Part shown: positions 1 through 16,845 of the stretch, piece by piece | Layout of the letters: the number at the start of each line of letters is the position of its first letter | How positions within the stretch are numbered: the stretch's first letter is position 1 | Virus record (IMG/VR): IMGVR_UViG_2585427778_000001 | Source: a virus | Taxonomy: Duplodnaviria > Heunggongvirae > Uroviricota > Caudoviricetes | DNA: 16,845 nucleotides | Reading direction: 5' to 3' (one strand) | The notes under the pieces: model-generated | Told to the model about the DNA's origin: nothing | Databases searched by the model: none | The model's input: the letters and a program-made list of their open reading frames with translations, nothing else | Position numbers and translations under genes: made by a program

Positions 1-15
1 GCTTTTTTATACTAA
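1..15. other. attP: Phage lambda-type attachment site core (GCTTTTTTATACTAA)
   Basis: Exact lambda att core 15-mer at window start, followed by the P' arm and int on the minus strand. Confidence 0.9.
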
Positions 16-92
16 GTTGGCATTATAAAAAAGCATTGCTTATCAATTTGTTGCAACGAACAGGTCACTATCAGTCAAAATAAAATCATTAT
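16..92. promoter_or_regulatory. att P' arm: IHF H' site (ATCAAtttgTTG, about 41-53) and three tandem Int arm-type sites (caggtcactat / cagtcaaaat / aaatcattat, about 61-91)
   Basis: Sequence matches IHF consensus WATCAANNNNTTR and the lambda Int arm-type consensus; position between core and int stop is as in lambda. Confidence 0.75.
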
Positions 93-1159
93 TTGATTTC
101 AATTTTGTCCCACTCCCTGCCTCTGTCATCACGATACTGTGATGCCATGGTGTCCGACTTATGCCCGAGAAGATGTTGAGCAAACTTATCGCTTATCTGC
201 TTCTCATAGAGTCTTGCAGACAAACTGCGCAACTCGTGAAAGGTAGGCGGATCCCCTTCGAAGGAAAGACCTGATGCTTTTCGTGCGCGCATAAAATACC
301 TTGATACTGTGCCGGATGAAAGCGGTTCGCGACGAGTAGATGCAATTATGGTTTCTCCGCCAAGAATCTCTTTGCATTTATCAAGTGTTTCCTTCATTGA
401 TATTCCGAGAGCATCAACATGCAATACTGTTGGGATGGCAATTTTTACGCCTGTTTTGCTTTGCTCGACATAAAGATATCCATCTACGATATCAGACCAC
501 TTCATTTCGCATAAATCACCAACTCGTTGCCCGGTAACAACAGCCAGTTCCATTGCAAGTCTGAGCCAACATGGTGATGATTCTGCTGCTTGATAAATTT
601 TCAGGTATTCGTCAGCCGTAAGTCTTGATCTCCTTACCTCTGATTTTGCTGCGCGAGTGGCAGCGACAGGGTTTGTTGTTATATGGCCTTCAGCTATTGC
701 CTCTCGGAATGCATCGCTCAGTGTTGATCTGATTAACTTGGCTGACGCCGCCTTGCCCTCGTCTATGTATCCATTGAGCATTGCCGCAATTTCTTTTGTG
801 GTGATGTCTTCAAGTGGAGCATCAGGCAGACCCCTCCTTATTGCTTTAATTTTGCTCATGTAATTTATGAGTGTCTTCTGCTTGATTCCTCTGCTGGCCA
901 GGATTTTTTCGTAGCGATCAAGCCATGAATGTAACGTAACGGAATTATCACTGTTGATTCTCGCTGTCAGAGGCTTGTGTTTGTGTCCTGAAAATAACTC
1001 AATGTTGGCCTGTATAGCTTCAGTGATTGCGATTCGCCTGTCTCGGCCTAATCCAAACTCTTTACCCGTCCTTGGGTCCCTGTAGCAGTAATATCCATTG
1101 TTTCTTATATAAAGGTTAGGGGGTAAATCCCGGCGCTCATGACTTCGCCTTCTTCCCAT
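89..1159 (-). CDS. int: Integrase Int, tyrosine recombinase (356 aa)
   Basis: ORF translation matches lambda Int as recalled (MGRRRSHERRDLPPNLYIRNNGYY... C-terminal catalytic region); ATG start at 1159. Confidence 0.97.
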   Translation of the reverse strand: MGRRRSHERRDLPPNLYIRNNGYYCYRDPRTGKEFGLGRDRRIAITEAIQANIELFSGHKHKPLTARINSDNSVTLHSWLDRYEKILASRGIKQKTLINYMSKIKAIRRGLPDAPLEDITTKEIAAMLNGYIDEGKAASAKLIRSTLSDAFREAIAEGHITTNPVAATRAAKSEVRRSRLTADEYLKIYQAAESSPCWLRLAMELAVVTGQRVGDLCEMKWSDIVDGYLYVEQSKTGVKIAIPTVLHVDALGISMKETLDKCKEILGGETIIASTRREPLSSGTVSRYFMRARKASGLSFEGDPPTFHELRSLSARLYEKQISDKFAQHLLGHKSDTMASQYRDDRGREWDKIEIK

Positions 1160-1355
1160 TTCTGATCCTCTTCAAAAGGCTACCTGTTACTGGTCGATTT
1201 AAGTCAACCTTTACCGCTGATTCGTGGAACAGATATTCTCTTCCATCCTTAACCGGAGGAGGGAATATCCTGCATTCGCGCACCCATCGACGAACTGTTT
1301 CAAGGCTTCTTGGGCGTCGCTGGCGAGCGTTCCACTCCTGAAGTGTCAAGTACAT
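1137..1355 (-). CDS. xis: Excisionase Xis (72 aa)
   Basis: Translation MYLTLQEWNARQRRPRSLETVRRWVRE... matches lambda Xis; overlaps the int start as in lambda. Confidence 0.95.
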   Translation of the reverse strand: MYLTLQEWNARQRRPRSLETVRRWVRECRIFPPPVKDGREYLFHESAVKVDLNRPVTGSLLKRIRNGKKAKS

Positions 1356-1367
1356 CGCAAAGTCTCC

Positions 1368-1381
1368 GCAATTACACGCAA
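1368..1381 (-). promoter_or_regulatory. CII-dependent pI promoter motif TTGC-N6-TTGC (ttgcgtgtaattgc on the minus strand)
   Basis: CII recognition repeat directly upstream of and overlapping the xis 5' end, as in lambda pI. Confidence 0.6.
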
Positions 1382-1573
1382 GAAAAAACCGCCATCAGGC
1401 GGCTTGGTGTTCTTTCAGTTCTTCAATTCGAATATTGGTTACGTCTGCATGTGCTATCTGCGCCCACAGCATCCAGTGGTCATAGCAGTCGCTGATGTTC
1501 TCGGCTTCGATAACTCTGTTGAATGGTTCTCCATTCCATTCACCTGTAACTCGGAAGTGCATTTATCATCGCC

Positions 1574-1630
1574 ATAAAACAAAACTCGCCGTAGCGAGTT
1601 CAGATAAAAGAAAACCCGCACTCGGCGGGT
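1574..1630 (-). terminator. Two tandem intrinsic terminators on the minus strand
   Basis: Hairpin 1 ACTCGC-cgta-GCGAGT (1584-1599) and hairpin 2 ACCCGC-actcg-GCGGGT (1614-1630); each is followed on the minus strand by a T-rich run (plus-strand A-runs at 1574-1583 and 1604-1613). Confidence 0.6.
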
Positions 1631-1910
1631 TCGCATTCGTTCAAATTGCGTTTACTTCTTGGCGTTCTGTTCATCCATATCGATATACCATGGGTTGCTT
1701 CCCTTGGGCATGTTTAACGACTGCTCGCGATAGTATCTGATGCGCTCCATGAAATACTCGCGTGAGTGCTCAAGTTGCTCTCATGATACCTGCTCAGTGA
1801 TAACAGGTATGTTAAGGCGCTCTCTGTACTCCATGCCTGATGCTGCAAGGTCAACGTTTACCTTGTTCTGTTTTTCTTTCGATTTCTCGGCGATGTTATG
1901 CCTGACATTG

Positions 1911-2153
1911 TCAACCCGCCTCCTTCTGAACATAACGGTTATAAATCAGTCCCTGAGGGCCATAAGGAAGCGGGATGTGCAACTCCTCTGGTTCAGAAAC
2001 TATCCATTCCCCGGCCATCTCCGCTGGAGAGGTAATGATAAGTTGTTTGCTAATAAAAGGACCACTCCTCTCAACAACAAGCTTACCATCTTCATTAATA
2101 AAAGCTTGGGTGTCAGGTGTGCTTCCACACTTGGTGATGCAGCGTTTGAACAT
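1911..2153 (-). CDS. Hypothetical protein (80 aa from the MFKR start; the ORF extends to 2195)
   Basis: Minus-strand ORF co-oriented with the pL operon; ATG at 2153 is preceded by a G-rich Shine-Dalgarno-like run (GGGGGG). No recognisable family. Confidence 0.5.
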   Translation of the reverse strand: MFKRCITKCGSTPDTQAFINEDGKLVVERSGPFISKQLIITSPAEMAGEWIVSEPEELHIPLPYGPQGLIYNRYVQKEAG

Positions 2154-2183
2154 TTTGTGTCCCCCCATTTTATGGACGGGGTA

Positions 2184-2192
2184 ATTATAACA
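2184..2192 (-). promoter_or_regulatory. Candidate extended -10 promoter (TGtTATAAT on the minus strand) for the 80-aa gene
   Basis: Perfect TATAAT with upstream TG in an AT-rich spacer about 30 nt upstream of the ATG at 2153; no good -35. Confidence 0.3.
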
Positions 2193-2279
2193 CATTGAAA
2201 TATAGTAATATTTGACGTAGATTTCTTTTGATCTATAAGCGATTTTTTAATGCTTTTAAGTTATAAATACTTGTTTTCA

Positions 2280-2855
2280 TCACCCATCTTGCTGCGGTGC
2301 TACTATTGAAAAGTACTCACACCCTTTAGCCCAAATAGTTTTGATAGTTGTCCAACTGACTGGAACCTTGATTTCGATTCTTCCGCTGCCGTCACAAGTT
2401 TCGCAATCATCATCACCAAAGCATTCCGGGCAGCTTATAAACGTAGTTTCTGAAAATTCACCGGATAGCACACCCTTAGCGCCGTTCTCAGCGGTTAGTT
2501 TCTTCGGCACTATAACCCAACCATCCGGAGTTACCGGAGAGTTGCCATTTATATCGAAGTTTGGCTCTGCGTCCTGAACCAGGAGGATGTAACCATTCTT
2601 GGCAGTATCAAGTTCTAACGCCTCGGTGACGGTACCGAAATAGCGATTACCTAAATCCGCATCACAAGTGCTTACATCAATGGAAACCTCCATGCCTTCG
2701 ATTAATTCTGGCAAGTTGTAAGTTTGGCTTACAGGTTCTGCTCCCAGTGATGCCAGTGCAATTCGTGCCAGTTCCATTTGTTCGCCACGAGTAAGCCCGT
2801 TTTCAAGCGGATTTTTAATGAACAATTCAATACGTTCTTTGGTAATAGTGGTCAT
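2280..2855 (-). CDS. Hypothetical protein, 191 aa, with C-terminal zinc-ribbon-like motif CPEC-x6-CETC
   Basis: Intact ORF with ATG start and AAGGA Shine-Dalgarno-like sequence; lies 10 bp downstream of the Tgt-like gene on the same strand. Cys pairs at CPECFGDDDCETCDGSG. Confidence 0.6.
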   Translation of the reverse strand: MTTITKERIELFIKNPLENGLTRGEQMELARIALASLGAEPVSQTYNLPELIEGMEVSIDVSTCDADLGNRYFGTVTEALELDTAKNGYILLVQDAEPNFDINGNSPVTPDGWVIVPKKLTAENGAKGVLSGEFSETTFISCPECFGDDDCETCDGSGRIEIKVPVSWTTIKTIWAKGCEYFSIVAPQQDG

Positions 2856-2865
2856 TTGTTAGTCC

Positions 2866-3621
2866 TTAAACTGCTAGTTGCAATTGCATTTCAAAGCGGT
2901 CGCGTTGTTCACAATACGCAAGAGAACCAGGGCTATTGTGTGCCTCAATCCGTTCTACCATTAATGCTGCGCGTGTCTCTTTACTTGCAGGTGCATAAGC
3001 CCCAGACCAGGCTTTATCAATACCGATGTTTCGAGCGACGTTCGTACTATCTGCGCTGGCTAAGGGTAATTTTGTGAATATCAGCGGATTTAACATGCGC
3101 AATCCATGTAGTTTCGTAACCGGCTGACCATGCCCATCAACAATGTGACGAATCAGGTCTTTCATTCTGGCTACCGCAAGAGTTGGGCGCTTTACGTCAT
3201 AGTCGCCACAACTACCGATAGCCACTCGCGGAAACTCATTGCACAAATGAATAAATCGCTCGTCACTTTCATTCATGTGCCACACTGGAACGCCAGCTAG
3301 TTTTCCGTGAGGCCACTCATTCAGAAGCGCATCATTTTCCTCCTCTCCGCCATCAATAACATCCGGGATAATGGCAAAATCGAATCCTGGGTGATTCTTC
3401 CAGCGAGCAACAAACTCGTAGTAATCGCTCCAGTCGATTTTGTTTTTGCCAGCTGCTTTCCAGGCGGTGAATGCACCGTTGTCCAGCGCGAACGACTGAC
3501 AGTATTCAGCCGCGAGATTGATCTGGCCTGAATGCGCAAAACTGATAAACGCATGTCGCCCTTTCCATGCTCTCATTGCGCACGTATCAGGAGTAATAGG
3601 CCCACCGTGGTAGTGAATCAT
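2866..3621 (-). CDS. Putative Tgt/DpdA-family transglycosylase-like protein (about 251 aa from MIHYHGG; the ORF extends to 3663)
   Basis: Strong AAGGAG Shine-Dalgarno sequence before the ATG at 3621. Ordered motif resemblance to the Tgt catalytic core, from memory of E. coli Tgt: LDNGAF vs TDSGGFQ; DFAIIPDV vs DIVMIFDEC; VAIGSCG vs YAVGGLAVG; HGLRMLNP vs YLMGVGKP; ADSTNVARNIG vs FDCVMPTRNARNG. No C-terminal CxCxxC...H zinc subdomain. Confidence 0.5.
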   Translation of the reverse strand: MIHYHGGPITPDTCAMRAWKGRHAFISFAHSGQINLAAEYCQSFALDNGAFTAWKAAGKNKIDWSDYYEFVARWKNHPGFDFAIIPDVIDGGEEENDALLNEWPHGKLAGVPVWHMNESDERFIHLCNEFPRVAIGSCGDYDVKRPTLAVARMKDLIRHIVDGHGQPVTKLHGLRMLNPLIFTKLPLASADSTNVARNIGIDKAWSGAYAPASKETRAALMVERIEAHNSPGSLAYCEQRDRFEMQLQLAV

Positions 3622-3622
3622 C

Positions 3623-4030
3623 TCACTCTCCTTTGATGCGAATGCCAGTAGCGCGGATTGCATCGATGACTTCAGAAACTTTGTATGCCATTACCGTTTG
3701 GTAATCATCGTGAAAATCTGTTCGATGAAGCATGCTGCTACGTTCCGGGAGCAGTATTTCCCGCGCTTCCAGTTCTGCAATGCGCTTTTTTGCTGCTTCC
3801 AGTTCATCCAGTAATTCCAGCACGGTAGCCGGATTAGCCTTGGCAACAAAATCCCGGACTGGCTTACAATCAATCTCCGCAATGGGTTGATACGATGTGT
3901 AGCCATGCTGTCTTGTATAACTACCGTGACGAATAACGAAAAAATCACCATTTATTTTTTTAGCCTGCCACTTATCTTCACCGGCTTTCTCTGCCGCTTC
4001 ACGCAGTGCCTGAGAGTTAATTTCGCTCAC
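3623..4030 (-). CDS. Ead/Ea22-like family protein (135 aa)
   Basis: N-terminal QALREAAEKA and coiled-coil LELLDELEAAKKRIAELEA segments typical of prophage Ea22-like proteins as recalled; GTG start overlaps the upstream stop (GTGA), and its stop lies 1 nt from the downstream ATG. Confidence 0.55.
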   Translation of the reverse strand: MSEINSQALREAAEKAGEDKWQAKKINGDFFVIRHGSYTRQHGYTSYQPIAEIDCKPVRDFVAKANPATVLELLDELEAAKKRIAELEAREILLPERSSMLHRTDFHDDYQTVMAYKVSEVIDAIRATGIRIKGE

Positions 4031-4248
4031 TTCGAACCTCTCTGTTTACTGATAAGTTCCAGATCCTCCTGGCAACTTGCACAAGTCCGACAACCCTGAA
4101 CGGCCAAGCGTCTTCGTTCATCTATCGGATCGCCACACTCACAACAATGAGTGGCAGATATAGCCTGGTGGTTCAGGCGGCGCATTTTTATTGCTGTGTT
4201 GCGCTGTAATTCTTCAATTTCTGATGCTGAATCAATGATGTCTGCCAT
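4027..4248 (-). CDS. TraR/DksA-family C4-type zinc finger protein (73 aa)
   Basis: Small protein with CxxC-x17-CxxC (CCECGDP...CRTCASC) and a size typical of phage TraR homologs; ATG start. Confidence 0.7.
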   Translation of the reverse strand: MADIIDSASEIEELQRNTAIKMRRLNHQAISATHCCECGDPIDERRRLAVQGCRTCASCQEDLELISKQRGSK

Positions 4249-4297
4249 CTTTCATTAATCCCTGAATTGTTGGTTAATACGCTTGAGGGTGAATGCG

Positions 4298-4324
4298 AAT
4301 AATAAAAAAGGAGCCTGTAGCTCC
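4298..4324 (-). terminator. Intrinsic terminator on the minus strand between orf61 and the accessory cassette
   Basis: Hairpin GGAGC-tacag-GCTCC followed on the minus strand by TTTTTTATTATT. Confidence 0.6.
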
Positions 4325-4346
4325 CTGATGATTTTGCTTTTCATGT

Positions 4347-4562
4347 TCACCGTTCCTTAAAAACGCCGTTTAACATGCCGATTGCCAGGCTTAAATGAGT
4401 CGGTGTGAATCCCATCAGCGTTACCGTTTCGCGGTGCTTCTTCAGTACGCTACGGCAAATGTCATCGACGTTTTTATCCGGAAACTGCTGTCTGGCTTTT
4501 TTGATTTCAGAATTAGCCTGACGGGCAATACTGCGAAGGGCGTTTTCCTGCTGAGGTGTCAT
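4347..4562 (-). CDS. Lambda orf61-like protein (start uncertain; the ORF extends to 4628)
   Basis: Translation MTPQQENALRSIARQANSEIKKARQQFPDK... matches lambda orf61 as recalled and sits in the lambda position. Confidence 0.7.
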   Translation of the reverse strand: MTPQQENALRSIARQANSEIKKARQQFPDKNVDDICRSVLKKHRETVTLMGFTPTHLSLAIGMLNGVFKER

Positions 4563-4638
4563 TGAACAAGTCCCATGTCGGCAAGCATAAGCACACAGAA
4601 TATGAAGCCCGCTGCCAGAAAAATGCATTCAGTGGTTG

Positions 4639-4830
4639 TCATACCTGGTCTCTCTCATCTGCTTCTGCTTTCGCCACCATCATTTCCAGCTTTTGTGAAA
4701 GGGATGTGGCTAACGTATGAAATTCTTCGTCTGTTTCTACTGGTATTGGCACAAACCTGACTCCAATTTGAGCAAGGCTATGTGCCATCTCAATACTCGT
4801 TCTTAACTCAACAGGAGATGCTTTGTGCAT
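4639..4830 (-). CDS. Lambda orf63-like protein (63 aa)
   Basis: Position and size match lambda orf63; collinear with the lambda coordinate offset used for exo. Confidence 0.75.
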   Translation of the reverse strand: MHKASPVELRTSIEMAHSLAQIGVRFVPIPVETDEEFHTLATSLSQKLEMMVAKAEADERDQV

Positions 4831-4985
4831 ACCGTCTCCCGTTTATTATTTATCTTCTCAGCCAGCCGCTGTGCTTTCAGTGGATTTCTGATAACAGAAA
4901 GGCCGGGAAATACCCAGCCTCGCTTTGTAACGGAGTAGACGAAAGTGATCGCGCCTACCCGGATATTATCGTGAGGATGCGTCAT
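4803..4985 (-). CDS. Lambda orf60a-like protein (60 aa)
   Basis: Translation [43 protein letters not shown]... matches lambda orf60a; immediately upstream of exo. Confidence 0.75.
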
Positions 4986-5662
4986 CGCCATTGCTCCCCA
5001 AATACAAAACCAATTTCAGCCAGTGCCTCGTCCATTTTTTCGATGAACTCCGGCACCATCTCGTCAAAACTCGCCATGTACTTTTCATTCCGCTCAATCA
5101 CGACATAATGCAGGCCTTCACGCTTCATGCGCGGGTCATAGTTGGCAAAGTACCAGGCATCTTTTCGAGTCACCCACATGCTGTACTGCACCTGGGCCAT
5201 GTAAGCCGATTTTATTGCCTCGAAACCACCGAGCCGGAATTTCATGAAATCCCGGGAGGTAAACGGGCATTTCAGCTCAAGGCCATTGCCGTCACTGCAT
5301 AAACCATCGGGAGAGCAGGCGGTGCGCATACCTTCGTCGCGATAGATGATCGGGGATTCAGTAACATTTACGCCGGAAGTGAACTCAAACAGGGTTCTGG
5401 CGTCGTTCTCGTACTGTTTTCCCCAGGCCAGCGCTTTAGCGTTAACTTCCGGAGCCACACCGGTGCAAACCTCAGCCAGCAGGGTGTGGAAGTAGGACAT
5501 TTTCATGTCAGGCCACTTTTTTCCGGAGCGGGGTTTTGCTATCACATTGTGAACTTCTGAAGCGGTGATGACGCCGAGCCGTAATTTGTGCCACGCATCA
5601 TCCCCCTGTTCGACAGCTCTCACGTCGATTCCGGTACGCTGCAGGATAATGTCCGGTGTCAT
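4982..5662 (-). CDS. exo: Lambda exonuclease (Red alpha), 226 aa
   Basis: Translation matches lambda Exo ([31 protein letters not shown]...); overlaps the bet stop. Confidence 0.97.
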
Positions 5663-6444
5663 GCAGCCACCTTCTGCTCAGAGGCTTTCTGTTTCAGGAA
5701 TCCAAGAACTTTCACTGCTTCGGCCTGTGCCAGTTCTGACGATGCGCGAATGTCGCGGCGAAATATCTGGGAACAGAGCGGCAATAAGTCGTCATCCCAT
5801 GTTTTATCCAGGGCGATCAGCAGAGTGTTAATCTCCTGCATGGTTTCATCGTTAACCGGAGTGATGTCGCGTTCCGGCTGACGTTCTGCAGTGTATGCAG
5901 TATTTTCGACAATGCGCTCGGCTTCATCCTTGTCATAGATACCAGCAAATCCGAAGGCCAGACGGGCACACTGAATCATGGCTTTATGCCGTAACATCCG
6001 TTTGGGATGCGACTGCCACGGTCCGGTGATTTCTCTGCCTTCGCGGGTTTTGAATGGTTCGCGGCGGCATTCATCCATCCACTCGGTAACGCAGATCGGA
6101 TGATTGCGGTCTTTGCGGTAAATCCGGCATGTGCAGGATTCGTTGTCCTGTTCAAAGTCCATGCCGTCAAACTGCTGGTTTTCGTTGATGATGCGGGACC
6201 AGCCATCAACGCCCACCACCGGAACGATGCCGTTCTGCTTATCAGGGAAGGCGTAAATTTCTTTCGTCCACGGATTAAGACCGTACTGGTTGGCGACGAT
6301 CAGCAATGCGATGAACTGCGCATCGCTGGCATCACCTTTAAATGCCGTCTGGCGAAGAGTGGTGATCAGTTCCTGTGGGTCGACAGAATCCATGCCGACT
6401 CGTTCAGCCAGCTTCCCAGCCAGCGTTGCGAGTGCTGTACTCAT
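5659..6444 (-). CDS. bet: Red beta single-strand annealing protein, 261 aa
   Basis: Translation matches lambda Bet ([44 protein letters not shown]...). Confidence 0.97.
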
Positions 6445-6449
6445 CCGTT

Positions 6450-6866
6450 TTATACCTCTGAATCAATATCAACCTGGTGGTGAGCAATGGTTTCAACCAT
6501 GTACCGGATGTGTTCTGCCATGCGCTCCTGAAACTCAACATCGTCATCAAACGCACGGGTAATGGCTTTTTTGCTGGCCCCGTGGCGTTGCAAATGATCG
6601 ATGCATAGCGATTCAAACAGGTGCTGGGGCAGGCCTTTTTCCATGTCGTCTGCCAGTTCTGCCTCTTTCTCTTCACGGGCGATCTGCTGGTAGTGACGCG
6701 CCCAGCTCTGAGCCTCAAGACGATCCTGAATGTAATAAGCGTTCATGGCTGAACTCCTGAAATAGCTGTGAAAATATCGCCCGCGAAATGCCAGGCTGAT
6801 TAGGAAAACAGGAAAGGGGGTTAGTGAATGCTTTTGCTTGATCTCAGTTTCAGCATTAATATCCAT
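6450..6866 (-). CDS. gam: Gam, RecBCD inhibitor, 138 aa
   Basis: Translation matches lambda Gam ([24 protein letters not shown]...). Confidence 0.97.
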
Positions 6867-6964
6867 TTTTTATAAGCGTCGACGGCTTCACGAAACATCT
6901 TTTCATCGCCAATAAAAGTGGCGATAGTGAATTTAGTCTGGATAGCCATACGTGTTTGATCCAT
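6821..6964 (-). CDS. kil: Kil, host-killing / FtsZ inhibitor (47-aa form; the ORF extends upstream to 7090)
   Basis: C-terminal 47 aa [47 protein letters not shown] match lambda Kil; overlaps the gam start by 46 nt as in lambda. Confidence 0.85.
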
Positions 6965-7097
6965 TCTTTGGGACTCCTGGCTGATTAAGTATGTCGATAA
7001 GGCGTTTCCATCCGTCACGTAATTTACGGGTGATTCGTTCAAGTAAAGATTCGGAAGGGCAGCCAGCAACAGGCCACCCTGCAATGGCATATTGCAT
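6933..7097 (-). CDS. cIII: CIII, protects CII from FtsH, 54 aa
   Basis: Hand translation of the minus strand gives [54 protein letters not shown], matching lambda CIII; below the ORF-track size cutoff. Confidence 0.9.
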   Translation of the reverse strand: MQYAIAGWPVAGCPSESLLERITRKLRDGWKRLIDILNQPGVPKNGSNTYGYPD

Positions 7098-7169
7098 GGT
7101 GTGCTCCTTATTTATACATAACGAAAAACGCCTCGAGTGAAGCGTAATTGGTATGCGGTAACGCCGCGC

Positions 7170-7538
7170 TCAGGCGGCTTTGACAGTCATATCATCTGGA
7201 TCAAATATTCCTGATGTATCGATATCGGTAATTCTTATTCCTTCGCTACCATCCATTGGAGGCCATCCTTCCTGACCACTTCCATCATTCCAGTCGAACT
7301 CACACACAACACCATATGCATTTAAGTCGCTTGAAATTGCTATAAGCAGAGCATGTTGCGCCAGCATGATTAATACAGCATTTAATACAGAGCCGTGTTT
7401 ATTGAGTCGGTATTCAGAGTCTGACCAGAAATTATTAATCTGGTGAAGTTTTTCCTCTGTCATTACGTCATGGTCGATTTCAATTTCTATTGATGCTTTC
7501 CAGTCGTAATCAATGATGTATTTTTTGATGTTTGACAT
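7170..7538 (-). CDS. ea10: Ea10, 122 aa
   Basis: Size and position match lambda ea10 with the same coordinate offset as exo through ral. Confidence 0.85.
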   Translation of the reverse strand: MSNIKKYIIDYDWKASIEIEIDHDVMTEEKLHQINNFWSDSEYRLNKHGSVLNAVLIMLAQHALLIAISSDLNAYGVVCEFDWNDGSGQEGWPPMDGSEGIRITDIDTSGIFDPDDMTVKAA

Positions 7539-7554
7539 CTATTCATATCCTCAT

Positions 7555-7584
7555 AGATAAAAAATCTCCCTCACACTGGAGGGC
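7555..7584 (-). terminator. Candidate intrinsic terminator on the minus strand between ral and ea10
   Basis: 5-bp GC stem CCCTC-cagtgt-GAGGG followed by AGATTTTTTATC on the minus strand; the stem is short. Confidence 0.4.
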
Positions 7585-7720
7585 AAAGAAGATTTCCAAT
7601 AATCAGAACAAGTCGGCTCCTGTTTAGTTACGAGCGACATTGCTCCGTGTATTCACTCGTTGGAATGAATACACAGTGCAGTGTTTATTCTGTTATTTAT
7701 GCCAAAAATAAAGGTCACTA

Positions 7721-7921
7721 TCAGGCAGCTTTGTTGTTCTGTTTACCAAGTTCTCTGGCAATCATTGCCGTCGTTCGTATTGCCCATTTATCGACATATT
7801 TCCCATCTTCCATTACAGGAAACATTTCTTCAGGCTTAACCATGTATTCCGATTGCAGCTTGCATCCATTGCATCGCTTGAATTGTCCACACCATTGATT
7901 TTTATCAATAGTCGTAGTCAT
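7721..7921 (-). CDS. ral: Ral, restriction alleviation protein, 66 aa
   Basis: Translation MTTTIDKNQWCGQFKRCNGCKLQSEYMVKPEEMFPVMEDGKYVDKWAIRTTAMIARELGKQNNKAA matches lambda Ral. Confidence 0.95.
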   Translation of the reverse strand: MTTTIDKNQWCGQFKRCNGCKLQSEYMVKPEEMFPVMEDGKYVDKWAIRTTAMIARELGKQNNKAA

Positions 7922-7991
7922 ACGGATAGTCCTGGTATTGTTCCATCACATCCTGAGGATGCTCTTCGAACTCTTCAAATTCTTCTTCCAT
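7905..7991 (-). CDS. Lambda orf28-like acidic peptide, 28 aa
   Basis: Hand translation MEEEFEEFEEHPQDVMEQYQDYPYDYDY; overlaps the ral start in the lambda arrangement. Confidence 0.6.
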   Translation of the reverse strand: MEEEFEEFEEHPQDVMEQYQDYPYDYDY

Positions 7992-8118
7992 ATATCACCT
8001 TAAATAGTGGATAGCGGTAGTAAAGATTGTGCCTGTCTTTTAACCACATCAGGCTCGGTGGTTCTCGTGTACCCCTACAGCGAGAAATCGGATAAACTAT
8101 TACAACCCCTACAGTTTG

Positions 8119-8670
8119 ATGAGTATAGAAATGGATCCACTCGTTATTCTCGGACGAGTGTTCAGTAATGAACCTCTGGAGAGAACCATGTATATGATCG
8201 TTATCTGGGTTGGACTTCTGCTTTTAAGCCCAGATAACTGGCCTGAATATGTTAATGAGAGAATCGGTATTCCTCATGTGTGGCATGTTTTCGTCTTTGC
8301 TCTTGCATTTTCGCTAGCAATTAATGTGCATCGATTATCAGCTATTGCCAGCGCCAGATATAAGCGATTTAAGCTAAGAAAACGCATTAAGATGCAAAAC
8401 GATAAAGTGCGATCAGTAATTCAAAACCTTACAGAAGAGCAATCTATGGTTTTGTGCGCAGCCCTTAATGAAGGCAGGAAGTATGTGGTTACATCAAAAC
8501 AATTCCCATACATTAGTGAGTTGATTGAGCTTGGTGTGTTGAACAAAACTTTTTCCCGATGGAACGGGAAGCATATATTATTCCCTATTGAGGATATTTA
8601 CTGGACTGAATTAGTTGCCAGCTATGATCCATATAATATTGAGATAAAGCCAAGGCCAATATCTAAGTAA
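8119..8670 (+). CDS. sieB: Superinfection exclusion protein SieB (the ORF begins at a TTG at 8116; first ATG at 8119)
   Basis: Plus-strand gene between ral and N and convergent with N, as in lambda; hydrophobic N-terminal region (IVIWVGLLLL, FVFALAFSLAI). Confidence 0.85.
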   Translation: MSIEMDPLVILGRVFSNEPLERTMYMIVIWVGLLLLSPDNWPEYVNERIGIPHVWHVFVFALAFSLAINVHRLSAIASARYKRFKLRKRIKMQNDKVRSVIQNLTEEQSMVLCAALNEGRKYVVTSKQFPYISELIELGVLNKTFSRWNGKHILFPIEDIYWTELVASYDPYNIEIKPRPISK

Positions 8671-8994
8671 CTAAGTAAGAGGAATCGATTTTCCCTTAAT
8701 TTTCTGGCGTCCACTGCATGTTATGCCGCGTTCGCCAGGCTTGCTGTACCATGTGCGCTGATTCTTGCGCTCAATACGTTGCAGGTTGCTTTCAATCTGT
8801 TTGTGGTATTCAGCCAGCACTGTAAGGTCTATCGGATTTAGTGCGCTTTCTACTCGTGATTTCGGTTTGCGATTCAGCGAGAGAATAGGGCGGTTAACTG
8901 GTTTTGCGCTTACCCCAACCAACAGGGGATTTGCTGCTTTCCATTGAGCCTGTTTCTCTGCGCGACGTTCGCGGCGGCGTGTTTGTGCATCCAT
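8671..8994 (-). CDS. N: N transcription antiterminator, 107 aa (the ORF extends upstream to 9126)
   Basis: MDAQTRRRERRAEKQAQWKAANPLLVGVSAKPVNRPILSLNRKPKSRVESALNPIDLTVLAEYHKQIESNLQRIERKNQRTWYSKPGERGITCSGRQKIKGKSIPLT matches lambda N with the arginine-rich motif. Confidence 0.95.
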   Translation of the reverse strand: MDAQTRRRERRAEKQAQWKAANPLLVGVSAKPVNRPILSLNRKPKSRVESALNPIDLTVLAEYHKQIESNLQRIERKNQRTWYSKPGERGITCSGRQKIKGKSIPLT

Positions 8995-9151
8995 CTGGAT
9001 TCTCCTGTCAGTTAGCTTTGGTTGTGTGTGGGAGTCGTAGTCCTGAACGAAAACACCCAGCAATGGCACATTGACAGCTAATCCGGATTCGCACTTCCGG
9101 CCAATGCTTCGTTTCGTATCACACACACCAAAGCCTTCTGCTTTGAATGCT

Positions 9152-9182
9152 GCCCTTCTTCAGGGCTTAATTTTTAAGAGCA
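9152..9182 (-). promoter_or_regulatory. nutL (boxA TGCTCTTAAAAATTAA and boxB hairpin GCCCTGAAGAAGGGC, read on the minus strand)
   Basis: Near-exact match to lambda nutL boxA/boxB, upstream of N. Confidence 0.85.
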
Positions 9183-9222
9183 TCACCTTCATGGTGGTCA
9201 GTGCGTCCTGCTGATGGCCTAA

Positions 9223-9307
9223 AATATACCTACAGGTAAAACAGTTGTCTATACCTGCAGGTAAATAAAATTGATGTAAGAGTTTACCTGCTTGAATTTT
9301 CAGGTAA
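9223..9307 (-). promoter_or_regulatory. pL/oL region of a non-lambda immunity type
   Basis: Candidate pL TAGACA-17bp-TATATT on the minus strand (plus 9246-9251 and 9223-9228), overlapped by palindromic operator-like sites TATACCTACAGGTAAA (9225-9240), TATACCTGCAGGTAAA (9250-9265) and TTACCTG-N10-CAGGTAA (9284-9307). Confidence 0.6.
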
Positions 9308-9323
9308 TTAATTTTTTGGATTG

Positions 9324-9349
9324 ATATAAAAAAGCCCGCTTTGCGGGCT
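9324..9349 (-). terminator. Intrinsic terminator on the minus strand ending the repressor operon
   Basis: Hairpin AGCCCGC-aaa-GCGGGCT followed by TTTTTATATCAA on the minus strand, immediately downstream of the 104-aa gene. Confidence 0.75.
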
Positions 9350-9360
9350 GAAAGGAGATG

Positions 9361-9675
9361 TCAGAAGCTATTTGGATTGCTTGGCCATTGCGGCAATTTT
9401 GATTCTACTGGGGTGTGTTTGGGTTTGAGTCCGTTTAAGTAGTCAAGACGCTCAATGGCGCATTTATACATAGCAATCTGCTCTGATGACATGTCGTCGT
9501 ATGACATGCCTTTGAACTTTTTAATTATCGATTCTGCCTCATGTATAAGATGCTTCTTCTTCATGAGTTCAGCTGTATGCTTAGAGCTTACAGGAGATAA
9601 CTTTGCCCATATGAAGCAGATGATTACAACAGCGACTACTATGCCGGGTATAAACACTTGCTGCTTTATCCTCAA
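9361..9675 (-). CDS. Small membrane-anchored protein (98-104 aa) co-transcribed downstream of cI
   Basis: The ORF begins at a TTG overlapping the cI stop (TTGA); a likelier start is GTG at 9657 with a GAGGA Shine-Dalgarno sequence. One N-terminal hydrophobic helix (FIPGIVVAVVIICFIWA) then a charged helical region. No family recognised. Confidence 0.6.
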   Translation of the reverse strand: MRIKQQVFIPGIVVAVVIICFIWAKLSPVSSKHTAELMKKKHLIHEAESIIKKFKGMSYDDMSSEQIAMYKCAIERLDYLNGLKPKHTPVESKLPQWPSNPNSF

Positions 9676-10358
9676 ACTTTTGGCAGATCGTCCTGGTCTA
9701 CGTACCTGGTGTGTTTCACAATAGCTGAAACAAAATGCATTTTATCAACTTCTTCAACAGGAAGAGTGATTGGGCGGTGATCACTGTTTATGCTACTAAA
9801 CTGATAATCACCGTCTCTTGTTTTGTTCATGATCTTTATCATGTTGTGACCGTCTTTGGTCCTTACAAAGACTTCATCACCTGGATGTACTGGCGTATTT
9901 GGTTCAATAACAACATATTCTCCTGACTGAATCCTTGGCCACATGCTGTCACCCTTAACCTTCAGACCGTAAGCATCGTTATCGCCGCTGTAGATGCTTA
10001 ACCAACCGGATCTGAATTCAATCATATCCACTGAGCCATCAACTCCCAAAACGGCTTCACCAATTACCGGAACAAAACCCGCACGAACGTTACCCGCAAA
10101 CTCAAGATGGTCTGTAGCTCCAGCTTTACCATCTGCAAGCATGTCCATCCATCCGCGTGGGAGATTAAAAGATTTTTCAATTAGTTCCATCATATCGTCA
10201 GCAATGCGTTTTTTTCCGCTTTTTCCTTCCGGATACAGCATTCTGGAAACGTATGATGGTTCCCTTTCTATTCGACGAGCCAACTCTGAGGCCTTTCCAT
10301 TACAGAATCGGTCTCTTATCTCTATCAGCCTTAGTCGTCTTTGTTCGTATTTATCCAT
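9672..10358 (-). CDS. cI: CI-type prophage repressor (HTH plus LexA-like S24 autopeptidase domain), 228 aa, not lambda cI
   Basis: N-terminal HTH (ASELARRIEREPSYVSRML), a candidate Ala-Gly cleavage site (EFAGNV) and C-terminal GDSMWP...K serine/lysine dyad motifs; divergent from cro across an operator region. Confidence 0.85.
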   Translation of the reverse strand: MDKYEQRRLRLIEIRDRFCNGKASELARRIEREPSYVSRMLYPEGKSGKKRIADDMMELIEKSFNLPRGWMDMLADGKAGATDHLEFAGNVRAGFVPVIGEAVLGVDGSVDMIEFRSGWLSIYSGDNDAYGLKVKGDSMWPRIQSGEYVVIEPNTPVHPGDEVFVRTKDGHNMIKIMNKTRDGDYQFSSINSDHRPITLPVEEVDKMHFVSAIVKHTRYVDQDDLPKV

Positions 10359-10377
10359 GATTTAATTCTATCTTTGA

Positions 10378-10434
10378 TTACCTGCCGGTAAATAACCTAT
10401 GGGTATTGATTTGCTTTTTACCTACAGGTAAACT
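10378..10434. promoter_or_regulatory. oR/pR/pRM region with three operator-like sites
   Basis: TTACCTGCCGGTAAA (10378-10392), TAACCTATGGGTATT (about 10394-10408) and TTACCTACAGGTAA (10418-10431); candidate pR TTGATT (10406-10411) -17bp- TAAACT (10429-10434) upstream of cro. Confidence 0.6.
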
Positions 10435-10466
10435 CATCTTATTCAACAACGGGAAGGAGATAGCAA

Positions 10467-10697
10467 ATGGAAGAACTCCGCTTGTATCTGAACTCCCTTT
10501 CACTGGAAGAGCAGAGAGAATTTGCCACCAAGTGCGGAACTTCTATCGGCTATTTGAGGAAAGCACTTAGCCGTAATCATGAATTGGGCGCAGCACTTTG
10601 TGTTCTGATTGAGAAGTTCAGCAATGGTGAAGTGACTCGCAAAGACCTTCATCCGGTTGATTGGGAAAGCATCTGGCCTGAATTAATGGCCGCTTAA
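10467..10697 (+). CDS. cro: Cro-like HTH regulator, 76 aa
   Basis: First rightward gene after oR, strong GGAAGGAGA Shine-Dalgarno sequence, HTH-like segment ATKCGTSIGYLRKAL. Confidence 0.7.
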   Translation: MEELRLYLNSLSLEEQREFATKCGTSIGYLRKALSRNHELGAALCVLIEKFSNGEVTRKDLHPVDWESIWPELMAA

Positions 10698-10705
10698 GTT
10701 ATTAA

Positions 10706-10737
10706 CGCTCTTACACATCCCCGCCCTGAAAAAGGGC
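10706..10737 (+). promoter_or_regulatory. nutR (boxA CGCTCTTA, boxB GCCCTGAAAAAGGGC)
   Basis: Match to lambda nutR between cro and cII. Confidence 0.85.
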
Positions 10738-10763
10738 ATTACCAGAAACAAATCTCTATGGTT

Positions 10764-10777
10764 TTGCGTTTCTTTGC
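10764..10777 (-). promoter_or_regulatory. CII-binding repeat TTGC-N6-TTGC (pRE-like) upstream of cII
   Basis: TTGCgtttctTTGC in the cro-cII intergenic region, analogous to lambda pRE. Confidence 0.5.
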
Positions 10778-10813
10778 GAAGCCAACTCTATCTAATCATT
10801 AAGGAAATTATCT

Positions 10814-11095
10814 ATGAGTACTATTGCAACTAAAAGCAAGAAAGCGGCTCGCATCGAGTCAGCCTTGCTGAACAAACTGGCACTGATGGGGCAGAAGACA
10901 TTCGCTCGAGCAATGGGGGTTCCTGAATATCAGGTAAGCCGATGGAAGAATGGTTTCTTCTCGCAGGTAAGCATGATGCTGGCTGTTCTGGAATACGGAA
11001 TCGAAGACGATGAAATGGCTGAGCTGACTAAGCGGCTTGCCAATTACCTGACAAAAGAAAAAGCCCCGAAGAACGGCGAATTCTTCGAGGCCTGA
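10814..11095 (+). CDS. cII: CII-like transcriptional activator, 93 aa
   Basis: Similarity to lambda CII (RIESALLNKLA...SRWK...MLAVLEYG...DDEMAEL) and lambda position before O. Confidence 0.85.
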   Translation: MSTIATKSKKAARIESALLNKLALMGQKTFARAMGVPEYQVSRWKNGFFSQVSMMLAVLEYGIEDDEMAELTKRLANYLTKEKAPKNGEFFEA

Positions 11096-11129
11096 TGTAG
11101 AAAGACTGGATCAATCCACAGGAGTCATT

Positions 11130-12029
11130 ATGACAAATACAGCAAAAATACTCAACTTCGGCAGAGGTAACTTTGCCGGACAGGAGCGTAATGTGGCAGA
11201 TCTCGATGATGGTTACGCCAGACTATCAAATATGCTGCTTGAGGCTTATTCGGGCGCAGATCTGACCAAGCGACAGTTTAAAGTGCTGCTTGCCATTCTG
11301 CGTAAAACCTATGGGTGGAATAAACCAATGGACAGAATCACCGATTCTCAACTTAGCGAGATTACAAAGTTACCTGTCAAACGGTGCAATGAAGCCAAGT
11401 TAGAACTCGTCAGAATGAATATTATCAAGCAGCAAGGCGGCATGTTTGGACCAAACAAAAACATCTCAGAATGGTGCATCCCTCAAAACGAGGGAAAATC
11501 CCCTAAAACGAGGGATAAAACATCCCTCAAATTGGGGGATTGCTATCCCTCAAAACAGGGGGACACAAAAGACACTATTACAAAAGAAAAAAGAAAAGAT
11601 TATTCGTCCGAGAATTCTGGCGAATCCTCTGACCAGCCAGAAAACGATCTTTCTGTGGTTAAACCGGATGCTGCAATTCAGAGCGGCAGTAAGTGGGGAA
11701 CAGCAGAAGACCTGACCGCCGCAGAGTGGATGTTTGACATGGTGAAGACCATCGCGCCATCAGCCAGAAAACCGAATTTTGCTGGGTGGGCTAACGATAT
11801 CCGCCTGATGCGTGAACGTGACGGACGTAACCACCGCGATATGTGTGTGCTTTTCCGCTGGGCCTGCCAGGACAACTTCTGGTCCGGTAACGTGCTGAGT
11901 CCGGCCAAACTCCGCGACAAGTGGACCCAGCTCGAAATCAACCGTAACAAGCAACAGGCTGGCGTGACAGCCGGAAAACCAAAACTCGACCTGACAAACA
12001 CTGACTGGATTTACGGGGTGGATCTATGA
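11130..12029 (+). CDS. O: Replication initiator O, 299 aa
   Basis: Translation matches lambda O; contains the ori iterons internally. Confidence 0.97.
   Translation: MTNTAKILNFGRGNFAGQERNVADLDDGYARLSNMLLEAYSGADLTKRQFKVLLAILRKTYGWNKPMDRITDSQLSEITKLPVKRCNEAKLELVRMNIIKQQGGMFGPNKNISEWCIPQNEGKSPKTRDKTSLKLGDCYPSKQGDTKDTITKEKRKDYSSENSGESSDQPENDLSVVKPDAAIQSGSKWGTAEDLTAAEWMFDMVKTIAPSARKPNFAGWANDIRLMRERDGRNHRDMCVLFRWACQDNFWSGNVLSPAKLRDKWTQLEINRNKQQAGVTAGKPKLDLTNTDWIYGVDL
11478..11610. repeat. ori-lambda: four about 18-bp iterons (TCCCTCAAAACGAGGGA-like) followed by an A/T-rich unwinding region, inside O
   Basis: Four direct repeats with internal dyad symmetry at about 11478-11563, then an A-rich stretch 11564-11610. 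Confidence 0.9.
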
Positions 12030-12727
12030 AAAACATCGCCGCACAGATGGTTAACTTTGACCGTGAGCAGATGCGTCGGATCGCCAACAACATGCCGGAA
12101 CAGTACGACAAAAAGCCACAGGTACAGCAGGTAGCGCAGATCATCAACGGTGTGTTCAGCCAGTTACTGGCAACTTTCCCGGCGAGTCTGGCTAACCGTG
12201 ACCAGAACGAACTGAACGAAATCCGCCGCCAGTGGGTTCTGGCTTTCCGGGAAAACGGGATCACCACAATGGAACAGGTTAACGCAGGAATGCGCGTAGC
12301 CCGTCGGCAGAATCGACCATTTCTGCCATCACCCGGGCAGTTTGTTGCATGGTGCCGGGAAGAAGCATCCGTTATCGCCGGACTGCCAAACGTCAGCGAG
12401 CTGGTTGATATGGTTTACGAGTATTGCCGGAAGCGAGGCCTGTATCCGGATGCGGAGTCTTATCCGTGGAAATCAAACGCGCACTACTGGCTGGTTACCA
12501 ACCTGTATCAGAACATGCGGGCCAATGCGCTTACTGATGCGGAATTACGGCGCAAGGCTGCCGATGAACTGACCTGTATGACAGCGCGAATTAACCGTGG
12601 TGAGACGATACCTGAACCAGTAAAACAACTTCCTGTTATGGGCGGTAGACCTCTAAATCGTGCACAGGCTCTGGCGAAGATCGCAGAAATTAAAGCTAAG
12701 TTCGGACTGAAAGGAGCAAGTGTATGA
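12026..12727 (+). CDS. P: Replication protein P (DnaB helicase loader), 233 aa
   Basis: Translation matches lambda P; start overlaps the O stop. Confidence 0.95.
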   Translation: MKNIAAQMVNFDREQMRRIANNMPEQYDKKPQVQQVAQIINGVFSQLLATFPASLANRDQNELNEIRRQWVLAFRENGITTMEQVNAGMRVARRQNRPFLPSPGQFVAWCREEASVIAGLPNVSELVDMVYEYCRKRGLYPDAESYPWKSNAHYWLVTNLYQNMRANALTDAELRRKAADELTCMTARINRGETIPEPVKQLPVMGGRPLNRAQALAKIAEIKAKFGLKGASV

Positions 12728-13014
12728 CGGGCAAAGAGGCAATTATTCATTACCTGGGGACGCATAATAGCTTCTGTGCGCCGGACGTTGCCGCGCTAAC
12801 AGGCGCAACAGTAACCAGCATAAATCAGGCCGCGGCTAAAATGGCACGGGCAGGTCTTCTGGTTATCGAAGGTAAGGTCTGGCGAACGGTGTATTACCGG
12901 TTTGCTACCAGGGAAGAACGGGAAGGAAAGATGAGCACGAACCTGATTTTTAAGGAGTGTCGCCAGAGTGCCGCGATGAAACGGGTATTGGCGGTATATG
13001 GAGTTAAAAGATGA
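12724..13014 (+). CDS. ren: Ren, 96 aa
   Basis: Size, position and overlap with the P stop as in lambda. Confidence 0.85.
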   Translation: MTGKEAIIHYLGTHNSFCAPDVAALTGATVTSINQAAAKMARAGLLVIEGKVWRTVYYRFATREEREGKMSTNLIFKECRQSAAMKRVLAVYGVKR

Positions 13015-13039
13015 CCATCTACATTACTGAGCTAATAAC

Positions 13040-13070
13040 AGGCCTGCTGGTAATCGCAGGCCTTTTTATT
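13040..13070 (+). terminator. tR2-like intrinsic terminator between ren and ninB
   Basis: 8-bp stem AGGCCTGC-tggtaatc-GCAGGCCT followed by TTTTTATTT. Confidence 0.8.
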
Positions 13071-13087
13071 TGGGGGAGAGGGAAGTC

Positions 13088-13528
13088 ATGAAAAAACTAA
13101 CCTTTGAAATTCGATCTCCAGCACATCAGCAAAACGCTATTCACGCAGTACAGCAAATCCTTCCAGACCCAACCAAACCAATCGTAGTAACCATTCAGGA
13201 ACGCAACCGCAGCTTAGACCAAAACAGGAAGCTATGGGCCTGCTTAGGTGACGTCTCTCGTCAGGTTGAATGGCACGGTCGCTGGCTGGATGCAGAAAGC
13301 TGGAAGTGTGTGTTTACCGCAGCATTAAAGCAGCAGGATGTTGTTCCTAACCTTGCCGGGAATGGCTTTGTGGTAATAGGCCAGTCAACCAGCAGGATGC
13401 GTGTAGGCGAATTTGCGGAGCTATTAGAGCTTATACAGGCATTCGGTACAGAGCGTGGCGTTAAGTGGTCAGACGAAGCGAGACTGGCTCTGGAGTGGAA
13501 AGCGAGATGGGGAGATCGGGCTGCATGA
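13088..13528 (+). CDS. ninB: NinB (Orf family recombination mediator), 146 aa
   Basis: Matches lambda NinB starting MKKLTFEIRSPAHQQNAIHAVQQILPDPTKPIVV... Confidence 0.9.
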   Translation: MKKLTFEIRSPAHQQNAIHAVQQILPDPTKPIVVTIQERNRSLDQNRKLWACLGDVSRQVEWHGRWLDAESWKCVFTAALKQQDVVPNLAGNGFVVIGQSTSRMRVGEFAELLELIQAFGTERGVKWSDEARLALEWKARWGDRAA

Positions 13529-14052
13529 CTATCAAATCAAATACGCCAGCACACGACAAGGACTGCTGGCAAACGCCGCTTTGGCTTTTTGATGCACTGG
13601 ATATTGAGTTTGGATTCTGGCTGGATTCGGCAGCGAGCGACAAAAATGCTCTGTGTGCTCACTGGCTAACTGAGGCCGACGACGCGCTCAATTCTGAGTG
13701 GGTAAGCCACGGTGCAATCTGGAATAACCCACCGTACAGCAATATCAGGCCGTGGGTGGAAAAAGCTGCTGAGCAGTGCATACAACAGCGACAGACGGTA
13801 GTTATGCTTGTGCCAGAGGATATGTCAGTCGGATGGTTCAGCAAGGCTCTGGAGAGTGTCGACGAAGTTCGCATTATCACTGATGGACGGATTAATTTTA
13901 TCGAACCATCGACAGGGCTGGAGAAGAAGGGAAACAGCAAAGGCTCCATGCTGCTGATTTGGCGACCGTTCATCAGTCCTCGACGGATGTTTACTACCGT
14001 ATCCAAAGCGGCATTGATGGCGATCGGGCAGGGCGTCAGGAGGGCGGCATGA
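13525..14052 (+). CDS. Phage orphan DNA N6-adenine methyltransferase (Dam-like), about 175 aa, in the position of lambda ninC
   Basis: NPPY catalytic motif (WNNPPYS) and the DKDCWQTP N-terminal motif typical of phage N6-adenine methyltransferases; ATG overlaps the ninB stop (ATGA). Confidence 0.8.
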
Positions 14053-14225
14053 GGCGACAGCGACGAAGTTTCACCGACATCATCTGCGAAAACTGCAAAT
14101 ACCTTCCAACGAAACGCTCCAGAAATAAACGCAAGCCAATCCCAAAAGAATCTGACGTAAAAACCTTCAATTACACAGCTCACCTGTGGGATATCCGGTG
14201 GCTAAGATATCGTGCGAGGAAATGA
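14049..14225 (+). CDS. ninE: NinE, 58 aa
   Basis: [58 protein letters not shown] resembles NinE; start overlaps the methyltransferase stop. Confidence 0.8.
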
Positions 14226-14569
14226 CAATGGATTATTCACAGTTAAGTGATTTTGAAATTAACAGAATGGTAGGAGACATAATTTTTAAAGGCCTTTGGG
14301 CAAGTAAACCGGAAACATCAGGGAATAACACCAACAAATGGTATTACGGAAATGCTGATACAACTTTTGAGCCATTAAATCATTTGCCTGACTACTGCAA
14401 TGATCCGAGCGCTTCATGGCCGATTATTGAGAAATACAGGATTTCTATCTTAGACCAGTTAACTGAATGGTGTGTGGATGCAAAAGGCGTAAGCCCAATA
14501 TTTGATACCAGACCTCTCCGCGCCGCCATGATTGTCTTTCTCCTGATGCAGGAGGCCAATAATGCTTAG
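14222..14569 (+). CDS. Hypothetical nin-region protein, about 115 aa
   Basis: ORF with ATG overlapping the ninE stop (ATGA); compositionally protein-like. Family not recognised with certainty. Confidence 0.5.
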
Positions 14570-14650
14570 CCCATCTCAATCCCTTCAATACCTGAAAGGA
14601 AGCATAGAGCGGGCTTCAATGTGCACAGAGTGGATTCTATCTAGGTTTAG

Positions 14651-14779
14651 CGCATACAGAAGATTGCCGGTAAAGGGCATGCCAAGCAAGTCGATGCTGC
14701 ATATGCAAAAGAATGCGCGCTGGAAGGTATGGCGAGAACACAGGTTATCTGGCTGAAAGAGGGGGTTATTAAGGCGTGA
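14651..14779 (+). pseudogene. Possible 3' remnant of a ybcO-like (DUF1364) gene with no start codon
   Basis: The frame ending in a GTGA overlap with the rusA start translates as ...[42 protein letters not shown] but is closed by stop codons at 14642 and 14648 with no upstream ATG. Resemblance to the YbcO C-terminus is from memory only. Confidence 0.3.
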
Positions 14780-15138
14780 ATACCTACAGCATCACATTAC
14801 CCTGGCCTCCGAGCAATAATCGCTATTACCGCCATAATCGCGGGCGCACGCACGTCAGCGCAGAGGGGCAGGCATACCGCGATAACGTCGCCCGAATCAT
14901 TAAAAACGCAATGCTGGATATCGGCCTGACTATGCCTGTGAAAATCCGCATTGAGTGCCACATGCCGGATCGCCGTCGCCGTGACCTGGATAATCTGCAA
15001 AAAGCCGCTTTTGACGCACTCACTAAAGCAGGTTTCTGGCTGGATGATGCTCAGGTCGTTGATTACCGCGTTGTGAAGATGCCTGTTACCAAAGGTGGGA
15101 GGCTGGAACTGACCATCACCGAAATGGGGAATGAATGA
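14776..15138 (+). CDS. rusA: RusA Holliday junction resolvase, 120 aa (GTG start)
   Basis: Translation [51 protein letters not shown]...[12 protein letters not shown] matches E. coli DLP12 RusA as recalled. Confidence 0.95.
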
Positions 15139-15275
15139 TGTTTGAGTTTAATATGGCAGAACTTCTTCGCCACCGCTGGGGGCGTCTGCGCTTATATCGT
15201 TTCCCCGGTTCTGTTTTGACCGATTACCGAATACTGAAGAATTACGCCAAAACACTGACAGGAGCAGGAGTATGA
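15135..15275 (+). CDS. ylcG: YlcG-like small protein, 46 aa
   Basis: Hand translation [46 protein letters not shown]; ATG overlaps the rusA stop; same gene order as DLP12 (rusA-ylcG-quuD). Confidence 0.6.
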
Positions 15276-15360
15276 AGTCAGAGATAACAATCAACTAATA
15301 CTGTTTTGTTGATTTTTGCTTGTAATTGGCGTTCTGGTCTGAGTTTTGTGGAGTAAGTTG

Positions 15361-15738
15361 ATGCGTGATATTCAGATGGTTCTTGAGCGTTGGGGAGCGT
15401 GGGCGGCTAATAATCATGAAGATGTGACCTGGTCGTCCATTGCCGCCGGTTTTAAGGGATTAATTCCTTCAAAAGTAAAATCTCGCCCACAATGTTGTGA
15501 CGATGACGCGATGATCATTTGCGGGTGCATGGCCCGTCTGAAAAAGAACAACAGCGATTTGCATGATTTATTGGTGGACTATTATGTCGGCGGCATGACT
15601 TTTATGGCGCTTGCACGTAAGCATGGGCGATCTGATTGTTGGGTTGGCAGGATGCTTCAGAAAGCTGAGGGCGTAGTGGAGGGGATGCTGATGGTGTTGG
15701 ATCTCCGATTGGAGATGGATGCTGATTGTTCGAAATAA
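15361..15738 (+). CDS. Q: Q82/QuuD-type late antiterminator (about 125 aa from ATG 15361; the ORF begins at a TTG at 15346)
   Basis: [76 protein letters not shown]... resembles the DLP12 QuuD / phage 82 Q family, not lambda Q. Confidence 0.85.
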
Positions 15739-15744
15739 TTAAAG

Positions 15745-15790
15745 GAAAAGTTGCTGTCTGATTGTCATTAGTCTAACATTTTAAATGTTG
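15745..15790 (+). promoter_or_regulatory. Candidate late promoter pR' downstream of Q
   Basis: Candidate TTGCTG (15751-15756) -17bp- TAACAT (15774-15779), placed by analogy; it would give a short leader ending at the downstream terminator. Confidence 0.35.
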
Positions 15791-15837
15791 GAATCGCAAC
15801 GTAGTTATTATCATATAACAGCTTGTTTCCTGATTTA

Positions 15838-15866
15838 GCCAGCCTCCCCAAAGGCTGGTCTTTTTC
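15838..15866 (+). terminator. tR'-like intrinsic terminator of the short late leader transcript
   Basis: Stem GCCAGCCT-ccccaa-AGGCTGGT followed by CTTTTT. Confidence 0.75.
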
Positions 15867-15893
15867 TAATAAGTATTATTTCGGGTAGGGATT

Positions 15894-16082
15894 TTATTGT
15901 TTAACCCATAATAATTCATTGACATTGAATCCCAACTTTTGAGCGGTTCGCACATAGTCTGCTTTTACTTTATCTGGAATAGTTGGGGTCCTTGCCAGAA
16001 TCCATAGGTATTCTCTGTTCGGACCACTGACAAGAGCATACTTATACTCATCATCCAGTTTGATTACATTATAGCCACCATA
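15894..16082 (-). pseudogene. 3' fragment of a lipocalin (Blc-like) gene, interrupted by IS1
   Basis: Hand translation of the minus strand from the IS1 junction: YGGYNVIKLDDEYKYALVSGPNREYLWILARTPTIPDKVKADYVRTAQKLGFNVNELLWVKQ-stop, carrying the bacterial lipocalin YLWILxRTP motif. The reading frame runs directly into the IS1 left end. Confidence 0.65.
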
Positions 16083-16137
16083 GGTGATGCTGCCAACTTA
16101 CTGATTTAGTGTATGATGGTGTTTTTGAGGTGCTCCA

Positions 16138-16413
16138 GTGGCTTCTGTTTCTATCAGCTGTCCCTCCTGTTCAGCTACTGACGGGGTGGTGCGTAACGGC
16201 AAAAGCACCGCCGGACATCAGCGCTATCTCTGCTCTCACTGCCGTAAAACATGGCAACTGCAGTTCACTTACACCGCTTCTCAACCCGGTACGCACCAGA
16301 AAATCATTGATATGGCCATGAATGGCGTTGGATGCCGGGCAACTGCCCGCATTATGGGCGTTGGCCTCAACACGATTTTACGTCACTTAAAAAACTCAGG
16401 CCGCAGTCGGTAA
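16138..16413 (+). CDS. insA: IS1 InsA, 91 aa (GTG start)
   Basis: Translation [43 protein letters not shown]... matches IS1 InsA; the A6C frameshift motif TTAAAAAACTC (about 16389-16395) lies near its 3' end. Confidence 0.95.
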
Positions 16414-16835
16414 CCTCGCGCATACAGCCGGGCAGTGACGTCATCGTCTGCGCGGAAATGGACGAACAGTGGGGCTATGTCGGGGCTAAATCGCGCCAGC
16501 GCTGGCTGTTTTACGCGTATGACAGGATACGGAGGACGGTTGTTGCGCACGTATTCGGTGAACGCACGCTGGCCACGCTGGAGCGTCTTCTGGGCCTGCT
16601 GTCGGCCTTTGAGGTCGTGGTATGGATGACAGATGGCTGGCCGCTTTATGAATCACGCCTGAAGGGAGAACTGCACGTTATCAGCAAGCGATATACGCAG
16701 CGCATTGAGCGGCATAACCTGAATCTGAGGCAGCATCTGGCAAGGCTGGGCAGGAAGTCACTGTCGTTCTCAAAATCGGTGGAGCTGCATGACAAAGTCA
16801 TCGGGCATTATCTGAACATAAAACACTATCAATAA
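16332..16835 (+). CDS. insB: IS1 InsB frame (167-aa ORF; expressed as the InsAB' transposase by -1 frameshift)
   Basis: Translation matches IS1 InsB (…[21 protein letters not shown]…[49 protein letters not shown]). Confidence 0.9.
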
Positions 16836-16845
16836 GTTGGAGTCA

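Follow-up and report, generated by a model that had tools for sequence, protein, structure and literature searches.

In lambda and the Stx phages, the exo-xis region carries an upstream block with the order orf60a-orf63-orf61-t2-orf73-start of ea22, and is anchored downstream by t3/t4, orf55, t5, xis and int (PMC8614690; PMC4195576), while the genes located after ea22 vary in number and kind among lambdoid phages (PMC8614690). In lambda, t2, t3 and t4 are given as predicted terminators (PMC4195576, Table 4), transcripts are lower downstream of t2 (PMC4195576), and Orf73 has been characterised (PMC9239242).

DpdA proteins, which belong to the TGT superfamily, are known from phages and bacteria. 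The phages with validated DpdA1 enzymes carry FolE, QueD, QueE and QueC by dpdA, and replace 7-32% of their guanines (9g 25%, CAjan 32%, Iggy 16.5%, Vid5 7.6%); the 9g DpdA alone, when expressed in E. coli, produces dPreQ0 in plasmid DNA. The bacterial DpdA of the Salmonella Montevideo dpd cluster, whose structure was solved (PDB 7UI4; PMC10164549), is a protein of 413 aa with DpdB and DpdC partners. A third situation is that of 76 DpdA-only phages, whose modification status was considered "difficult to predict" (Hutinet 2019; PMC6884629), and whose group 3 (BTP1, SPN3UB, SfI, HK106, SEN1, 7-11) combines a stand-alone DpdA, without preQ0 genes, with gamma-proteobacterial hosts that make preQ0. 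From this DpdA-only kind, phages 7-11 and MED16 contain dADG at 0.02% and 0.13% of G, with no detectable protection of MED16 from the restriction enzymes tried, and no modification was detected in Orion; modification is low or absent in some members.

[quoted passage not shown]

Extent of the replaced segment

The prophage backbone is ~98% identical to lambda, and its integration site is the lambda attachment site, adjoining ybhC. The early-left region of lambda type spans positions 1-9216 of the window (int, xis, orf55 ... orf61, orf63, orf60a, exo, bet, gam), and alignment to lambda placed within it 2371 bp of non-lambda DNA (1618-3988), whose lambda counterpart is a stretch of 1013 bp with ea8.5 and most of ea22. 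The left lambda match covers 1-1617 and the right match restarts at 3989, within the first 14 codons of ea22, the coordinate offset to lambda being +24 for the left match but -1334 for the right one. A first-pass annotation had described a non-lambda cassette in a lambda background at this place, which is real; nevertheless, its size was overestimated at ~3 kb, the lambda match had been recognized only from orf61 (4346) rightward, and the offset had been taken as equal on both sides. Its view of the site as a variable hotspot of lambdoid phages agrees with the published variable gene set downstream of ea22 (PMC8614690). The five ORFs that it listed (73, 135, 251, 191 and 80 aa) were all found on the minus strand, as are the other parts of the segment and the flanking hairpins described below; a sixth coding feature, the theta/Hot-like frame at 1652-1933 with an in-frame TGA, had been overlooked.

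The 73-aa ORF (4027-4248) encodes a product identical in 72 of 73 residues, with one substitution, to an intact, unannotated lambda ORF; it corresponds to lambda Orf73, a homologue of F-plasmid TraR, with no notable difference, and belongs to the TraR/DksA C4 zinc-finger family (PF01258, E 7.7e-9; bit score 35.8, cutoff 24.9). Since orf73 is intact in lambda, the TraR-like gene is part of the backbone and lies outside the replaced segment, rather than being a member of the cassette as initially proposed. The 135-aa ORF (3623-4030) is an allele of ea22 (PF13935, E 2.6e-17, bit score 64.1, cutoff 27; phrog_1667, E 1.7e-56) with a mosaic structure, its first 14 and last 8 codons being those of lambda while the middle differs, and its GTG start overlaps the orf73 stop (GTGA, 4027-4030) exactly as in lambda. 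A 29-bp island at 3620-3648, with a 100% match to lambda 29844-29872, corresponds to the 3' end of lambda ea22, including the last 8 codons, the stop and an AAGGAG Shine-Dalgarno sequence. This AAGGAG is now the Shine-Dalgarno sequence of the dpdA-like gene, and the island looks like a conserved recombination joint.

Terminator-like hairpins and a candidate promoter element

Downstream of the last cargo gene, two tandem terminator-like hairpins, each followed by a T-run, were located on the minus strand at 1612-1632 and 1582-1601. These are the counterparts of the predicted lambda terminators t3 and t4; the pair (1582-1632) has a fold energy of -24.3 kcal/mol (z -2.7), lambda holds the same hairpin pair at the equivalent place (z -6.6), and the left lambda identity stops at 1617, within the upstream hairpin. 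A further terminator-like hairpin between orf61 and orf73 (4308-4326, minus strand; -10.2 kcal/mol, z -3.4) is identical in sequence to t2-lambda (PMC4195576, Table 4) and belongs to the backbone. At the counterparts of t2, t3 and t4, the transcribed strand shows a GC-rich hairpin and then a U-run, as expected for predicted intrinsic terminators. Overall, 16 terminator-like sites were observed against 7.3 +/- 2.6 in shuffles, with fold z-scores from -2.7 to -3.4. Hairpin and T-run sites thus exist where flanking terminators had been annotated (4298-4324 and 1574-1630), but they constitute lambda backbone and were not brought by the insert.

A sequence scan of the minus strand gave no sigma-70-like promoter within the segment. 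A perfect extended -10 element, TGTTATAAT, is present on this strand at 2184-2192, 31 nt upstream of the 80-aa start, and TGNTATAAT occurs once in the window, the chance expectation being 0.5. We assign this element to an AT-rich gap of 84 bp (2196-2279), and it weakly suggests a candidate internal promoter. On the other side of the segment, nutL and N fall in the lambda-identical block 3989-9216 and are of lambda type.

The 251-aa protein and its relation to DpdA

The dpdA-like gene (2866-3621, minus strand) encodes 251 aa, or 265 aa from an upstream ATG. Its product matches phrog_887 (E 5e-104) and displays significant homology to experimentally validated DpdA: a profile of its family, built without Iggy, aligned to 9g, Vid5 and Iggy with an hhalign probability of 98.8% (E 6e-17; 153 columns, residues 39-199), and single-sequence searches recovered 9g DpdA (BLASTP, E 3e-8), Iggy (tblastn, E 1e-5) and MED16 (tblastn, E 2e-34). 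Conversely, neither this protein nor the 46 family members compared, among them Iggy DpdA, matched Pfam TGT (PF01702) at E up to 1; the 251-aa protein had no Pfam match of any kind and no sequence-level match to PDB, and an hhalign comparison with E. coli Tgt as a single sequence was not significant. Altogether, the protein is most likely, by homology, a DpdA-type base-exchange DNA-guanine transglycosylase, and the Tgt-like label of the first-pass annotation proved correct, as did TraR-like and Ead/Ea22-like.

The residues kept include D47-x-G-x-F51, D87, H115, H172-G and D191-S192; D47, H172, D191 and S192 do not vary across 46 diverse family members, in which D87, H115 and L174 reach a conservation of 90% or more. 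L-D47-N-G-A-F51 aligns to LDSGAF of 9g, Iggy and Vid5, the counterpart of the Asp95/Phe99 motif D-x-G-x-F with general acid/base role in Salmonella DpdA (PMC10164549); A-D191-S192, at the presumed position of the nucleophile, aligns to C-D-S of 9g and Iggy; and H172-G and H115 align to VHGFG and CFH, respectively. A conserved His was reported in DpdA1 as "position 196" and is absent from DpdA2 (Hutinet 2019; PMC6884629); the present protein retains it, along with the Asp and His that recognise the base. These residues map onto Asp95/Phe99, Asp130, His181 and Asp256 of the solved Salmonella enzyme (PMC10164549), the match of Asp130 to D87 or D90 being ambiguous, and the probable equivalence of D191 to Asp256 following from motif order, not structural superposition.

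The 251-aa protein shares with the validated DpdA1 enzymes (9g, CAjan, Iggy, Vid5) a homologous core with the common motifs LD(N/S)GAF, (W/F)H, HG and (A/C)DS, whereas it is just 22-26% identical to them and ~60 residues shorter at both ends. The Zn-binding CxCxxC...H motif is absent from it, one Cys only being located after D191, and the 9g, Iggy and Vid5 sequences lack this structural motif as well, the absence of a Zn site being a trait common with validated DpdA1. In contrast to the Salmonella Montevideo DpdA, both Ins8 and the CxCx2Cx22H Zn site (defined in PMC10164549) are missing from it, and no DpdB or DpdC partners are present. It has relatives in phages from the DpdA-only list (Hutinet 2019, Supplementary Data 1; PMC6884629): it is 93% identical to those of BTP1 and SPN3UB and 68% to that of SfI, while the DpdA of HK106, also listed, together with those of MED16 and 7-11, forms another subclade (36-38% identical). 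HK106 is a lambdoid coliphage with a lambda-type int-xis-orf55 region, and its DpdA (36% identical) occupies the equivalent slot adjoining orf55. The present locus resembles group 3 in its stand-alone DpdA and its preQ0-making host; it differs from the DpdA-only phages in its true lambda-type backbone and its neighbour genes.

The family is large (>7800 matches; 1537 clusters at 50% identity) and spans Enterobacterales, Vibrio and Aeromonas with all catalytic residues strongly conserved, and 192 E. coli genomes carry the dpdA ORF in intact form, with at least 99% identity. Genes for preQ0 synthesis (FolE, QueD, QueE, QueC) were not found in the 16.8-kb window, in contrast to the validated DpdA1 phages, and the enzyme would therefore use host preQ0. 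E. coli encodes the FolE-QueD-QueE-QueC pathway, and queA-tgt was seen in this species; a host origin of the base is likewise assumed for the group-3 phages.

Genes downstream of dpdA

The 191-aa gene (2280-2855, minus strand) encodes a modular Ea-type protein that matches phrog_60 (E 1.4e-41), a family with no assigned function, and has no Pfam or NCBIfam match. A 37-aa leader precedes a near-invariant C-terminal module of ~150 aa, which in other E. coli prophages is joined to Ead/Ea22, DUF550 or DUF551 N-terminal domains, and holds CPECFGDDDCETCDGSG, a single Cys4 knuckle of DnaJ type. The AF2 model of this protein was unusable (pLDDT 35). The name DnaJ chaperone, given by NCBI, is unjustified, as there is no J domain match and one CxxC...CxxCxGxG pair is present versus four CxxCxGxG repeats.

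The 80-aa gene (1911-2153, minus strand; 94 aa from an upstream ATG), for which the PGAP CDS coordinates are identical, matches phrog_9613 (E 2.7e-50), likewise with no assigned function, and overlaps by 23 nt the start of the theta/Hot-like reading frame (1652-1933, minus strand), homologous to HolE and P1 Hot. At the protein level, this frame shares 60-61% identity with theta of Klebsiella phage 2b and with P1 Hot (61% to Hot, full length), yet an intact theta/Hot frame of about 76-98 aa was not found at 1652-1933, where codon 51, a conserved Arg in both homologues, is TGA. The same TGA occurs in 3 of 3 other genomes checked, and in three genomes PGAP labels the frame as DNA polymerase III subunit theta with an internal stop. 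Unlike P1 Hot and E. coli HolE, this frame is interrupted and probably a pseudogene that would yield at most a 50-aa N-terminal fragment unless the stop were read through. In strain ACN001, the 80-aa gene, the theta-like gene and the terminators are found together in a different prophage.

Distribution and neighbours of dpdA

The genes are closely packed (GTGA overlap at 4027-4030, 1 nt at 3622, 10 nt at 2856-2865), as previously described, but the proposal that this tight coupling of four genes reflects one functional module is contradicted by the variable neighbours of dpdA. The dpdA allele is present in 201 of 5426 complete E. coli genomes (3.7%), 131 of which carry this ea22 allele and 39 the 191-aa gene downstream; the whole arrangement occurs in 29 of the 5426, and parts of the 191-aa gene are found in about 1600 genomes, the majority of which lack dpdA. 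Tightly abutted neighbours of dpdA, upstream and downstream, are Ea22-like and EaA/DUF550 in BTP1, DUF1317 and a hypothetical gene in SfI, DksA-like and an exonuclease in Eeyore, and ParB and RusA in AH07; in HK106 they differ on both sides too. Some genomes carry the segment interrupted by IS elements. None of the phage records holds the whole arrangement, the best being Stx1a phage EH2115, in common with 2744-4346.

The segment is built as a mosaic, from four or more pieces that assort independently and meet at short conserved joints: the ea22 middle, dpdA, the Ea-type gene of 191 aa, and the 80-aa gene with the theta-like pseudogene. No gene is a conserved partner of dpdA. Compared with published exo-xis regions, position, orientation, upstream block and downstream anchor are alike, whereas here this ea22 allele, dpdA, the 191-aa gene, the 80-aa gene and the theta pseudogene replace ea8.5.

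Discussion

We favour, with a probability of roughly 0.6, a reading of this locus as the mosaic tail of a pL operon in which DpdA writes host-made 7-deazaguanine into DNA at low level. Positions 1618-3988 would represent the variable end of the exo-xis segment of lambdoid phages, transcribed from pL with N antitermination through t2, by analogy with lambda; as t2 reduces downstream transcripts in that phage, expression of the segment may be modest. Asp47 would be the general acid/base, and Asp191 would attack as the nucleophile to give a covalent enzyme-DNA intermediate. The preQ0 would presumably come from the FolE-QueD-QueE-QueC pathway of E. coli, and the enzyme would exchange a small share of the guanines in replicated DNA for a 7-deazaguanine (dPreQ0 or dADG), as in 7-11 and MED16. 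Points against this reading are the missing Pfam TGT match, the lack of the structural Zn site seen in bacterial DpdA and TGT (although the validated 9g, Iggy and Vid5 enzymes lack it too), and the very low levels in the DpdA-only phages measured. Only for dpdA is an anti-defence role plausible, and a gain against restriction would be hypothetical.

TGT-like enzymes may also act off DNA: Cap10 of type IV CBASS conjugates deazaguanine to protein. An alternative reading is that the enzyme targets the tRNA queuosine site or a protein, or serves as a free preQ0 sink, with host reprogramming or the countering of deazaguanine-dependent defence as its purpose; we regard this as unlikely.

It is also improbable that the segment is mostly drifting cargo moved by recombination at the conserved joints, with a selectively neutral dpdA. 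The nonsense codon of the theta-like frame, which has spread along with its block, the IS elements and the low or absent modification in some DpdA-only phages (none in Orion) are in line with drift, but the size of the dpdA family, the conservation of all its catalytic residues from Enterobacterales to Vibrio and Aeromonas, and the intact ORF in nearly all E. coli copies argue against it. A speculative variant, to which we give little credence, is that the Zn-less DpdA of BTP1/SfI type, a subclade found in thousands of gamma-proteobacterial prophages, places, on expression from pL, sparse, site-specific 7-deazaguanine marks on DNA for regulation or self-recognition, or modifies a non-DNA target in a Cap10-like manner, for instance against a deazaguanine-dependent defence of the host, rather than providing bulk anti-restriction.

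Finally, a single co-adapted module of orf73, ea22, dpdA and the 191-aa gene, such as a multi-protein anti-defence device with its own terminators, is very improbable and largely contradicted by gene distribution. In its favour are the close translational packing of the genes, the linkage of dpdA with this ea22 allele (131 of 201 genomes), and the Ead/Ea22-like gene found ahead of dpdA in BTP1 and RothD as well. Against it, close packing is usual throughout the operon, orf73 and the ea22 start are lambda DNA with the identical overlap in lambda itself, which has no dpdA, the terminators are lambda t2 and t3/t4, both dpdA neighbours differ in five other phages, and the 191-aa gene assorts mostly apart from dpdA.

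The DpdA-only kind was catalogued in related phages in 2019, and our finding is in this sense real but mostly ordinary, being mainly, beyond its testability, an example of known mosaic evolution at a known hotspot. The role of stand-alone DpdA in temperate phages has been a question since that year, the two measured members displaying dADG traces with no shown benefit. A stand-alone dpdA is now found in a backbone ~98% identical to lambda and in an E. coli host, which makes this question testable with standard lambda and K-12 genetics.

The lambda-type backbone

The window is the early part of a prophage of the lambda type, with int (89-1159), xis (1137-1355) and orf55 (1395-1562) at its left, and orf61, orf63 and orf60a followed by exo (4982-5662), bet and gam rightward of the cargo segment, all on the minus strand. 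Megablast revealed about 98% identity to lambda and its relatives covering two thirds of the leftmost 7.2 kb. The closest genome was that of E. coli 2018-18.25PC (NZ_AP023286), which is 100% identical over positions 1500-4400 and whose prophage adjoins ybhC, the lambda attachment site. The window was ruled out as a copy of that prophage, as the IS1 position differs: sieB, interrupted by IS1 in the otherwise 99.98% identical NZ_AP023286 prophage, is uninterrupted in the window (8116-8670), where an IS1 copy of inverted orientation forms the right end (16083-16845).

N and nutL are of the lambda type and lie inside the lambda-identical block that extends up to 9216. Lambda homology ends just beyond nutL and is found again near cII, leaving a non-lambda immunity region (9217-10705) with a repressor (9672-10358) and a cro-like gene (10467-10697); since this region is not that of lambda, the phage would be heteroimmune to lambda despite its lambda-type N and nutL. 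The sole Rfam match in the window was Lambda_thermo, the cIII thermoregulator (7052-7110, minus strand, 88.5 bits), with none inside the non-lambda segment.

Extent of the non-lambda segment and its flanking terminators

Comparison with lambda (blastn against NC_001416) showed that positions 1-1617 correspond to lambda 27724-29340 (98.6% identity), and positions 3989-9216 to lambda 30354-35583 (98.0%). Because the lambda matches end at 1617 and resume at 3989, the non-lambda DNA spans 1618-3988, 2371 bp taking the place of a 1013-bp stretch of lambda with ea8.5 and the greater part of ea22. The first-pass annotation had recognized this replacement, which is real, but its boundaries (1574-4346) were misplaced; collinearity is regained well before orf61 (4346), and the coordinate offsets at the two sides are +24 and -1334 rather than equal. 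The TraR-like ORF of 73 aa (4027-4248, minus strand) that had been counted among the cargo has an intact counterpart in lambda that differs by one substitution; the ORF is Orf73 of lambda, a TraR homologue already characterised (PMC9239242) and without annotation in the lambda RefSeq record. Within the otherwise unrelated DNA, a 29-bp island (3620-3648) reproduces exactly the 3' end of ea22 from lambda, comprising its last 8 codons, the stop and AAGGAG, the ribosome-binding site of the downstream dpdA gene; this island resembles a conserved joint at which modules are exchanged.

The terminators that were thought to bound the cassette consist of hairpins and T-runs where they had been placed, yet they are not specific to the insert. 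The minus-strand site at 4308-4326 is identical in sequence to the predicted lambda terminator t2, and the tandem minus-strand pair at 1612-1632 and 1582-1601 are counterparts of t3 and t4, with lambda folding into the same two hairpins at this position; t5, from the same list of predicted lambda terminators (t1-t5; Bloch et al., 2014, Table 4, PMC4195576), lies at 1386-1405. Lambda transcript levels are lower downstream of t2 (PMC4195576).

A mosaic of independent blocks

The ORF call recovered all five of the ORFs initially listed, and the GTGA overlap and the 1-nt and 10-nt spacers between them are exact; homologues set the starts of the Tgt-like protein (2866-3621, minus strand) and of the small protein (1911-2153, minus strand) at 251 aa (MIHYHGG...) and 80 aa, respectively. 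This close packing had suggested one functional module, an idea that is unsupported, as both gene neighbours and genome distribution contradict it. In BTP1, SfI, Eeyore, AH07 and HK106, dpdA is tightly packed against different genes on either side. Among 5426 complete E. coli genomes, 201 carry the dpdA allele, which is accompanied by the ea22 allele of the window (3623-4030) in 131 and by the gene of the 191-aa protein (2280-2855, minus strand) in 39, the whole arrangement being present in 29. Furthermore, the Stx1a phage EH2115 has 2744-4500 in common with the window, 1560-2546 and 2744-2869 are found in strain ACN001 in a torI-type prophage, and BTP1 shares only 2835-3622; this mosaic map shows that the blocks are independent. 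The view of this locus as a known variable hotspot agrees with the literature on the exo-xis region, in which a block conserved through ea22 is followed by variable genes (PMC8614690).

The 191-aa protein is itself composite, with a 37-aa leader and a near-invariant C-terminal module that other prophages carry as a fusion to an N-terminal Ead/Ea22, DUF550 or DUF551 domain. Its NCBI name, "molecular chaperone DnaJ", was rejected, as the protein has a single CxxC...CxxCxGxG knuckle and no domain model supports the name; its AF2 model was unusable (pLDDT 35). Searches of Pfam, NCBIfam and PADLOC gave no match for this protein, the 251-aa protein or the 80-aa protein.

A sixth feature, absent from the first-pass annotation, is a theta/Hot (HolE)-like frame (1652-1933, minus strand) with 60-61% identity to DNA polymerase III theta and P1 Hot homologues. 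It contains an in-frame TGA where intact homologues carry a conserved Arg, and the same TGA was found in all three other E. coli genomes checked, in two different prophage contexts. The allele is present in 89 complete genomes and may be either a pseudogene that is spreading or a gene expressed by read-through. At position 1773, the window and NZ_AP023286 have an A where most other copies have a G, which changes Pro to Leu in this frame, downstream of its stop codon.

A sigma-70 scan of the minus strand of 1574-4346 found no promoter. An extended -10 element, TGTTATAAT, is located at 2184-2192 (minus strand), 31 nt upstream of the 80-aa gene; TGNTATAAT occurs once in the window, in an AT-rich gap, with 0.5 matches expected. 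This element could be a promoter of the 80-aa gene and the theta remnant, one match being within chance expectation, and these two together with the tandem terminators could form a self-contained moron, a statistically weak proposal.

Identity of the DpdA-like protein

The Tgt-like label given to the 251-aa protein proved right. PDB sequence and profile searches with the single protein, its close family (A1) and its broad family (A4) gave chance matches only, Foldseek against PDB retrieved only generic TIM barrels such as TrpA, and none of 46 family members scanned matched TGT or DUF6610 in Pfam, so plain HMMs cannot tie the family to TGT. An hhalign comparison of the family with a single sequence of E. 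coli Tgt did not reach significance; nor did that of the validated DpdA1 profile, so the comparison is uninformative. The family of this protein is very large and consists of proteins of about 250 aa (more than 7800 word-index matches, none named; 1537 family clusters at 50% identity in an exhaustive profile search); PHROGs assigns the protein to phrog_887, "queuine tRNA-ribosyltransferase" (E 5e-104).

By tblastn against phage genomes, homologues were found in BTP1 and SPN3UB (93% identity), SfI (68%), MED16 (gp38, 38%, E 2e-34) and 7-11 (36%); a further match was the DpdA of Iggy (26%, E 1e-5), an enzyme characterised by experiment. BLASTP against 9g DpdA gave E 3e-8, and the family profile built without Iggy aligned to a 9g/Vid5/Iggy DpdA profile over residues 39-199 (hhalign probability 98.8%, E 6e-17). 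The aligned core retains D47-x-G-x-F51, H115, H172-G and D191-S192, of which D47, H172, D191 and S192 are invariant across 46 diverse family members. Their probable counterparts in the solved Salmonella DpdA are Asp95 (general acid/base) together with Phe99, Asp130 and His181 (recognition of the base) and Asp256 (nucleophile) (PMC10164549). Unlike bacterial DpdA and TGT, the protein has no structural Zn site, as is also the case for the 9g, Iggy and Vid5 enzymes. Both the homology and the conservation of these residues are shown by this analysis.

Stand-alone DpdAs of this class had been catalogued before in related phages, and this protein is a further member: HK106, SfI, SPN3UB, BTP1, SEN1 and 7-11 are in the DpdA-only group of Hutinet et al. 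(Supplementary Data 1, PMC6884629), and these entries are the same proteins recovered here. In the lambdoid coliphage HK106, whose int-xis-orf55 genes are of the lambda type, a 36% identical DpdA directly adjoins orf55, in the same slot. Two database records look like mislabelled or contaminated entries: OR850331.1 ('Staphylococcus phage SA 1298 Kay', 1719 bp), a product of which shares 93% identity with this enterobacterial DpdA, and MW057783.1 ('Campylobacter phage CJLB-4'), which matches the window over the same stretches and with the same identity as lambda.

Proposed activity of a stand-alone DpdA

Hutinet et al. (PMC6884629) described the modification status of DpdA-only phages as hard to predict and their use of host preQ0 as possible. 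DNA of phage 7-11 contains dADG at about 0.02% of G; that of MED16 contains dADG at about 0.13% of G, plus dPreQ0 traces, and was not protected against the restriction enzymes tried. In E. coli, 9g DpdA alone puts dPreQ0 into plasmid DNA from host preQ0. The nin region of the window encodes, at 13525-14052 (plus strand), a phage N6-adenine DNA methyltransferase (PGAP name of an identical L003 copy), and the same pairing of a Dam-like methyltransferase and a singleton DpdA is present in Pantoea phage MED16.

We infer, as the most likely mechanism, that the non-lambda segment would be transcribed as the distal part of the pL operon, and that DpdA would swap guanines of replicated DNA for preQ0 made by the host, or for a preQ0 derivative, passing through a covalent intermediate at Asp191; this substrate, as well as any benefit, is putative. 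In our search of the literature on DpdA in combination with lambdoid or temperate phages, no work on the function of the BTP1/SfI-type subclade came up. The main value of this dpdA prophage is as an example that, with its lambda backbone, is amenable to genetics and could serve to settle the role of singleton DpdAs.

Follow-up and report, generated by a model that had tools for sequence, protein, structure and literature searches.

A compact DpdA-like gene in the early region of a lambdoid Escherichia coli prophage

Background

What is the role of a gene that resembles the guanine transglycosylases and lies among the early genes of a lambda-like prophage? The question is raised by a stretch of DNA of 16,845 nucleotides (the window), which represents the left arm and the immunity/replication region of a lambdoid E. 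coli prophage beside ybhC, the lambda attachment site. The leftward genes follow the order int, xis, small ea genes, ORF191, the dpdA-like gene, an Ea22-like gene, a DksA/TraR-like zinc finger gene, DUF1382, DUF1317, exo, bet, gam, kil, cIII, ral, sieB, N and the repressor gene. The rightward order is cro, cII, O, P, ren, the nin genes including a Dam-like methyltransferase gene, rusA and Q, followed by IS1 at the window end. Three of these features are used below:

7721-7921, minus strand: Ral, antirestriction protein
13525-14052, plus strand: Dam-like N6-adenine methyltransferase
16332-16835, plus strand: IS1 transposase gene (Pfam DDE_Tnp_IS1, 6e-74), inside which the window ends

Ral and the Dam-like methyltransferase would bring the number of separate DNA-modification or anti-restriction functions in this prophage to as many as three.

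An otherwise identical prophage is present in the pig isolate E. coli 2018-18.25PC, and the match to it stops at IS1 (about position 16083). Downstream of Q, that prophage contains the composite transposon ISApl1-mcr-1.1-PAP2-ISApl1 (34857-39509 of its own locus, outside the window), so that a colistin-resistance insertion is carried by the same phage backbone. Its sieB gene is split by IS1 and is intact in the window (8116-8670). The PGAP annotation of the identical prophage also contains a HolE-like (DNA polymerase III theta) pseudogene with an internal stop, which corresponds to the int-proximal positions from about 1652 to 1933 on the minus strand of the window.

Stand-alone ('singleton') DpdAs have been described as a 'third group' of DpdAs, found in 76 phages (Hutinet et al. 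2019). Supplementary Data 1 of that study lists HK106, SfI, SPN3UB, BTP1, SEN1, SE131, PEAT2 and 7-11; the proteins group by host, including the gamma-Proteobacteria, and a possible functional divergence was noted. The same group forms the cluster 'DpdA/TGT_1' of Simoliuniene et al. (2021). The gene studied here is an ortholog of the catalogued singletons, and its identification is in that sense already known. The original prediction, made from the letters of the window, regarded a DpdA within a lambda-like early operon as unusual, an expectation that did not hold since near-identical lambdoid and P22-like copies were catalogued in 2019.

The gene, its start codon and its neighbours

The open reading frame on the minus strand extends over 2866..3663 and encodes 265 amino acids when counted from the first ATG. 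Translation almost certainly begins at the ATG of position 3621, yielding a protein of 251 amino acids. This start is the one of RefSeq WP_000582234.1, and the resulting N-terminus MIHYHGG is common to all homologs. The relevant features are:

2866..3621, minus strand: dpdA-like gene, stop codon included, for a compact 251-aa 'singleton' guanine transglycosylase of the DpdA family
3628..3633, minus strand: Shine-Dalgarno sequence AAGGAG, a strong site 7 nt 5' of the ATG at 3621
3622..3663, minus strand: in-frame upstream extension, probably untranslated, inside the Ea22-like gene and lacking a Shine-Dalgarno site
3623..4030, minus strand: Ea22-like gene (Pfam Ead_Ea22), upstream of the dpdA-like gene; found close to it in 13 of the 80 related loci, and no fixed partner
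2280..2855, minus strand: ORF191 (191 aa), downstream, of unassigned function in PHROG 60; begins 10 nt past the dpdA-like stop; found in 12 of 80 related loci

The start at 3663 was rejected: it has no Shine-Dalgarno sequence, falls within the Ea22-like gene and is disfavoured by RefSeq and the homologs alike. A protein of about 251 residues had been predicted at 2866-3663; the reading frame is real and the length correct, and the coordinates included the 42 positions of the extension (3622..3663). The stop codon TGA of the Ea22-like gene ends 1 nt ahead of the dpdA-like ATG, which suggests translational coupling. No sigma-70-like promoter was predicted nearby on the strand of the gene itself. 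A terminator-like hairpin is located at 4308-4326 on the coding (minus) strand, upstream of the block formed by the DksA-like, Ea22-like, dpdA-like and ORF191 genes, and its read-through would need N-mediated antitermination. Terminator-like sites are enriched in the region 1300-4400 as a whole (9 found against 2.7 expected).

ORF191 is intact and holds a CPECFGDDDCETCDGSG Cys cluster, at a place where PGAP reports only a pseudogene fragment of 138 nt. Considering its presence in 12 of the 80 related loci, it is no obligate partner of the dpdA-like gene. Scans of the neighbouring open reading frames against Pfam and PHROG yielded only ea-region families of unassigned function.

Family identification

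The clearest assignment came from PHROG 887, annotated as 'queuine tRNA-ribosyltransferase', which matched the protein at 5e-104. Moreover, tblastn connected it to the DpdAs of Salmonella phage 7-11 (36% identity, 2e-24), Pantoea phage MED16 (38%, 2e-34) and Pseudomonas phage Iggy (26%, 1e-5). A profile of 58 family sequences aligned by hhalign with the Iggy DpdA at a probability of 98.8% (E 8e-17) and with four DpdA1s from que clusters at 99.4% (E 7e-22). The gene is thus supported as a minimal, zinc-less member of the phage DpdA family that belongs to the 'singleton' group. The prediction of a Tgt/DpdA-like transglycosylase is supported by the PHROG and profile matches, together with the fold and the conserved residues treated below.

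The standard models gave a different picture. Neither hmmscan against Pfam, NCBIfam and PADLOC nor phmmer against the PDB returned a match for the 251-aa protein, and the Pfam TGT model (PF01702), which scores E. coli Tgt at 560 bits, failed to match it or any of the 58 family members even at E <= 10. The family profiles retrieved only noise from the PDB, such that similarity to the bacterial DpdA is not directly detectable. The HMMER comparison with Pfam and PDB that had been put forward as a check on the prediction therefore found nothing for protein or profiles, the family being recognised through PHROG 887 and the DpdA profiles instead. The silence of Pfam is uninformative because the validated Iggy DpdA and the DpdAs of 7-11 and MED16 likewise lack a Pfam TGT match. 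Alignments of the family profile with E. coli Tgt alone and with a profile of 10 TGT sequences were not significant. Neither was that of the DpdA1 profile with the same 10-sequence profile (5%), which indicates a low power of small profiles and is not evidence against homology to TGT.

A connection to the TGT family was found by way of a plasmid protein of Picosynechococcus sp. PCC 73109, which is itself related to archaeosine TGT (arcTGT, 1.4e-16), TGT (about 1e-13) and the bacterial DpdA structure 7UI4 (2e-7). A combined singleton and DpdA1 profile aligned with this protein collinearly over 124 columns (E 2.8e-4, probability 41%). The motifs that pair between the prophage and Picosynechococcus proteins are DFAIIPD and DFPIPPD, RVAIGS and GFAIGG, KLHGL and PLHVFGLG, and SADSTNVA and SVDSSSYA, where the last Picosynechococcus motif corresponds to the nucleophile motif FDSASYA of arcTGT. 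The protein in question (307 aa, plasmid positions 703-1626) is encoded between DEAD/DEAH helicase genes, and the arrangement looks like a compact bacterial dpd-type module.

Fold and active-site residues

A first AF2 model, for which the alignment was shallow, reached a pLDDT of only 72.5, and the Foldseek matches to it were set aside. The model obtained from the 58-sequence alignment (pLDDT 91.9, pTM 0.88) shows eight beta strands alternating with helices, and the protein is accordingly predicted to adopt the (beta/alpha)8 barrel of the TGT type. This is the fold that the proposed AlphaFold and Foldseek comparison was to reveal, the top Foldseek matches nonetheless being tryptophan synthase alpha and other generic barrels.

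In the bacterial DpdA, Asp95 acts as general acid/base and Asp256 as nucleophile, and mutation of either abolishes exchange (PMC10164549). In the same enzyme recognition of the base falls to Asp130 and His181, with Phe99 providing the stacking contact, and the three Asp residues are invariant in TGT and DpdA (PMC10164549). E. coli Tgt holds the corresponding motifs TDSGGFQ (Asp89) and FDCVMPTRNARNG (Asp264), and has the zinc motif CDCYTC at residue 302. In the prophage protein LDNGAF occupies residues 46-51 and ADSTNVARNIG residues 190-200. The codons of the four residues of main interest are:

3481..3483, minus strand: Asp47 (LDNGAF), predicted general acid/base, equivalent to Asp95 of bacterial DpdA and Asp89 of Tgt; aligned to D69 of Iggy
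3361..3363, minus strand: Asp87 (IIPDVI), predicted base recognition, equivalent to Asp130 of bacterial DpdA and Asp143 of Tgt; aligned to D111 of DpdA1 and to Picosynechococcus DFPIPPD
3106..3108, minus strand: His172 (KLHGLRML), invariant, a conserved His typical of DpdA-type enzymes; aligned to H193 of Iggy
3049..3051, minus strand: Asp191 (SADST), predicted nucleophile, equivalent to Asp256 of bacterial DpdA and Asp264 of Tgt; aligned to SCDSS of DpdA1 and VDSSSY of Picosynechococcus

Within the 58-member family no variation is seen at D47, F51, H172, S189, D191 or S192, and conservation reaches at least 90% at further positions that include D87 and H115. The five predicted active-site residues (D47, F51, D87, H172 and D191) each align with a residue that is invariant in DpdA1. 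A joint alignment with 7-11, MED16 and the four DpdA1s left D47, A50, F51, H115, H172, G173, D191 and S192 as invariant positions. Phe51 is located at +4 from Asp47, like Phe99 in the bacterial DpdA, and the spacing D47-x3-F51 equals Asp95-x3-Phe99. A His-Asp pair with a separation of 19-22 residues occurs in Cap10 as well (H226/D248).

The assignments of Asp87 and Asp191 are supported by an alignment that includes a TGT-family protein. The equivalence of Asp47 to Asp89 of TGT is reasonable, its basis being the motif, the D-x3-F spacing and the invariance. Of the motif correspondence to Tgt that was originally proposed, the two Asp pairs (LDNGAF with TDSGGFQ, ADSTNVARNIG with FDCVMPTRNARNG) are therefore reasonable, whereas direct similarity to canonical TGT is not significant. 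The match of two motifs was a fortunate lead that proved right, its confirmation depending entirely on the DpdA intermediates and the fold comparison. The absence of the C-terminal zinc subdomain was rightly noted: the CxCxxC motif (CDCYTC in Tgt) is missing, and the five Cys residues of the protein are scattered.

Distribution, selection and genomic context

The family is large: over 7,800 protein clusters belong to it at E <= 1e-3, and the representatives at 50% identity number 813. Its members occur in 201 of the 5,426 E. coli genomes that are complete, and IMG/VR contributes at least 533 contigs. A 93%-identical copy is also encoded by GenBank OR850331.1, a 1,719-bp record under the name 'Staphylococcus phage SA 1298 Kay'; mislabelling or contamination is the probable explanation. 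Orthologs at 77-94% amino acid identity are saturated at synonymous sites (pS 0.74-0.93; pN 0.04-0.17). The ortholog at 94% has a DNA identity of 81%, a third-position identity of 53%, a pS of 0.74 and a dN/dS of about 0.01. The gene is real and functional, and it is under extreme purifying selection, which is striking for an accessory gene.

In the window, none of queC, queD, queE, folE or a transporter gene was found, as the original prediction had stated for the four biosynthetic genes and as follows from the PGAP annotation of the 100%-identical prophage, from tblastn with phage QueC, QueD, QueE, FolE and YhhQ-family queries (for which the positive controls scored) and from the Pfam and PHROG scans of the neighbours. 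We also surveyed 80 related viral loci (1.09 Mb), a set that contains only relatives of at least 67% identity, a narrower alignment having served as query. Within 10 kb of these relatives que or transporter genes occur in none of the 80 loci, and no conserved partner gene emerged, the most frequent neighbour being present in at most 21 of the 80. The lack of a recurrent neighbour marks the dpdA-like gene as a self-contained module.

More distant homologs have a more telling context. A 39%-identical homolog in Caulobacter phage DMCA adjoins a gene of the QueD/PTPS family, of which the Pfam PTPS match is barely at threshold (22.5 bits against a cutoff of 22.4, E 1e-4). A second homolog, 33% identical and from Rhizobium phage RHph_X2_30, is located two genes away from a Vut_1 protein, a member of the family that includes the preQ0 transporter YhhQ. 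YhhQ homologs have been noted in some phages before (Hutinet et al. 2019). Both associations support a free 7-deazaguanine base as the substrate.

Proposed reaction and alternatives

The gene is best explained, with a probability of roughly 0.6, as encoding a DNA-guanine transglycosylase that places sparse, host-derived 7-deazaguanine in DNA. By analogy with lambda, it would be transcribed from pL as one of the delayed-early genes once induction or infection has taken place, and be silent in the lysogen. The enzyme would excise specific guanines from double-stranded DNA of the phage, and probably also of the host, by way of a covalent intermediate between Asp191 and the deoxyribose, where Asp47 would act as general acid/base and the base would be held by Asp87, His and Phe51. 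The replacement base would be drawn from the host queuosine pathway, either as preQ0 or as the QueC intermediate ADG. The outcome would be sparse and probably sequence-specific dADG or dPreQ0, and not bulk replacement, if the analogy with 7-11 and MED16 holds. Our leading guess for the benefit is evasion of some particular DNA-targeting defence.

Several published observations relate to this mechanism. The DNA of phage 7-11 contains 50 dADG per 10^6 nt (0.02% of G) and that of MED16 354 per 10^6 nt (0.13% of G), and the restriction enzymes with G-containing sites that were tested on MED16 were not blocked. For the singleton phage Orion, the host of which lacks the preQ0 pathway, no modification was found. 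The 9g DpdA, when expressed alone in E. coli, produced 84-790 dPreQ0 per 10^6 nt from host preQ0 and independently of tgt, implying that the host supply of 7-deazaguanine is sufficient in principle. Modification also comes at a cost: DNA that contains 7-deazaguanine is restricted by GrwAB, and the mutations that allow escape lie in dpdA. A literature search returned no study in which the DpdA of a lambdoid or temperate phage had been tested experimentally, and it is by analogy that we infer insertion of 7-deazaguanine into DNA by the lambdoid clade.

An enzyme with the TGT fold could also have diverged towards a non-DNA target, host tRNA or guanine excision as a glycosylase, trace dADG being a side reaction. 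There is a precedent in Cap10, which handles protein-linked 7-amido-7-deazaguanine, and we regard such a divergence as a real but rather unlikely possibility. The 80 related loci contain no Cap9/QueC-like gene, CD-NTase or fixed partner, and the strongest sequence homology is to the DNA-modifying DpdA1. Moreover, dADG is present in the DNA of two singleton phages (7-11 and MED16), and the homologs that adjoin QueD or YhhQ-family genes point to free-base 7-deazaguanine substrates. A role on tRNA in particular is at odds with the absence of the zinc subdomain and the C-terminal parts of the tRNA-binding TGTs.

Another thought, equally speculative, concerns the temperate enterobacterial singletons as a clade. 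These might introduce a few site-specific dADG marks from the host QueC intermediate, without DpdC, or act on a Cap10-like non-DNA target, and serve a purpose as yet undescribed instead of bulk anti-restriction. If so, this purpose could be the evasion of one defence system, phage competition, or control of packaging or replication.

It is less probable still that the protein is a true inserter of 7-deazaguanine into DNA whose product is a sparse epigenetic mark for packaging, replication, regulation or self/non-self discrimination by the phage. The measured densities amount to about 9 modified bases per genome for 7-11 and 33 for MED16, or about 5-35 in a genome of the size of lambda, and MED16 is not protected from restriction. 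In addition, restriction evasion in this prophage is already served by Ral and the Dam-like methyltransferase, and the purifying selection is extreme for an accessory gene, all of which fits a mark. Nevertheless, highly modified DpdA1 phages are protected, as shown by the dpdA deletion of CAjan, and even sparse modification could defeat a defence directed at a rare motif. An unrelated metabolic enzyme with a TIM barrel (of the TrpA or aldolase kind) or a moron gene that has lost its function and is decaying, to which the generic Foldseek matches and the empty Pfam, NCBIfam and PDB sequence searches might point, is effectively refuted by the DpdA1 profile match (E 7e-22) and the extreme purifying selection.

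Significance

The identification mostly fills an annotation gap. In about 200 complete E. coli genomes the PGAP label of the protein is 'hypothetical protein' because the Pfam TGT and NCBIfam models miss the phage DpdAs, and thousands of further records carry the gene under the same name. The PHROG-based label 'queuine tRNA-ribosyltransferase', on the other hand, wrongly implies a tRNA substrate. The real question is the role of the singleton DpdAs, which are abundant and strongly selected and yet are linked to traces of dADG (7-11, MED16), formed by a route that does not involve DpdC. A lambda-type prophage of E. coli in combination with mutants of the que pathway is a tractable system for that question. 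If the DNA is modified, nanopore basecalling, restriction-based typing and the sensitivity to modification-dependent systems (GrwAB) could shift in strains that carry the prophage.

Comparison with known systems

Among the related systems is Cap10, a TGT-like protein of type IV CBASS (PDB 9NTN), encoded in an operon with the QueC-like Cap9 and a CD-NTase that has the N-terminus M(G/S)G(G/S)GG. A QueC-like gene of that type was not detected by tblastn in the window or the 80 loci, nor was a CD-NTase in the PGAP, Pfam and PHROG annotation of the neighbours. Compared to Tgt (PF01702) and the archaeosine TGT, the prophage protein is about 125 residues shorter, lacks the zinc site CxCxxC...H and has no Pfam TGT match. 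The expected substrate is DNA and not tRNA.

The bacterial DpdA of Salmonella Montevideo (PDB 7UI4), part of the Dpd restriction-modification island, is a protein of 413-436 aa that requires the ParB-like ATPase DpdB. Its partners DpdB and DpdC and the restriction genes dpdD-K are all absent here, and no ParB-like ATPase or helicases are found among the lambdoid early neighbours. The 9g DpdA, in contrast, functions without a DpdB partner.

The DpdA1 proteins of Enterobacteria phage 9g, Escherichia phage CAjan and Pseudomonas phage Iggy (Queuovirinae and relatives) have a homologous core, with the common motifs LD(N/S)GAFS, the Asp of LD.IG/PDVI, HG and S.DS(T/S). The chemistry of base exchange is presumably the same. 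DpdA1 is about 310 aa long and has an extra N-terminal segment and a C-terminal extension of roughly 90 aa, both of which are missing in the 251-aa protein. DpdA1 is encoded beside folE, queD, queE and queC, modifies 16-32% of G and confers proven protection from restriction, whereas the prophage has no que genes.

The closest relatives are the singletons themselves, with identities of 93% (BTP1, SIU02687), 93% (SPN3UB), 68% (SfI), 36% (7-11) and 38% (MED16 gp38). The only members cited for measured dADG, those of 7-11 and MED16, are distant (36-38% identity) and come from virulent phages. The present copy differs in being located in an E. coli prophage at the lambda attachment site (ybhC), in its absence from the 2019 list and in its PGAP label 'hypothetical protein'. 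In the remaining aspects it conforms to the group: the size, the motifs and the residence in a phage without que genes are shared, and the BTP1 and SfI copies occupy the matching slot of the early region, beside Ea22-like or DUF1317 genes.

Follow-up and report, generated by a model that had tools for sequence, protein, structure and literature searches.

A small membrane protein gene downstream of cI in a lambda-like prophage belongs to a phage family that replaces sieA in a P22-like relative and is a candidate for superinfection exclusion

We describe a small gene lying directly downstream of the repressor gene cI in a stretch of viral DNA of 16,845 nucleotides (IMG/VR record IMGVR_UViG_2585427778_000001; the window). 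We are very confident that it is a real, conserved, phage-specific membrane protein gene, positioned for production whenever cI is made. In a P22-like locus of Escherichia coli, a member of the same family replaces the reading frame of the exclusion gene sieA exactly, keeping the P22 sieA promoter and ribosome site. Judged by its genomic context, the small protein is somewhat likely to have a role of some kind in defense against other phages, and we put it forward, tentatively, as a candidate inner-membrane superinfection-exclusion protein.

A lambda-like prophage at att-lambda makes up the window, and the segment that in lambda consists of rexB-rexA-cI-cro is occupied there by the mEp043 immunity module. 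This bears out the rexAB position that a preliminary description of the DNA had assigned to the small gene. Over the 1.1 kb around the gene, identity to the coliphage mEp043 immunity region is 99.6%, while the rest of the window is not mEp043; both mEp043 and the window prophage are lambda-like siphoviruses. Near-identical prophages in complete E. coli genomes are found at att-lambda, beside ybhC, with lambda-type int, xis, exo, bet, gam, kil, cIII, ral, sieB, and N on one flank and O, P, ren, and nin on the other. A cI-linked copy of the small gene is carried by 51 of 5,426 complete E. coli genomes (~1%), and a P22-like version of it by 62 of the same 5,426 (~1%). The counterpart in mEp043 is annotated as a hypothetical protein (gp49, 98 amino acids, in RefSeq; 104 amino acids in a 2025 GenBank record). 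The adjacent cI (9672..10358, minus strand) encodes a 228-residue repressor with an S24 peptidase C-terminal domain (PF00717, E = 1.4e-17; phrog_4) and is 99.6% identical to the cI of mEp043.

Several other features of this region were recorded. A lambda-type SieB gene lies beside N at 8116-8670 (plus strand; PF14163, E = 1e-29; phrog_6399), its mechanical open reading frame (ORF) being 184 residues long versus 160 in the RefSeq annotation; the window prophage thus has at least one recognized exclusion gene besides the candidate studied here. The Cro-like protein encoded at 10467-10697 (plus strand) matches the Pfam YdaS_toxin model below the curated cutoff (E = 8e-6; 26 bits versus 30), and such a match is likewise typical of the Cro-type helix-turn-helix proteins of Rac-like prophages. 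The cI linker (residues 73 to 90; 10089-10142) is only 33% identical between the window and the related locus L019, whereas both flanking domains are 87 to 89% identical, and this stretch is the site of most nonsynonymous differences among E. coli variants.

Inspection of the minus strand revealed the order pRM-like promoter, cI, 14-nt gap, small gene, strong terminator, and then oL/pL. The promoter (TTTACC-16-TAGAAT; 10365..10392, minus strand) matches the consensus at 9 of 12 positions, by itself no better than chance, and overlaps the operator at 10378-10391; we infer that it is pRM by analogy with lambda pRM. There are 7 nt between its end and the cI ATG (10358), so that the cI mRNA would be leaderless or nearly so. 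The palindromic operator motif TTACCNGNNGGTA occurs twice in oR (10378-10391 and 10418-10431, no strand assigned), and a motif count placed operators of the same type in oL at 9251-9264 and 9227-9239; in the window as a whole there are 9 strand-matches to the motif versus 0.42 expected by chance. A pL-like promoter (TAGACA-17-TATATT; 9251..9223, minus strand) overlaps the oL region (9223..9264) and drives a lambda-type N gene at 8671-8994, identified by its translation and by the annotation of a near-identical prophage.

No promoter or terminator was found in the sequence between cI and the small gene. An intrinsic terminator (AGCCCGC-AAA-GCGGGCT and then TTTTTTAT; 9324..9349, minus strand) lies 12 nt past the small-gene stop and would end the transcript of cI and the small gene. 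Its stem (9349-9333) has 7 pairs, 6 of them G-C, with a T-run to about 9324, and its folding energy is -12.6 kcal/mol (z = -3.3 versus shuffles). A terminator had been proposed between the small gene and oL/pL, and it is indeed there, with the operators and the pL-like promoter beyond it. Between the terminator and oL2 lies a split palindrome (TTACCTG-N10-CAGGTAA; 9284..9307, no strand assigned), which is kept in two related loci, L019 and L020. Its half-sites are those of the TTACCNGNNGGTA operators but are spaced one helical turn apart; a third oL site of unusual form is one possible reading, and binding by a different protein is another.

The mechanical ORF for the small gene (9361..9675, minus strand) extends up to a TTG at 9675 that overlaps the cI stop codon (TTGA). 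The preliminary description took this overlap as the gene start, which is probably wrong: the TTG is probably an artifact of choosing the first start codon after a stop. Alignment of the homologues suggests that the start is probably GTG 9657, six codons further in, giving a gene of 98 codons plus stop (9361..9657, minus strand; PHROG 10450, equivalent to mEp043 gp49). Codon 7 of the mechanical frame (GTG, 9657-9655) is ATG in all three of the divergent E. coli loci examined (L003 to L005), and a start codon is aligned to GTG 9657 in nearly every homologue, with the pattern M/V-[FYW]-I-[PS]. Database homologues are 97 to 114 residues long, and 98 residues is the length of both the PHROG 10450 profile and the RefSeq annotation of the mEp043 protein. 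In locus L020, the in-frame cI stop is the codon two positions upstream of the small-gene start, and P22-like members have AAGGAGG or GGAGG 5 to 8 nt before the start aligned with GTG 9657.

The small gene has a Shine-Dalgarno sequence (GAGGA; 9669..9673, minus strand) that shares bases with the cI stop codon (TGA, 9674-9672) and is placed 11 nt ahead of GTG 9657. The gap from the cI stop to the GTG is 14 nt; at the equivalent junctions it is 4 nt in L019 and 3 nt in L020. Since the GAGGA overlaps the cI stop 11 nt from the GTG, the layout favors reinitiation by ribosomes ending cI. It is plausible, judging from this arrangement, that cI and the small gene are translationally coupled without overlap of start and stop codons; of the coupling first proposed, the tight linkage and the Shine-Dalgarno sequence over the cI stop stand, but the codon overlap does not.

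The evidence that the gene is real comes from its conservation. Homologues at 29 to 43% identity have in common 11 invariant residues, similar length, and the same start position. Among close variants dN/dS is 0.20 to 0.37, and for distant pairs it is 0.22 to 0.28, with values of 0.2 to 0.3 in four comparisons. The start codon alternates between GTG and ATG, and the frame is intact in every copy examined. An antisense ORF (9455..9724, plus strand) was considered and rejected, as the homologues and the substitution pattern fit the minus-strand frame. The RefSeq annotation pipeline (PGAP) annotates the small gene in none of the 30 genomes listed out of the 51 E. coli carriers (NZ_CP021288, 2587956-2588673, is an example); the P22-like relatives, by contrast, are called as hypothetical proteins.

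Comparison with neighboring genes revealed that the small protein evolves fast yet is under purifying selection. When the window is compared with L019 or L020, the operators are of the same type and identity is 84% for cI and 90 to 92% for Cro, versus 40 to 42% for the small protein. For L019 compared with L026, another locus of this kind, cI has a dS of 0.37 and a dN of 0.009, and the small gene has a dS of 0.59 and a dN of 0.162, a protein-level rate for the small gene ~18 times that of the adjacent cI. This fast-but-constrained pattern is common in proteins of phage-phage conflict and fits such a role, though loose constraint also fits, and the speed could come from weak constraint alone.

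The small protein is predicted to be a 98-residue single-pass inner-membrane protein with a helical-hairpin domain. Codons 1 to 19 (MFIPGIVVAVVIICFIWAK; 9601..9657, minus strand) specify an N-terminal transmembrane helix with a Kyte-Doolittle 19-residue mean of up to 2.5, the single hydrophobic segment in the 98 residues, and AlphaFold models this N-terminal segment as helical. The remainder (codons 20 to 98; 9364..9600, minus strand) is a conserved soluble domain, delimited by the invariant columns and the AlphaFold model. In that model (15-sequence alignment, pLDDT 77.7), a helix from residue 5 to residue 47 emerges from the membrane and is followed by a loop, a second helix (residues 58 to 76), and an extended tail. 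The architecture anticipated for the protein, one N-terminal transmembrane helix followed by a charged helical remainder, is therefore borne out by hydropathy and AlphaFold. The invariant residues are H27, K34, I38, E40, A41, M56, C66, A67, L71, W91, and P92, the Trp-Pro pair falling within the extended C-terminal tail. Every member with a corrected start has no Lys or Arg before the membrane helix and, in the 15 residues that follow, one to four; under the positive-inside rule, this would place the conserved domain in the cytoplasm. A lipoprotein or a cleaved signal peptide was rejected: there is no positively charged N region, Cys14 is not conserved (it is Phe in the homologue P0002), residue -1 is Ile, and a consistent AxA site is absent across the family.

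Profile comparison showed a full-length match of the small protein to PHROG 10450 (E = 1.4e-54; residues 7 to 104 of the mechanical ORF to profile positions 1 to 98), a family that carries no functional annotation and of which ORF14 of phage N7 is also a full-length member (E = 3.2e-52). This is the part of the suggested homology search that gave a relative; Pfam, NCBIfam, PADLOC, and the PDB gave none. Scans against Pfam and NCBIfam found nothing significant, including no SieB domain (PF14163) in the Pfam scan, and PADLOC-DB v2 (5,027 models) yielded 0 families at an E of ≤1. No match to Rex was found in Pfam, PHROG, or PADLOC. A PDB sequence search with the family profile returned only noise from designed helical proteins, and a Foldseek search of the AlphaFold model against the PDB and BFVD gave no hit with an E of ≤0.001, which is unsurprising for a fold of two helices.

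When 1.8 billion representatives were searched exhaustively with HMMER, eight credible relatives at 32 to 43% identity emerged, and a profile search identified 22 clusters, of which every organism-named one is from Escherichia or Salmonella. The proteins P0007, P0012, and P0014 were rejected as relatives, being long or repetitive proteins matched via low-complexity helical stretches. In single-protein scans, P0005 had no match in genome contigs, P0006 and P0024 had no match in viral contigs, and the window protein matched one Escherichia sp. contig; only L026 was useful. The family is confined to temperate lambdoid and P22-like phages of the Enterobacteriaceae, and no chromosomal nonprophage copy was seen. 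The literature on mEp043, the related mEp phages, the protein accessions, and the PHROG identifier yielded nothing on the function of the family. It has no annotation and no relationship to known exclusion proteins, and RefSeq has overlooked its cI-linked copies.

Members of the family were found in two slots, one after this type of cI and the other in P22-like prophages, convergent with the ejection gene 16. The after-cI slot is represented by four independent loci, namely, the window/mEp043, L019 (from a JGI metagenome), L020, and L026 (both from IMG/VR), each of which then continues with N. Over the four loci the gap from cI to the small gene is 3 to 14 nt, and it is 3 to 5 nt in L019, L020, and L026, whose small proteins have diverged. 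The nearest other cI type (50% identity), which occurs in H-19B and a large number of Stx phages, is accompanied by about 1.9 kb of other cargo between cI and N, including a HigB-family toxin, a regulator, and one further ORF (3303-4644 in the phage BP-4795 locus L025; 3167-5114 in the H-19B locus L024).

The P22-like context was found in 9 of 10 further clusters looked up, including that of phage N7 (Lederbergvirus). At these loci the family gene is mostly within about 10 nt of the gene 16 end, on the mnt/arc/ant/tailspike side, and is often the last in the mnt-side cluster; in P22, this gene 16 position is that of sieA. The tenth cluster (L008) lies in a degraded remnant that has genes 7 and 20 nearby and no called gene 16. 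Its family member (4001-4345; P0008, 114 amino acids) is the most divergent of all; the surroundings look like a degraded P22-like remnant with a truncated gene 20, and the gene is adjoined by type VI secretion genes (Hcp and a Tlde1-domain protein). In two other loci (L009, 2554-2886; L017, 4411-4920), the genes lying between mnt and the family member specify membrane proteins whose membrane helix is C-terminal, and one of these proteins has weak holin and hemolysin PHROG matches. A P22-like family member is also carried by NZ_CP081786.1, a 39,448-bp "plasmid" of E. coli 0H26 that, having the size of a P22-like phage genome, may be a circular or excised prophage.

A link to a known exclusion gene comes from the E. 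coli locus L014, where a stretch of 723 nt matches P22 at 98% identity. This stretch takes in the end of mnt, orf59a, the terminator of mnt, the sieA promoter as annotated, and the AAGGAGG, and runs into the start of sieA (GTGT), where it stops four bases in; from there P22 continues with sieA and L014 with the family member. Many database entries of the P22-like subfamily (P0013 and P0017 to P0022) bear false N-terminal extensions of 8 to 72 residues (ending …ILLKTKEVGV), which arise because the sieA promoter/Shine-Dalgarno leader has been translated (L014, 4001-4216). The SieA motif FxRYPxEAxxFNK was absent from the family and from all nine P22-like family loci and was found only in P22. ORF15 of phage N7 (169 amino acids) was considered as a hidden SieA and rejected, as it lacks the motif and its tblastn matches are only to N7 and HZ41, not to P22. 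As far as our searches show, there is no earlier report linking PHROG 10450 to the sieA locus.

P22 SieA is a protein of the inner membrane, expressed from the prophage, that blocks P22 DNA injection via gp16 and gp20 (PMC10883804). The small protein resembles it in its predicted inner-membrane anchor and prophage expression and in the predicted cytoplasmic placement of the conserved region in both. Relatives of the window protein share the position and orientation of sieA, convergent with gene 16, and the L014 relative uses the P22 sieA promoter, ribosome site, and start codon. There is, however, no sequence relationship between the two (hhalign probability of 0.3% when type A was compared directly). 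Type A SieA proteins have three membrane helices in 162 to 164 residues, and the SieA family overall has three or four in about 160 to 200 residues (PMC10883804), versus one helix in the 98 residues of the small protein. Furthermore, the window copy lies in a siphovirus cI operon and not between genes 16 and 9 of a P22-like immI region.

With RexA and RexB of lambda the small gene shares the slot: downstream of cI, co-oriented with it, between cI and oL/pL, and presumably transcribed from pRM. RexB, like the small protein, is an inner-membrane protein but has four membrane helices rather than one. The two lambda genes contrast with one gene here in the interval from cI to the terminator, there is no homology, and Rex acts by abortive infection, which nothing here indicates. 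BstA of the BTP1 prophage is likewise encoded directly downstream of the repressor, presumably from a shared promoter and with its own terminator, but it differs in being large and soluble, in binding DNA, in acting by abortive infection, and in having an aba self-immunity element, and it shows no similarity to the small protein. In architecture only, there is a likeness to gp15 of HK97, a proven exclusion protein that blocks genome entry at the inner membrane (PMC3594210) and that has a short N-terminal tail, one membrane helix, and a charged helix. It differs in its length (62 residues versus 98), in the absence of homology (hhalign probability of 0.5%), in its place within the tail operon under a promoter and terminator of its own, and in having chromosomal YebO relatives, whereas no chromosomal relatives were detected for the small-protein family.

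A prophage-expressed membrane protein in a lysogeny operon is an already known kind of thing, and the idea that genes of the repressor operon are classic sites of defense agrees with the literature, in which the cI-N interval is a cargo and defense hotspot (RexAB and BstA) (PMC8585504). From these comparisons the following course of events can be proposed. In the lysogen, the small gene would be the second cistron of the repressor transcript, started at the pRM-like promoter and stopping at the hairpin (9349-9324); during establishment, transcription would probably also come from pRE. Ribosomes ending cI at TGA 9674-9672 would sit on the GAGGA serving GTG 9657, so that small-protein output should track cI output. 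The N-terminal helix would anchor the protein in the cytoplasmic membrane, with the ~80-residue helical-hairpin domain facing the cytoplasm. The lysogen would then be protected at the inner membrane by interference of the small protein with delivery of incoming phage DNA, as with P22 SieA and HK97 gp15. Inferred in this scheme are production of the protein in the lysogen, its orientation in the membrane, and its action in exclusion, including the step affected.

The proposal of an exclusion or abortive-infection gene thus survives in part. Consistent with exclusion are the operon layout, which matches lambda cI-rexA-rexB; the fast evolution at a dN/dS of 0.2 to 0.3; and the occurrence of the family in two lysogen-expressed slots, with relatives in the sieA slot and the exact replacement of sieA in L014. 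Against it, neither the sequence nor the fold of the small protein resembles SieA, HK97 gp15, SieB, Imm, Rex, or the PADLOC models. Position is weak evidence, since sieA is present in only 22 of 66 sequenced P22-like phages (PMC10883804) and the slot holds other things too. The lambda-like siphovirus carriers lack P22-type ejection proteins, so that a protein directed at phages of its own kind would have no obvious target. The predicted cytoplasmic domain would also lie away from the periplasmic conduit; the SieA motif, however, is also predicted to be cytoplasmic. The silence of PGAP on the gene in the 30 listed genomes of the 51 E. coli carriers likewise counts against exclusion.

A serious rival, though less probable than exclusion, is that the small gene is lysogen-expressed cargo unrelated to phage defense, its product modulating a host inner-membrane protein (a protease, transporter, or stress sensor), contributing to host fitness or virulence, or tuning prophage maintenance or induction. 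Any accessory gene could be expressed from the positions behind cI and mnt, two-thirds of the sequenced P22-like phages have no sieA in the slot, and the related cI type has a HigB-like toxin-antitoxin in the same place; morons, moreover, have many functions (PMC3594210), and the small protein is similar to no defense family. Set against this are the replacement of sieA frame for frame, with its promoter and ribosome site kept, and the restriction of the family to temperate lambdoid and P22-like phages of the Enterobacteriaceae. The ~18-fold-faster protein evolution relative to the repressor also fits conflict better than housekeeping modulation.

Less probable still is an abortive-infection effector or sensor, resembling RexB or small membrane effectors, whose cytoplasmic domain would sense an infection cue and oligomerize or recruit a host factor, such that the cell is depolarized or killed before the invader's cycle completes. 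The slot is common to RexAB and BstA, both of which are abortive-infection systems; a membrane anchor with a conserved, probably cytoplasmic domain is placed to meet phage products, and the fast evolution of the protein agrees with such a role. The small gene stands alone, however, whereas Rex needs both RexA and RexB, and its product has one membrane helix only, no obvious pore-forming motif, and no PADLOC or Pfam match. In addition, the exact swap is with sieA, an entry blocker and not a suicide system. Although exclusion and abortive infection are inseparable with the present data, we favor exclusion because of the exact sieA replacement and the gp15-like build. Finally, that the ORF is a chance one in the 3' untranslated region of the cI transcript, encoding no functional protein, is extremely improbable: the lack of a PGAP annotation would fit it, and the GTG start and the 11-nt Shine-Dalgarno spacing are weak signals, but the reading is effectively refuted by the conservation of length, start, and invariant residues, the dN/dS values, the GTG/ATG toggling in an unbroken frame, and the strong ribosome-binding sites of the P22-like members.

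Taking the exclusion reading a step further, PHROG 10450 might be an unrecognized superinfection-exclusion family that is exchangeable in function with SieA, travels as a cassette between the P22-like immI/sieA slot and the lambda-like cI operon, and blocks DNA from the cytoplasmic face of the inner membrane. This broader proposal we regard as doubtful. If it is true, one protein serves in both settings and may act on a genome-entry step common to short- and long-tailed phages, which would offer an easy genetic approach to the passage of phage DNA across the inner membrane. If exclusion holds, the small protein would be a fourth, unrelated solution to inner-membrane exclusion and a minimal protein for studies of DNA crossing. 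The exact replacement of sieA by a nonhomologous single-helix protein makes for a sharp hypothesis that is cheap to test with existing SieA assays. Genes of the repressor operon decide the phage resistance range of a lysogen and shape phage-phage competition in the gut.

Follow-up and report, generated by a model that had tools for sequence, protein, structure and literature searches.

A stand-alone phage-type N6-adenine DNA methyltransferase of the PF05869 family between ninB and ninE in a lambda-like prophage

The closest described counterpart of the gene considered here is orf32 (NP_050531.1) of the Stx2 phage VT2-Sakai, which likewise has ninB and ninE as its neighbours and is the sole methyltransferase annotated in that phage; a search for a second methyltransferase among four hypothetical ORFs of the VT2-Sakai left arm (orf3, orf4, orf5 and orf8) returned DUF551 or nothing. 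As orf32 is the only methyltransferase annotated there, we take it to be M.EcoVT2Dam, which PMC6602927, citing Radlinska and Bujnicki 2001, describes as an orphan MTase of E. coli prophage VT2-Sa that targets GATC. Phage Phi24B carries the same protein as CDS 17559-18086, named 'dam' (clone CM2), which is 100% identical to VT2-Sakai NP_050531.1 and 99% identical to the HK97 copy, with copies at at least 99% reported in HK97, Min27 and Stx2 phage II; the expression pattern of the Phi24B gene is tied to the lytic cycle after prophage induction (PMC3342100). More distant phage-borne orphans of the same Pfam family, PF05869, are T1 Dam, HP1 Dam and S. aureus PamA. T1 Dam is reported to methylate GATC. 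HP1 Dam is named among the phage Dam-like genes. PamA makes S. aureus DNA sensitive to DpnI, and mutation of P65/P66 in its NPPY motif abolishes methylation (PMC12435837).

Other orphan adenine methyltransferases are also found in E. coli lambdoid and Stx prophages, namely M.EcoGI/GII, phiP27 L24, Hia5, M.EcoGV and M.EcoPA8orf6770P. The non-specific enzymes take DNA without a motif as their substrate, and the substrate of M.EcoPA8orf6770P is 16S rRNA. The gene described below should be kept apart from the MT-A70 and M.EcoGII-type prophage methyltransferases, whose substrates differ greatly.

The window, by which we mean the whole stretch of viral DNA that was analysed (16,845 nucleotides; Caudoviricetes; IMG/VR record IMGVR_UViG_2585427778_000001), holds a lambda-like prophage nin region in which one gene encodes a protein identical at 175/175 residues to VT2-Sakai orf32. 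The features of this gene and its surroundings are as follows.

13040-13073, plus strand: terminator-like hairpin at 13040-13063 with a T-run after it, between ren and ninB, found by a scan (8 pairs, 6 of them G-C, then TTTTATTTGG)
13088-13528, plus strand: ninB (orf recombination mediator), the upstream neighbour; Pfam NinB, E = 2.3e-54, collinear with lambda ninB
13510-13514, plus strand: GGGAG, a Shine-Dalgarno-like sequence of putative function, 10 nt 5' of the ATG
13525-13528, plus strand: ATGA overlap of the ninB stop (TGA) and the dam start (ATG); the ninB ORF ends at 13528
13525-14052 (stop included), plus strand: dam-type gene for a 175-aa phage N6-adenine DNA methyltransferase, an ORF with PF05869/TIGR01712 matches
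13561-13578, plus strand: D13-C-W15-Q16-T17-P18, N-terminal phage-type motif; T17 and P18 are invariant and D13, W15 and Q16 at least 90% conserved
13621-13626, plus strand: L33-D34, end of the first beta-strand; invariant in both alignments and at the C-terminal end of AlphaFold strand E31-36
13726-13737, plus strand: N68-P69-P70-Y71, catalytic motif IV, target-adenine pocket; invariant in both alignments
14049-14052, plus strand: ATGA overlap of the dam stop (TGA) and the ninE start (ATG), the latter at the start of the NinE Pfam match
14049-14225, plus strand: ninE, the downstream neighbour; Pfam NinE, E = 1.1e-41

The dam-type ORF is intact, with 175 codons from an ATG at 13525 to a TGA at 14050-14052, exactly the extent given in the original prediction. 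An alternative, longer reading of the same frame begins at GTG 13465; the ATG-start form is the 528-bp gene of public genome annotations. At the downstream end, the NinE Pfam match begins at residue 31 of the ORF at 13959-14225, which is nucleotide 14049. Both the protein, at the level of identity, and its position between ninB and ninE are shared with M.EcoVT2Dam (VT2-Sakai orf32) and Phi24B dam, but the mosaic around the gene differs: here lambda-type O/P replication genes, ninX and rusA accompany it, and Q is a different one. The gene is already known and very common: at a threshold of 95% identity, the 528-bp sequence is found in 1565 of 5426 complete E. coli genomes, over a quarter of them. 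In all 1565, RefSeq labels it 'phage N-6-adenine-methyltransferase', with 'recombination protein NinB' on one side and 'NinE family protein' on the other. The segment from ninB to ninX is matched in 431 phage records, including many Stx1/Stx2 and environmental lambda-like phages. As a discovery the gene carries little weight: the exact protein has already been named and, according to published work, cloned and characterised. The annotation of the window can be given with confidence.

A Pfam profile search gave a full-length match to PF05869 ("Dam"; E = 6.4e-65, 218.4 bits against a gathering cut-off of 28.1) that spans residues 4-169 and profile positions 1-167 of 169; it is the sole Pfam match of the protein at E ≤ 0.01. 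In NCBIfam, the equivalog TIGR01712 ("phage N-6-adenine-methyltransferase") is matched over positions 1-165 of 165 (E = 9.7e-80, 265.9 bits against a cut-off of 97.05), and in PHROG the protein matches phrog_111, 'DNA methyltransferase' (E = 8.6e-88). T1 Dam, HP1 Dam and S. aureus PamA each match PF05869 too, at 29-35% identity to the window protein; relative to it T1 Dam is extended by 46 aa at the N-terminus and has an insertion of 14 aa, and PamA is shorter (141 aa). The NPPY motif, T17-P18 and L33-D34 are invariant across 42 Enterobacterales homologues of 59-86% identity and again in an alignment with T1 Dam, HP1 Dam and PamA, and the same is true in both sets of R122, F125 and G131. D34 probably provides the acidic residue of motif I, the AdoMet-binding motif. 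These results bear out the claim that the gene encodes an N6-adenine methyltransferase with NPPY (residues 68-71) and a phage-type N-terminal motif (residues 13-18), and the alignment check that had been proposed for the catalytic motif found it undisrupted in all of these sequences. At the level of sequence, membership of the stand-alone, small phage-type N6-adenine DNA methyltransferases of the T1/HP1/VT2 family (PF05869/TIGR01712) is confirmed. Some database entries (P0002, P0005, P0011, P0013, P0022 and P0087) fuse the methyltransferase domain to neighbouring phage domains, among them NinE, NinB, RusA and Q; frameshifts or gene-calling errors where stop and start codons overlap, as in ATGA, together with rearranged prophages, probably account for them.

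PF05869 is a family without a solved structure; a PDB sequence search gave no relevant match, the best (E = 0.24 and 0.72) being to unrelated proteins. The AlphaFold model calculated from an alignment of homologues is confident (mean pLDDT 83, pTM 0.83) and is a single compact alternating beta/alpha domain; in both the Pfam match and this model one domain takes up the whole 175 residues, and a separate target-recognition domain is absent. According to Foldseek, the model is most similar among PDB entries to PCIF1/CAPAM, the cap-specific m6Am enzyme of eukaryotic mRNA (TMq 0.57-0.62, E = 2e-4 to 1.5e-3), at 14-16% identity and an r.m.s.d. above 5 Å. The match to E. coli Dam is much weaker (TMq 0.33-0.35 over ∼117 columns), and CamA, METTL4 and others lie far below PCIF1 as well (TMq ∼0.3-0.35). 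The top fold matches (PCIF1, E. coli Dam, CamA and METTL4) are all N6-adenine methyltransferases. The model places the window protein in the amino-methyltransferase superfamily and argues that it is not closely related to Dam enzymes of the classical alpha class.

The description of the gene as Dam-like is thus apt for the reported GATC target but not for the family, which is PF05869 and not PF02086 (MethyltransfD12); the protein has no PF02086 match in Pfam at E ≤ 0.01. With the alpha-class, PF02086 enzymes E. coli Dam and T4 Dam it shares the reported target, orphan status, AdoMet chemistry and a (D/N)PPY pocket; unlike them it has no separate DNA-recognition domain, is ∼100 aa shorter and has NPPY. 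The marks of a classical Dam, namely the MethyltransfD12 profile, DPPY and an inserted DNA-recognition domain, are absent from the window protein.

The order of genes in this nin region is O, P, ren, the tR2-like terminator, ninB, dam, ninE, ninX, a 64-aa ORF, rusA, a 46-aa ORF and Q. In a BLAST comparison with lambda, homology runs up to the ninB stop at 13528 and begins again at 14056, within ninE, from which we deduce that dam substitutes for lambda ninC and ninD precisely at the gene boundaries; the original prediction had the position between ninB and ninE right but put the gene in place of ninC alone. Among the ORFs of the window no restriction endonuclease family was recognised in Pfam, NCBIfam or PHROG, and the only nucleases are the recombination enzymes exo and rusA. 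The gene is therefore an orphan methyltransferase, as had been proposed from the lack of a cognate nuclease nearby: where a type II restriction-modification system would have its adjacent cognate endonuclease, the flanks are ninB and ninE, with ninX, rusA and Q as further neighbours. The rest of the nin region (14186-15275, plus strand) is of the P22/HK97 type and not that of lambda, with NinX (DUF2591) and with RusA replacing NinG; its 46-aa ORF matches phrog_2705, and its 64-aa ORF (14562-14756, plus strand) has no PHROG match.

Taken together, we consider it very probable that the gene encodes an active, AdoMet-dependent, stand-alone N6-adenine methyltransferase of PF05869/TIGR01712, acting most likely on the adenine of GATC and switched on by induction. 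By analogy with the family, the single Rossmann-type domain of ∼170 residues would bind AdoMet through the N-terminal helix that carries DxWQTP and through the Asp34 that follows strand 1, and the target adenine would be flipped into the pocket formed by N68-P-P-Y71. As there is no separate target-recognition domain, it must be loops within the catalytic domain that read GATC; the candidate recognition segment is residues 121-140, which is conserved and less confidently modelled. GATC is the most likely target of the window protein by way of its identity to orf32 and of the target reported for M.EcoVT2Dam.

The hairpin between ren and ninB lies at what we take to be the position of lambda tR2, and transcription of ninB-dam-ninE from pR would therefore need readthrough. 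On the lambda pattern, dam would belong to the pR operon as one of its delayed-early genes, beyond the tR2-like terminator and under N antitermination, with its translation probably coupled to that of ninB and ninE through the two ATGA overlaps. It would stay off as long as the prophage is repressed and be expressed upon induction or infection, which the Phi24B data support. The enzyme may serve to keep fast-replicating phage DNA fully methylated at GATC independently of limited host Dam; progeny would thereby be protected from nucleases that cut unmethylated GATC, so that the dam status of the host would no longer matter, and nicking of hemimethylated phage DNA by MutH might also be prevented. 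By plain count, GATC is found 46 times in the window, where base composition predicts ∼65 and a trinucleotide Markov estimate ∼83. CTAG occurs four times in the same stretch.

Because E. coli, the usual host, already carries Dam, the enzyme probably gives the phage a small to modest gain against restriction in Dam-positive strains. It was proposed that the element carries up to three separate ways of evading host restriction, which are, with their coordinates,

2866-3663, minus strand: 'Tgt-like' ORF of 265 aa; phrog_887, 'queuine tRNA-ribosyltransferase', E = 5e-104
7721-7921, minus strand: ral, present and intact

and the methyltransferase. Of this proposal ral stands; a GATC methylase adds little in Dam-positive hosts, and the Tgt-like ORF has a PHROG match only, with no match in Pfam, NCBIfam or PDB sequences. 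This ORF could be a divergent DpdA-like DNA 7-deazaguanine transglycosylase, as a candidate only; it lies within ∼1618-3988, a segment with almost no lambda homology by BLAST. Adjoining it is a 191-aa ORF (2280-2855, minus strand) that matches phrog_60 only, with the function label "unknown", and two plus-strand ORFs (1224-1577 and 1740-2198) have no family match in Pfam, NCBIfam or PHROG.

We think it unlikely, if worth keeping in mind, that the main job of the enzyme is other than anti-restriction, with full methylation of GATC blinding MutH-directed mismatch repair, licensing recombination between diverged lambdoids or tuning GATC-dependent induction switches. The location within the nin recombination cluster (ninB/orf on the 5' side and rusA on the 3' side) and the switch-on at induction can be cited for such a role, and such recombination between diverged genomes is what gives the lambdoids their mosaicism.

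A relaxed or non-specific adenine methyltransferase, giving broad protection against many restriction systems in the manner of M.EcoGII, Hia5 and the phiOS31/phiP27-type enzymes, is quite improbable, even though prophage methyltransferases are often promiscuous (PMC4659465; PMC7556043). The lack of a separate target-recognition domain in the window enzyme speaks for it, and extra sites are compatible with restriction-protection assays on overexpressed enzymes. A caveat of this kind, which applies to DpnI/MboI assays on such enzymes too, has been reported for another prophage 'Dam' (PMC10810198). The known non-specific enzymes, however, come from other families, and the window protein matches PF05869 only. 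The non-specific beta-class enzymes have ∼350 residues and an N6_N4 domain and are usually encoded between Q and the lysis/stx genes, a description that the window protein does not fit; phiP27 L24, for example, is a 352-aa protein encoded between Q and stx, whereas the window protein has 175 aa and lies in the nin region. Those PF05869 members with a reported specificity (T1, HP1, VT2-Sakai and PamA) are moreover all described as acting on GATC. A link to Hia5, M.EcoGII and phiOS31_p25/phiP27 L24 was considered and rejected, as phiP27 L24 is a 352-aa protein encoded elsewhere in its genome; the Hia5 paper makes no mention of VT-2, phage T1, HP1, PF05869 or 933W.

It is very improbable that the physiological substrate of the GATC enzyme proposed here is in fact RNA (rRNA or mRNA). 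The precedent is M.EcoPA8orf6770P, an 'adenine DNA methyltransferase' of a Stx prophage, and so of the same kind of phage, that proved to be a 16S rRNA methyltransferase (PMC10810198), and PCIF1, an RNA cap m6Am methyltransferase, outranks the DNA enzymes among the fold matches. M.EcoPA8orf6770P is, however, an MT-A70 protein, from another family; it has a DPPW motif and needs a partner subunit (PMC10810198), and the window protein has NPPY, not DPPW, and no MT-A70 match in Pfam at E ≤ 0.01. The MT-A70 enzymes of these prophages (M.EcoGV and M.EcoPA8orf6770P) are encoded in the left arm and the window protein in the nin region; a link between the gene and the Stx-prophage 16S rRNA methyltransferase of PMC10810198 was rejected on the grounds of family (MT-A70/DPPW) and genome position. 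The PCIF1 match is distant, at the identity and r.m.s.d. given above. Methylation of DNA by PamA in vivo was shown by DpnI sensitivity (PMC12435837), and methylation of DNA is also reported for M.EcoVT2Dam (PMC6602927).

Beyond Q, the window ends in an insertion sequence.

16083-16845, plus strand: IS1 element that runs off the end of the window; left inverted repeat GGTGATGCTGCCAACTTACTGAT from ∼16083

The element begins ∼345 bp downstream of Q and includes InsA (16138-16413) and an IS1 transposase domain (16332-16835); homology to other E. coli prophages ends at 16083. The prophage may be interrupted by IS1 between Q and the lysis genes, and as the insertion is just downstream of Q it may be defective. 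That the methyltransferase gene is an inactive relic without function in a decaying prophage, as this IS1 at the end of the window might suggest, is nevertheless extremely improbable, since the ORF is intact and identical to copies in the functional phages VT2-Sakai and Phi24B and every conserved motif is present.

The immunity region (9217-10705) is not that of lambda, with which it has no BLAST homology, and rexA/rexB are apparently absent from it. The position of cI is occupied by an ORF of 228 aa (9672-10358, minus strand) and that of cro by one of 76 aa (10467-10697, plus strand).

Follow-up and report, generated by a model that had tools for sequence, protein, structure and literature searches.

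Probable IS1 insertion into a phage-borne blc-type lipocalin gene downstream of the late antiterminator gene of a predicted lambda-like prophage

The 16,845-nt stretch of viral DNA analysed in this study (hereafter, the window) ends with the 3' remnant of a blc-type lipocalin gene abutting an IS1 element, and the best explanation for this arrangement appears to be an ordinary transposition of IS1 into codon 112/113 of the gene, with a predicted right flank of the kind left by a simple insertion. We give this reading a probability of about 0.65, limited by the predicted right flank: the window stops within IS1, and none of the collections searched has this junction. The identity of the two elements themselves, a blc-type lipocalin and IS1, is near certain. 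According to the proposed mechanism, IS1 would have entered the gene in the same orientation as late transcription and split it in two, and the DNA beyond the window would comprise the last 5 nt of IS1, a second copy of the nine bases GCCACCATA, the 5' two-thirds of the gene, the ybgA-like and AraC-like genes and the lysis genes. Under a simple insertion, the right junction would read CATTACC followed directly by GCCACCATAGAAGGGGCC.

The event is in itself ordinary, since it involves a well-known insertion sequence in a well-known and widely annotated phage moron, in a slot known for its cargo, and is of an already documented kind, near-identical events having been annotated by PGAP in closed genomes. 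Its implications are mainly for annotation: the 62-codon remnant is best entered as a fragmentary pseudogene derived from the phage blc moron, and where the contig stops, a break caused by a repeat should be assumed and not the end of a prophage. Besides, it adds one more case of IS elements eroding accessory genes in the slot between Q and the lysis genes of E. coli lambdoid prophages, and the sole point of experimental appeal is a candidate fusion promoter that faces the late control region. The coordinates of the features discussed below are collected in Table 1.

Table 1. Features in the terminal part of the window (positions are those of the window)
Feature	Position	Strand	Details
Late antiterminator Q gene (125 aa; Q82/QuuD-type family)	15361..15738	+	PF06530 Phage_antitermQ, E=2.5e-51
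Putative late promoter pR' (TTGCTG, 17 nt, TAACAT)	15751..15779	+	Inferred, read from the sequence
Intrinsic terminator, tR'-like	15838..15868	+	8-bp GC-rich stem (15838-15859), 6-nt loop, CTTTTTCT tail
blc-type lipocalin moron, 3' remnant (pseudogene fragment)	15894..16082	-	Codons 113-174 of 174 plus stop
Candidate fusion promoter TTGGCA-17-TATAAT	16068..16096	-	11 of 12 consensus positions; directed toward tR', pR' and Q
Predicted target-site duplication (9 bp), left copy, GCCACCATA	16074..16082		Last 9 bases before the IS1 left repeat
IS1	16083..16845	+	763 of 768 bp; last 5 nt of the right repeat outside the window
IS1 left inverted repeat	16083-16105	+	Exact; GGTGATGCTGCCAACTTACTGAT
insA (91 aa)	16138..16413	+	PF03811 Zn_ribbon_InsA, E=1.3e-21; PF12759 HTH_Tnp_IS1, E=4.7e-31
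insB' frame (DDE transposase domain), open to stop	16332..16835	+	PF03400 DDE_Tnp_IS1, E=5.9e-74, profile 1-131 of 131
IS1 programmed -1 frameshift motif TTAAAAAAC (A6C)	16387..16395	+	Read from the sequence; insB frame open across it

The lipocalin remnant and its intact homologue

The remnant is read on the minus strand as an uninterrupted frame of 62 codons and a stop (YGGYNVIKLDDEYKYALVSGPNREYLWILARTPTIPDKVKADYVRTAQKLGFNVNELLWVKQ), and its product matches the Pfam family Lipocalin_2 (PF08212) with E=1.3e-16 and a score of 61.3 bits (cut-off 24), over profile positions 86-146 of 146 only. The match is not due to chance, since all 189 nt of the remnant are 100% identical to positions 1-189 (the 3' end) of the intact gene of E. 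coli AR_0085 (locus L001). Because only residues 113-174 are present, the window copy represents a pseudogene fragment and not a functional member of the Blc family. It lacks the first two-thirds of the eight-stranded barrel (about six of the eight strands), the N-terminal region of the G-x-W motif (NRYLGKWYEIAR in the intact protein) and the signal peptide with its lipobox (MKLWPVLTGIALSFTLIAC in intact homologues).

When the frame of the remnant was followed upstream into IS1, an in-frame stop was met six codons inside the element and no ATG, GTG or TTG start codon was found that would give an ORF of at least 30 aa. Translation of the remnant from a start supplied by IS1 was rejected on these grounds, and for the same two reasons the remnant is considered a dead fragment. 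The moron is thus predicted to be inactivated, and a remnant devoid of promoter and start would be unable to form a lipocalin barrel or to get to the outer membrane. The insertion point (codon 113, window 16080-16082) lies three residues from the split site of an engineered split Blc (PDB 6ukl and 6vri), whose fragments cover residues 16-109 and 110-174 of our query. The remnant approximates the small half of this known complementing pair, a coincidence without evident biological meaning.

The intact homologue of AR_0085 is a 525-bp gene encoding 174 aa, with a signal peptide and the lipobox LIAC (...FTLIAC). With the NCBIfam Blc model NF007786 it reaches 316 bits, the cut-off being 267, and it aligns end-to-end with the E. 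coli Blc structure 3mbt (E=3.5e-69). Judged from these sequence comparisons, the intact gene is a genuine Blc paralogue carried by phages, Blc being an outer-membrane lipocalin. It was found in 1,134 of the 5,426 complete E. coli genomes, BL21(DE3) and HS among them, and about 8% of the carrier genomes had a broken copy (1,134 carriers against 1,041 with adequate coverage), a broken copy being scored when no place in the genome covered at least 80% of the gene. The partial members of the lipocalin protein cluster represent breaks at other positions.

In the relatives examined, the genomic context of the gene was constant and comprised Q, the lipocalin gene in antisense orientation, a YbgA-like gene, an AraC-like regulator, holin, lysozyme and Rz. 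The same module is carried by plaque-forming lambdoid phages, including IdasGreatGrand, Lambda_ev087, 1H12 and others, and a published survey already counts blc among the morons, with a prevalence of more than 50% in lambda phages of the infant gut (Mathieu et al., 2020; PMC6969025). The lipocalin gene would therein be the first gene of an accessory module placed after Q, on the strand opposite to the late operon, and in the lysogen it is presumably transcribed from a promoter of its own. A consensus scan of the intact locus detected no strong sigma-70 promoter upstream of the gene.

The IS1 element and the late control region

The visible part of IS1 is collinear with full-length copies up to the point at which it is cut by the end of the window. 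Of the terminal inverted repeats of about 23 bp, the left one is exact and the right one can be followed to the window end. The element carries insA and insB', both of them open frames, with the A6C -1 frameshift from which the InsAB' DDE transposase is produced, all three Pfam matches being far above their cut-offs, and the annotation of relatives places a 'programmed frameshift' at the same point. An IS1 copy of E. coli STK78-E matches the visible stretch with 100% identity, and among about 9,600 matching records no more than 178 had a copy at least 99% identical. By this count, the element is a minority IS1 variant, and PGAP labels it 'IS1 family', neither IS1A nor IS1B.

Upstream of the remnant, the Q gene occupies the position at which relatives are annotated with a 378-bp 'antiterminator Q family protein', and its product is a distant match to the Q21 structures 6p18 and 6jnx (E=1.9e-8). 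The putative pR' is too weak a match to pass the threshold of our consensus scan; in a comparison of six related phages and prophages, its -35 hexamer is invariant and its -10 hexamer keeps the pattern TAnnnT. The tR'-like hairpin is the only terminator-like site in the region 15300-16200 (fold z=-3.65 against shuffles), is conserved in viable phages and lies about 100 nt after the Q stop codon and about 25 nt before that of the lipocalin gene. This strong terminator is effectively one-directional because the minus strand has no U-tract, and a bidirectional terminator that would also serve the lipocalin gene was rejected as unsupported in view of the missing T-tract on that strand. The region therefore contains the components of a lambdoid late control unit, namely Q, a nearby intrinsic terminator and a promoter, the last being putative.

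The interval from pR' to the terminator (15751-15868, plus strand) is 96% conserved across the six relatives and would yield a putative short RNA of about 80 nt, made constitutively in lysogens. Analogues of such a transcript are the lambda 6S RNA and, in Stx phages, the regulatory sRNA StxS (PMC7547250). When 15000-16845 was compared with Rfam, just two sub-threshold chance matches resulted.

These results bear out in full what the first-pass annotation had read from the sequence in this part of the window, and its interpretation in part. Its assignment of Q and tR' agrees with the PF06530 match and with the terminator fold, and its identification of IS1 agrees with the InsA and InsB Pfam matches and the exact left repeat. 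Likewise, the 62 C-terminal lipocalin codons that it had described are recovered by translation and by the PF08212 match. They stand on the opposite strand just after the late terminator, as it had stated, and their frame runs, also as stated, into an IS1 left inverted repeat that begins at 16083.

The cargo slot downstream of Q

Phages 434, ev243 and mEp332 have a closely related Q, lose homology with our sequence at window position 15720 and have no lipocalin gene. An antisense nmpC-like porin gene replaces the lipocalin gene in two prophages (L020, 3344-4426; L021, 757-1839) that carry the repressor of the window together with a 127-aa Q variant, and the slot seems to swap outer-membrane-protein cargo. 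The gene hence behaves as dispensable cargo between conserved modules, its presence varying among related phages, as morons do. Its absence or replacement by a porin in relatives supports the earlier suggestion that the site between Q and the lysis genes is a moron cargo site, and by synteny with the relatives that carry the lipocalin module, IS1 would stand beyond the late promoter and ahead of the lysis genes, as had been suggested from the sequence.

Origin of the lipocalin-IS1 junction

Two near-identical prophages carry the lipocalin gene uninterrupted (L014, 99.92% identical over window positions 8663-16083; L013, 99.3% identical over 4015-16083), and their homology ends exactly at the IS1 boundary. 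The nine bases at the left flank, put forward in the first-pass annotation as one copy of a target-site duplication, were confirmed at 16074-16082. Among ten contexts that share the repressor of the window, none had IS1 in the lipocalin gene; eight carried an intact lipocalin gene or a porin gene instead, and two were without the module.

Insertions comparable to that of the window occur in several other genomes. In GN02270 (NZ_CP095510.1), an IS1 in the same orientation lies 3 bp away, is flanked by a 9-bp target-site duplication (ATAGCCACC) and has both halves of the gene beside it; since the IS1 variant differs, this insertion is regarded as an independent event. An IS1A is found in 027_SK3 17 bp away, in the opposite orientation and with an 8-bp duplication, while EEC_W5 carries IS1 at gene position 378 with a 9-bp duplication. 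In 23CRST004 and ANT, the lipocalin gene is split by IS3-family elements.

Three of five comparable IS1 cases are thus clean insertions with a target-site duplication, which argues against the main rival explanation, namely that an IS1-mediated rearrangement (adjacent deletion, inversion or recombination between IS1 copies) left a truncated and defective prophage. Under such a rearrangement the 5' part of the lipocalin gene, and possibly the whole late region, would no longer lie beside IS1. Also against it, the left boundary in the window falls precisely at the end of IS1, the lipocalin gene beside it being otherwise collinear, and no other damage was seen within the window. The remaining two of the five IS1-adjacent cases have no duplication and reflect a deletion or rearrangement mediated by IS1, and it is because of them that a rearranged right flank has to be considered realistic. 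In E1648, lipocalin position 114 is linked through IS1 directly to a LysR-type gene of no relation, the whole left arm of the prophage having been lost, and in MLI104K1 IS1 lies upstream of the lipocalin gene and the ybgA-like gene is missing. The same explanation is favoured by the IS-riddled state of many related prophages and by the multi-copy nature of the window's IS1 variant in its carrier genomes. Weighing these observations, we hold a rearrangement to be unlikely, though well worth considering, and ordinary transposition with a simple-insertion flank to be the better account.

The junction itself was not recovered elsewhere. Queried as an exact 36-mer, the left junction had 0 matches in each of three collections, namely IMG/VR, the representative genomes of GTDB and the metagenome contigs of JGI. 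When 200 bp around the junction were compared with the 5,426 complete E. coli genomes, only three records were at least 80% covered, none of them with the window junction, the nearest being that of GN02270 at an offset of 3 bp. We also built the fusion protein predicted at the right flank, which consists of lipocalin residues 1-115 and 26 IS1-derived residues. It had no full-coverage match in a search of 5.8 billion clusters and no exact match among about 15 billion proteins, and this route has little power because the GN02270 fusion, taken as a control, was likewise absent.

A junction unique among the databases searched, in a window that ends 5 nt before the end of IS1 as is typical of a contig broken in a repeat, could also point to an assembly artefact, in which lipocalin and IS1 sequences were mis-joined where a repeat had ended the contig, the real genome having an unbroken gene. 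Assemblers, however, break at repeats and rarely invent exact IS-end junctions. The join in the window falls on the precise first base of the left repeat, as in a real transposition, and within a 20-bp stretch that was independently struck by IS1 in two closed genomes, and we therefore regard a mis-join as extremely unlikely.

The independent insertions of the window, GN02270 and 027_SK3 all fall within 20 bp (gene positions 186-206; window 16079-16082 and beyond; L002 8097/8866; L009 2234/3003). They involve different IS1 variants and both orientations, and this stretch of blc may be a local IS1 hot spot.

The junction promoter and late transcription

At the junction, a -35 hexamer from the IS1 left repeat and a -10 hexamer from lipocalin codons together form a candidate fusion promoter that is absent from the uninterrupted gene. 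It is the sole match to at least 11 of the 12 sigma-70 consensus positions on either strand of the whole window, for which shuffled sequences give an expectation of 0.32. Fusion promoters of IS1 have been experimentally demonstrated in other settings, according to the listing of Prentki et al. (1986) in PMC9330008.

Such a promoter raises the possibility that the insertion was selected for it, in that antisense firing over tR', pR' and the 3' end of Q would dampen the late genes and stabilise, or domesticate, the prophage. In keeping with this idea, a match that is alone of its strength in 16.8 kb was created by the insertion itself, promoters of this type have experimental precedent, and a consensus scan found no minus-strand terminator between the candidate promoter and Q. 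On the other hand, the intact lipocalin gene already transcribes convergently in this region, and the net change may be nil; the GN02270 insertion would leave a 14-nt spacer, and no recurrent selection is seen; an untranslated transcript would be prone to Rho termination; and the allele was seen nowhere else. Selection for the promoter is accordingly judged very improbable. Because the intact gene already transcribes in that direction and GN02270 gives a 14-nt spacer, the junction promoter is better read as a by-product than as a selected function, and a real regulatory role for it is highly doubtful. Equally doubtful is the combined proposition that a promoter built by chance interferes in antisense with the late switch and helps to lock the prophage in, while the 20-bp stretch is a genuine IS1 hot spot.

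The possibility that IS1 is polar on late gene expression, raised in the first-pass annotation, is itself questionable, as late transcription in viable relatives already has to pass about 2.7 kb of foreign cargo on its way from pR' to the holin gene. Q-modified RNA polymerase has been described as a polarity suppressor that also suppresses pausing at a Rho-dependent terminator (Forbes and Herskowitz, 1982, and Yang and Roberts, 1989, both cited in PMC12360218). IS1 probably does not stop late transcription, because the Q-modified polymerase reads through terminators and polar insertions.

The prophage backbone

The window starts in the ybhC-int intergenic region, that is, at the lambda attachment site, and would correspond to a lambda-like prophage integrated there beside ybhC and carrying the common accessory module after Q. 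Within the window, int, exo, bet, sieB, N, the S24 repressor gene, cII, O, P, ren, ninB, dam, ninX, rusA, ylcG and Q are intact, and no further IS elements were detected, IS1 being the sole lesion seen. The earlier view that the insertion may mark a defective or decaying prophage is thus not borne out over the window, in which the early genes from int to Q are intact and no other IS is present.

The immunity region (9021-11104) and part of the b-like region (1617-4014) are mosaic. Overall, the window is closest to 23CRST009 (99.6%), yet the immunity modules of the two differ, and other genomes share the immunity region of the window and differ from it in 1617-4014. Directly downstream of the repressor gene, where lambda carries rexAB, lies a 104-aa ORF (9361-9675, minus strand) with no Pfam match, which in relatives is called as 67 or 98 aa or is not called, and which may be an uncharacterised gene expressed in the lysogen. 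In close relatives, the Rac-prophage genes trkG and ynaK come after the lysis cassette, and the structural genes that come next are interrupted by several copies of IS1203. This arrangement was seen in three loci (L001, 10413-12265; L007, 29581 onward; L008). Over its late half, this prophage lineage is mosaic and often degraded.

Comparison with known systems

The candidate promoter resembles the known IS1 fusion promoters (Prentki et al., 1986; activation of acrEF in Salmonella) in combining an outward -35 hexamer at the IS1 end with a -10 hexamer of the target at a 17-nt spacing. Unlike those promoters, it has no intact gene downstream to activate. With respect to the chromosomal Blc of E. 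coli (PDB 3mbt, 1qwd and 2aco), the intact phage homologue aligns throughout, passes the Blc cut-off and has a lipobox. The gene of the window differs from the chromosomal blc locus in being a phage-carried paralogue with a putative lysogen function, present here as a fragment.

The closest counterpart of the remnant is the blc gene of prophages and phages (WP_000780581.1, 'lipocalin family protein'), to the 3' end of which it is 100% identical. Like that gene, it is encoded antisense, 25 nt past the tR'-like terminator that follows Q, and its neighbours, as seen in relatives, correspond. This gene is annotated as 'Lipocalin Blc' in Lambda_ev087 and 1H12 and is unnamed in IdasGreatGrand. It is intact elsewhere, whereas the window copy is interrupted by IS1 and only codons 113-174 are in view. 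The nearest parallel for the insertion itself is GN02270, which shares the prophage type, the gene and the IS1 orientation of the window and displays the full anatomy of a simple insertion. It differs in the 3-bp offset of the target, in an IS1 variant that is about 96% identical to that of the window and in the presence of a second IS1, in ninX, in its prophage.

A broader parallel is offered by the cryptic prophage DLP12 of E. coli K-12, in which the nmpC porin gene is interrupted by IS5 downstream of quuD. Both DLP12 and the window have an antisense outer-membrane-protein moron that follows a Q82-type antiterminator gene and has been knocked out by an insertion sequence, and the two differ in the cargo, a porin in DLP12 and a lipocalin in the window, and in the element, IS5 in the former and IS1 in the latter.
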